The position numbers and the translations under genes are program-made. The notes under the pieces were generated by a model. That model was not told the DNA's origin and made no database searches. It saw nothing but the letters and a program-made list of their open reading frames with translations. A DNA stretch of 63,969 bases, counting the filler, from Folioceros fuciformis (Eukaryota), in NCBI GenBank assembly GCA_049999805.1. It is 9 parts of 9 records of this genome, joined end to end, with 100 filler letters (N's around TTAATTAATTAA, not from the genome) between each part and the next. Parts side by side here need not be neighbours in the genome. Positions count along the whole stretch, not along the records: positions 21,766 to 23,847 come from JBNGIO010001427.1; 8 more parts are not named here. One strand, written 5' to 3'. This document shows positions 1-63,969 of this stretch, piece after piece; position 1 is the stretch's first letter; the number at the start of each line of letters is the position of its first letter.

Positions 1-17
1 TACTAACTAAGTATGGT

Positions 18-770
18 ATGGTTGAGTGCAAGCCAATCTCGATTCCTTTGGATCAAAATCTAAAGCTCAGTGCTCATGATGGTGAAGCACTTGAAGATCC
101 AACAATGTACAGGAAGATTGTGGGTAGCTTGATATATCTCACTCTATCCCGACCAGATTTGAACTATACAGTGGGATTGCAAAGTCAGTTTATGCAGGCG
201 CCAAGAAAGCCACATTTGGATGCAGTAAGGCGAACGTTGCGCTATGTGAAGGCAACTATGGATCATGCTCTCTTTTATGTTGCAGATTTAGAAATAAACC
301 TGTGTGGGTACACAGATGCAGATTGGGCAGGCAGTGTTACTGATCGTAGATCTACAAGTGGATTCATTTTTTCACTTGGGAGTGCAGCAATTACATGGAG
401 TAGCAAGAAGCAGCCTACAGTGGCTTTGTCTAGTACAGAAGCTGAATACAGAGGCGCAGCAATGGCAGCGTGTGAAGTGACTTGGATTTGTAAGTTACTC
501 GGAGATTTTGGATTGCAGGTCAACGACAAGGTTGTTATCTACTGTGACAATCTTAGCAGCATACAGTTGGCGCGAAACCCAGTGTTTCATGCCAGGACAA
601 AACACATTGAAATACATTATCATTTTCTTCGCGAAAGGATTTTATCTGGAGCTATTGATCTTGTGTATGTCAACACATACGAGCTGATAGCCGATATATT
701 TACTAAGCTAATGGGAGCAAAGAAGCTGAAGAAATTCCGAGCTATGTTAGGCGTACAGATGCTATGTTGA
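18..770 (+). mobile_element. Ty1/copia pol 3' end (RT C-terminus + RNase H), truncated at window start
   Basis: ORF contains copia motifs YRKIVGSLIYL, SRPDL, GYTDADWAG, SSTEAEY, YCDNLS, HARTKHIEIHYHF and ADIFTK. Confidence 0.96.
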
Positions 771-774
771 GCTC

Positions 775-1076
775 GAGGGGGAGTGTTGAGTTATCGAGCT
801 CTATATGAGCTAAACTCATGTGGTGTTAGTTATCCCAGTTGGGTTCATACTAGACTAGTTCTAGTTATTAGTGAACTTAGGATGGTGTAGATTATCCCAT
901 ATTGAACCTGGAAGTTGAGTAGCCCTAAATGTACTACTTAAATGGAGACCTCGGACCTCCATAGTAAGACAGTGGTGATGTGTATTGTTTTCATGGTTGT
1001 GATCACCAATACCACCCTCTCTTCTCTCCTCTCCTCTCCTACACTTGCACGTAGATTGGAGTCGATCCTATTGACA
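775..1076 (+). mobile_element. Polypurine tract and 3' LTR of the copia element
   Basis: GAGGGGGAG right after the pol stop, then TGTTGAG at 784 and a probable ...TTGACA end at 1076. The first 46 bp recur identically at 23802-23847. Confidence 0.8.
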
Positions 1077-1302
1077 TCTAATACCATTTAGAGATGGAGA
1101 TGATAAAGAAGAGGCTATTATTTTAAGATACAGTATGCCATTAAATAGGCTTACATAAAACGGTTCGTAACTGCTGCTTGATTTTAACTGTTTTATAAAT
1201 CTACTAAAACTGATTAAATTGTTTATGTATTATAACCCTAATGAAACGTGCCCTAGAACTTAAGTTCACTGGTGTACGTGAGAACACGTTTATGTACCAA
1301 CA
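1077..1302 (-). mobile_element. 5' LTR and truncated Met-tRNA PBS of a second LTR element
   Basis: Minus strand reads TGTTGGTAC... from 1302, followed by TGGTATTAGA (1086-1077). Shares motifs (AAACGTGCCCTA, TTTAACTGTTT) with the LTR at 57055-57299. Confidence 0.6.
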
Positions 1303-1742
1303 GGCAGTGCGTAGACGAGAGTGGACGGAAGGGCGTTTGTTGTGAGGGAGGACATTCACCAGCAAGGGAGATAGAACGTGATTGTCAGAAGGCATAAGTT
1401 GGAAAAGTAAGCCGTGGGGTAAATTAGAGCGGGAGAAAGAGGAGAGAGAGTGTGTGTGTGAGTTAGAGAGAGAAATAGAGGGAGAGAGTGTGTGGACCCC
1501 ACTAAGGTAGCCAATTGGGCGACCGTTGCTAGGAGGGAAACGGAAGTAACCGAGCGTAGTAGTAGCTGTCGGGGCGACACAGTAGCCAGGTTGGCCGTAA
1601 GATAGTCCAGGGATAAGGTAGTCGAGGGGGCGACGGTGGTAGTGGAGTCGTGATTAGGTCGAGGTAGCCGGATAGGTGGTAGCAGTAGCTGTGCGAGACT
1701 GACCTAGAGTAGTAATTGACTTTGTGAGACAACCTGTGTTAT

Positions 1743-2507
1743 TTAACACAAATCATTCCCTTGGGATCGAATCCCAATGCTATAACAACAAAGAGGGTTT
1801 GTGTGGACCTCGCAGCACCCCCGGGTGCAATATTTTTCCCCATAAAGAGACTTGTGACAATTGAGTGCTCGTTCCTTAACAAGAAGTGCTCCTAGTACTT
1901 CTTCAAGAGTGATAGTAGGAACCTGGCCCACTATGGCTGCCTTAACTGCAACGTGTATCGTGGCATTCTCGCTACCATTAAAGCTGCTGTAGCTCTTTGG
2001 CAAGGAGACTCACTACTGCTTGTACCTCTGTAAGGACTATGCCACAATATGCAAGGTTCCCCCTATGCATCCTGTACTTGTTGATGTAGGCCTCCACTGG
2101 CTCATTTTCTTTCATCCTCAAATTGAAAAAATCCCTGTACGCATGAACAAGGGATGCAGAGCTCTTATCCTGATCATTGGACTCAAACACCCTTCACACG
2201 TCATTAGCAGACTTGGCTCTAATGGTGTGGGCCATCATGGTTCAATCTAAGGCAGCAATGAGTATAGATCGGGCACGCTTATCCTTTCGCTCCCAGGCTA
2301 GGATTTCGTCTGCCATCTAGCAGGTAGTGTGACCTTGGCTTTTGTCCCATCTACTATGGAAAACAGCTAATTCTCCTCAAAGATCTGAGTGAGTCTCATG
2401 GCCCAAATTTGATAGTCTACCCCATTAAACCTACCTTTATCACGGAAGTCTATTATTTTCAAAGGAACAAGGGCAGCTACAGGTGCAACAGGCAATTGTG
2501 CTGTCAT
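1743..2507 (-). mobile_element. Degenerate copia gag
   Basis: Minus-strand translation gives DFRDKGRFNGVDYQIWAMRL and FFNLRMKENEPVEAYINKYR...EVQAVVSLL, broken by stops and frameshifts. Resembles the gag at 61131-61844. Confidence 0.8.
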
Positions 2508-3692
2508 ACTTGATGAGTTGAGGATGGATTGAGGGATTGACTAAAGTTGTAGTTGTTTAGCTCTCTTTAGTAGATTAGAAGGGGAGAAATCCCAAACAAG
2601 GTATGAGAAAGAATCAGCAAATAAGAAGAAGATGTCAAGAACATCCTCATCATCTTCATGATCTTGCGCTTTGTGAACCTCCAAAGTTTGGGGTAGTGCT
2701 TTGTTTTGGTTGAAAAAGGGTTACTAGTGGTATGGAATGGTATGGTTTGGTTTTCTTTTTCTACTTCTTTTCCCTAAATTTCCTTTATTTTCTGGTCATT
2801 TTTCCTATTTTTCCTTGTGCTAATTAGGTTAATAGACCAGTAAATAGTTGGTTTGGTTATTAGAGTGGGTATAGGTTTGGTCCCAGACCTAGGAAGGTTT
2901 AGGTCCAGTACCGAACCATAGGGTCGGGAAAGGTTAAGTCTAGGTCTTGTGATTATTTTAATATTAATTAAAGACATAATATTAAATAATTAATAATATT
3001 AAATAATATAAAATATAAAATAATAAGAGGAACCTAGGAACGGGAATATGTGGCGTATGGTATGTCAGAGTCTAAGGTCAGGCTGCTGGCTGGCCTGAAT
3101 GGCTATGAAGGCCGTGCCCTAGCTAGGGCTAGAGGCAAGGGTTGCGGCTACCCCCATCCTCCTCGCTTCCTCCCTTCCTCCCTTCCTCCCTTCCTCCCTT
3201 CCTCCCTTCCTCCCTTCCTTCCTCTTCCATTCTCCTCTTCTTTCCCCCCTTCCTTCTCAATCTCCCCTCCCACTTCTTTTGGATCTAGATTGCAGGTAGG
3301 GGGAGGGACCCCTGAGCATTGGGAGTGAAGGCCGATATAGGAAGATCAGGAGCTGCGACCTTGTTCACCCCCCGATTTCCAGATTGCAGCTGCTGATTTG
3401 TCTTTCTGCCTTGTTCCCGTTGTCTCGCTTCCCCATCTCCCCGCTGCCTGCCATTTCCTCCCTTCTCCTTCTCCGCCCCTTGCCCCTGCCTCGCTTGCCC
3501 TATCTAGCCCAGCCTTGCCTCCGCCCAGCTCCCCTAGCCCTGTTCTGCCTCATCCAGCCCTCCCCGTTCCCCGCTTCTCGCTGCCGTGGAGGAGCAATCC
3601 TCCAGCTGCTGGAGCGACGCATCAGCCCGTTGCTGGCCGATTTCCCCGGCCACGGCGGCGCAGCGATTTCCCCACCCACTGCGGTGCTAGAT

Positions 3693-3792
3693 NNNNNNNN
3701 NNNNNNNNNNNNNNNNNNNNNNNNNNNNNNNNNNNNTTAATTAATTAANNNNNNNNNNNNNNNNNNNNNNNNNNNNNNNNNNNNNNNNNNNN
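3693..3792. other. Artificial contig spacer
   Basis: N44-TTAATTAATTAA-N44, which places stops in all six frames. Confidence 0.99.
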
Positions 3793-4948
3793 CCCTTGGA
3801 GGTATGCACTTTGCTGTGCCGATCCTTGCCTGCCGACGGCCGAGACGCCCGTACTCCCGCTCCGACTTCCTTTCCTGGGCCCTGCCCCGAAACCCAACCC
3901 TCCACACGGCCTCGGACTCTCCTCTCATCCTCCCCGTATCCTACAAAGCTCCTGTCACTGCCCTCCTGCTGCTGCTCCTCCTCCTGTGACTGCTGCTGCT
4001 CCTCCTCCTGTGACTGCTGCTGCACCTGCTGCTGGTCTTGGAAGGTGGGAAAACCTAGTCCGTGCAGCTGGGCCTCCCCCAGGCTGTCCTCACCCGCTTC
4101 CAGCTGGTGGGAGAAGAAGCATTGCGGAAGCTGAGGCATGGATATCCTGTTCCGCCCTAGGCTTCCTCCTTCCTTTCTTCCCCCGGGACTGGGACTGGGA
4201 CTGAGCCTGGGCTGTGACATGCCAACCCCGGGATTCCAAATTCTTGTCGATGCACACACCAACACACAGCACTGCACAGTGCACACGGCCGGGGCCACAC
4301 TCCCTGCCCTGCACCTACGCTAGGCCCAGCTGGTATCGATATCCCACCCGTGCACGACGTCACTGCGAACCATGGCGTACACTCTACCTATTCACACATA
4401 CGTGTACCTACTGCCAATTCATCTCCTACCAATTTATCTGTACTAATATACATCATTTTTCTATTTTATTATTTAGGGATCAAGATCCTTTTTTGGTCCC
4501 TGCGTGCTTAGATTTGTCCAGTCCGAGCTCACTTTGATGTAAGATGGGAGGTGATTGGAATGCGCGTCAAGAAAACAATGACCTCCGTCTACTTCAAGCA
4601 ACGGGTTTCTTGTAGACGCAACGGAAACGTGAGAGTTCGGACCCAGCGAAGTGTGGGGATAAGTGGGGATTTTCTTTTCTTTTCTATTTTCTTTTCTTCT
4701 TTACTTAGTCTTTTGGACTCCAACGCAGAGTTTCAAATTAGATTGTATGTGCATATTACCTTCCTCTAGAAGGTGCTACTTACGATGACTTATAGAACAG
4801 CTTCGTCCATCGCGCCCTTCACGGAATGGCCTTATAAAAAGAAACGAAGCTCCATCTCTTAAAAGTAGAGAGCAACCCTACTTTTGATGGACAAAACTCC
4901 GTTTTTGTCCGTGTTGCTTTCTTGCTGTTTTTCCATGACTTTAGTAAG

Positions 4949-5297
4949 TGTAGGGTTATTAAAGCCCAATGTGCTGAGACTAATGTGTTTAGTCTAAGAT
5001 TAGTGTCTAGTTAAGTATCATTTGTTTAGATTAGCTTAAGCTAATATGTAGGAAGCTTCTTGCGCAACTTCCTGTGCGTTTCTCGTGAAGCTCCTTGTGA
5101 ACTCTTCTACAGGGTATAAATACCCCCTTGAGCTCCCTTGTGAACTCTTCTACAGGGTATAAATACCCCCTTGAGCTCCCTTGCAAGAGAGACATTGTGT
5201 GAGAGTGTGAGACCTGTGTTTCTCCTATCCTCCTTGTTTCCTCCTCTCCTCCTTCACCATGTGGAGCCTCTAGTGATCCTTCAACTAGTATCAGAAC
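4949..5297 (+). mobile_element. LTR (4949-5283) followed by a degenerate PBS
   Basis: TGTAGGG...CCTTCA with TATAAATA, then TAGTATCAGAAC. A homologous LTR lies inverted at 56515-56785. Internal ~43-bp tandem duplication of the TATA region at about 5095-5183. Confidence 0.85.
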
Positions 5298-5301
5298 GAT
5301 C

Positions 5302-5701
5302 CTTCAATATAATGCTAGGATGTCATTATGAACTTGTTGATGATAGTTGAGTGTTAACCATTGGCCGCGACTCCCACGATATGGTCGATATCATGCATTG
5401 GTCATAATTAGACAAATAACATACCATTTCAATATGTTGTGGATTTTGACAACACAAATAGCCACAACTAATGCCATATCAATATGCTCGTTAGAGCCAC
5501 AAAAACAAATGGGTTGCCACTAGCATAGCATTAGGCTATTGGGACATGTTTCTTCGTTTTGAAAAATTTGCTAATCTCTCATTCTGAAAATATTTTGTTA
5601 ACATAATGCTACATCTTGCCCTCTTGTTCTACAACACTTAAGTTATGTGTTGGTTGTCCACTTTATTATGCTCATACAATTCCCCTTTAGGGCTTCATCA
5701 T
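5302..5701. repeat. Copy 1 of a ~400-bp diverged direct repeat
   Basis: Aligns by eye with 8261-8657 (CTTCAATATAA...GGGCTTCATCAT). Confidence 0.9.
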
Positions 5702-6367
5702 TTTTAATTAGACCAAATATCTTGTATAGGTTGAACTTCCAAGGCATGAAATTCTAAACGCCCCTCCGTACGACTAGTGAGAAATCAATCAAGTACATGC
5801 GGTAATACCTTTTTCTATATGGCCAAAAAAAGAAAAGCAATATGGTACTATAGAAGATATTCAAAACATAGGAGGTCAAAGTTTAGCATGACCACATCCT
5901 TGCATGACAGCCCAATTCTTTCCACCATTCGCAGCACGCCACATCCGCAACTTAACCTACTACAATTAGCTAATGTGATGTTAAATAAGTTTAATTGATT
6001 ATTAATATTTTAAATAAAATATTATCAAATACATTAAAAAATAGCTATATAGATGCCTGCATAAAAATGTGTTGTAGACTTGCTATAAGTGGTAGTAAGA
6101 CTTAATGGTTTAAAGCTTAAGAAAAGTGTACTTTACGTTATTACTAAAAGAATAATGTTAGACATAAGTAGTAATGAGATTTAGATGCTAACTTAAGAAA
6201 AGTATGCTTAAGTCAGTAACTAAAGAGTAACATCAAATCTTATGTAAAAAGGGCCTAGCCCATGATTTAGGGTTTAGGGTTTGGGAGCATAGAGTAGTAA
6301 GACAACATTGTTCATGGGAGACTATAATCTCTCTCTGTCTCTCTCTATCTATTTAAGCAAAGACGAC

Positions 6368-6596
6368 GAGTTCTCTCCAAGCTCTTGCATTCTCTTCAAG
6401 CTCTCAGGTTCTTTCTACGCTCTCATGTTCTCTCCAAGCTCTTAGGTTCTCTCCAAGCTCTCAGGTCCTCTCCAAGCTCTTGAAATCTTTTCAAGCTGTC
6501 GAGTTCTCTCCAAGCTCTTGAGTTCTCTTCAAGCTCTCAGGATCTCTTCAAGCTCTCAGGATCTCTTTGAGCTCTCAAGTTCTCTCTAAACTCTCG
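6368..6596. repeat. ~19-bp minisatellite (consensus ~AAGCTCTCAGGTTCTCTCC)
   Basis: About 12 degenerate tandem units. Confidence 0.9.
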
Positions 6597-8260
6597 TACA
6601 TTTTTCATGATTCAATGATAAAGAGGCGCTTCTTGAGAGCTTATAGTGCTAAGGGACCATAGGTTGTGGAAGCCTAAAGTGCTCTCTCTTTGTAAAAGAG
6701 CTTTTAGGCAAAGACGGGGAATTTTGGTGAGTTCTCTCTAACCTTGTGTGCATTCTTATTGACTCATGGGTGAGTAATAAGCAGTAGCATAATAAAGAAT
6801 GCTAACCATAAGTCCTCCTCGGATAGGAGGCCTGGTGGGCTACTTTGAGGCCTAATGCTTAAGTTTGGTAATTTATGTCCTCCATACAGGTACCCTAATA
6901 GGCAAGCAGTTAGTTGATAATTCAAGGAAAGGAATTATACTTTTGGGTACCTCATATTTTTATATAAACAGGTTAAGCTTTAAAGTCCTAGATAAATTGT
7001 TCTCACACATAACAAACACAAAGGGAATCTTAGGTGCTCAACATATTTTTGTTCGATCAAAATGATAAAGTCATTAACCTTAAAGGGTTTAGAAGGTAAC
7101 GCAACTCACGTAGATTCTTCATACTCTGAGTAATTAAATTCTAAGATAAATAACTCATATAAAAATATCATAATTACTCCACCTCAATGTCTTCCGGATG
7201 ATTTTCCTAGCCCAACAATTAAAGCGAAAGAGTCAGGATATGGGTGGCTATATGCAACATAGAAAGTTTTTTGTAAGCCTTAAAAGCGTAATTCATATTG
7301 GGCAAGTAGATCTATAACTGCTCCACAAGCATTTTGCAAGAGAGGGGAAAAGAGGAAGAGCTTTAGGAGCAAAGAAAGCATTCACAGATATTTAAAAAAA
7401 AAATTATCCACAAATAAATTCAAATGATTTCTTAGCATCTTTTCAATGGAAGATACCTATCAAAATTGAGGATCACTCTATTGGTGGGGTACATATGGAG
7501 ATAAAATCAATATCCAAGACAATGCATGAACAGCAAAACCTACTTCCCAACATCTCAAAGTCTATGTCAACACCCCCTTCTTTGAAGAGATCATATGAGG
7601 AGTCAAATGCTTTTTTTGAGAACGAGAAAGCTTCAAAAAAATGTAGACAAGTTGCAAATCAATGCACTGTAAAGAGAACACTATCGTCTTCCCAAGAGAT
7701 ATTTGAAGAACATAAATTGTCCAATGAGATTTTTAAAGAAAAGGGAGATACCATGGCTATTGAGCCATTGAAGGTAGGCTTAAATATGGAAGAAATACTT
7801 GATGAAAACTCAAGTGACAAAAAGACATTCAAACCAAGACTTAAGCCACAAAGAAGAAAACATTAAAAGCTTAATGAACAGAAGGGATTCAGACGAAAGT
7901 TTAAGCAATGAAGAAAACTTAATGATGAGCCAAATATTAAACGAAGTACTGGACAAAATATTAAAGAGAATATCAACAGGGAAGTAAATTAAGATTATGA
8001 AGATTCGAATTAGACTTAATTAGTAAAGCAAACTCATGAACACTTGATCAATAGTTAAATTTATGACAATTAAATGCAAAGGATGTTATGATAATTTATA
8101 AATTATTGATATAAGAATTATGCTTCATGCGCAAGGAAATAAATTTGTTGTTTGCTATTTTTGTAATAGTCTTCATTACCATAGAGTTTACTTCTAGTCG
8201 ACATTTATAATTCGATTTTTATTATAGGTAGTGCACAATAAAAAAGCATGTGTCACGTGA

Positions 8261-8657
8261 CTTCAATATAACGCTCGGATGTCATTATGAACTTGCTAAG
8301 GATAGTTGAGTGTTAACCATTGGCTGCGACTCCCACGATATGGTCCATATCATGCATTGGCCATAATTAGACAAATAACATATCATTTCAATATGTTGTG
8401 TATTTTAACAACACTAATAGCCACAACTAATGCCATATCAATACGCTCGTTAAACCCACAAAAACAAATGAGTTGCCATTAGCATAGCATTAGGCCAATG
8501 GGACATGTTTCTTCGTTTTGAAGAACTTGTTAATCTTCCATTTTGAAAATATTTTGTTAATATAATACTACATCTTGCTCTCTTATTCTACAACGCTTCA
8601 GTTAAGTGTTTGGTTGTCCACTTTATTATGCTCATTCTCCTTTGGGGCTTCATCATC
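8261..8657. repeat. Copy 2 of the ~400-bp direct repeat
   Basis: Homologous to 5302-5701. Confidence 0.9.
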
Positions 8658-8779
8658 TTAGGGTTCACTTAGTATATGCGCAAAGTATATGGAAGCTCAC
8701 CCTTTTTTTTCCTTCGCCCATCACACAACATTACAATGCTTCCCTCACACAATCTTGTTAAGAGTTTCAGGGGTCTAGG

Positions 8780-9105
8780 GCATCAGACTTAGGTGTGATT
8801 GCCTTTCCATCCTATAGAACCTTAAAATCCTTAGACAGGAATTGCATCAGACTTAGGTGTGCTTGCCTTTCCATTGTACAAAACCATAAAATCCTCAGAC
8901 AAGGAATTGCATCAGACTTAGGTGTGCTTGTCTTTCCATCCTATAGATCCCTAAAATCCTCAAACAAAGGAATTGCAAAGTCTTGAGCAAGTGCAAACAA
9001 ATACCCATTCCTCCCGTTGTCCATTCTATAGAACCCTAAAATCCTCAAACAAAGGAATTGCAAAGTCTTCAGCAAATGTAAACCAATACCGATTCCTCCG
9101 TTGCA
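8780..9105. repeat. ~63-85-bp degenerate tandem repeat
   Basis: Recurring GCATCAGACTTAGGTGTG...CCAT..TATAGAACC.TAAAATCCT.A.ACAA.GGAATTGCA units. Confidence 0.85.
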
Positions 9106-9694
9106 CTTCCCCTATTACTAGGTAAGGTAGGTATAGAGGGCACATCCTCACCCTAACCATCCACGCCTACTATATGGATCGGAAAAATACCCGGGTAGAG
9201 GATGTAGGTGCTGTCTTCCGTCTGCTGAACTATAGGGTGAAGTGTGGAAGAACGGCGGTATGAAGGAATAGAATGATGGTATGAAGGGGTGGAAGGAAAA
9301 TGGCGGTCTAAAGGGCGTAGACGAAGAATGGCGGTCTCCGTATCAGTATTCCATGTCTCCCTCCCGGCTTCGCGTGCCGCATTTCTCACTCAGCCCGTAG
9401 GGCTTGCCTTAAACGGCTTAAACCGCTATTTAAGGTGAAGTATACTTACATATATGCATGTACCTTGAACTCGCGAGTGACCGGTGTATCTCTAGAGATA
9501 AGGTACTATAATGGATTTTGTCCGAAACGTGCCGGGGCGTAATATTCGGACGAGTTGAGGAGGATCCAAATTCGCACGGTCAAGGTGCGTGCCAGGAGAA
9601 GCGGAATCAGATAAAGGAATCGGGAATGTGCTTCACGGTCGATATCCTCCTTTGATGTAGGCTTTGTTGCCCGCAGGCCAGGTCGCGCTGTGCC

Positions 9695-11653
9695 ATGGCG
9701 CCCGCTCTGCCCATGGATTCGTCTGTGCCTCCGAGGCTCAAGGTTTGCATGGTTTGGTTTTGCTTTCAAGTTATGCCACACGGCAATGTCTGACTTGTTT
9801 TCTCCCTCCCTTGAAGATTGTGTTGAAGACCAAAGCTGTTTGGTGCCAGCATGCGGAAAAACTCTCTCAGCAGGCCGAGGAGCACGAGAGATTAATCAAC
9901 AAGGTATGAGACTCTGAACATCATATCACTTTCATGCCTGGGAGGGCACAGAAGCGTTTAGTGGAACGCTACTGAATTCTGAATGAATCTGTCCTCTGTT
10001 ATTCCTTCAGGTCACTTACTGCGTTGGAGTCGGAGCGTTTGGCTCGTTGTGTTTCCTGCTAGGCTCTAGTGAGTAGCTTGCATCAGCTTTACTTCTCTTT
10101 CATCCCCAGCACAGCTTCAGTTGCGACGGAAATTTAACTACAGCGTGTTTATCTTGTCAGGACCTCATGATATCCCGTACCTCTATTGCCTGTTCTTTTT
10201 GATTGTCGCGCCTCTTCGGTGGATTTACTACCGCATAAAGAAATGGCACTATTTTCTTTTTGTGAGCTTCTCCTTGTGCTTCTACTTTTATCCCCTATTC
10301 CCTAAGTGCTAAGGTGCTTGCTCCAAACCTCCTGCAGTCTTCACTGCTCTGAAACTGTTTGTGGTGCTCTCTGTCCACAGGATTTCTGTTACTATGCGAA
10401 CGCAATATTCATGGTCATGCTATTGTTCTTCCCAAACAATGACAAGTTGTTTCTCGTCTGTTTTTCCTTCTCCGAGGTCAGCACCACATCACCCCTCCTC
10501 GTAATAACTGCTGGTTGATGATATATTTCCATGTTATGTTTTTCTATCTCCAGCTTCTTCTTCTTCTGGGAAAAGATGAATTTAGCATTGCTTTCATTTG
10601 GCTTGCAGGGACCCTTGGCCTGGGCTCTGATCGTATGGAGATGTAGTCTCGTGTTTAGCTCCATTGATAAAGTGGTCAGCGTCCTCATTCATCTGCTACC
10701 CGGTAGTTTTCAAATTGAAAGTGATCGGTGATGCAGAGCAAGAGGCCCAGGCAGGTGAGTGCTGTCTAACCCCGCTGATTATGATGTGTTGTCCATTGCA
10801 GGAACTGTGTTCTTTATCATTCGGTGGTGGGATCCGATTACCTTTTCTCATCACCCTGAAGAGGTCGCGGGGCCTTGGCCCGCTTGGCCCTATGTGGTCG
10901 ATAATGAAGCCCTCTGGACGTGGCTAGTATTTGTACCCCTTGTTGTTTACGGTATGTGGCAGACGCTGTACATACTTATCGTTTATGGTCTCCGACGTCA
11001 GAGATTGCTAGATGATCCCGAGTTGATGACATCGTTCAGGTAGATACTCACAAATCTTGGTCGCTTGTGGTTTTGTGAATTATCCGACTTGCCCTGACAT
11101 TTCTTCGCTCGCTGATGTATGCAGGCAGCTTTCACGACAAGCATCTAAAGCCAACAATGTTTGGTGGAAAATTAGTGGCCTTCTCGGGGATGCCAACCGA
11201 GGTGTCATGTATGCACTGCTGCAAGCCTTATTTACAGTCTCCACTCTGGCTCTGACTGTTCCCATATTTAAGTCGTATCGGTTCCACATGCTGTTTGAGT
11301 GTTTCAAAGTGACAGCATGCATCTGGAACGGCGGGAGCTTTTTATTTGAGGTCATGCCCCATCAGGTTGCGGCCAAGAAGAAGAAGCAAGGGACGTCCGC
11401 CTCATGTGACATCCAAGATCTATCTACAGTTCTGAGTGCGGACGAGATTCCCGAATGCCAGGATGTGAAAAAGGGAGCTGTGTGCGCAGGCTTGGGGCTA
11501 AGAAATATACGGATATCGCTGTCCGATATCGACTTCAGCATGCTATTACCCAAAGTCCGCGTTCGCGAAGTCTCGCAATGTAGCTCTGGCTTCGATGGTC
11601 AACGACGAATGAAGTTTCGCGTCCCGGCAAATATGTTCGCCCGCGCCAAATGA
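9695..11653 (+). CDS. GPC1: Glycerophosphocholine acyltransferase (GPCAT, DUF2838 family), multi-exon
   Basis: Spliced protein [20 protein letters not shown]...[18 protein letters not shown]...[23 protein letters not shown]...[32 protein letters not shown]...WNGGSF, matching plant GPCAT (At5g35460-like) as I recall it. GT-AG introns. Confidence 0.92.
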
Positions 11654-12071
11654 CCGCCGATGCCGGCAACCATTTTTCCATCCCCTGCATTCGTCAGTGT
11701 GGATTCGTATTTGTAAGCGTAAGGTAGGTCCCGACTTGGTGACAGAAACTGACTCTGCGCATCCAGATGTACATACCGCGTGGAGGCGGTTACCAGCCAT
11801 TTATGTACTTGTAACAATTCTTCAACTGAAATCATCCTAAGATGTTGCCACTATTGAACAGGTGGACAAAAATAAATTGATCCAATGCGCGAAAACATGC
11901 TGCTAACGATTCGGTTAGCCTGAGAGAGAAAAAGGAAGCGTCATCAATAAGGCATTCCAAATAAACGAAATCTGAAACCACCAGCATATCCGTTCTTCCA
12001 AGAAAAAGCACTGTACATAAGGAGCGTAATATTCGCTCCAGAATAATGGAGAGCAGTCACAGAGGCTGCTG

Positions 12072-15765
<3,694 letters not shown>

Positions 15766-17484
15766 GGCTGTGCTAGCAGCGCCAGGGGAGGCGCTCCATC
15801 AAGTCGGCTGCATGCGACAAATGGGTGGAGTGCAGGCAAGGGCAGAGCCGGGAGCGCAACTTGGGGTGCAATGAATGTGAAGCACAAGGGGAGGAAGGGG
15901 GAGGAGAGGAGAGGAAGGAGGAAAGCCAGGAAGAGGGAGGAAAGCCAGGAAGAGGGAGGAAAGCAAGGCAAGGGGGGAAGAAGGAACCAACAGGCACTGG
16001 CAGGCAGCCAGCCGAGTCCAGCAAGCACAGCCAGCAAGCAGCGAGCTAGCAACACATAGTCACACCAGATCTTACCATTCAGACACACAAGAGTTCCCAG
16101 TGTGTGATTGATTGGCTAGGGACTTCCTTCATACCTATGAACGGCGCATGGGCAGATACGTATGGTGCGGTGTACTATGTGGGTCGGCGTATGTATTAGA
16201 CATATAACGGATGTACGGAGAAAAGCAGCGGTTTTGAGACATACGGTGTGTCTCGACAGGGCAGACCACGCTAAACGCAACGTCGGGTTGCACAGTTGCA
16301 GCAACACAATTTGTTGTTTGCAATTACGGACAAAGGGGGAAGGAAAGGAAAGACAAGGGGGGAGAAAAAAGGACAGAAACAGAAAGAGGATATCAAAGGA
16401 ACGGAAAGAAACTAACTACATGTAGCTAACTACATACCCACTAAACTCTAGAAGTATATCCTGTACTCCCATATTTCACAACAGAATGTTCCAGGACTTG
16501 GCTCTGCGGCTCATGCTGCTACTGCCCCCGCTGCTGCTGTTGCTGCCACTGCCGCTGCTCCTGCGACTACTCCTGCTGCCGCCATGCCAGCACACCAGGA
16601 ATGCATCCTCCAATTACTCTTGTGTGCACTTTTGGCCTCCTACGTCGCTATTTGCCCCACCGAGCGCCGCCTCTCAAGTGGTCCTTGCACTCTACCGCAA
16701 CCCCTTTTTCACCCTTCCGCCATTCCGGTGAGAAAGGAGAAGAGGAAGGAAGAACGAAGGAGAGTGCACGAGACACGAGTGCAAAGGAAATCAGCTTAGC
16801 TTAGTCTTCTCACTTGGCTCCGCCACAGCCCAGCCTCAGGACAGGCCCAAACATCCACCACTCCAGTAAAGGAGGCTCTACTAGCCAACCGTGGGAAGTA
16901 GCTATTTACAACAGCCTGCAGCTAGAGCAACTTTCGACAGGGCCAAGCACTACATTATTAGTCTCATGGAACGAGTATTACCCCAAGCGGGTCCATTCCT
17001 TTGCCATGCCCAGTTCCCTGGAAAATCCACCAGGCCACCATATGGCCTCATGGAAGGAAGGACACAAGGAAGGACGGAGGCGCCGAGGCAAGGAAGGACG
17101 GAGGCCAGGAAGCAAGGGACTACAGAGAGCAAGGAGTTGCTTTGCTTCCAGCCTATTTGGTTCCCAGGTAACCAAGAAGTGCCGCCTTATTAACCGGACC
17201 CAGTCTTCTTCCTCAATCCTCTTCCGGAACATCCCCCACATAGCTTCTCTGTGCACTGCACAAATATGCCCGTTGCTGACGATCCAGTATGCCCTTATGC
17301 CACCATGCCTGCTCTTAACAATTAAGAACCAAGACTCCTGAACTAAATCTGAAATGTGGTATATCCATGTCAGCTGCTTGAAGGGCCATGCAGGAAATCC
17401 TGGACATATCAGGTGGAAAAAGTTCCGTACTCAAAAACAAATAAAACAGCCGCCACATACAATACTGCACGCACCATTCTCCCG

Positions 17485-20400
17485 TCAATGCTCCATAGAT
17501 CCTGCCGCCGTGGGTGCTGAGGCACCCTGGTTCCTACTGTCCTGCTGTCGTGCAACACAGTCTTCAGAGGAGCTACTAGTTTGCCGTGGCACTGGCGGAA
17601 CAGGAGTCAGCAGATCCAATCCATCCTGTCGCATCTGTTGGACTTCTGGTGGTGATAATATCCGAATAGACCTCACACAGCTGACAAACTCACTGCCATC
17701 GCCACAAACAGTAAGGAACAATAAATCTAGGGCCCAAAAGCCATGTAAATAACCTCCAAATTCGCAAGGCAAACACAGGGCTTCATTTGGAGCACAAACA
17801 AATTAGAAGTCACAATACAGAGTGGGGATATGGTTGTGCAGGTAACATACTCCCAAGGATCATCTCCAACAAGAAGTATGTCGCCTTCATTGTCCACAAA
17901 AACCAGTACCCAACCAGACTGCGCAGAATCTTCAAGCTGACCTTCCATCCCAAACATGCGAGAAAGCTCGCTCCGAAGCTCAGGGTAGCCACTGAATCGT
18001 GTCATATCCAGAGACCTTCCAACAGATCCAAGCTTCACCACCTGATACAAGGCACTTTTAGAAAACACCTCAAAGTTAACAGTTGAGACTACACGGGTCA
18101 AGAATAAAATCCTGACCTTTGTAAATGTTCTGACAGGGGGCTGCACTTGAGGCCAGTTTGCAGCCCGCTGTAGTAGACTGCCTTCATCCATCCCAGAACT
18201 GCAGATCAGCCCAGCAGGAAGATCCGGTCCGGAAGCGGAAGGGTACGTCCCAGGTAGCATATTCGCCCCAGAGTACCTGTGCAGCGGCGTTCTTGAGGAT
18301 CCAGGGTTGGTCCCAAGTAAACCTGGCTCAATGGAAACTCCAAAGAGCAAGTGGCTCCTGGGATCCGGGGTTACTTGCTCTTGATCTTGAGGAGTTTCTC
18401 TGTAACCAAACGATGTTGAAGGTAACATCGGCAATGAAGCCAGGGCGGCCTGGGCAGACGACTCACCCTGAGCCATGGTAAAAGGGCCGACACCACCTGC
18501 GGACGTGTCTATTCTCGGAAGACGAGAGCTTAGACCCTGTGCTTCTCCTTGGTTGTGCTCCCTCAGAGCTGCAAACCAAGAAGGAGTGACCTGTGGATCT
18601 CGAGACACAAGGCCTGATCCTGAGATAAGCCCAGTTGGTTGTTGCAGTGGGCTCTGATTGGATCGCAACAAACTTGCATACTGTGTACCCTCGTCAGCTG
18701 GAAGTAATGAGCCTGGCTGTAATCTGCCCAGCATGCTAGGCAACGAATAAGGACTTGAAGTTGTAGGTGCTGATGAAAGCTGCAAATCAGAATCTGAGAA
18801 GCCAGCAGGTGTCCTCATAGTGGGCAAAGCAAGTGGTGACTGAGGCCTACTCGAAGAAAGCTGTAGTAGCGGTGCAGTAGGATCCGCTAGCTGCTGCATG
18901 GGTTGGTGTTGCTGCTGCTGTGACTGCTGATGATGCTGCTGTTGTTGCTGCTGTTGCTGCTGCTGCTGAAGATGTGGAGATTGTATTCTGAAATGCAACG
19001 GCTGATTTTGAAGGACCTGTTGAGGCTGCCGATGAATTATCTTGGTCGCAGCTATAGTATCTTGAAGCGCAGATGCGGCTAGCGCTTTGTAGTTGTCAGA
19101 CAGTGGCACCGGCACTGATTCACCCCGCTGGTGCATCCGTGCCCAGTGATCCCCCATAGTTCCCATAGCTCGAAAGTTCAAACTCCGCAGGCCATCCCTA
19201 TCCCCACCATCTTCATTCCGAAGCCATATTGGGGACCTCCTCAAGACTCCATCCATGTCCTCGTCCTCCCCTATAACACAACATGAAAAGGCAGCTGATA
19301 AAATCTAGTTCAGAGATCCGCACACACGCCCCCACACCAGTATGAAACTCTCACTGACATATAACGCACATTGTGTTCTGGCGTAATCAAGCACAAGCAT
19401 TGGTGGCACTATGGCATCAACGCGTGTCCTTTTTTTTGAGTTACACAAAATGCAGACCGGAGACACGGGGAGTACCATTCAGTCCAGAAAGACCCTGACC
19501 TCGTGAAGGTCGACGCTTGGGTCTAACGGGCAAATTTGCTGGTGGTTGGCAAATCATGAAGGGTGTCGTCAGGGGTTCAATTTCCCATGCCGAAACCCGT
19601 GGCTGCCGGTCACCTGCAGTAGACTCGTCCCAACCAACCTGCAATATTATGGATTGACCACTCGGACATGAGACATTTCCCAATTGATGTGCACGGCAAA
19701 AGCCCAAGCATGAAATGCCAGCACAGACCCCAGTATGGAAACTAGGTCCAGTTGCCCACACCAAAAATGGAACCGGAAATCCGGAAATAATCTTTACCTT
19801 CAAGGCTCGCCACATGGAATCCGGCCACCTTACAGGGTCCAGGTCCCCGATGCCAGTAATCGTCCCCATGTGTCTGCAGGACAGGACATCATTGTAAGAA
19901 AAATTAGATGGCCTTAACGGATGTGCATGCAGGTATTCACGGTCGGATATATATATATACCTTCTCACATTAGAATCCTCCGTCTCAAAAACCATGCGAA
20001 ATCGCATGCCAACAGACAGTTGCATCTCATGAGCAGCTTTTTGGTACTTTGCAAAGGGTATCACAAACTCCGAGGGACTCGCCCTATACAGCACAGATGT
20101 TAACAATGTCAGTTCCTACAGCAACCAGCTTCTCAACTTTCAGAGACATGAAGTTAAGGGAGCAAAATGGTGACGTCTGACCGTGGATTGTAAAATACAG
20201 TGAAACGACTGTTTGTTGCAGCAGCATGAGCCGCCGCACCAAGCACCCCGATATGCATGCTGTCACTGGAGAGGACAGATGACGGTATGGGCGCCTGCTG
20301 CCTATTGGCACGCCTGATGCCCAGCAACAATTGGCCCTTTTCATCCCTGTAACCAAAGGCCAGAGGTCATCACAAATGCGAAAACAAATGAAAAACAAAG

Positions 20401-21605
20401 AGGAAAACCCATTGGACCAACGTTTGCACTTTGCTGGTCACTGGGAGATAGACACCTGATAAAAAGGACGGCATCGCCTGATTGCAATCGCTTAGCGCTC
20501 ACGAAAACACTCCACCCTGTGGTAAGGAGATGCCTGCGCGGCTGGCCTGAAAATGAACCAGACGCCTCAGCAAACAGGACAACCATCGGACATATGGAAG
20601 TTTAGGGTGGGGGGACATCCGGCACACTATACCTCGGTATATATGACGGAAATGCCATTCCTGATCGTGAAGATCTCTGGCCACAAGCTCCTGAGCAGGA
20701 GGTGCTTGAGTGTAATCCTAACCAACAAGACAAAGAAATGATAAGATTTGAAGGCTACTCGTATAGCACGTAGTTTGTAGCACACAAACAAGAGTAGACA
20801 TACCAGTGGAGGGAAAACTTTTTCTGCAGACTTCCTTGGGATGGAAAAGCCACCATGAGTGCTCGTGTCACTGGCCGTCAAGGTCTTGCAGAAAAAGTCT
20901 GTGGGCTGTCTATTCGGCTTTCCCAAATCGGTGATCACGAGAGGGGGCTCTTTCTCCTGCAGCTGAAGCAGTCGGCGGTGGACAAGCGAGGTGCAGTGAG
21001 GACCGACACGCACTTCCAACCCACAGCTACAATGCGACACGATGGCAAAGAACGGAAAGGAGTTGACTCGAATTACCCCGGTCAAAGGTTGCAAAGTCAT
21101 CTGAGCATACACCTCGTCGGTCTCCGTATCTGCCTGCAAACGTTGTACAACACGGCTGGTAAGCACAAGGCACACCTTCACCAGCACAGGCTGGAACGGC
21201 AGCAGCGAGAGTGAAGGGCACTGGGGCTGGGGGCTCCTTACATGGAGGGTGACATTATGAAGTTGGCAAGTGAGGCAGGAACGCAAGTTGGGGTTGGGGT
21301 AGTTCAAGGCATTTGCATCGCTTTCCTTCTGAGTCGACGCGGCTACCTGCAGGCCAGCAAAGCATTGGCTTGAGCGACAGGCAGCAGCAGCATCGTGAGA
21401 GCAGCACAGGTAGAAGGTGCAAAGCAACGGCATGGGCAGCGACCCTAGTTGGAGCAAAAGCCGTGAGCCTGGCACCATGCGCATTACCATACCTGTTCCG
21501 TGTGGCCTTGTGGGAAGTAGACGACGGAAGTCCCGACTGCAGGTAGCGATACCAAAGGGCCAGCACAAGCGTGCCAGAGCTCCGGGTTCAGGCTCCGTCG
21601 CTCCC
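17485..21605 (-). CDS. ARF: Auxin response factor, class A (activator type); first exon lost at contig end
   Basis: [28 protein letters not shown] (B3), [25 protein letters not shown]-rich middle region, and PB1 domain (RTFTKV...[19 protein letters not shown]). Confidence 0.96.
18895..18968 (-). repeat. CAG/CAA repeat encoding the ARF polyQ tract
   Basis: (TGC/TGT)n on the plus strand, encoding [20 protein letters not shown]. Confidence 0.9.
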
Positions 21606-21665
21606 CTGTCACAAGAGCAAGGACTTGCATCATGAGCGCACGTGGCCAGAGGATGGCACGTCACC

Positions 21666-21765
21666 NNNNNNNNNNNNNNNNNNNNNNNNNNNNNNNNNNN
21701 NNNNNNNNNTTAATTAATTAANNNNNNNNNNNNNNNNNNNNNNNNNNNNNNNNNNNNNNNNNNNN
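21666..21765. other. Artificial contig spacer
   Basis: N44-TTAATTAATTAA-N44. Confidence 0.99.
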
Positions 21766-22055
21766 GCAGCAGGGTATTGGTGGCCAACAATGCATGCTGA
21801 TGCTGGAGAATTCATCAAGAGGTGTGATGCATGCCAAAGGGTGGGGAAGCCTACTAGGACCACACAATGGCCATTGGTCCCCATCCTAGCCCTAGCACCA
21901 TTTGAGAAGTGGGGGATTGATTTTGTAGGACCAATTCAGCCCAAGTTCAAGGGAAGGCAGAACCAATACATCTTGGTGGCAACTGACTATTGCACACGCA
22001 TGGTGGAGGCCCAAGCTTTGCCCGTGGACACAACAAATGTGGTGGCCCGATTTTT
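21766..22055 (+). mobile_element. Ty3/gypsy integrase fragment
   Basis: GYWWPTMHADA...CDACQR (zinc-binding) and PFEKWGIDFVGP...ILVATDYCT (core start). Interrupted by an LTR. Confidence 0.9.
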
Positions 22056-23801
22056 TGTCACAGTTGTTATACGTCATCCATAGAATACGCATGATAGTTA
22101 AGTTACACTCGCTTAGGTTATGTACGCACACATTGACTAAGTGACTTTTTGCAATTAGAGTTTTTAGACAAATACACATGAGACCCTTTTTATTCATTAA
22201 TTAATTCAACCAGTTTTGCTTTACACACGGCTTGCTCCCGCTGCCTATGTTCCATCGTGATTATACACATGGTATCAGAGCACAGATGCTCTACATCTTA
22301 GTAATCTCCATGCACAATGCCTAGATGGGGAGTGTCTGCTAGGGATGCACAGTTTGTAGGTACAAGCGTTCGTGGTCGCTGTGGAAGGCAACTATCCAGG
22401 CCCACACAGCACATACCCACAGAAACTGTGCTTGACCTTTATGAGCAGAACTACCCTGAAATCTATCTTAGGCAATTGGCAAAAAGACACTCTGGTGGAA
22501 GACGAACAACTTGCTCATCAAGTAAAAATCAAAAAGTTGATACACTATATAGAGCACATTGTCGACAAAGAGGACAAAATCCCAATTTGTGCTACAATTC
22601 TAGGGAGCTACCCCTTGTCGAATTACTCTTCCGCCCAAGAGCTGCAACAAAACAACGTGATTGGAATTCTGAAAGGAGGAATTGCTCACACACAATTCAG
22701 AGCACACAAGGCACTACAGACAGTACCTTCGCTGCCGTAACCCGTGTGGAGAAGACGTTGTCCTTGTTGCTGTACAAACAGGAGGTACTGAAGAGCAGAG
22801 TCGACGAGCTACGACCAGAATTGACAACACCTGACCAAATCCCTTGGATTCTTGAGGCAAAATTGCAGATCGCATAGAGACTGAGGCCTGATTTTTTCCG
22901 CTGCGCAAGGCAAGAGAGAGCGCCCAGCGTAGGTGCGAGAGGCTGACCGGATCTGAAGCGTCGTATTTCAGCCGGTGCCTCTTCACCACATTGTCCATCC
23001 TGTGTGCTAATAGGTTCTTTTGTAGCGTTGCATCTGTTCACAGGGAACAGGCATGACAGTTAGGTCAAGAAATTGAAACGCTGTTACTTTTCATTTATTT
23101 TGAAACTAACCTCCATGACTTTTAGGCTAACCAAGTAAGCTACTTAGAAGAATTTGATGAGGAGGTTAGCAAGAGAAGGCTAGGATAAGACATTATCTCT
23201 TCCTCCTCCTACTACCCCCCCCCCCCACCAAGTCTTCCCTGCAATTGTGGTCAGATTCATGTTTAGGAAAACAATAGGGAGCTAACCATCATCTGTGCCG
23301 GACATTGCAGCCTTACTAGGACTATCGTATCTACATACCCTGTTAGATTTGCATGTCCACTGCACTTGTTGATGCATTAGCTCACCAGTTTCAGAAACTT
23401 AATTTGAAACCCAAGCCTGTAATCATGTCTGGACCAACATTTACCTCTAAACTGAAAGATAAAGATCATTTCAATGGAAACAAATACCCTATCTGGCGTG
23501 TTCACATAAAGGCAATCCTGTTAGCTCGTTGTGTTTGGAACATAGTAGATGGAACGTACGCCAAGCCAAGCCCTGCTGCCACAGGAGTAGACAAGCCAAC
23601 AGCAGATGAGATCGCCAAGTGGGATCTGCACAACAGCATTGCTGTTGCACTTCTCATAAATGGCCTTGATGTTGATCTCGTGCCGGATGTGGAGCACTTA
23701 ACAGATGCCTCTGAGATCTGGAGTCAACTCGAAAGAACATACAAGAGTCAGAACATGATGAGTTTGTGTGCTATTCAAACGGAGCTGTACACACTCAAGA
23801 T
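22056..23801 (+). mobile_element. 5' part of a copia element: LTR (~22056/22065-22269), PBS (22270-22281), extra ORF (22317-22877), gag (23353-23801)
   Basis: Perfect TGGTATCAGAGC after ...ACA. Gag reads DHFNGNKYPIWRVHIKAILLARCVWNIVDG...ASEIWSQLERTY. Confidence 0.85.
22317..22877 (+). CDS. Retroelement-borne ORF of unknown function upstream of gag (186 aa)
   Basis: Open ATG ORF 35 nt after the PBS. C-terminal VEKTLSLLLYKQEVLKSRVD resembles LEGTLNAVIQRQESFSKRLD in 62201-62743. Confidence 0.55.
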   Translation: MPRWGVSARDAQFVGTSVRGRCGRQLSRPTQHIPTETVLDLYEQNYPEIYLRQLAKRHSGGRRTTCSSSKNQKVDTLYRAHCRQRGQNPNLCYNSRELPLVELLFRPRAATKQRDWNSERRNCSHTIQSTQGTTDSTFAAVTRVEKTLSLLLYKQEVLKSRVDELRPELTTPDQIPWILEAKLQIA

Positions 23802-23847
23802 TGTTGAGTTATCGAGCTCTATATGAGCTAAACTCATGTGGTGTTAG
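23802..23847 (+). mobile_element. Start of an LTR nested inside gag
   Basis: Identical to 784-829. Confidence 0.9.
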
Positions 23848-23947
23848 NNNNNNNNNNNNNNNNNNNNNNNNNNNNNNNNNNNNNNNNNNNNTTAATTAAT
23901 TAANNNNNNNNNNNNNNNNNNNNNNNNNNNNNNNNNNNNNNNNNNNN
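23848..23947. other. Artificial contig spacer
   Basis: N44-TTAATTAATTAA-N44. Confidence 0.99.
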
Positions 23948-25484
23948 GCATCCCGCTCCCTCCCCTTGGCCCCTAATCTAATGTTTTAGGGACCGTATAC
24001 GGTTCGTATACGGATGCACACACCCCCTCTTTGTATTTTATACAATTTAGATACGTATTTATTATGTATTGATACTTATACCATATATGTATCCCCATAT
24101 TTCTTTTCTTTTTATTTTCCTAATTTCCCTTTTTCTATTTTCACCCCTATTTTCTGGATTTAATTCCAGAAATTCCAATTCGACTCTATTTCACCTGCTT
24201 CCTTCTCCTCCTAGTTCAGGGCCTATTCTAGCACCCTAGGGTTAGTCTTCCATGGCCGAGGAACCATTTTGGCTAGAAGCTGATTCCGCTGAATAAGCTA
24301 CCGTTTTCAGGCTAGATTCCGGCTGCTGATCCCACTCCTTCTCACCTCTTCTTTATCTTTCCCATTGCTCATACTCCTCCCTTGGAAGTTGGCTCAGCCA
24401 CCAAGGGTGAACAGTTGTAGGGGAAGACTTAGTGGGCGGCCATCCAACAAGGAAGAGGCGGCGTCCGCAGATCTTTGAAGATCAGACATCCTCCGAAGTC
24501 TCAGGATAGTCTAAGAGGCGGTAGGTCCTTGTGGTGGTAGGGCCAACTCATTGGTGGCAAGATGTGCTAGAAGTCTAAATAAGTGGCTGGTGACAACCAG
24601 CTAGGCTAGTGGTCCTATTAAAATAATATTTGTCAAGTTAAAGAGAGGTGAAGTCAGAGAGAGAGAGGCTCCTATAAGATCAGGTGAGCCTGTAGGAGGA
24701 GGTAGTCATTCACTTTGGGAGTCAGTCTGTCACTTCGTGAGCTCTTGGAGGTACTCTCTACATGAGCTCTTATGGTCTGTCCCTGCTTGGTTTAGGACCT
24801 ACAGTGTGTTGCCAGCTGTGCAACGTCTGGTAGGATCGCAAGCCGCGTGTTGCCGGTTGTACAGTGTCTAGTAGGATCACAAGGTGTAATGACCAGGGTG
24901 AAGGGGCTTGCCCCTAGCTCTTGATTGTAAAGGATGTGTCTTTCTCTTGACCTGTCCACTCTTGTTCCCTGTTTGGACAAGTGCTATAGGCCGGCCATGT
25001 TTCATGGCGTCTGGTAAGGTTGTGGGGAGGAGATATCCGAGAGGGGAGTGTGTTCCCTTCTTTTTTTTCTTTGGGGTTAGTCCAGTGACTCTTGCCGAGT
25101 AGGAGGAGTTAGTAGGGAAGTGTAGAAGGTAGTGGTGTCGTTGTTGGTTGCTGGTGTTGGTGTTAGAGCGAGAGAGTGAGTGAGTGAGTGAGTGAGGGAA
25201 GTCGCAGATCTAAGAGGTCAGGGTCGTTGTAGTGACTGGAGTGAGTTTGTGGGCACCAAGAGAGGTGCAGCTGACTGCTGGACAGCAAGGCCTGTCCTAC
25301 GCTTGATTGGAGATGGAGGGGAGCCCTCGAATCCATCATTGAGTCGATTGAGTCCGACCCTCCATCCAGAACAGCAAGGAACCCCATCGCTCCTTCGTGG
25401 GAACGGAACCCAATGTCTCAACGACAGTGGGATAAGTGTGGCCACTAAAGGTGGAACCCGTCGGCAATAAGTGCCCGGGGTTTT

Positions 25485-25636
25485 GCCTCCACAGGGGTAT
25501 AAATACTCCTTGAGCTCCCTTGCAATATAGAGTGAGATTGGCAGAGACTCTGTGTGAGAGTGTAACCTCTCTTTCTCCTCTCCTCCTTGCTTCCTCCTCT
25601 CCTCCTTCACCATGTGGCTCCTCTAGCGATCCTTCA
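25485..25636 (+). mobile_element. 3' part of an LTR related to 4949-5283, abutting copia integrase (5' boundary undefined)
   Basis: GGGTATAAATAC...GAGCTCCCTTGCAA...CCTTCACCATGTGG...GATCCTTCA shared with the LTRs at 4949 and 56515. Confidence 0.75.
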
Positions 25637-26440
25637 AGGTGTATGGGATTGGAGTTGTCTAATAATTTCATGTGCCTCAAACAAAACATCATACTTGCCT
25701 CCAATGAATTCACCACCATTGTCAATGTGAAAGCATTTCACAAGATTGCCTGTTTGTCTTTGTGCCATAGAAATCCAGGATTCAAGACACTCAAAAACAT
25801 CACTTTTTAGCCTAAGTGGATAGACCCATGCAAATATGGAGTGGTCATTTGTTAAGGTGAGATAGTACTCAGCTCTCCCTAAAGACTTGACCTGAAGTTT
25901 TCCAACAATGTCAGCGTGAACTAATTCCAATATAGGCTGTGCCCTTTATGCCTGCTTGTTCTTAAAGGGAAGTTCCTTTTGTTTTGACAAGACATATGAA
26001 GAGCAAACTGGTAGGTGCTTAAAGCATGAAGGGAGTTTTTCCCTAAAACAGTCTAGAGAAGACATCAAATTCAGTTTCTCTCTGTTCACATGCCCAAGCC
26101 TAGCATGCCACAAATTAGCCTTAGCTACTCTTGATGTAACATAGGCCTCAGCTACAGGTGCTGAAATGTTAAGTTAGTAGAGATTGCTCACAAGCTGACA
26201 CTTGGCAATGCAAATTCTAGGTGTAAGTAGATCATAAGCAGCAATAGCTAAGCTTAAAGGTGAAACCATATCTCCCCGATTGAGTTGTTGCACTGACTGA
26301 TAAAAGGTTTTTGGACATGGTAGGGACAAACAAGACATCTTCCAGCAAGATTGCAAACCCATCAAATAAGGTAATGGACACTGAAACTAATCCCTTAACA
26401 TCTACACCTCTAGAGTCCCTCACAAAAACTAACTATGGAG
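25637..26440 (-). mobile_element. Degenerate copia pol (protease end, pre-integrase, integrase core)
   Basis: LEDVLFVPTMSKNLLSVS, LWHARLGHVN, ELVHADIVG...YYLTLTNDHSIFAWVYPLRLKSDVF...DNGGEF. Confidence 0.9.
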
Positions 26441-26922
26441 ACGTGGAACCTATCTTTCTCTTTGAATTCCCCAGAGTAGGAGGACCCAACAAAGGTAGAC
26501 GTAACCGTACCTCTAGTGGTACCCATTGAGGGAATGACACCTGTATGAGGGACGAATCCAAGGAATTGTGCGTTCAAAGACTATAGGGAGGCTGACTCAG
26601 TATTGACATCTTCATTAATGTTACTTTCTCAGTCTCAAAAAAGCTCACTTAAGCCAAACGACATAAGTGGCTACGAAACAACATGAACGGGTAAGTGCCG
26701 TTTTGAGAACTTTAGGTGTGACAATATTAGGGTTTCCCAGAGATGTAATGCACTGCCATTTGTCATGAGCAGGTGCATGTGAAAGGACAAAACCCAACAT
26801 GTGGCAGGAGGCACCGAACGTCAACTTAAGTGGTAGTGCTGGTTGAGATCCAGCTACAGGCCACGACGACACGCGTCTCGTAGTCCTGCACCGTGTCTCC
26901 ACCACCGCGCACTTGCGCCTGT

Positions 26923-27923
26923 TCAAATCTTAGGGTTTGCCCGCTGCAATGCCTCCAAGCTTGCTCCCTCACGTGTGGGGCCAAGAGAATCAAGGTATAG
27001 AGCAACAAAGGGCAGAACAGCTAATGTGGGCGCAGGGGTGAGCAAGTCTATCGGTTGAGAGAACTTATTTACCAAATTAGCAACCTCAGTTGGGACAGAT
27101 TCCAAACTGGAAGTGATCTACCCAAGTCTAGATTGCGTCTGAACAAATTGACGAACCACGAGCACTTCGATACTGTCCAACTTCAGGCTAAGCCTTTTGA
27201 GTGCAAATGGTCTTTCTGAGAAATCAATTTGGTTTATCAATCTCGCGTCCTCTTCTACCTACACTGACCACAATTCTTCATCTTGTTGTGCCTCCAGAGG
27301 GTTTCGTCTATAATAATCTAGCTGCAAGTAGCTGTACCACTGATTTGAGAATGAAGAGTTCTGGAGATCACCCTCTCTACCTCTTGCCCCTCAATGTCCC
27401 ATGTCAAGGTGTCTATGATTAGATTGTTGTGCCGCCTGATCAGATAGTCAACCCTGGGAGCACAATCTGCCCTTGGTGAAATGAGAGAAGACCTGATAAA
27501 GTGTCTGCCTCCACTTCTAGGCATTTTAGTACAGAAGTTGCAGAATTGCCTATTTAGCATTCATTTACACCAGTTGCTACCAATATAAATGTAGAGTATT
27601 TGACATGTTGTGTGCAGGTTGGTGAGTCAGGAATCTCAGCATGATTCAACATTCCCTCAAGCAAATGTTGGATTGCGCTGAGACCTCTAACCTACTAGTT
27701 GCGCACAACATGCATTTACATGCCAAAGATTGTACAATGGAAGGCTCAGAGCATCAGGGCTCTTATACCATGCTAATAAATGTGGAAGCGTGCTAATACA
27801 AACAAACAAAATTAATTATGTAGAACAAGGAGTGTCTTAAATACAGAATTGTTTATGTCTATTGAGTTAACTAAGTAACCTAGGGTTACCTATAATAAAC
27901 TATGTTGGGTTAATACCCCAACA
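26923..27923 (-). mobile_element. LTR (27771-27923), PBS (27759-27770) and a degenerate post-PBS ORF
   Basis: Minus strand TGTTGGGG...TAGCA, then TGGTATAAGAGC-CCTGATGCTCT. Downstream MPRSGGR...CGQC...LESVPTEVANLVNKFSQ with stops and a frameshift. Confidence 0.7.
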
Positions 27924-28095
27924 AGTAGGCCATACCTTATAATTGAATGTGACATCTTAGGGGTGATAGGGAGTTATAGGCTAGATGGACGAGGGGGTTA
28001 AGCCCCCATTCTTGGATTTTCCCCATTGCAGGTTGTTCCCCTTGTCATGGGGTAGATGGAACTTCCATCTCGTTTTTTCTATATAGTCTTCAAGT
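27924..28095 (+). mobile_element. 3' end fragment of a CRE-like non-LTR element
   Basis: Encodes SRPYLIIECDILGVIGSY (cf. GRPFVVPHQEILGAIGSF at the end of ORF 41428-42120). 3' hairpin AGATGG-AACTT-CCATCT. Homologous to 33076-33240. Confidence 0.7.
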
Positions 28096-29798
28096 TTTCA
28101 CCTTTCTTTTAAAGAAGTAGACATTGTAAAGTGTGTGACATTATTCTCACTCAACATCTACGCAAAGATGCCCAAAATCCTTTGCTACATTATGGATATT
28201 ATTAGCTTGATATTGGTGAGCTTGTTAGGGTGATTGTGGAAGCAAGGTAACCTAAGTGGATTGAGGGCTTACACGGAAGTACGAGAGACTAAGGAGAAAA
28301 ATGGTTTGTTGCCTTCCCCACCACCAATCCGCTTGGGCTCGCTCATCAAGAGTAAAGAAATCCCACCTAGCTAGCCATCTCTTGAACAACATCTCACACC
28401 AATTGTTGTATATTAAGACGAGCTTTTTGTTTCATCTAGTTGTCAAAGGCATTTTCTCACTTCTAACAACATGGAATTCCACAGCCACACTAACGACCAT
28501 AACCAACCTAACAAAATTTAGTTTAGGCTAGTGCTCCAGTGGGGCACATTGTCTTGCCCGCAATCCATACAAGCCATGTGTTCTTTGACCTAGATGGCAA
28601 ACAAAATTGCCTTAACCCTGGATAGTCAGTCGTAGGTAGCGATAACAATTGCTACGTAGAGGCAAAAGTGATAGGAAGGGTCGTTCTCATGCTATCAACT
28701 GTTAGAATGCCTTGAATGAAATGTGCAAGTCCTTCTAACGCGGGCTGTAGGAGACGTCTAGTCCAACAATGGGAAAAATTGTTGCTTGCCCGAGGTAGTC
28801 TATAAATGCACACCCATGCTTCACAACATGCTTTTCCTTCGCTCTACTTTAGTGAACTTTGTTTAAGGTAGAGATGGATTTAAAGGCTCTCCAAGACCGG
28901 CATCCTGATTTTATAGGCACCCTCGTCTTCATCGAGGAAACATTGATTAAATTTTGTTTATCCACTTTAGATCTTGTCATGACTTGGAAAGTCGTCGAGT
29001 TTAGAGTTGCGTCCGTTTGAGCTTGTTGTGTGAATAGATCACGTATAAGCCAATAAGCAGTGGAGAATGGGCGTGCGTGGAAGATACAGTCACCATGTTA
29101 AACCCAAGTAAACAACAAGTAAATGAAAAGTTACAATAGAAAGATGGTTTATTGGTGAATAGTTGTTTCAAAAGTTAACTTTACGAACAATTGGTACCGA
29201 TTCATAATGCTCATCTAGGTAGTTGCGAATGGATTGTTGACAACTATATAAGGGTTTGTAAGAGGCAGTTGAGCATTCTTTGGATAGGTCGCAAAGACAA
29301 CTTTGAAAGCTTCAAGACGTTCAATAGGTATTGTCAACAATGACTGAATGCGAAGCTTGTGGCGAATTAAACAATTGAATCAAAACATTTTTGTCACAAA
29401 TTTGCATTAGCACGTTTCGACATGCATAAGAAGATTGCGATGATGTGATGTAAGATGAAGTCAGTAGGGTTTTCACAATGAAACCCTACTACTTATGCCT
29501 ACAAAGCCTATTTATGTAGATCTTTGCTTGCTTTATAATTGATGTCATGTTTTTCTTGGTCTAGGAGGCCGGTTCTCTACCCTTCATCCTTGGAGTGCCC
29601 ATACACTTTGTTTGACGGCGAACATTTCTTTCTCATTGGGTTGGGATTGACCAAAAGAATTCCTCATTTAGGAAGAACAAGTTTCTTTTTGTTGGTTACA
29701 TGGTCGTGTAGGAGAAGTCCCCACATGTGTCTCGGTTTGCTAGTGCTATAATTGAAGTATAATATCAAAGCATTCAACATTAGCCATGCACAACAACC

Positions 29799-30111
29799 AT
29801 GGCACACATGCAACCGAATGCACCATTTATCCGACAAGTGTGGGCTTTCAATCTAAGGCAAGAGCTTGATTTTATTCGGGTTGGAATAATTAACAAGTTT
29901 CGTATCATATCCATCGATACGGAATTCTCGGGAACAGTGGTAGTGCCAATTGGAAGTTGTGATGATTATGAATACTAGAAGGTGAAAGGAAATGTTGATA
30001 GACTCAAATTAATTCAACCAGGGCTTACGCTTGCGGACGAAAACGGTAAACTACCTTATTGCCTAAAAACAGGGCAACCTTGGATATGGCAATTCAATTT
30101 TCAAATTGATC
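29799..30111 (+). pseudogene. CAF1: CAF1/POP2 deadenylase 5' fragment with an in-frame stop, truncated by the spacer
   Basis: IRQVWAFNLRQELDFIR...ISIDTEFSGTVV...[29 protein letters not shown]...WQFNF. Confidence 0.85.
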
Positions 30112-30211
30112 NNNNNNNNNNNNNNNNNNNNNNNNNNNNNNNNNNNNNNNNNNNNTTAATTAATTAANNNNNNNNNNNNNNNNNNNNNNNNNNNNNNNNN
30201 NNNNNNNNNNN
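30112..30211. other. Artificial contig spacer
   Basis: N44-TTAATTAATTAA-N44. Confidence 0.99.
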
Positions 30212-30262
30212 ATTCTCGCCTGAGGAGTAAGGATGGTTTTCTTGTACATACTTGCTTGGCAG

Positions 30263-32713
30263 TGGGTCCACGTCACAAACAACGTCTGGTGGCAGGACTT
30301 CCCGGCCCTTCCAGCTCCAACTTATGAGAATCTCTTTTTCCCTCAAGGAGACTGTGAGGCTGCAGGGGACTTCTCTGCCCAGTTGGCTTCATTCGTTGCA
30401 GCTCTCCTTGTGGATGTTCCCTCCCAAGTTCACTGGGTTATGGTTCTGGCTTCGTATGACTTTTCTAAGGCAGAGACGACCTTGATTGCTTCGGTTCCAG
30501 GCTTGCATGGATGCCCTTATGACATTTTCCCCACACCTGCTGGGGTAGCACTCCCTTTTTTACCTGTCTTTGGGCTTCTAGTTAAGGTGTGGAACTCATG
30601 TGTAATGAACGCTTTCCATTTTGTTGAAATTGCAGGATAGTCGTACTCCGGAAAAGGCCCTTGGCGTTGTGGACACAAAGATTTCGGGAATTTCGTATAG
30701 ATTCCACGCGACCTGTGATCCGAAGGGCGCAAGGTTGCGGGAATTAGCTGCAATCCTTCAGCACCAGAAAATGGAAGAGCCGGGGGTGATTCGTGTTTGC
30801 TTGACGCGGATCAGGAATATAACTTCGGATCCCAGTGCTGTGGGAATATTTATTCCTGCGGAAAATACCGCAAATTCTCTGCTTTTTCTGCTTAAAGGTG
30901 TCAGCAGAGTCAGTTCGTTTGGTTTGCTTTCGATATGCGCTTGTTGAGGTATATTGTACGCATACCGCGTCAGGTATCCCTGTCAGAAGGTGAATGTCTG
31001 TTGTTTTGACTTGCCTTGTTGCAGATGAAAGCGACGAAGCAGTATCAAGTCCTCTGTCACTATTGAATGGCGCTATGCAAGTTGGCTTCTTGCCTAGAGA
31101 TACAGCCAAGTGGGTTGCTCACCTTTGCGACACGGGTGCCTGCATTTTCGCGGCTTGTGTTTCGCCAAAGGATGTACTCGCTGTGGCCTGTGGTCGGAAA
31201 AACTCACATGCTCGAGTTACACTTTATGTGTACAAGGTCAGTGATGCGGAAGTTCCTGGCTGAACTTCGATCAGGAATGGTCTACTGTGGCATCTGTACC
31301 GATGTGCTCGTTGCTCTTGCCAGAGTGCGCAGTTTTCTGAGGTGTTGGAGCACTGTCAGACCTTTGAAACCCAAGCAGCCATATGCTGCTTGCTACAATC
31401 CTTGCAGCGCCCTCTCGGGCTCTGGCGGCTTCAACAGGTGGGCATGTTCCAGATTTCGGATCTGCTTTGAATTTAGTTTAAACAATTGTCAACTTGATGT
31501 GCAAGTTTTGTGATTTGCAGTCCTGTCTGGTGCCTCCAGGTGCTGTCCAAGTTTGAGTGGCCCTGTTCGGGAGAAACTGATTTTGTTTACGGTACCGTCT
31601 GATCCTGGACGCCAATAGTCTGCCAAGAAGGTACAGCTCTGATGTGTGACTGTTTTTAGGTTCATCATCTATCGGAACCTCCGTGGATGTGAAGTTCCTG
31701 GCTGCCTTCGCTGCCGCAGTGGGTCGGAGAGCTGCACCCTTCACAGATTTCAACTCTGCGGATTCAGATCCTGAGGTCTTTCCAAATTTGAGGTTTGTTG
31801 CCTTTCACAATTGTACCTCGCCTTTTGGTAGCAACTAACAGCCGGACAGTTTTGACAGTGGGGATGCTGGACAGTGGAGCATGAGGCGAATGACCCTTCC
31901 ATTGGCATCATTTTTCCTACCATTGAGAGGGCAAAAGGAGCGATGGGTGGAGTTCGCTCTCACTGTGGGCTCCATCACTTTGCACAGGTTCGTTAGGTGC
32001 AGGCTTTTGGATGAAGCAGCTCTGCTCTCTGTCTATCTCACCCTTTGAATTGTTGCTTGTCCGTGAGACAGCCTACGTGGGAGCGTCTTGAGCCAACGGG
32101 CATGCTACACGATGCTGTACCATGTTGCGCTGAGAGGACTGGCTATCCCATGCATGTGAAGGTGAGCTCCAGCTAGGAGAAAACTTGCGGCATGCCAAAA
32201 TGTTGCAACATGTGCGCTGGTGTTCACTCGTGTTCGCAGGTTGCCATGCGCCGGTTTCAAAATCATCCATCGGAACCATCGTACGGTTGGGTGTATTATG
32301 GATCTCACAACTTCAGCCCGGCTGCCTGGGGGAGGCCTCTTTTCCGACCTGTACAAAATCACAAAGCCTCTTCATTTGGAGGTGTTCGAGCCCTCGGCTG
32401 TGCGATTCTCTTGTCCAACTATGAACTAGGGGCCCTCTTCATAGTCCCTCCACCTGGATATGGAAGCGCTTCACGGATTATTGGAGGCTGCACCTTAGTG
32501 CCACTGCTCTGGGATTCTTTGGACAAATTTCCCCTGCCGTTTGTGACACCCGCTCCCAGGTATCGTTCATTAGATAAACCTGCTACAGGTAAGGAGCTCC
32601 AGGATGCAGTCTTGGAATGCCAGGTCACGGAAGGACACAGCGGCGACGTAGCAGTTGAAGCCGTAAACGAGGCGAGTTCCTCTCAGGATGCTGTACCGGG
32701 GGAAAGCGAGTAG
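30263..32713 (+). CDS. 3' half of TDP1-beta-like gene (TDP1 catalytic region + HIRAN), multi-exon
   Basis: TNNVWWQDFP, YDFSKAETTLIASVPG, HIRAN-like NITSDPSAV...QVGFLPRDTAKWVAHLCD, GSSSIG, GYPMHVK|VAMRR, GWVYYGSHNFSPAAWG, NYELGALF, PLPFVTPAPRY. At5g07400-like. Confidence 0.88.
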
Positions 32714-32924
32714 TTTGAGTTGGTAATGTGGGGAGATGGCGACACGGTGGTGGATCTGTCCTGCGTGCAGTTCGTTGGCCTCAATCAAATAAGGTCGCAT
32801 AGGCGAGACGGTTGCCGGGGTTGAACCCCAGGATATTTATGTTTGACGTGCGTTACCTTGTTTTTGTAATATAAGGTGAGATTTTTCTTTTACTGAAAAA
32901 GAGATAGAAAGTTCCATTACAATA

Positions 32925-33024
32925 NNNNNNNNNNNNNNNNNNNNNNNNNNNNNNNNNNNNNNNNNNNNTTAATTAATTAANNNNNNNNNNNNNNNNNNNN
33001 NNNNNNNNNNNNNNNNNNNNNNNN
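32925..33024. other. Artificial contig spacer
   Basis: N44-TTAATTAATTAA-N44. Confidence 0.99.
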
Positions 33025-33240
33025 TTCGGACAACATCAAGCATGGATCATGCGGATTCAGCGGCCCGAATGGTAAGTAGGCCATACCTCATATCTGAATG
33101 TGACATCTTAGGGGCGATAAAGAGTTACAAGCTAGTCGGAAGAGAGGGTTAAGCCCCCATTTTTGGCATTTCCCCATTGCAGGTTGTTCCCCTTGTCACG
33201 GGGTAGATGAAACTTCCATCTATGTTTTTTTTCTATAAAG
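33025..33240 (+). mobile_element. 3' end of a CRE-like non-LTR element
   Basis: Encodes RTTSSMDHADSAARMVSRPYLISECDILGAIKSY, colinear with RTATSAGQAASSTPVVGRPFVVPHQEILGAIGSF. Ends in hairpin TAGATG...CATCTA plus a T-run. Confidence 0.75.
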
Positions 33241-33477
33241 TCTTCATGTTTACTTGCAAAAACCTTAAGGAGGTTCTAGTTTGGGAGCTCTAAGTAGGTC
33301 ATCTTTTTATCTTTTGTCAAGGAAGGTTTAACTACTCGCACATCATTTACATACTTTGAGAGAATTGGACAGGGCAGCCATGGGCATCGAAACAAGGGGG
33401 CTAGGTCCTGCGAAAGCTTTAGCTAATGAATTTATGCTGCGTTGGGTTCCAGTGGTAGTGGCTTCACGCGGTCTTAC

Positions 33478-34893
33478 ATGGCCTCGAACGGCGAGAAGTT
33501 GGCATCGGCCGCTCCGGTAGCGATGGGGAGCGAATGCGGAAGGACCCAAGACCAGAATTGCCGATACTCGCTCGTGCCGCTCTCTGCGCCTATGCTTGTG
33601 CGTGGCAGCGGCCATCCTTGCGAGAAAGTGGACCTGGTGCCAGGCAGGATCTACACCATCGGTAGGTCACGTTCTTGCTGCGACCTTGTGTTCCAGGACA
33701 GCAGAGTGAGCCGCAAGCACTGTCAAGTTGTCGTGGATGCCTGCGGCGCCAAGCTCTTACTCTTGGACGGAGCCGAAGCCGTAGCACAAGCAGCAGCAGG
33801 GGCGGGTGTAGCTGCTGTCCAGGCTCGGAGCTCCCTTAACGGTATTTTTGTGGACGGTCACAAGGTGGCACTCGGAGCCGTCCAAGTTCTGTGCCCTGGT
33901 TCGGTAGTTTCTCTTGTGGCTTGCACCGATGGAAATCAGGTTTTGGATCCCAAATTTGGGCTGGCCATTGGATTCAGTGTTCTTGATGCTACCTCCAAGG
34001 CATCACGCCATCACCACTCCAATGTTGTGTCTTTCCGTCCTAGCAAAAGGAAGAAGGCGGCGCAGGCTGGTGGTGATACCCAGAAACTTGAACGGGAATG
34101 GAGGGCTGGTAGTGATGTCCAGGAACATGAACAGGAATGGAGGGCTGGAGGCGATGCCCAGGACCGTGAACAGGAATGGACGGTTGGTGGTGATGCCAAG
34201 AAGTATGAACTTAGAGAGGCAGGTGGAGACGGACAGACATCTTTGAACAACGAAAGGGTACAGACAAGCAATTTCCTCAATCACACTCCTGGGACTGGCC
34301 CTCAACTTCCTGAGGAGCATGCTGGGGAGCGTCTAGCGAGCAACCGTGGGGACGATAACCTCACGGAACCATTCGCCACTTGCAGCCTTTTATCGAGCAC
34401 CGGACAGGACCGGGCTCACTCCTCAAGCAACGGGAAGGAAACACCGTTGGACAACCGGGCCATCGAATACAAACTTGAACAACTCCGCACGTCCAAAAGG
34501 CCTCACTCAAGTCCTGGACACTCCCATCCGCCGTTGCTGCCAGGTGTTTTCTTCAACACCCTGAAAGGAGCGGGCGGAGCAGGTGGTTGCAGGACTGTAT
34601 CCTTATCGGAGCTTCTTTCTCCGGTGGATGATCTCTTGGCCCTTTTTGCAGCAACGTTCTCTGGGGATATCGAGTGGTGTGTACTACATCTCCATCCACG
34701 TTTGTTCGTGAAGGCTGCTTCAAAGATTTTCATCCGGGTCTCTTCAGGAATTCTGCAGGTTCTTGTCTTCGCACGACATTCCGAAACGTCTGCCAGTCAC
34801 TATTTCATGTTATGATGAAGAACGTTCCTGGAGCATAGCCACCATCGATCGCTTGGCTAACCCTTTTGAGGAATGGCCGAACTTGACTGTTAT
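33478..34893 (+). CDS. 5' half of TDP1-beta-like gene (FHA domain + start of TDP1 domain)
   Basis: FHA motifs YTIGRS...VSRKHC...SLNGIFVDG, then VSLSELLSP...FAATFSGDIEW|FLSSHDIP...LPVTISC...WPNLTV. Confidence 0.88.
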
Positions 34894-34979
34894 GTAAGCT
34901 GACTGATCGTGCGTCCCACTGCCCAGCTTAAATCGAAGTGCATGAGGATCGATTTTGGTACCCAGTTAAGCCTATGGAC

Positions 34980-35079
34980 NNNNNNNNNNNNNNNNNNNNN
35001 NNNNNNNNNNNNNNNNNNNNNNNTTAATTAATTAANNNNNNNNNNNNNNNNNNNNNNNNNNNNNNNNNNNNNNNNNNNN
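34980..35079. other. Artificial contig spacer
   Basis: N44-TTAATTAATTAA-N44. Confidence 0.99.
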
Positions 35080-35296
35080 TGGGCCGGGTTGGGGGAGGAC
35101 CGAGGGGACCGAGGGAGAATGGGAATGAGTTCGGAAGCCAGCGATGGTTCTCGTCAGCGGAAGGGTTGAGGGTGAAGGAAGACAGTGACGAGGAGGAGGG
35201 GGAGGTTGATGTGAGAGAGTCTTTGCGCTTCGATGTGCCTGGGAGAGGGATGTGGCAGAGTGCGAACGCGCAAGCGAAAGCTACGGTTGCTGCCAT
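35080..35296 (-). CDS. Possible 5' end of a gene with a transit-peptide-like N-terminus (truncated)
   Basis: MAATVAFACAFAL...Ser/Pro-rich, open up to the spacer. No domain visible. Confidence 0.35.
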
Positions 35297-35890
35297 CCGG
35301 GGAGCTGGTGTGCAGGCTGACGAAAACTCTGGAGAGGTAGGCCGACAAGCTGGACGTGTATTGAGTTTTGTCGGGTCAGGATGATAGTCCTGGATAGGAT
35401 AACTTTTGCCGATCAACCTGTACAGAAAACACGGCGTGAGGGAATGTGCCTGTTTGTGTGTGTCTGTTTCTACCTGAGGGCTTCGTGAGCGTGCAAGATG
35501 GAACTGTCCGAGATCCTGCCTACATGCCAGAACTTGCATTCCGGTCATCAGAATCCGGACAAGAGGGATAAGGACAGTGAAATTGATAGTCGTCCATATC
35601 AGCATTACAAAGTTCCTCCGAGGAGAGGAGTCTCCAACCTTTACAATAGGGACCCACGATGCATGAACATGGACGCCATGGCGGGGAGGTTGATGGGGCT
35701 GTAAAATTCACTTCGTTGAGACCGTTTCACTAAATAGCGGCTGCGTGGAGAATCATCACAGACTTCCGTGGTCGGCTATGAAAGGGGAGCGTGGATGGTG
35801 CCTTACCGCGGGCTTGGTGAAGATTGATACCACAGGGGCAAAGGAAGCAAACGGTTGTGTAAGATACCAGATTATGCAGTAAGGAGGCTG

Positions 35891-36663
35891 TCAAGATTTG
35901 GTACCGCCGAACAAGCCACCGATACTGAAAGTCTCGCCAGGTTTCACAATGTTGCCTGGACCAAAAGAACCATCTTTACGGGGGTATCCAGCGTACACCG
36001 GACGCTTTGGTCTGGAACCAGGTGGAGCAGCATAATCCACGACAATAATTCTCCCCAGTAAGTTCTGCAACCGATTGAGCATTAGACAACAATGATTGCG
36101 AGTGCACCAGAACCTCTCCCAACGAAATAAAACCCTAATTCAACAACAACAGTGTTGAGAGCAAACCGACCAGAAATACTGACCTGGCCATCCATGGCTT
36201 TCTTCGCGGCCTCTGCCTCGGCTTCGGTGCTGTAAGAAACAAATCCGAATCCCTTCCCCCGCCCAGTTTCATGATCGATGACAATCCTAGCTGGAGAGAG
36301 CGTATTCCATTCGGTTAGGGGAGCCGCCACGACAGCAGAAACCATACCAAAACTGGGGCAAGTGACATCACCGTCAGAAATTTTTCCGTAGGGCGAGAAG
36401 GCCTTTAACAAATGCTCGTCATTGGTGCCGCTCTTGAGGCCTGCCAGACTTCGCAGCGTCATCAGATGGAGCCCTCATCATACAAGATCAGCGCCAGCCT
36501 CCAAAGAACACCAAGTTTCCTCACCTCCGACATACAGTTTCTTCCCGGTGGCCATGCCCCTGAGCCCCAGGTGACGCGCAGGAAGGGAAGCCATTCCCTC
36601 GTGCAGCGGCCATCGAGCTACCGACTGCCTGATCGTAGCTCCTGCCCTCCCGAACAAAGCCAT
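35891..36663 (-). CDS. Organelle-targeted single-RRM RNA-binding protein (GR-RBP/ORRM-like), 4 exons
   Basis: Presequence-like MALFGRAGATIRQSVAR, RNP2 KLYVG|GL, RNP1 KGFGFVSY, MDGQ|NLLGRIIVVDYA. Confidence 0.9.
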
Positions 36664-37055
36664 TGCTGTCGACCCGCAAGCGCTTGCAACAGTCAGTATT
36701 CCTGATTCTGCAGTCTGGGTAACCTGTGAATCGTCGACAGACCCGTGCTTCATTCAGAAGTACGTACTGCTCCAGAATTCCGTCGCAAACTAGGGGTTCA
36801 GAGTTTAACCATAATATGTATGTACATCATGGCCGGACGGGTAAATTCACGCACACCCTATTGGCAAGCATCTTCCATCAGGTTTGCGAGGGTGGCACCA
36901 TAGCATGCAATTCAAAGAGCAGTACGGCAGTGTCAACTAGCAGTTCCAACAGCGTCTTTGAAATGAGATGCAAATGAATAGGTGCAGTTTTCTTCTGCAC
37001 ATGAAGGGGAGGATGTAAACTACAAGAGTGGCCTAGAGTAGGTAACCGAGCGTCA

Positions 37056-39516
37056 TCAGCATAATCCATCAAGATATGCCTGGAGCTCAGAAAGAGTACG
37101 AAGACCAATCATGTCAGCATCCTCCTGCGTGTACTCAGAATGAACCAGTAGCAGGATCTGACCGTGAGCCTCCACGATGTTGGTCTTAATTGGTTTGAAC
37201 AAGATTGCACGCGTAGAGGAGTTGGGGAGGTAGAGCTTCATCTTGGCCACCGCCAGGGGCAATTCATCCTTAAGGGCAGCATCAACTTTCGTTACCAGTT
37301 CTGCAACTTTATCTGGAGTTGCAAATGCTTGCTCCTTGAGGACTCTCGCTTCTCCTACTACCCCCTTCCCATTCGAAGAGGGAGCAACCTTGATTGCAGT
37401 AACTTTTGTGATGAAGGATAGCATAGGCTCCACTGACAACTTTGTCACAGACATGATGAACTGCTCACAAGTGGCCTTCAATGTCTTCTCCAACTCATGT
37501 TTGGCATCTACCTGGTTCTCCAGCACTCGGGGAGAGAATACCCGAGCAAATGCTAATGCCGACCTGCTCGTAAAATCAAACATGGAGGCCTGGCCTCGCA
37601 AAATCTTGCGGAGATGCTCCAACAGGTGAGTAAAATCCAGCTCTTTGTGGGTTGCAGAAAATTCAATCTCAAAAGGGATAATCTGTTCTCGCAGTATGAG
37701 CAAATGCTTAATGAGGAAAAGCTGTCCATCCATGGACAATGCACGCCTTGTGACCAACTTGCTTGCACGCTGTATCGAGGAAGAGCATATATTTACAGCA
37801 TCCTGAGCCAGACCAGTAAATATACCTTGCTCAAGGCATCGGTAAAGCTTGGAGAGGCATGATAAGGTCTTCTCCAAAGGTGGATACCAAGCAGCATAAG
37901 CTTCCCTGCCATCTTCATCCTCGTGCCCAGCTGCAACGGCCAGAGCCATGGCTTGCTCTAGTTTAGCGGGATAGTCGAGATCCTCTGACAGAGGCAGATA
38001 ATTTGCAATTTCATCACGCATATACGTCTGCGCCCTGAAAGTCAACCGTTCTTGCACATCTGCCAGTGTGCGCAAGATTGTTGGTTTCAAGCCTGCAACA
38101 GATTCTCCTCGTCGGCTCAACTGCTCTTCTAGCATCTCGCCTTTTAGAATGTCCACCAGTTCACACAGATGATCCAGATCTGCCTCATGAATGAACTTGG
38201 GCCTCAAGGTGTCATACAGAGCTGTGCACAAGGGCTCAACTAGAGGTGTGAGGTTTGTAACCTCAGAGGACGACGAAGGGAAAAAGTGATCAAATAGCTG
38301 GTGCTCAAGCTGACAAACCTGAATCAGGTATGCACATCCCGATCTGGTCAAGGACGTCAAAGGCTCATTCTTGGCATATTCTCCCAGCCGTTGAAGCACC
38401 ACCCCTTGCACCAAAGCCAGACGCTGTTCACAATAAAGTGTATGACAGTCGGCAAGCACTTGGGCATACTCTTTCCGAGAGCCTCTGCTTTCAATCTCCT
38501 CCATCAGAGGCTTCAAGTCATGAGCTGCAGCTTTAAACCGTACATACAGTACTGACGTCTCCGATCCTTCTGCTATGAATGCCTTCCCACTGGCACCCAT
38601 ACTTTCCCTGATAGCTGCTTGCACCTGAGCTGCTCCAGCTCTCAGCACTGACAGAACATGTGACCTCACCATTCCCAAGGCCCTGGACTGCAGCTGCCTG
38701 AACTTCACAAGGTATGTGCTAGAATCGGCGTACTGAGGATTGTTGCTCACATACGATATGCATTCATCCAGTCGCTTCAGAAGCGGAAGGAAATGCCCGC
38801 TCGCCACGCTCATGGTAGGCGCATAGAACTGTGTAGCAATTGTCTCCAATTCATCGAAGTAGTTCAGCTTAGTTTTCAGGGCCTCAGCAAACTCCACAAG
38901 CCTGTCTTTCTCCATAACCAGCCGTTCACAGGCATCATGCAGAGTCTTGGTCTTAGTAGCCACAGCTTGATGCTGTGCTTGCAGGTCATCGAATAACCCT
39001 AGCGTACTGTCCACATGGCCAAGCAACTCATCACAAGTGTGCAGATGCCCTGTCAATGTGTTCACATACTGTCTGTATTTCTCCTCAGTCTCCGACTTCA
39101 TGGCGGCCTCCAGGTCCGCGTGCCATTTGTAGAATTGGTGACTATTCACCCAAGCAAGCTCGCTCAAATCAAACGTCTGCTGGGAAACGTCCACCACAGC
39201 CGAAGCCTCATGGGGCCCCGATCCCGGGCCCGGCTTGCTGCTCACACTTCCAGCCAATTGCAAATGGGGTGGCACTGGTAACTCCGCACAAACCTGTCCC
39301 AAAACAGCGATCGCTGCCAACTGCCTTTCCGTTAAAGGCGCAGTCTGCCACACAGTACACCACATTCAATGCTCCGGCTTCCACCTCTGACACCATCAAC
39401 TTGCAGCCAAGCAACGATCCAAGCAATACCTGTTCCCAAGCCGACGCGAAAGTGTAACCCTTCGAAACTGCAGCGGATCGGGGGGCAGCCGGAAGCTGCA
39501 CTGAGCTCGCCATCAT
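37056..39516 (-). CDS. COG3: Conserved oligomeric Golgi complex subunit 3 (Sec34); one intron at 39345-39429
   Basis: [84 protein letters not shown]. Confidence 0.95.
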
Positions 39517-40135
39517 CCTCCTCCTTTGGCGTGGTCTGCAGATTCAGTCACGTTGCCTTTAAGTTGCTCCAACCCTATGTTCCCGCTCTCGGCTTTCCAC
39601 CGATCTATGCATTGGCCACTGGCATGGATTGATGCGGTTGATGGTCTACGGCCTTGCCGACTGGGCAATGGAAGCCTTTTCGATTTTCGGGGGAGGACCA
39701 CTTTGATTACCTACCTTCAACTCTGATGTTGACTCAGCTTTCGAGCGGTCTCTGGACGACGGCCGCAGTGGTGGATACCGCTGTGGACTCCACAAATTGG
39801 TTTGTGTACAGACCCTCTGATAGGAGCTCCCGCTCACCTCATCTTTTAAAGAGTTCACCCATGGCAGCATGAAGGTGCAGCAGTGTAAACACTGCAGCAC
39901 TTCCAGTTCCCAGGATGTGGGACGAATTTTCCAGCGACAGTCATTGACAGGAGCCGGGGCACTCAAGGAGACAACTTTGATTCCGACCCTCCCATATGGA
40001 GGAACAACATATGTACGAGGTAAGAAATCCACCTACCCCGAAACCGACCCGAGGCCGAGGGGGCCCAACCCACTAAATGCAGGAGATGATGACTAGGGCT
40101 CCACTTTAACACAAGCAAATTACCTTTGTTATTGT

Positions 40136-42236
40136 TATTGTCCTCGCCTCTTCTGAGGTCTCCCTAGGTGTCTACCTTCGGGACCCAAGGGATGAGGTTG
40201 CTTGGATTTTGTTCCTTTTCCTGCCTAGATGGTGCCTTCGGCGCTCTAAGGGTGGTCCGTCAAGTCATAGGAAGGTGGCCTCTCGACTTCACCGTTTTCG
40301 ATCCGGAGATTGGCAAGCTCTTCAGGAGGAGGATTTACTAGCAGCAAAATCTCGATTGGAGTCAGCTAAGGTTAACAAGGTGTGATATGACCCATTTAAA
40401 GCAGTGTCTCATGTTGGGCAAGGATGGTGAAGTCGTTGTTCTCTATTGCCTTAGCATTTCGGGAATGCCTTTTCCCTTCCGTGACTGATGACACTCATAT
40501 TCTTGGCCAAGGAGTCACAGTCAAAGCAGCATTTGATTTCTTCTCATCAGAGCTCTCCAAGGTGGGGTTGTGGGTCAACCTATCTAAATGCAGGGTTTGG
40601 TCCCCTTCAAGCATCACTCCCCCCCTTCAATATTTGGGGGGGGGGATATCACCCCCTCGCAAGGACTTCAAGTCTTGGGTGTGCCTATGGGACCTCTTGA
40701 TTTTGTTCATAGGTTTGTGGATGAAGCATTGGATGAAGATTTGGCTCATATCATGGACCTCCCACAAATCCGTGATCCTCAGATTGCGTTAGGTATCCTT
40801 TCTTCTTGTTTTGCACGGCGACCAGGTTACCTCACTAGAACTATTGCGCCTTCTCCATTTTTCTTATCAAGTCTCAAGAAGTTTGACAATCAAGTTATGC
40901 AGGCTCTTGGGAACATCACAGGTCCAGGCACCTTCAAGTGTGTTGTCGATGATTTGGCTCGGAAGCAGGCTTCTTTGCCAATCGCCTTTGGAGGGGTTGG
41001 TCTTTTGGCCATGGAGGCCTCTGCCCCAGCTGCCGAGAAAGGCAGCTGGGCCCTCTCAGCTCCAATTTTGGCCTCTCATTTTTTGCTACAAGATTCTCCT
41101 GTTCTTGAAAGTTTTATTTTAGGTGTTGAGGACGGCGTTTTCTCTTTACAGGTATCTCTTAGGCAAGAGACGGATTCTCTACCTTTCGAGGCTCGTAAGG
41201 CTCTACCTCCTTTCACCTCCTTTTCTAGGGAAGGGTTGAAGGGTCTCCAAGCCTCCCTCCTAGAAAAGCAATATGGCCAAGCAAGAGCCCTTCTTTCAGA
41301 CTCATCCATCCCTAGGTCTTCTCAAGCTCGTATTCAATCTTGTTCAGGTAAAGGAGCGGGCTCTTGGCTTTTAGCTTGACCTTGCATCCAGGCATTTCAA
41401 ATCGCACCAGCAACTTTTGCCACCACGATGAGATTTCGCTTGGGTTTGGCCCACTCCTTGGCTTTTTCTCTGTCTACATGCAGTTGTGGGGTTGCCATTG
41501 TCCATATAGAGTCCCATTTGGCACGTTGTCCCGTTGGGGGGCACCGCATTGCCACTCATGATGCAGTTCGAGATGTCATGTTTTCAATGGCTAGGGAGTG
41601 TGGGTTTCTTCCATATAGGGACCGTCCATATACTTTGTGCAATGGGGTTTCACTTAGAGCCGACCTTTTCTTCAGTAGGGGAGAACAGGTTTGTGTTGCT
41701 GATGTGGTTGTTATGGATCCCACTAGGGATTCGATTTATGAGCATGTCATCATCAACCCCCCTGGTTGGGCAGAAGAGGGTTGTGCAAGTGTCAAAGTCC
41801 ATAAGTTTTCTCCCTTGCAAAACGGGCATACTTTTATCCCCCTTGCTCTTGAGACTCATGGAGCTATGGCCAAGGACTTTTCAGGGTTCATCAAGGAGTG
41901 CGCCAAGGTTTATCAGAGCAATAGGAATGTTGTTCTCCTTCTTTTCTCTGTGGTGGCCTTCTTTCGCCAACGTGTATCCATTGCTTTGCAACGAGCATTG
42001 GCCAATGCAGTGTTTAGAACAGCAACAAGTGCAGGTCAAGCGGCTTCTTCGACACCGGTGGTAGGTAGGCCTTTTGTTGTTCCACATCAAGAAATTTTGG
42101 GAGCAATAGGTAGTTTTTGAAAATGATATTCGCAGCGGAGAGTACTTCTTTTTGCCTTTCGCCCTAATGGGATTGTTCCTTCAATCTTTGGAGTAGATGG
42201 GACTTTCCATCTCTTTTGCAATCATAGAAAATACTG
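40136..42236 (+). mobile_element. Non-LTR retrotransposon with restriction-like endonuclease (CRE-like), internally deleted and degenerate, with 14-bp TSD
   Basis: RT SVTDDTHILG, GLWVNLSKC, VLGVPMG, LPIAFGGVGL; CSCG...H...C...HDAVRD knuckle; RADL...ADV...FIPLALETHG endonuclease. ACCTTTGTTATTGT at both 40122-40135 and 42237-42250. Confidence 0.88.
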
Positions 42237-42360
42237 ACCTTTGTTATTGTGATTATTAGTATTAGGAATGTATGTATATTGAATGCATTGTAGATGTTTG
42301 AATTGTGCACAACCTTCGAAACTTGTTTGCTCCTTTATCGAGGTATGTTGTCCTTTGAAG

Positions 42361-42372
42361 CCTATATATGAA
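42361..42372 (+). promoter_or_regulatory. Candidate TATA box
   Basis: CCTATATATGAA about 95 bp upstream of ATG 42460. Confidence 0.45.
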
Positions 42373-42459
42373 AGCATAGACGTGGCTGTAGTAGTAGATC
42401 ACAAGAGATCAACAATCTTTGTTGCTTTGGTTCATAGCTCTTTTAAGTTTCTTGCAACC

Positions 42460-43096
42460 ATGGCAAGGTGCAACTTGTCCAAGGCTATTGCTACTTGCAT
42501 GCTTGCCACCTTGGTGTTTTGTTTGTGCAATGTGGGTGGTGCAAGACCTCTCGCCACAACCAATGAGACTTCTACTCCTCTTGATCTTCCGCCACTTATA
42601 ACACAAGAGCTTTGGTCCACGTTTAATGGAGACGTGGATTATGCTATTACTTTTCGTAAGGCTTTGTAGTCTTTCTTGCATTGTGATCTTTGTGCATTCG
42701 TTCCTTGTGTGGAGGATGCATTTGAAATCCTTTCTAATCTTTCCTTTTCTTCGACATGTGCATCTTGGCATGATTTCAGCTCCTTACAATCCTTGCGAGA
42801 ATGTGGACTATTCGAAGGTAGACCTAGCCAATGGCAAGTGGTTTGTCGTGGATGATGCCAACTACCATTACTTCACATGCGGGAGTCATTACTACATTTG
42901 CCAAGCTGTAACAAACGTGGCGCCTCCTTACAAATGCAATGGTCATCGAAGCATTGCACAATTTGTGGGTGGTTTGAGCTGTGAGGGAAAACCAAATTGT
43001 CATGTCAATCTTGTGGCATCGTTTCCTTCTTGGGTGGAGATGCATGCAGATCAAACTCCGCCCCCATTTACCAAGGAGTACGAATTTGCCCAGTAA
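42460..43096 (+). CDS. Secreted cysteine-rich protein of unknown family (170 aa; exons 42460-42655, 42780-43096)
   Basis: Signal-peptide-like MARCNLSKAIATCMLATLVFCLCNVGGARPL. The GTAAG...TTTCAG intron joins the exons in frame. Six Cys in exon 2. Confidence 0.7.
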
Positions 43097-43864
43097 GATT
43101 CCAGATTACCCTAAACCCTTTCTTATTTAAAATTCTATTTTGCTTTCAGAAAATTGTATGATCACCGGCTGTTAATGGAATATCCTTACCCATATGTTTT
43201 GTTTGTGCAGGGGGCCGTTCTGAAGCAAGGGTTTAGGGTTTTTGGTGTGATTTAGAAGCATATTCCCAAAGAGGACATGTATGTCCAATGTGTCAATTTG
43301 ATGCATTCAATGCCATATTGATCACGTTGATGTATTTGTTTCAATGGTAATTAATTAAATATGTTTCTATAAACTTGTGCAACGTAGATGGTGCAAGAGC
43401 TCGAGCTAAGGTTTTGCAATTTCTTAACAATCTCCCAATACCAAGTATCTAGACCGCTTATACTTATGGATGAAAAAAAACATAAAAAAGAAGAGAAAAC
43501 ATAACTGTACTAAACAATAGTAGTCCTACGAGTGCTAGTTATCTAGTTATAATGGAAGAGGTAACCTATTCTTACTAAGACCACTTCAAATCATGCGAAA
43601 TAACGTAGGGAGGGAGGAGCTGAACCAAAGTAAGTAAGCTAAGCTAAGCTACATAATTGACATGACGTTTTCTTCGGAAGACGGACGTTTGAACCACAGC
43701 AATCTGTGCACTTATGAAGGCGGGCCGAGAATTGTCTGACGAAGATCTCACGGAAGAAACGACGAGAGGCAAAGGTTTGTGCATGCCGTCAGCGAGCTCG
43801 GTCTGAGCAAGGAGAACGGCAGAGGCGTGCTGACATCTGGCGGGGGGTACTGGAAATCTATAAA

Positions 43865-45487
43865 ATGCGGAATCTCTTGAGGAAGGGTCAGTGGTATGTG
43901 AATAGGCATGGTCTTCGACAGGTGTGGAGGCGGATGCCCTTACTGGTGACCACTGGCCTGGTTGCGCTCGCCCTCGTCGCTTTGTTAGCTTTGGTTGGAA
44001 GCAGCCAGGAGGGTTTCCCTCCTGTTCACTGCGCAAACAAGGAAGACACTCTGCGTGCTGCTCGCGGCGTAGGGCACTGGAGGGGAGGTGCGCCGAGCTT
44101 TGGAGACTCACGGGAAACTCAGAGACGGAAGGTGTTGGCAGTTGTCGGGATTCAAACCGGCTTCGATTCTGTGGAGCGTCGGAAGGCCTTGCGGGCGACG
44201 TGGATGCCCTCCACTCCTGAAGGTATTTCCAGGTATCTGAGTGAGGGTTCGGCAAGCTGTTTGGGAGCTTTGCAGTGTTAGGATGTGGCGCTGTTGTGTC
44301 ATTTTGTGTTGTGGTGCCTGCAGTCTCGAGGTGGAGACCAATCTAGTTTTCAAATTCGTGATCGGGCATTCCAAGGATGCGAGGAAAATGGCAGCTCTGG
44401 AGGAGGAAATTGCGCAGTACGACGACTTCATCCGGATCGATAACGAGGAGCATTATAATAGACTGAAGTATAAGACGTACGTACAGGTGGATTAGGACGG
44501 TGTTGCCGAGGATTGTGACTGTCTGTTTCATTTTGAAGGTGAGGATCCGATCTGGCTGCCTGCAGGCTGGCATACTTCAAGGCTGCCTTCTCGGCCTACG
44601 ATGCTAAATTCTACGTGAAGGCGGATGATGATATATACCTTCGTCCAGGTACTTGGCCTGGGCAGCAGATTGCACATGTTCTGTTCAGATTGCTCCATCA
44701 GGCCTGCCTGGGGTTTCTGTCTCTCCGAAGGATGCTAAATGCTACAGGTTTGGTCGGGCTGGGCTGCCGGTGCAGATCGATTAGCAACATTGCTTGCCAA
44801 AGCCAGGCCATCCGATCGTACTTACCTGGGATGTATGAAGAAGGGTCCCGTCATCACCGATGAGAAGCAGAAATGGTGTGACTGAACGATGACTTTAGCT
44901 GTCTTGCAAGTGCGTCTCGTGAATGTATGGTCTAACAGCTCATATTTGCAAAATGGCAGGCATGAACCTGCTGGATACCTGCTGGGAAACGAGTATTTCT
45001 TGCACGCATATGGACCAATATATGCCCTTTCTAACAGAGTTGTAGAAGACATCGCTGCCAGCAGTGACAGCAGGTAAGCTTTGCCCTCTCTGGCAGCTGA
45101 GCTCATCTCAGTTCACTATGAGTACCTAGGTTCATTCGACTGAGGGAAAACCCTCGTCCTGTGATTGAAAGCTTTCGCTACTTCGCAAACGAGGATGTCA
45201 CTGTTGGTGTGTGGATGCTCTCGATGAACGTTGACCACGAGGACAACCACGCACTTTGTCATCAACAGTGCAAGGGAGATTCTGTTGCTGTTTGGGACAT
45301 TCCCAAATGCTCAGGTATGACATCAATCTCCTGGTTCCCTTAACGTCTTCGACGTTGGCACTTGGTAGGCTGATGGTGGGTTGCTTTACTTGATCACTTG
45401 GCAGGACTTTGCCATCCGGAAATGCAATTGCGTGAGCTTCATCAGATGGAGGCGTGTGGAGGACATTCCCCGGTGTCTGCCGGTTGA
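43865..45487 (+). CDS. GT31 beta-1,3-galactosyltransferase, multi-exon
   Basis: TM anchor, [84 protein letters not shown]. Start could instead be the Met near 43934. Confidence 0.94.
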
Positions 45488-45674
45488 TGTAAATATTTTT
45501 GTGGCGCCATGTATGTCAGTGGCATTCCTGAATATTATTCAGGCACTATTGCTGACGCAATGCTCCAGACGACCACTCAATTTTGAGCGGACTTTGATTA
45601 ATTCTTTCTACTCACTCTTCAACCCAGTAATTTTTTTGTTCTTTCCAGTCTCTGCAGTGGTGAGTAGGCTCACC

Positions 45675-46991
45675 TCACCAGTCGGGTCGCCCTCTCCTAC
45701 TCCAGAGTTTGGGAGCAAAGGCGCGTCCAGTCCACCAGGACATAAGCCAGCTAGAGAGCCGGTTAACAGTGGCCAACCTATTGAGAAAGCTCCGCGTCTG
45801 CGCCACGGTCCTTCTCATATTTCTAGCTGCGTAGCCCAGCGCTGGCAGAACCACCACCGGCTCTGTTCTGGATCCTCGGGGCTGCCACAACGCTGGTTCA
45901 GTGAAGCCGAGTCGAGGGTGAAGTTACTTATCCACTCTCCAAGCGACAACGAAGGTGTTTGTTTTCCATGACGAGAAAAACCGAGGATTCGGCATTACTC
46001 ACCTTTCGATGCCGCAGAGCCCATTCTCCGCAGACCGTCTTCAGCCGCGCGCACGGCTCGGGCCGAGCTGCGCACGCCCTCCGATATCTCCTGCCTGCGG
46101 GACGAAATTTGTCAGTTGCTTATCCCGTATCCAACCCTTTCCTTCCTTGCGTTCTAGTTCCGCTTCAGCATTTTGATTAAAACGACTCGGCAGGAGGAAC
46201 AGAAACAAAGAGCAGCAGCAACGATGATACCCCAGATCGCTCAGTTCCATAGTGAGGTCACTGATCTCCATTCCAGACAACCTGACAGCAGCCATGGTCC
46301 CGGGGAGCTCTTCCCTGGCCGCATCTGCCAGCTTCTCCAGCGACTCTGCCGCCTTCTTGAAGGCCTGGCACCACATGCAAACTCAGGTCAGGCCGGCGAG
46401 GCACATGACGGCATAGTCGAGTCGAGTGGTGTCGTGCGTACCAGCAGCGTCGGAATTGCAGCCAAGAAGAGGCAGGAGAGGGTCCCTACCGCCTGATGCA
46501 CCAAACCGGAGTGTGAATGGTCAGCACAGTGCCACAACAGTAGAATTAAAGCGCATGGACGCGGCCATGCGTCACGGGCTCACCACACACGCAATGAACC
46601 CGAGGAGAACCACATGCTGGTCCGAGAGCCCGATGAACGTTGCAGTTCCCGGGGCAGGCACTGCTGTGCCCGTGCTCGCAACCAGCACCGTACTGCCGCT
46701 GCTCTCTCCCGCGCCGGGAGCCTGCTCGGAAGAAGAAGACGGCGCCGCCCGCACACGCCACCTCCGGCGTCCCGCCCGCAGCTGCAGCGGGGAAGAAGAC
46801 GAAGAACGAGCTCTCCACTCTGCTCTCCCGGTTGCTGTCACACGGCCAGCGGGTCGGGGATTCCTCAACCAAGCTGGGCAGGCCGCGAGGCTATCCGACC
46901 TGCGAAAAGGAGCAAACTTGACGCACCATTTCCTGCCTTCCCCTTGCGCTATCTGCACGCTGACGGATGCGATGGCTTGAGCTGCCACCAT
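45675..46991 (-). CDS. Conserved plastid-type membrane protein (At5g09995/At1g08530-like), multi-exon
   Basis: Transit-peptide-like N-terminus, hydrophobic segment, AFKKAAESLEKLADAAREELPGTMAAVRLSGMEISDLTMELSDLG|QEISEGVRSSARAVRAAEDG. Confidence 0.8.
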
Positions 46992-47325
46992 GGTTCAGCT
47001 CTAACGCAAGACAAGACAAGGGCCTCGGCCAGCCGAATTCATGCAAATTGCATCGTTCCGTCTCTCGGCAACAGGAGACGGCCGCTTGTTCATCCCGAAT
47101 AGGTTTTGGCGTAGGAACTTCCATCAAGCCTGCTCTTCGCCATGTGGATGGCCTTGTGCTTCTCCACATGGACTACAATAGCCGATTGTCTCATTTGCAA
47201 AAGGATTTCACGGTGATAAATTATGTCAGTCTATGTTACAACGTTGGTCAAAATTTCAATATTCCCTGCCGGAAGGCCCGCTCCTGTGAGCCGGTTAGCA
47301 TGTTTCTGGTTGATGATTACTCCAG

Positions 47326-48960
47326 CTATCTGTCGGTACCATTGTCGAAACGCCTCCGTTCTTCACCTTCGCTCCCTCCATCATCTTCATCCTCGTCCTC
47401 TCGGCCTTCGTCTTCCTCCTCCTCCTCCTCTTCCTCCTCTTCTACTTCTTCGAGATCACCGTCCAGGGTTAGAGAATCCATGTCCTCTCTTAACCCTGCC
47501 CGAGGGGCAGATAGGATCACTTTCTGGCCTTGCGACTCCTGCATGTCTTTCTGCAGGCGGCCCAGGCTCGCTACTCTACGCTCTTCCTCCTTCTTCTGCC
47601 TCTCGTCCAGCTTCTGTTGTAGCTCAACCCTGCCAGCACGCCTTCGCATCAGTACAACATGGACATGACCAAGACAACAGAGTCCGATCCCGACCCATCA
47701 GATTATGCTGAAATGAGCCTTGCCACCCACTTGTAACTTTCCATGTACTCGGTGGCGCTAGCTTCAATGGCTTCGAAGAACTGCTCGATGCCCTCCCCCG
47801 TGATGGCTGACACCCCGACATTGCGCAAATTACGATAAAACTCATCCAGCACTAAGCACAGGCTTCTGCTTAGACTGGAGGTGTACGACGTGTCACTGTC
47901 TATGGCTGTTTGAAACGCCTCGAAGTCCTCCATCCACTGCAAGTTGAGCAAGAAACCACATCAGCATGAGCTCTCCTGGCTGGTCTTGCGTCCGCCGTCG
48001 AACTACCAGTCACAAAGGCAGCACCAAGCACAAGCACCTCACCTCCACTGCAAACTGATGTTTAGCAACATCAACCTTGTTGAAGGCCAGGAGCAGTGGC
48101 AGACGAGTCTTGTACAAAATGCTACAAGCATACAACATGTTGCTCATGAAAGTACTTGGGCTTGTTGACCGAGGAGTATCCACAACATACACAACCACAG
48201 TCGGAAAAGTGGAAGCGAAAGCTTCCGTGATGATCGCCCCCGATGCCGACCAAGTAAAAATTTCAATTTGCCCTGGGGTATCGACAAGAACGTAGTCCAG
48301 AGAATCTGCTCTCTTCTCCACAAGAGTGACCACCTGTTCAACATACAGTCGGTAAGTGACAAGGTACTTACAGAACACACATGCTCACCTACGAGCGAAC
48401 CCTTACAGGAATAAACACCACAAAAGAAAGAAAGAACGAAAGAAAAACAGTGAAACCCGACACAATTCAAGTAACCTACCTCATCGAACTTGCTGGCAAA
48501 TAGATTCAAAGAAGTGAGAATGCCCCCGTTCGGCCCCAGACGGTATTCCTTCATCACGTTTTTGTACTTCACGGTGTCCCGAATGTCGATATTGCAAGGA
48601 TACGGCACCGAGGAGACGGCCGGATCAAGGTTCATCACATAGCCCCGCTTCCCCGACTGTTGCACATGGTGTACCAGGCGCTGCAGCAACGTAGTCTTCC
48701 CACTACCTGTGCAACAAACGATGCTGCCCTCGTCACACCCTCAAATTCTCATACCCCAGTGCAGACCAATTCCAGTCCCTGCTCGGACAATTCACAAACT
48801 GCAAACTCCCCACGTCACAAAGCTGAAAATTTAGGATGCACTAGCCGCTTATTCGCCCACCAGCCATGCCGACCACGATAACAATAACGGGGTGTTTTTT
48901 GCCGCCAATAGACTGTCCCTGGGACTGGCTTTTGCCGCTCGCGGACGTAGACGGCTCCAT
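47326..48960 (-). CDS. GPN1: GPN-loop GTPase 1 (QQT2/XAB1), multi-exon
   Basis: [58 protein letters not shown], acidic C-terminal tail. Confidence 0.96.
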
Positions 48961-49119
48961 CTCAAGAAGCTCGGAAGCTCGTTCGCGCTCTCGTAAAAAA
49001 TTGGACGCAAGTGCTGTATTTATGGGAGACCTGGAGCTAGCTAGGGCTTGGGAGACAATAGTCCGAGAAGCAGAAAGGTTTAGCTTGGGAGCAGAATAGA
49101 AATTTGGATGCAATCTGCG

Positions 49120-52002
49120 ATGTCGAAGCGCAAGTTCGGGTTCGAGGGATTCGGGATTAGCAAGCGGTCTAGCTATGAATTCGAGGCTGGCCATGCTCCG
49201 CGGCGGATGTATGTTCCCTCGCCTTCGAGGAAGGCGACACGGAATGAGGACGGGGATTTGGAGAACATGCAGTTCGAGCAGGAGGAGGAGGTGGAAAGGA
49301 CCGGGACTGGAGAGGGTGAAGATAATGTAAAGGGGGAGCAGGGGCAGGGGCAAGAGGAGGAGATAGATCCTCTCGACGCCTACATGCTCGGGATTCAGGA
49401 GGAGGTTAAGAAAGCACCCACGAATCCGAGGCCGAAGCGAGAGGCTTTGGAGGACGAGGAAGATGACCCCATGGAGAGCTTTCTGAAGGCTCGTCGTGAT
49501 GCGGGATTGTCTCTGGCAGCGGAGGCTCTGCACGCTGGATATGATTCGGACGAGGAGGTTTACGCTGCTGCCAAGGCTGTGGATGCTGGCATGGTGGAGT
49601 ACGACTCTGATGATAATCCAGTCATCACGGTGGATCGGAAGAAGGTGGAACCTCTAGCGCCGCTGGATCACAGTGATATGGACTACGAGCCTTTCAGCAA
49701 GGATTTCTATGAAGAGACTCAGGCCATTTCAGGTTGGAGGTGTGAGAATGAGGGATGGCAGGAGTTGGAACTTGTGGCTTTATGTTGGTAGAGATGGTGG
49801 TGAATTGTGCTTGACTCTCATGCTGTTGCAGGTATGGCTGAGGAGGAGGTGAGTGCGTACAGGCAGTCCCTGGCAATTAAAGTGTCGGGGTTTGATGTGG
49901 CTAGGCCTATTAAGACGTTTGACCAGCTTGGGTTCGACTCTGCGTTGAGAGGCGCGATTAACAAACAGGGTTACGAGAAGCCTACACCTGTGCAGTGTCA
50001 GGCGTTGCCAGTGGCCCTTGCAGGAAGGGACATGATTGGCATAGCAAAGACTGGGTCGGGAAAGACTGCGGCATTTGTGCTCCCCATGATTGTGCACATA
50101 ATGGATCAGGAGGAGGTGGGGAAGGGCGAGGGGCCCATAGGGGTCATTTGTGCTCCTACACGTGAGCTGGCTCAACAGATTTATTTGGAGACGAAAAAGT
50201 TCGCCAAAGTTCATGGTATAAAGGTGTCAGGGGTTTATGGCGGGATGTCAAAATTTGAGCAGTTCAAGGAGTTGAAAGCTGGGTGCGAGGTTGTGGTTGC
50301 CACCCCTGGTCGTCTGATTGATATGTTGAAAATGAAAGCTTTAACCATGTTAAGGGCTACGTTTCTTGTACTGGATGAGGCAGATAGAATGTTTGATCTG
50401 GGATTTGAGCCTCAGATCCGGTCAATTGTGGGCCAGATAAGGCCAGACCGCCAGACTCTGCTCTTTTCGGCAACAATGCCTCGCCGGGTTGAAAGGCTTG
50501 CACGAGAAGTCTTATCAGATCCCATACGTGTGACTGTTGGGGAAGTTGGGATGGCTAATGAGGATATTACCCAGGTAGCAACTGTGCTTTCGGCAGATGC
50601 CGACAAGATGCCTTGGTTGCTTAACAAACTTCCTGAGATGGTGGACGATGGGGACGTCTTGGTGTTTTCTTCTACTAAGCTGCGAGTTGAGGAAATTGAG
50701 GGAAAGCTCAAGGAAGTAGGGTTCAAGGTGGCTGCATTGCATGGAGACAAAGATCAAGCATCTAGAATGGAAGTCCTCAGCTCTTTCAAGTCGGGGGTGT
50801 ACCATGTTCTTGTGGCTACAGATGTTGCTGCTCGTGGTTTGGACATCAAGTCAATAAAAACTGTTGTAAATTTTGATATTGCTAAGGACATGGATAGTCA
50901 TGTACACCGAATAGGGAGAACAGGTCGTGCTGGTGACAAAGAAGGTGTAGCTCACACACTTGTCACACAGAAGGAAGCACGCTTTGCTGGGGAACTGGTC
51001 AACAGCTTGATTGCTTCTGGGCAGAATGTTTCCATGGAGCTCATGGACCTAGCAATGAAGGTAATTGTTGGTCTAGTCTTGGAGTGATGTGGTGGAAATT
51101 TGCTTTCTGTGCAGCGTGTCTGTTAACATGTGGACTATGGTCTTTTGCAGGATGGCCGCTTTCGGGCTCAAAGAGAAGGGAGGAAAGGGACTGGAGGTAA
51201 AGCACAGTCAGTCTGTTAAAGTTCTATGTATCAATACTTGTTTCCTCAAAATTAAAGGTCTTTCGTGATCGCCTATGTAGGACGAGGAAAGGGAGGTGGT
51301 AAAGGTCGTGGCCGAGGCCGAGGCAGCGGGGGTGGTTCAGTTGGAAATAATGCGGGTGGCGGTGGTCGTAATGTCCGCGGTGTTGACTTTGGTATGGGCA
51401 TAGGGTACAACCCTGAATCAACAAATAGAGGTAGTCCAGCTGTGCCAGCAGCTCCTCGGGAGGTTTCAAATAGAGGCACTGCAGTGGATGCCCTAAAGAT
51501 GGGAATGATGGCACGCTTTAAGAACAGCTTTGTGGCAGCATCTGCTGGGGGTGTCAGTGGTTCCACAGGCTCTGGATCATATGCTGCAAGTGGTTCCACA
51601 CCTCAGGGTCGTGTCCATGGGGCTGGAAGCAACGCCGGCAGGGGTGGTCCTCCTGAAAATGGCAAGAGCCAGTCTTTTGGAGGCAGTGGGGCTACAGGAA
51701 TTGGTCGAGGAACTAGGATGACTGGGTTTGCTCCTAGCACTAGTGGGAAAGGTCCAACATTGGCTGGCTTCACATCGACAAGCTCAGAAGGAATCAGCAC
51801 TCAAAGCATGTCAGGCACGCAGCCGACACAGGCCTCCAGTGATTCAACAGAGCGTGGAGGAGGCTCAAGGTATGTTGGGGCATTTGCCTGTGCTACCTGT
51901 GTCTGGATAACTGCATCAAAGATGTGATAAGGTGGTTCATGCCGAACATCTCTGGTGTCTTGCAGGCGAGAAAGAAAGCGTCCATCTGGCTGGGATCGGT
52001 AA
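49120..52002 (+). CDS. DEAD-box RNA helicase, DDX42/RH24-like, multi-exon
   Basis: MSKRKFGFEGF, EEIDPLDAYM, AKTGSGKT, PTRELA, TPGRL, DEAD, SAT, HRIGRTGRAG, Gly-rich tail ending RKRPSGWDR. Confidence 0.95.
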
Positions 52003-52983
52003 CTATGCTAAGCAGGGGGTTGCCTCCTAGCCGCCGACCCTGTGCTGCAACAACGGAGCACCCTCGTCTTGGAAATCGGTAATCCCTGATAATCGACACG
52101 TCACTCAGGCGCATGTAAACAAGTTTTAATGCTGATCAGAATTTATCGGCCATCTGTTTTGTGTCGCAGGGTCTTGGGACAATGGTATAGTGGCTACACT
52201 ACCGTACCACCTGAACTTGTAGCTTCAAGTGCACTTAACGGTGTATTTACTTGTTTACATCTGGGGATTATCGTGCAATAAGGCAGGGAACGATGCAGCG
52301 TTGAGATTGGGAATGAAGCTGTCAGCAGCAACACGAAGGCCGGCAGCAGGGCATCCGAGCTGTCGGTCAGACCACATACATGAGCTACTAGAACAATATA
52401 CCGTGGTAATGACATACACCGTCGGAGCTGTACTCGGTTCTATGGAGGACGGGCGTGTCGGTGTCAGGATGGTAGTCATTTCATCTGTTCAGGGCCATGA
52501 AAAGCATTATCCGGCTTGCTGTGCACTCGAAGCAGGCGACCTGTTGGCTGACATTGATTTGCAATGCGCTCTAATAACCAATCCCAAACATGAGTGACGC
52601 TTGCTCCCTTGGATCCATGGGTGAGGGGGGGGCCTGAAGCGGCAATGTAGCTGCCTATCTAGAGATCTCTCGCTTTGCCCTATCATCGTGACCGGGGTCA
52701 GTCCCTCAGATGAGCGTAGGTGGCTTGAGAGTTAGCTCGACAGTGAGCAGATCAAAGCCACACTCCAAGAGTCTTTAATGTCGTAGATCGCCCATCGTTG
52801 CGTCCTGAACGCCTCTTGCTTTAGCGCAAGTCTGCTGCTTGCTCTTTTCTGGATAAGAGCCCGGCCCCGACGGTGTACACAATCAGGACCTCGCTATGTC
52901 GCACGCCATCAAAGTGTGCGAGAAGAGGCCCTGGCCTTCACACACAGAAATGATCCTGCGCGAATCGTTGTTCATCGTGCGTC

Positions 52984-55608
52984 ATGTCGCGGAAGATGGA
53001 TGCTTGGAGCGTGCAACTTCATTGTCGAAGACGGCGACGATGGCAGCTGCTTTTCTGCACAGCACAAAGACGAATTGGCGAGACAACAGGTCTAATGGGA
53101 AGAGCTTCCTCAAGGGACGTAACGGCCGGCACGGTGAGCGTACTATCTCAGAAGGGGCAGGTCACTGAAGCTATTGAGGCTCTGGGCGTTCTGGTGCAGA
53201 CGCAAGGGCGTTTGTCACCGTCTCTACTGTATGCTGTCCTCAAAAGCTGTGTGGTTAAGAAGGATTTGATACTGGGTCGCCTGCTCCATGCCCTTACCGT
53301 GAGACAGGGATACGAGTCGGACACGTTCCTGTGCAATCACATCGTCCGAATGTACGGGTCTCATGGCAGGTTACAGGAAGCGATGGATGTGTTCACCATG
53401 GTTGCTGAACCAAATGCCTTCATGTGGTGTTCCATAATTTGTGCGCATGGCAAGCACGGTCGACCGATGCAGGCTGTGGAGCTGTATCATCGGATGGGCA
53501 GGTCAAGTGTGAAGCCGGATGGGCATGTGTTTGTAGCAGCGCTACAGGCTTGTGCAAGGGGGGGAGATATAAAAAGTGGAGAGCAGGTACACGCCGATGT
53601 TCTGGCCAGTGGGCTCGAGCCCGATATGTTTGTTTACAATGCTTTGGTTGACATGTATGCAAAGTGTGGCCGCCTGGAGGAAGCTCGAGGGGTGTTTGAC
53701 GGGCTTCCTGGCAAGGATGTGGTGACCTGGACTGCTCTGATAGGAGGATATTCCCAGCAGGGCAGGGGTCAGGAAGCCCTTCACCTCTACACCGCTATGC
53801 AAGAAAAAAGCGTTGGCGCACCTGATTCTGTGACATATGTCTGCCTCCTTCAGGCCTGTGCAAATGTTGGTGCCCCTGCCCTGAAGACTGGAAAGCAGCT
53901 TCATGCCCAGGTTGGAGAACGAGGGCTTGATTTGGCCGTCGGGAGCAGTTTGGTAAACATGTATGCTAAATGTGGCAGCCTCCTGGATGCACGTGGTGTG
54001 TTTGACAGGCTTTGTCGTAAGGATGTGGTGACATGGAATGCAATGATAGCAGGATATTCCCAACGGGGAATGGGTCAGGAAGCCCTTTATCTTTACAGCA
54101 ACATGCTAGAAGAAGGCAGCACTGCACCAGATTCTGTGACATTTGTGTGCCTACTGCAGGCTTGTTCAAATGTGGGCGTTCCAGCTTTGGAGGCAGGCAA
54201 GCAGCTTCATGCAGCGATTGGAGAGCGAGGACTTCTGGCCGATGTTGTTGTAGCTAACAGTTTAGTGAACATGTACGCAAAGTGTGGTAGTTTACAGAAT
54301 GCTCAGGAAAGTTTTGATGGGCTTGAGCACAAGGATGTGGTGACGTGGAATGCAATGATCGCAGCCTATTCCCAGCGGAGCATGGGTCAGCAAGCTCTCA
54401 ATCTTTACACGGCTATGCTAGAACCAGGTACAATGGAACCAAATACAGTAACATTTGTGTGCCTTCTTAAGGCATGCGCAGGTGTGGGCACCCCAGCTTT
54501 AGATAAGGGGAAGGAGCTTCATGCTCAGATTGTTGAAGGAGGGCTGCAGGCTGATACTGTCGTAGGTTGCAGTCTTGTGAACATGTATGCGAAGTGTGGC
54601 AGCCTCCGGGATGCTCAGAGCGTGTTTAATGGGCTCTCTGAAAAAAATGTGGTCTCGTGGACTGCTTTGATATCAGGATACGCTCAGCAGGGCATGGATC
54701 AGGAAGCCCTTCATCTCTACACTGCTATGCAAGAAGAGGGACTTTCTGCTCCTGATTCTGTGACATTCGTGTGCCTTCTGCAGGCATGTGCAAACGTGGC
54801 AGCTTTGCACACAGGGAAGCAGCTTCATGTGGAAATCACAGAACATGGGCTCCACACTGATGTGTTTGTAGCGATTAGTTTAATCGATATGTATGGCAAG
54901 TCTGGGAGCATGGTTGACGCCCAGCTGGTGTTTGATGCATTGCCTGACAGAGACATTGTGGTCTGGAATGCACTTATTGCAGGATATTCCCGCCAAGGGG
55001 ACTTTGGGGTGGTCTTTGACGTGGTTGACAGAATGAGGGAGCATGGCATTCAGCCAGACGGCGTCACTCTTGTTAGTGTTTTAACAGTATGCAGTCACGC
55101 AGGTCTGGTGAACACGGGACGGGAGTATTTTGAATCCATGACCAGACACTGCGGCCTCAAACCGACCGTTGAGCACTACACTTGCTTGGTAGACCTCCTA
55201 GGTCGTGCAGGTCAACTGGAAGAGGCGCTAGCCATAGTAAAGACAATACCTGTACCGCCCGACGCTGCAATTTGGCACACTCTGTTGGGTGCCTGTAGGA
55301 AGTGGAGCAACGTGAATATAGCATGTCATGCTTTTGATGAGGCAGTGAAGTTAGACGAAAAAGATGCCGCAGCATATGTCTTCATGTCCAACATATATGC
55401 CAGTGCCCAAATGTTGGAGGAGGCACAGGAAATGCAGCGGAGGAGAATAAAGATAAGGGCATGGAAGCAAGCAGGTCAGAGCTGGTGGACAGATACAGAT
55501 GGACTGGTGCACACTTTCGCGGTTGGGGACATGAAGCACGTAGATCGTGAACATATATACAAAAGCTTAAAACAGCTCAGTTCCCAAATTTTCGAAGGAG
55601 GGGACTGA
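52984..55608 (+). CDS. PLS-class PPR protein with E1/E2/E+ extension and no complete DYW domain (candidate organellar RNA-editing factor)
   Basis: Intronless 874-aa ORF of repeated P-L-S triplets (DVVTWNAMI / DSVTFVCLLQAC / SLVNMYAKCG), HYTCLVDLLGRAG, WHTLLGACR, YVFMSNIYA, KQAGQSWWTD...VHTF. Confidence 0.96.
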   Translation: MSRKMDAWSVQLHCRRRRRWQLLFCTAQRRIGETTGLMGRASSRDVTAGTVSVLSQKGQVTEAIEALGVLVQTQGRLSPSLLYAVLKSCVVKKDLILGRLLHALTVRQGYESDTFLCNHIVRMYGSHGRLQEAMDVFTMVAEPNAFMWCSIICAHGKHGRPMQAVELYHRMGRSSVKPDGHVFVAALQACARGGDIKSGEQVHADVLASGLEPDMFVYNALVDMYAKCGRLEEARGVFDGLPGKDVVTWTALIGGYSQQGRGQEALHLYTAMQEKSVGAPDSVTYVCLLQACANVGAPALKTGKQLHAQVGERGLDLAVGSSLVNMYAKCGSLLDARGVFDRLCRKDVVTWNAMIAGYSQRGMGQEALYLYSNMLEEGSTAPDSVTFVCLLQACSNVGVPALEAGKQLHAAIGERGLLADVVVANSLVNMYAKCGSLQNAQESFDGLEHKDVVTWNAMIAAYSQRSMGQQALNLYTAMLEPGTMEPNTVTFVCLLKACAGVGTPALDKGKELHAQIVEGGLQADTVVGCSLVNMYAKCGSLRDAQSVFNGLSEKNVVSWTALISGYAQQGMDQEALHLYTAMQEEGLSAPDSVTFVCLLQACANVAALHTGKQLHVEITEHGLHTDVFVAISLIDMYGKSGSMVDAQLVFDALPDRDIVVWNALIAGYSRQGDFGVVFDVVDRMREHGIQPDGVTLVSVLTVCSHAGLVNTGREYFESMTRHCGLKPTVEHYTCLVDLLGRAGQLEEALAIVKTIPVPPDAAIWHTLLGACRKWSNVNIACHAFDEAVKLDEKDAAAYVFMSNIYASAQMLEEAQEMQRRRIKIRAWKQAGQSWWTDTDGLVHTFAVGDMKHVDREHIYKSLKQLSSQIFEGGD

Positions 55609-56115
55609 TTTTTTCTGGCTGCCATCACATGGGAGCTCCCTTGGCCTAAAATACCGTCCAGCTGGGGCAGAGCTTGGTGGCTGTCCCCTTGGCTTGTAAA
55701 CGCAGCAGCTCCATGATATCACGGCAGTTCAATCCTCTACGATGAGCTCGATCTGTGAACAACGCTAGATGGAGTAGGTTGATGAGTAACTCAGGATCAT
55801 TCTACCCTCTCGTAAATCGACTCTCGTCAATCGGCTGGTTCTACAGTTCTCTGGCTTTGACTACCAAGAGCATTTTTCTGTTTGCGACAAACTGGGTTCT
55901 GATATTCAATTTGGAGTGTTTAGGGCAGCGGAACGCATCGAGCATGGATGCAGCGTTGCTGCTGAGGCGGCGAATCATTCCCTTCTTTCCACCAGCAAGC
56001 GTAGGAGTTCCCAGGAAGATCCATGGCGGGGTATCCACACCCTTCGGCCCTTGCAGTATGGCTGCATCCTTGGCACGAATTGCTTACCGGGCTCCCTTCC
56101 GATTGCTCCCAGCTC

Positions 56116-56215
56116 NNNNNNNNNNNNNNNNNNNNNNNNNNNNNNNNNNNNNNNNNNNNTTAATTAATTAANNNNNNNNNNNNNNNNNNNNNNNNNNNNN
56201 NNNNNNNNNNNNNNN
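56116..56215. other. Artificial contig spacer
   Basis: N44-TTAATTAATTAA-N44. Confidence 0.99.
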
Positions 56216-56785
56216 TGGGCGGCCCGCAGGGCCCAGGCTACCAGCTCGCCTAGGGCCTGCGGCCAGAGGTGCTCGCAGCCCCTGGTGCCTTAGTGCTCGA
56301 GGTTGGGCGCCCCTCTCAAGCACCCCGCTCCTGAGGCCTAGCAGTGCCTGCAGCCGCCCCGTTGCCTAGATCCCGCTCCACTGCCTTGCACCGTGAAGTC
56401 GAAGACCTTTGCATTCGGGATGCTGCATAAGGATCCTATTCTCTTTGATGCTGCCATCACTCCGAAACCTCAGCGCATCATCACCCTTGCTCCAAACCAG
56501 GCTCTAATACCACTTGAAGGATCGCTAGAAGGAGCTACATGATGAAGGAGGAGAGAAAGAGAGGTCACACTCTCACAATAGAGTCTCAATAGCAAGGGAG
56601 CTCAAGGAGGTATTTATACCCTCTAGAAGAGCTCCCTAGGAAGCTTCACAAGAAGTGCACAGGAAGCTGCGCAAGAAGCTTCCTACAAGTTAGCTTAAGC
56701 TAATCTAAACTAATGGTATTTAACTAGACACTAATCTTAGACTAAACACATTAGTCTAAGCATATTGGGCTTTAATAACCCTACA
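56216..56785 (-). mobile_element. 5' LTR (56515-56785), PBS (56501-56512) and start of internal region
   Basis: Reverse complement of the 4949-5283 LTR family, followed by TGGTATTAGAGC. Confidence 0.85.
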
Positions 56786-57054
56786 AAATTTACCATCTCT
56801 TTACCACTTGTTAGATGAAATGGAATTGAAGGTTTACATGCTTTAGTATTTACATGCTTAGTCGTCGGAACTTCATATTGTAAGTGAGTGCTAGGGCACT
56901 CTAGTTATTGCAATACAATGGCCATGGTTTCTATTAGGCTTCCATGAGTTTCGATAATTGTAGAAGCTGCCACAAGACATCCTCGCAAAGGTAGGTAAGT
57001 GAACAATATTTAGCTTTAGTTGAGTTGAAAGTCATTTGTTGCTACTTGCTATCT

Positions 57055-60000
57055 TGTGGAAATGGAGAGAACGATTCTTATGAAAAGAACATCGATCATT
57101 ATGGCTGATGGCCACATATAGGAAAGTATAAACCGCTATTCGGTTTGGGCAATTTAACTGTTTGTAACTACACTAACTACGATATTTACAATTTACTATT
57201 ATGTGTGCTTAAGCAAGGTAAACCAAAACGTGCCCTAAAAACGTTGTGCATCGGTCTGCGGTGTATGTCAACGGTACCCCAACGCACGGTGCGCCAACAC
57301 TCCCCCTCACCATGGATCCGATCTCGCAAGCCTTAAAATTTGGATGCTGGTGAAGAGAATGTGTGATGGCTGACAGTCACGGGCGATTGAGTCACTCCCC
57401 CTCACGCTTGAGCATAAGATAAGAATCCTTGCTGAAAAGCCCTATTGCAACTACATGCTTCTCATGAAGTGATTTGGATAACCCCTTGGTCAGGAGATCT
57501 ATTGTATTCTCTGCTATGCTGATATACTTCAGGATCACTTGCTTGTTGGCCACGGTCTGACATATGAAATGGTATTGAATTTCCACATGTTTCGTCCTGG
57601 CGTGCAAGATTGGGTTATAAGTCATTGCGATGGCGGACTGATTGTCGCAAAACAGCTCAGTTGGTTCTGATTGTGACTTTTTGATATCTTGAAGAAATTG
57701 CCTGATTCATAGAATCTCTTTCGCGGCTAGGGTTGTTGCTGCATACTCAGCCTCGATTGAAGATGTGCAGATTGTCTGCATCTTTTTACTTGCCCAAGAA
57801 ACTGTTGAAGCATTGATGCGCATGCAACAGGCTGCTATTGATTTCCTCGAGTTTGAGTCGCCAACCCAGTCTGCATCCGATAAGCCAATTAGTTTGAGGT
57901 TAATTGCATGATTAGCCTTATACAGTAGCCCTAAGGATTTGGTCTTTTTGAGATAGCGTGGGATTCGTTTCACGCTTGTCTAGTGAGCCTTTCCGGGGTT
58001 TGACATATATCTCAGATGGCCACAATGTTGACGGCTAGTGCAACATCTAGCCTTGTCCATATTGATAAGTACAGCAAGCTGCCTACAGCCTCATTGTAAG
58101 GTACATTCTTCATCTCATTTACGTCTTCTGGTGATGTGGGGCAGTCAAGTGCTGACACTTTGTCACCGGACACTATTGGTGTAGCAACTGGTTTGGCATC
58201 TGACAGATTAAACCTGGCAAGCAGCTGGTCAACATAATGTTCTTGATGGATGACGAAGGAGCCATCAGATGGGTTGTGCTCAAACTGGACTCCGAGTGCG
58301 AAGCGGAGAGGCCCCATATCTACAACGTCGTATTCCCTACCTAATAAGTCCTTCACATGTTGAATGATTTTAGGAGTGTTACCGAAAATGAAATTGTCGT
58401 CGACATAAAGTGTCACAATTGCAAACTCGTCTCCTGATTTCAGAACATATACGCTCTTGTCTGCTGTGAGGCTGGAGAAACCATATTTATGGAGGTACAA
58501 ATCCATTGTTTCATTCCACACTTGCGCTGACTGCTTAAGGCCGTAAATGCTTTTAAGAAGCTTGCACACCTTATTGGGGTCTTGAATGAAACCTGGTGGT
58601 TGCAACATGTATATATCTTCATGCAGCGTTCCATACAGGAAGGCTGTTTTAACGTCAACTTAATGTATCTGCAGATGGTGGTGAGCTGCGAAAGCAAGAA
58701 GAATTCGGATAGACGTGGATTTTACGACTTGGCTGAAAAGCCGATGCTCCTCGTAGTCGAAGCCCAGCACCAGGGTGAACCCACGGGCTACGAGTCTTGA
58801 CTTGAATCTTGATACAGTGCCATTTGGATTAAGTTTTCTTCTGAAGGTCCACTTACAGGAAATTGGTTTCCACCCAGCAGGCAGGTCAGTAAGCTTCCAG
58901 GTCTCGTTTGCAATTAGGGAATCGTATTCGGACTGTACTGATGCTTTCCATTCAAGTATACTAAGTGCTTCTTCTATGCTTATTGGTACACCTTGCATCT
59001 CGATTGTAGAGAGGGCTTGGTGAAGGTCAAGCTAAACTGAATCACTCTAGGAAGCTCGTGGTGGAATTGACATCTGTACGGGTGGAGTAACTGAGGGTAC
59101 CTCTACCTCTACATATGGTGTGGCTACTTGACGAGAAAAAGACTCTCTAGGAACGAAGGGTGGATTTCTCCATTGATGGCTAGGTGGCCTGTGGCGAGTG
59201 GATCGCCTAAGAGGTGGTGGTTCAGGTTGAGGGGTACTGACCTCATAATCTGGCTGGTTGAGGAGAGGCAAGCTGCCCGTATGGTTGTCCGGTGTGGAGT
59301 GACCTAATGGTAAGTCGTGTGGATGCGGCAGAGCAGGAGCTTGGTTTGGAGTTATTGATTGAAGTGGCTGGACGGGAGAAGGTGAAGCCGGAGGTGGATG
59401 ATTCCCTGTCGGACCTTGAACCTCAAACTCATAATCACTAGGGTTATATGTGTCCCCCTCAAGGTCAGAACGGGAATCAGGTGAGAAACCAGAAATACTA
59501 GGGTCAGGCAAAGGAATAGTGGAAAAAGACGGAATGGATGTATGTTTGAATAAGAGTGGCTTCATGGAAGTGAACGCTACGGGATAGGGTTACCTGCATT
59601 GTAGATGGGTCGAAAAGTCTGTAAGCCTTGGACTAATCTGAATAACCAATGAACAGAAGTTTGCGTCCTTTGTCATCCTACTTCTTACGGAGATCATTAG
59701 GGATGTGAGCAAAAGCTGGGTTGCCGAAGATTCGAAGGTGAGAAATTCTGGGCTTGTGGCCGGTCCAGCGTTCATAGGGTGTTGTGTTGACAAGCTCCTT
59801 AGTAGGTAGGCGATTCTTCAAATAGTTTGCTGTAGAGACGGCTTCAGCCCAATAACCTTTTGTAAGCCCTACCAACTTAAGGATGGAGCACGAGATTTCC
59901 AGCAACGAGCGGTTCAGACGTTTGGCAAAGGGGTTTTGAGAAGGCGTGTAGGGAACTGTGTACTGGCGAAAAATTCCTCTAGAGGTACAGAATGAATGAA

Positions 60001-61844
60001 AGGATTGACTGGTATATTCCCCGCCGTTGTTTGTTCTAAGGGTGCAAACCTGAAACCCCGTCTGCCTTTCTGCAGTGGTGACTTACTCCTGAAAACAGGA
60101 AAAGGCCTCATCTTTGTGACGAAGAAAGTAAACATGACAGTATCTGCTTCACTTGTCGAGGAAGGTCATAGAGTAGAGGTGACCCCTAAAGCTGGTGGTG
60201 CTCATGGGGCCACAGAGGTTGGAATGGACAGTCTCTAAAAGGCAACAGGCTTGAGTGGGAGCAACATCTTTAAAGGTACCTGGGCAAGCTTAGCATACTA
60301 ACAAATCTCCCAGAAGAAGTCTTTATGTACTTTGATTGTCACAGGGTCTTTGTACATGCTGGGGTTAGCAAAAGCATGTAGATAGTGGGGGTTCAGTGAC
60401 CGGCGCAACAGTGCCAAAGAAGGACATGATTCTGATGGTTTGGAGAAGTGGCGATGGAGATGTCCACCAAAAGGGAGGATGAGGTCGACTGGATGTTCAA
60501 GAGAAAAAATCGTCGTATGGGAGACCATGAGCAAGCGCTGTCTGATTCTGATCTCTCGAGTGGTAGATTGTGCAGTGATTACCTCGAAAAGTGATAATGA
60601 GATCAAGCTCAGTTGCGAGTTTACAAACTTAGAGCAGGTTCTTCATCATTGCCAGGACGTGGAGGACTCCATTAATGGTGAGTAGCTCCCCGTTAGACGA
60701 TCGGAGCTGAATTTCTCCTGATCCTTGGATAGCTAGGGTGCTGTCGTCACTGAGCAGGACATGTTGGTCGGAGAGTGTGCCATGGTATGAGGTGAACATG
60801 TCGCGACTGCTGCAAATGTGATTTGTTGCTCCGGAATCGAGAAACCACTTGCTGGTGTCAGTTCTGGTGAGTGAGGCAGACCGTCAAAATTGAATCTATA
60901 GCAGGTGGCGTCAAAGCCTGCAACAAGTGTGTTTCATGTCGAGGAGGATCGCGACGAGGTTCACCTGCCGCCTTCTTGCGGCACTTGTACTCGAAGTGCC
61001 CAGGGATCCTACACCAGTTGCAGGGTCCCTTTGTAGTTCTTCGTTGTTGCTTATTTCCGCTGAAAATTGGTTGTGTTCCAAACTGATGAACGGGCCTCCT
61101 TGTGGCAGGGTTTGGTCTGAGGCTGCCCCGTCATCCGCCTCTACCTCGTGATGTGAAAAGAGCGTGACTTGGGCCTGCACTAAACTTGGGATTGCTCGCA
61201 CGGCTTGATTCTTCCTCCAGCAAGGCTCCCACGACTTCTGAAAGAGTGTAAACTGGTACTCGTCCAGATGGCGCTACCTGAATTGACTGCCGCAAGACAG
61301 AATTTTGAGAACTGACGAAAGTTCTATAAGAGGGAGGAAGAGAAGTGAAGAGTGCGACAGCTGCTTGCAACTCTGTGACAGTTGTGCCACTCGCTGCAAG
61401 CTTGGCCCGCAAGGACCTGAAGTTATGGATGTGTTGCTCCATAGTTTCACCTTCTTTCATTTTCAGCGAATAAAACTGACGTGTGGCGTTGATTAGGGAC
61501 ATGGAGCTTTGAGCTTAGAACATGTCCTTGCCCACACTTTTGCTGAGGTACTCTGACCTTGTGTGTGGGGTAGCATACTCTTGTCTAATGCAGAAATAAG
61601 AGCGTGCTCTCTTGTCTTTCTTATGCCAGGTTGCAATCTCGTCAAGGGTTGCAGGAGGCACGGTAGTTATGGATGGTTGCTTCAGGGTTCCATCTACAAC
61701 TGACATTAGATCATGCTCCTCTAAGAGCGCAGTGATGTGCACCTGCCATGCCTCGAAATCACTTCCGTTGAAGCGATCTCAGTCTCAGAACTCTATCTTA
61801 GAGATAATTTTGGAAGGTACAAAAGGTGTTGAGGTTGTCATTAT
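57055..61844 (-). mobile_element. Near full-length degenerate Ty1/copia element (gag-PR-INT-RT-RH, PPT, 3' LTR ~57055-57299)
   Basis: RFNGSDFEAW, FYSLKMKEGE, WFLDSGATNHI, YWAEAVSTANYLKNR, KSRLVARGF, KSIYGLKQ, LYVDD, SDADW, HARTKHVEIQYHF in copia order with many stops. TGAGGGGGAG then TGTTGG at 57299. Confidence 0.93.
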
Positions 61845-61943
61845 GTAGTGCTGAAAAAGTCTGAGGGGATCAAAAGATAGAATCTACAAGGGGGCTTTTC
61901 TGTAGGTAAGACTCTACTCTACCTAGACGTACAGTTGTGCTGA

Positions 61944-62760
61944 TGTTGAAAATAACCCGTTGTTATGGGTAACCTAGGAGTATGCATGAATAGATGACCT
62001 AATTAGTTTAGGGCTTGGCTATAAATACCTTTACCTTTTCATTATTAATTATTCTCTCATTAATTATCATGTTGGATTCTTTTGATATCTATCTCTTGCT
62101 ACACGCACAAGATGTCAAGCTGTCTTGACTGCTATTCAGCATCTTATATTCCTGTTATGGTATCAGAGCACCCGATGCTGATTACCATGCTGTAGCTACG
62201 ATGCCGAGGAACAGGACAAATTCTGGTTGTGGTGGCAGAGGAGGTTTCGTTAAAGCCTTCTCTCGACCCCTAAATAGATCTACTGTTCCCTCGAGCATTT
62301 CCTGGATTGAAGCTGAATTAAAGGCAATGCGCGATTAGAGGGTTTTGGAGAATTATTGGCGGTGCAGGGGCCATGGAAATCCACATCATTCAGTGTCACG
62401 AATTCCTACTTCTAAACCGTGCACCAATTGTGGGCGTTTCTTCAAACCAGATTGCTCTAAGGCCAGACCACCTGTTAGGCGGTCATCTTCAGCACCTCAA
62501 TCCTATACGGAAGACGCTGACATACCTGCAACGGCAACTTTGAATTCTCAGTCACAAAATCTGGAAGGTACGCTGAATGCTGTCATCCAGCGACAAGAAT
62601 CTTTCTCAAAAAGATTGGATTCGACTGATATGAAAATTCACAAGTTTGCTGCAAAATTTTCCTCAGAACTTGGTCGACTAACTAGACAGTTGCAAATTCT
62701 GAATGTAACACTCCGCTCCTCTGATGAGGAGCGTTCAGATTAATCTCACCCATTGTTCTT
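61944..62760 (+). mobile_element. LTR (~61944-62157), PBS (62158-62169) and post-PBS ORF (62201-62743, one internal TAG)
   Basis: TGTTGAAA...TATAAATA...TGGTATCAGAGC-ACCCGATGCT, then ORF MPRNR...CTNC...LEGTLNAVIQRQESFSKRLDS. Confidence 0.8.
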
Positions 62761-62860
62761 NNNNNNNNNNNNNNNNNNNNNNNNNNNNNNNNNNNNNNNN
62801 NNNNTTAATTAATTAANNNNNNNNNNNNNNNNNNNNNNNNNNNNNNNNNNNNNNNNNNNN
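62761..62860. other. Artificial contig spacer
   Basis: N44-TTAATTAATTAA-N44. Confidence 0.99.
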
Positions 62861-63156
62861 CTTAGGATCGGCTGTTTTGTTGTCAAGTTCGGCCTGGACG
62901 CCTGGCGGCACAACTCCACCCCACAACTCCACCCTCTCTCATCTTATGTTGTGGAACTATGACGGTGACGAGTCGTTAAGTGAATTTTCGATGTCGTTTC
63001 TGGAATGCAAATCATTACGCATCCTGAGTTTGGAATGAGTAAACTGGCCCTCTTTCATGAAAGCGTTGGTGCGGTGTTTGGAGAAAAATACACCTTTGAA
63101 TGAGCTCCGCTTTGTGTATTGCGTGGGACTCGACGATGAGAGACTTTTCTCCCTTG

Positions 63157-63526
63157 GGCAGGCATGATGTACATTTTCGAGGTACGTATAATGTGGGATT
63201 TGAAGCAACCCAGACGGGCAGTCTCATTCAGAGGAAAAAGGTCCAAAGGAAGGGATGACGATGCATGGGCTGGGAGCCTAGCTGAGCAGAACTCAGGTGG
63301 TGGGATCCTCCGGTCCATAGACCCACCTTCCATGTGAAGGAAGGCATCTCTTTTCTTCCTTTGGCAGACATGATGTTTATTTTCGAGGTACGTACAATAT
63401 GGGATTTGAAGCAACCCAGACGGGCAGTCTGATTAGGGTTTAGGGAGCCTAGCTGAGCTGAGCAGAACTCAGGTGGTGGGATCCTACGGTCCATATAGAC
63501 CCACCATGTGAAAGAAGGCATCTCTC
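63157..63526. repeat. Two-copy tandem duplication (~206-bp spacing, with an indel)
   Basis: GGCAG.CATGATGT..ATTTTCGAGGTACGTA...GAAGCAACCCAGACGGGCAGTCT at 63157 and 63363. Confidence 0.85.
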
Positions 63527-63528
63527 CT

Positions 63529-63882
63529 GCAAGGTGCAGTGTAGCAACAGTCATATTCTGTCCTCAAGTAACAAGTGGGGGAGGGAAGGAAAGGTGAAAG
63601 CAGCAGCTCAGAAAACGTTTGCCTCAAAAGCTCCTCAAGCTCGCAAGCAAGGTGCAGTGTAGCAACAGTCATATTCTGTCCTAACGTGACAAGTGGGGGA
63701 GGGAAGGAAAGGTGAAAGCAGCAGCTCAGAAAACTTTTGCCTCAAAAGCTCCTCAAGCTCGCAAGCAAGGTGCGGTGTAGCAACAGTCATATTCTGTCCT
63801 AAGGTGACAAGTGGGGGAGGGAAGGAAAGTTGAAAGCTGCAGCTCAGAAAACTTTTGCCTCAAAAGCTCCTCAAGGTCGCAA
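63529..63882. repeat. 118-bp tandem repeat, 3 copies
   Basis: Units begin GCAAGGTGC.GTGTAGCAACAGTC at 63529, 63647 and 63765. Confidence 0.93.
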
Positions 63883-63969
63883 CCTTCGACCAGGTCACCA
63901 GATCCTCAAAAGCACGGAAACAGACGAGACTCGTGGTGAACATTTCGTATTATTGATGGAGAGACTAAA

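Follow-up and report, generated by a model that had tools for sequence, protein, structure and literature searches.

The window analyzed here, 63,969 nt of Folioceros fuciformis DNA composed of nine contigs joined by N linkers, contains four LTR-PBS junctions, which belong to elements that we refer to as el1 to el4. The primer-binding site TGGTATCAGAGC, which we take to be of the initiator tRNA-Met type, is present exactly in el1 (22270-22281, +) and el2 (62158-62169, +) and with one mismatch in el3 (27759-27770, -) and el4 (56501-56512, -), compared to 0.31 matches expected in the window at up to one mismatch. A GATGCT motif lies 3-4 nt 3' of the PBS in el1 (22285-22290, +), el2 (62174-62179, +), and el3 (27750-27755, -), in agreement with a prior sequence-only reading that had described three LTR-PBS junctions with this motif in common. 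That reading overlooked the fourth junction, in el4, which has neither GATGCT nor an ORF starting with MPR; a 40-codon ORF alone follows the el4 PBS, and the contig stops 285 nt past the PBS.

Element el1 is inserted into a high-copy gypsy integrase fragment (21790-22055, +; Pfam rve, E = 0.0011, below the cut-off), which has a depth of 1260-2733 versus 12.7 for el1. In public contigs, other copies of this gypsy sequence extend uninterrupted beyond position 22055 and lack the el1 insertion. The 5' LTR of el1 (22056-22269, +) spans 214 bp and runs from TG to CA; its limits are set by loose ends at 22055 on one side and by the adjoining PBS on the other. Runs X1 and X2 also contain a version of this LTR that differs at positions 22089, 22090, and 22110 and is probably the 3' LTR. 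ORF1 (22317-22877, +) is intact and encodes 186 amino acids (187 codons including the stop). It is followed by a 475-nt spacer (22878-23352, +) that contains several ATGs and a C-rich tract, and in which no Pfam family was found in any forward frame when stops were read as X. Downstream of the spacer lie the N-terminal 157 residues of a copia gag (23353-23826, +), matching PF14223 (Retrotran_gag_2; E = 2e-15, 23353-23823) and DUF4219 (E = 0.0046), which bears out the earlier description of a separate copia gag about 475 bp past the ORF stop. The gag sequence stops where a very high-copy repeat starts (depth 16497 in the bin 23796-23847), and the contig ends at 23847. In its LTR, which passes at once into a PBS of the tRNA-Met type, and in its PF14223 gag, el1 corresponds to Ty1/copia, its 3' LTR and target-site duplication lying outside the window.

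The 5' LTR of el2 (61936-62157, +) is embedded in the leader of an old copia on the minus strand; its end is fixed by the PBS, and its start, estimated from a weak alignment to the LTR of el1, is approximate. ORF2 (62201-62743, +) comprises 179 sense codons plus an in-frame TAG at 62336-62338. The ORFs had been reported as 187 and 181 codons long: the first figure describes an intact ORF1, and the second includes this TAG, which had gone unreported. The el2 contig stops 17 nt past the ORF2 stop, ahead of any gag, and the el1 and el2 contigs both stop before pol. The same anatomy recurs in these two elements, which are otherwise unalignable: the ATGs of ORF1 and ORF2 lie 35 and 31 nt past the PBS, both ORFs start with ATGCC(T/G)AG(A/G), encoding MPR, and they measure 186 and 180 codons. 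A short uORF begins in the GATGCT of each element with a pyrimidine at -3 (in el1, a 12-codon uORF at 22286-22324), and the ATGs of ORF1 and ORF2, downstream of these uORFs, carry an A at -3.

Chance ORF length was estimated from 4000 first-order Markov simulations of the leader. For the el1 leader, 3 of 4000 simulations produced an ORF of 186 codons or more; for the el2 leader, 19 of 4000 produced a run of at least 194 codons with at most one stop. The other forward frames contain 19-21 stops per 360 codons (el1 leader) and 9-13 per 200 codons (el2 leader). The ORF1 and ORF2 frames are significantly stop-depleted. The length of the corresponding ORF in el3 is within chance, being reached in 971 of 4000 and 2647 of 4000 simulations.

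The statement that each junction is followed by an MPR ORF applies to el1 and el2 and fails for el3. In el3, the MPR (at 27524) is internal to an 80-codon ORF (27318-27560, -), 12 codons past the ORF start and 234 nt past the PBS; 68 codons are open from the MPR, and stops and frame changes are present downstream of the ORF. The ATG region matches el1 at 15 of 17 nt (blastn E = 0.35). Pieces of copia pol are present in copia order (25634-26432, -; Pol_BBD, E = 1.1e-9; gag_pre-integrs, E = 4e-11; rve, E = 1.2e-4), no gag family was found between the PBS and these pieces, and the leader, with stops read as X, has no Pfam family in the forward frames. With an ORF length at chance, a misplaced MPR, a short open stretch, and no gag after it, el3 is not a third instance of the arrangement. 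Element el3 has no room for an ORF plus a gag and el4 lacks the ORF, and both observations count against the reading that we favor below.

The proteins predicted from ORF1 and ORF2 have a common layout of charge and heptads. The N-terminal halves carry net charges of +10 (ORF1) and +12 (ORF2), while the C-terminal halves carry +2 and 0. Toward the C-terminus, LIVMF residues occupy heptad a/d positions at a frequency of 0.67 in ORF1, compared to 0.47 in shuffled sequences (reached by 18 of 2000), and at 0.55 in ORF2, compared to 0.37 (reached by 9 of 2000). AF2 models the part of ORF2 past its internal stop with a helix at residues 64-133 (block pLDDT 90-96); the ORF1 model has a pLDDT of 43 overall, with a long C-terminal helix at approximately 50. 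In both models, confidence is below 50 at the candidate zinc-ribbon region. A CxxC-like center had been proposed for each of three ORFs; ORF2 indeed contains CTNC, but the CGQC of el3 lies beyond a stop and the CRQR of ORF1 is not a CxxC. The ORF2 center reads CxxH-x18-CxxC and resembles Cas12f1-like_TNB at E = 0.014 (16 bits, against a 26.3-bit cut-off), and ORF1 is without two of the four Cys/His positions seen in ORF2. The nucleocapsid zinc knuckle of copia gag has the form CX2CX4HX4C. The CTNCG... and CRGHG... stretches of ORF2 recall this knuckle, but the spacing misfits and zf-CCHC is unmatched; ORF1, which is without any CxxC, is unlike it. The nucleic-acid-binding and oligomerizing roles suggested earlier would be compatible with the charge and heptad pattern, and ORF1 and ORF2 may encode a small accessory protein.

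The sequence-only reading had described the ORFs of the other two elements as homologous to ORF1. This claim did not hold up, as we detected no significant pairwise or profile similarity, the outcome that the reading itself had named as speaking against it. The Smith-Waterman local score of ORF1 versus ORF2 is 37, compared to 31.5 ± 5.3 for shuffled sequences, 157 of 1000 of which reached it. The best BLASTP match is the C-terminal 20-mer singled out earlier, with E = 0.021 in a single comparison, and in tblastn across all forward frames the PBS is the sole match between the elements. Among 1544 six-frame ORFs of the window, phmmer searches with either ORF and with a joint ORF1/ORF2 profile picked out neither the other ORF nor el3. 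When ORF1 and ORF2 are aligned globally and collinearly, the score is mildly above that of shuffled sequences (z = 2.0-2.9 across six parameter sets), with 18, 18, 5, 13, 2, and 3 of 500 shuffles, respectively, reaching it. ORF1 and ORF2 may nevertheless be homologous.

A word-based search with ORF1 produced 90 candidates, none at E ≤ 1, and one with ORF2 produced 158, none of which was accepted. The same type of search with the el1 gag against longer proteins gave 782 candidates, none at E ≤ 0.001; that this genuine gag was also unmatched shows that the elements of this genome are poorly represented in the word-based search. An exhaustive phmmer search of 1.84 billion representatives with ORF1 returned 0 hits. 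Against the PDB, ORF1 had 0 hits and the only match of ORF2, ribosomal protein eS26, was not significant (E = 0.53-0.74). In the ESM Atlas, nothing was found at ≥0.9 for either ORF, and the nearest clusters to ORF2 are annotated 'CCHC-type domain-containing' (0.79-0.80), a lead only. Neither ORF1 nor ORF2 matches gag, zf-CCHC, or another Pfam family. We reject the possibility that the ORF is a known gag N-terminus, as none of the gag families is hit and el1 has its own gag downstream, and we reject a captured host gene, as no search returned a homologue.

We consider the best explanation to be that a copia lineage with short LTRs carries an additional, fast-evolving ORF at its 5' end, the product of which is a small basic protein with a coiled coil, and we assign this reading a probability of roughly 45%. 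Accordingly tentative is the mechanism: el1 and el2 would belong to one lineage of tRNA-Met-primed copia elements with short LTRs (about 215-220 bp), in which an extra sense ORF of approximately 180 codons ahead of gag would be opened by the first well-contexted ATG past the PBS in the genomic RNA. Its protein would combine an N-terminal half that is strongly basic and probably disordered, a zinc-ribbon-like CxxH...CxxC center (in ORF2), and a C-terminal heptad-patterned helix, and could serve as an oligomerizing nucleic-acid-binding accessory protein on the element's own RNA, for example in chaperoning or packaging. On this reading, the ORFs would be translated and functional. What survives of the original proposal of a copia lineage with a 5' accessory ORF is the position, the MPR start, the open frames, and the el1 gag; homology and el3 no longer contribute. 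Against our reading, a 186-codon first cistron and the spacer ATGs would block scanning to gag, so that gag-pol might have to be reached by splicing, shunting, or reinitiation, and the el1 family is at about single-copy depth. A more specific proposal, that of an undescribed bicistronic short-LTR copia lineage of a land plant in which a rapidly evolving basic protein with zinc ribbon and coiled coil acts on the element's own RNA, like the small accessory proteins of pararetroviruses and LINEs, and gag-pol is spliced or reached by bypass, we regard as unlikely. If the bicistronic reading were true, a copia lineage would for the first time be marked by an accessory gene at its 5' end.

The alternative that we find doubtful yet hardest to set aside is that ORF1 and ORF2 are non-functional or regulatory leader ORFs, either relics or young de novo frames, with constraint acting on the RNA or on uORF translation and with an inert peptide. 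The undetectable homology between ORF1 and ORF2 and the databases without any relative agree with this alternative, as does the coding signal. Codon positions are flat in base composition (G at position 2 is 0.21-0.23, versus 0.12-0.13 in gag/RT), and a codon-usage score trained on 13 TE ORF pieces fails to discriminate between the frame of the ORF and a 99-codon frame that overlaps it. Both ORFs are rich in R, S, and L, like translated random sequence, which also counts against our reading, and their ESM recognition values of 1327 and 1987 lie below 2300, the level reached by 91 of 100 known proteins. The RNA constraint would consist of a PBS hairpin and pairing of U5/PBS with the start-codon region, and the long uORF would throttle gag. 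In the predicted fold of el2, the beginning of ORF2 (ATGCC...AACAGGA) is paired to the LTR end and the PBS (z = -2.9; matched by 2 of 200 shuffles), which could account for a conserved ATGCC without a protein. The predicted folds of el1 and el3 have GATGCT base-paired to the 3' half of the PBS, the el1 leader fold is no better than those of shuffled sequences (z = 0.05), and Rfam has 0 matches in the window. However, RNA constraint leaves unexplained why approximately 180 codons are stop-free in one frame in two unalignable elements, and it likewise does not explain the common basic N-terminal half, the heptad-patterned C-terminus, or the confident 70-residue helix of ORF2. If the ORFs are not conserved, the case would be one for caution, in that TE leader ORFs with the same position and the same start can arise without detectable protein homology.

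It is improbable that the arrangement reflects an artefact or nesting, whereby the LTR, PBS, and ORF would derive from another or a non-autonomous element, gag would have been joined by misassembly or an old rearrangement, and no copia would have both. The concern arises from the el1 contig, the sole contig with the ORF and gag on one molecule, which is 2082 bp long and one link in a string of small contigs. Breaks in public contigs fall at 23160-23182, within a segment 5-10 times as deep as its neighbors, and depth on either side is 12.7 versus 7.8 (X1); moreover, the el2 contig ends before reaching a gag and the ORF-like region of el3 is not accompanied by one. Nevertheless, the interval from ORF1 to gag contains no further LTR or PBS, and at least two related copies in public contigs from the same organism share patches of 22743-23231 with el1, their order unchanged. 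The ORF1 C-terminus, the spacer patches (recurring with their order kept in at least two related copies, at public contig joints), and the pre-gag segment are collinear in these copies, and other public contigs link 23159-23231 to gag (23630-23784). The PBS/GATGCT leader type is also coupled to copia pol domains in el3. An assembly chimera is an improbable source of the el1 layout. A guessed-RNA run, X4, touches just two short low-complexity stretches of the window.

Least probable of all, and in our estimation a long shot, is that ORF1 is an upstream exon, most of which would be joined to the gag frame by removal of a leader intron, so that Gag is extended at its N-terminus. A GT at 22785-22786, immediately past codon 156, and an AG at 23345-23346, separated by 6 nt from the gag ATG, would bring the two frames together in phase, a moderately pyrimidine-rich stretch lies upstream of the AG, and Ogre elements have documented spliced introns (PMC6317226), but GT/AG pairs are plentiful with one in three in phase, both donor and acceptor are off consensus, and gag has its own ATG with an in-frame stop two codons upstream.

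ORF1 and ORF2 would belong to the already known theme of the "additional ORF". Extra ORFs serve to delimit lineages of LTR retrotransposons, and functions have emerged for a few of them. If our reading of a fast-evolving 5' copia ORF is real, how gag-pol is translated behind a 186-codon first cistron becomes a concrete question, and if the ORF is also family-wide, a class of accessory genes would have been systematically overlooked. An aORF as defined by Vicient and Casacuberta in 2020 is said to be present in all or most copies of a family and to be conserved like the other proteins of the element; here there are one intact copy (ORF1), one copy with a stop (ORF2), and two short contigs, approximately 81% identical to el1 across the PBS and codons 1-48 of ORF1. 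Small proteins that join a coiled coil to a basic nucleic-acid-binding part include caulimovirus P3, the virion-associated protein, and LINE-1 ORF1p; P3 is encoded upstream of the capsid gene, and ORF1p upstream of the LINE-1 reverse-transcriptase ORF2. The likeness to our ORF1 and ORF2 would be functional only, with no evidence from sequence or fold and no such Pfam family matched, and the domain order of P3 is unlike theirs.

Among LTR retrotransposons, the sequence-only reading had assigned upstream ORFs to Ogre/Tat gypsy elements and 3' ORFs to SIRE copia, in agreement with the available parts of PMC6317226 and PMC2533021. The Medicago element Mtr70, an Ogre/Tat-type Ty3/gypsy, has a sense ORF of 1527 bp upstream of gag (PMC2533021), and rice Retrosat2 has ORF0, a sense ORF likewise upstream of gag (PMC4093653 and PMC3485330). 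As in these elements, the extra ORF described here is in sense orientation between the 5' LTR/PBS and gag and encodes a protein without assignable function. Ogre/Tat elements differ in being gypsy and in having far larger ORFs within large elements with large LTRs, and the Medicago Ogre families are primed by tRNA-Arg, whereas the PBS here is of the tRNA-Met type. The ORF domains of Ogre, Retand, and Athila given in the available part of PMC6317226 are absent among the matches of ORF1 and ORF2, as compared through Pfam families only. The same part of that survey describes extra ORFs as highly heterogeneous among families. It reports that 74% of SIRE copia elements carry an extra ORF, in 19 groups with little or no similarity between groups, and this 3' ORF is the only lineage-typical copia extra ORF that it notes. 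The env-like eORF-3'F of SIRE (Sirevirus) resembles ORF1 and ORF2 in being an extra sense ORF of copia with little cross-group similarity, but it is located past pol, ahead of the 3' LTR, and is longer, with at least 250 codons in the survey, whereas the ORFs here lie 5' of gag, have approximately 180 codons, and belong to elements with very short LTRs. Neumann et al. (2019; PMC6317226) required an eORF to lie outside the polyprotein region and to reach 250 codons; ORF1 and ORF2, with 186 and 180 codons, are shorter and would escape that survey. In the parts of the literature available to us, we found no copia lineage described as typified by a short sense ORF at the 5' end, and the supplementary eORF-5'F listings of PMC6317226 may bear on this.

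Finally, we scanned viral and metagenomic contigs for the PBS followed after 20-45 nt by ATGCCKAGR, which yielded 0 viral contigs and 39 metagenome loci, none of which resembled ORF1, ORF2, gag, or the ORF of el3 at an E below 0.9. As MPR is built into the pattern, its frequency among these loci is uninformative. Most loci have ORFs of 3-90 codons; five complete loci on very long contigs form one group whose 172-codon ORF is unrelated, and two others (L034 and L027) are elements with a long first ORF that itself starts with MPR.

The element at the centre of this analysis, el1, lies on a contig just 2082 bp long (21766-23847), where a 214-bp LTR with TG...CA termini (22056-22269) is followed by an exact PBS (22270-22281), a GATGCT motif that opens a 12-codon uORF (22285-22290), an intact frame of 186 amino acids (ORF1, 22317-22877), a 475-nt spacer containing several ATGs (22878-23352) and, from 23353, a copia gag (PF14223, E 2e-15). 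The sequence-only reading had described an extra ORF with a separate copia gag downstream, and this arrangement holds. The ATG of ORF1 overlaps the last part of the uORF and is preceded by A at position -3; the gag frame ends at 23826, at the start of a very high-copy repeat (depth 16497). ORF1 is best explained as a real additional sense ORF 5' of gag, belonging to a copia lineage with short LTRs.

The stretch is present in two DNA runs from one sample of one organism. The el1 LTR was inserted into a high-copy gypsy integrase fragment, other copies of which continue uninterrupted past 22055 in their contigs; the depth of el1 is 12.7, about single-copy, and that of the gypsy flank exceeds 1000. 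Two versions of the LTR differ at 22089, 22090 and 22110: contigs of public run X1 carry only the variant letters, contigs of run X2 carry both, and the window contig has the other version. They resemble a 5'/3' LTR pair from a single, fairly young complete element, ~1.4% diverged. Nearly all differences between a further run, X3, and 21766-23847 are C>T (152) or G>A (88), the behaviour of a bisulfite-converted library, from which methylation of these elements could be read.

Frame length was compared with chance by first-order Markov simulation (n=4000), using one model for each leader, the stretch after the PBS; since each model was trained on the leader itself, the test is conservative. Length is beyond chance in el1 and in a second element, el2, and not in a third, el3: an ATG-initiated ORF of at least 186 codons arose in 3/4000 simulations of the el1 leader and a run of at least 194 codons with at most one stop in 19/4000 of the el2 leader, whereas for el3 an ATG-ORF of at least 80 codons was reached in 971/4000 and a run of at least 111 codons with at most one stop in 2647/4000. 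The multiple-testing burden is small because the window has only four junctions. Other forward frames contain 19-21 stops per 360 codons in the el1 leader and 9-13 per 200 in that of el2. A 99-codon ORF in another frame (22441-22740, plus strand) lies wholly within ORF1, so the region is stop-poor in two frames; it equals ORF1 on a crude codon-usage measure, which was trained on ORF pieces from 13 places in TEs and did not separate the two.

Coding evidence for ORF1 and the corresponding el2 frame, ORF2, is mixed. Their composition is flat across codon positions and rich in R, S and L, and ESM recognition was 1327 and 1987, both below the 2300 reached by 91 in 100 known proteins. No relatives were found in Pfam, word-based searches, the PDB or, for ORF1, 1.84 billion representatives; the genuine el1 gag likewise returned nothing in the word-based search, so these missing relatives count for less. 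That these are instead functionless or regulatory leader ORFs is less likely, though plausible.

The window holds four LTR-PBS junctions, el1 to el4. GATGCT, reported earlier as a shared post-PBS motif of three junctions, is present 3-4 nt after the PBS at each of these three of the four, which marks el1, el2 and el3 as related. The fourth, el4 (TGGTATTAGAGC, 56501-56512, minus strand), had been missed; it has neither GATGCT nor an MPR ORF, only a 40-codon ORF, with 285 nt of contig left beyond its PBS. In the predicted folds of el1 and el3, GATGCT is base-paired to the PBS, in the 3' half of the latter. In el2, an exact PBS (62158-62169) is followed four bases later by GATGCT and then by ORF2 (62201-62743), a long frame that opens with MPR like ORF1, as had been described, but is interrupted by an in-frame TAG (62336-62338) that had gone unmentioned; the contig ends 17 nt past the ORF2 stop. 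The last LTR bases and PBS of el2 are predicted to pair with the ORF2 start-codon region (62150-62220, plus strand; -22.3 kcal/mol, z -2.9, with 2/200 shuffles folding as well), while equivalent stretches of el1 and el3 fold no better than shuffles. An old degenerate copia on the minus strand (57392-61778; gag PF14223 E 9e-17, RVT_2 E 1.5e-41), which carries many stops and frameshifts, has el2 inserted into its leader in the opposite orientation. In el3, on the minus strand, the PBS has one mismatch and GATGCT is present; the MPR lies 234 nt past the PBS within an 80-codon ORF that starts earlier, and the frame is open for 68 codons only before it is broken. Copia Pol_BBD, gag_pre-integrs and rve pieces occur ~950 nt downstream of the broken frame, and no gag family was found between the PBS and these pieces in any frame, leaving no room for an extra ORF plus gag.

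The three ORFs had also been proposed to be homologous, a claim to which local alignment, tblastn, phmmer and profile search lent no support. At the DNA level, the leaders of el1, el2 and el3 have in common only the PBS and ~12 bases after it, and tblastn in all forward frames across the leaders recovered the PBS only. The best BLASTP match between ORF1 and ORF2 was the C-terminal 20-residue pair already pointed out (E 0.021 for a single comparison), and their Smith-Waterman local score of 37, against 31.5 +/- 5.3 for shuffles, was reached by 157/1000. Among the window's 1544 six-frame ORFs, neither phmmer with ORF1 or ORF2 nor an ORF1+ORF2 profile retrieved the other ORF or el3 pieces. A collinear global alignment gave z 2.0-2.9 over six parameter sets (score reached by 18, 18, 5, 13, 2 and 3 of 500 shuffles, respectively) and sets CR..G.NP stretches and C-terminal helices opposite each other; this sole positive sign of homology between the two sequences is suggestive rather than proof. 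Support for the extra ORF comes from one intact copy and one copy with a stop, which share an architecture without demonstrable homology. In sum, the earlier observation is confirmed in part, for the el1 ORF, its gag and GATGCT, with corrections for el3 and for the in-frame stop of ORF2, and its interpretation is supported in part, for the 5' anatomy and not for homology across elements.

In favour of coding, the stop depletion is joined by features of the two proteins: the N-half of each is strongly basic (+10, +12) and the C-half close to neutral. LIVMF residues occupy C-terminal heptad a/d positions more often than in shuffles, the observed value being reached by 18/2000 for ORF1 and 9/2000 for ORF2, in segments picked after the AF2 helices had been seen. 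Without an alignment, AF2 predicts one 70-residue helix for ORF2 (block pLDDT 90-96) and a helix at 135-169 for ORF1 at a pLDDT of only ~50. The centre of ORF2 reads CxxH-x18-CxxC, with sub-threshold zinc-ribbon signals (Cas12f1-like_TNB, E 0.014; eS26, E 0.74), and ORF1 is without two of the four ligand positions. A metagenome pattern search that forced MPR returned a copia-like element (L034:828-2200, plus strand), whose 432-codon first ORF has a gag-like N-terminus and an MPR start 20 nt past the PBS, and a second (L027), with a frame of more than 376 codons beginning MPRTSRR 41 nt past the PBS; post-PBS MPR can therefore open the main long ORF in other elements. As a genuine extra ORF, ORF1 would be translated from the genomic RNA by ribosomes that scan leakily past weak uATGs, and its product may be small and basic, bind nucleic acid of the element and end in a C-terminal coiled coil. 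A difficulty for this reading is that gag-pol would have to be expressed downstream of 186 codons of ORF1 and additional ATGs.

An assembly or nesting artefact would also place ORF1 ahead of gag. A break in public contigs at 23160-23182, which lies in a repeated segment, and unequal depth to either side of it would fit a chimera; however, no second LTR or PBS was found between ORF1 and gag, at least two related copies have contigs (depths 10.1 and 16) that match patches in unchanged order, beginning in the ORF1 C-terminus and continuing across the spacer to ~23231, and other contigs link 23159-23231 to gag (23630-23784), making a chimera improbable. Two short contigs share ~81% identity with el1 across the PBS and ORF1 codons 1-48, and two loose ends of such contigs carry the ORF1 frame on for 10 and 9 codons with no stop, too short for a test. 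Very unlikely is an upstream gag exon, for which a candidate in-phase GT (22785) and AG (23346) would splice gag onto codons 1-156 of ORF1, such pairs being common.

A survey with a 250-codon minimum has scored extra ORFs by position and orientation (Neumann et al. 2019, PMC6317226), with 582 copia elements carrying them in 45 similarity groups; the only copia ORF named there as lineage-typical is the SIRE 3' ORF. The study stresses that such ORFs are little alike even within one lineage, which bears on the weight of our negative homology tests. Gypsy Ogre (PMC2533021) and Retrosat2 ORF0 (PMC4093653, PMC3485330) have a sense ORF upstream of gag, as el1 does, although Ogre is gypsy and el1 copia. 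A review places extra ORFs up- or downstream of gag-pol, mostly between pol and the 3' LTR (PMC7264820). Long non-coding copia leaders exist (PMC3352295). Our literature search returned no copia lineage with a characteristic short 5' ORF; the supplements of PMC6317226 may list copia eORF-5'F cases. If real, the el1 ORF falls within this known theme of additional ORFs and is not a new kind of system.

The window is not one chromosome stretch; it consists of nine contigs of 1.1-21 kb, unrelated or in no known order, joined by eight identical linkers of 44 N, TTAATTAATTAA and 44 N (3693-3792, 21666-21765, 23848-23947, 30112-30211, 32925-33024, 34980-35079, 56116-56215 and 62761-62860); neighbourhood across linkers is therefore uninformative. 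ARF, PPR, COG3 and DEAD-box helicase genes elsewhere in the window identify the host, by their sequences, as a land plant. The auxin response factor gene spans several exons (17727-21490, minus strand; ARF_AD E 1.2e-28, AUX_IAA E 1.9e-5), of which a B3-like exon (20627-21490), identified solely by visual inspection, has no Pfam match as a single read-through frame. COG3 (769 aa, both domains; 37056-39365, minus strand) and the DEAD-box helicase (427 aa; 49804-51087, plus strand) are each a single uninterrupted frame and may be intronless genes or retrocopies. A PPR protein of 884 aa with an E motif is encoded at 52954-55608 (plus strand), and a ~310-nt 'tandem repeat', D2 (53623-54852), is its PPR array. 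A direct repeat pair (5302-5601 and 8261-8560; 92% identical, 2959 bp apart) could represent the LTRs of a small element, and tandem arrays occur at 6341-6614 (19-nt unit, ~10 copies) and 63522-63882 (118-nt unit, 3 copies).
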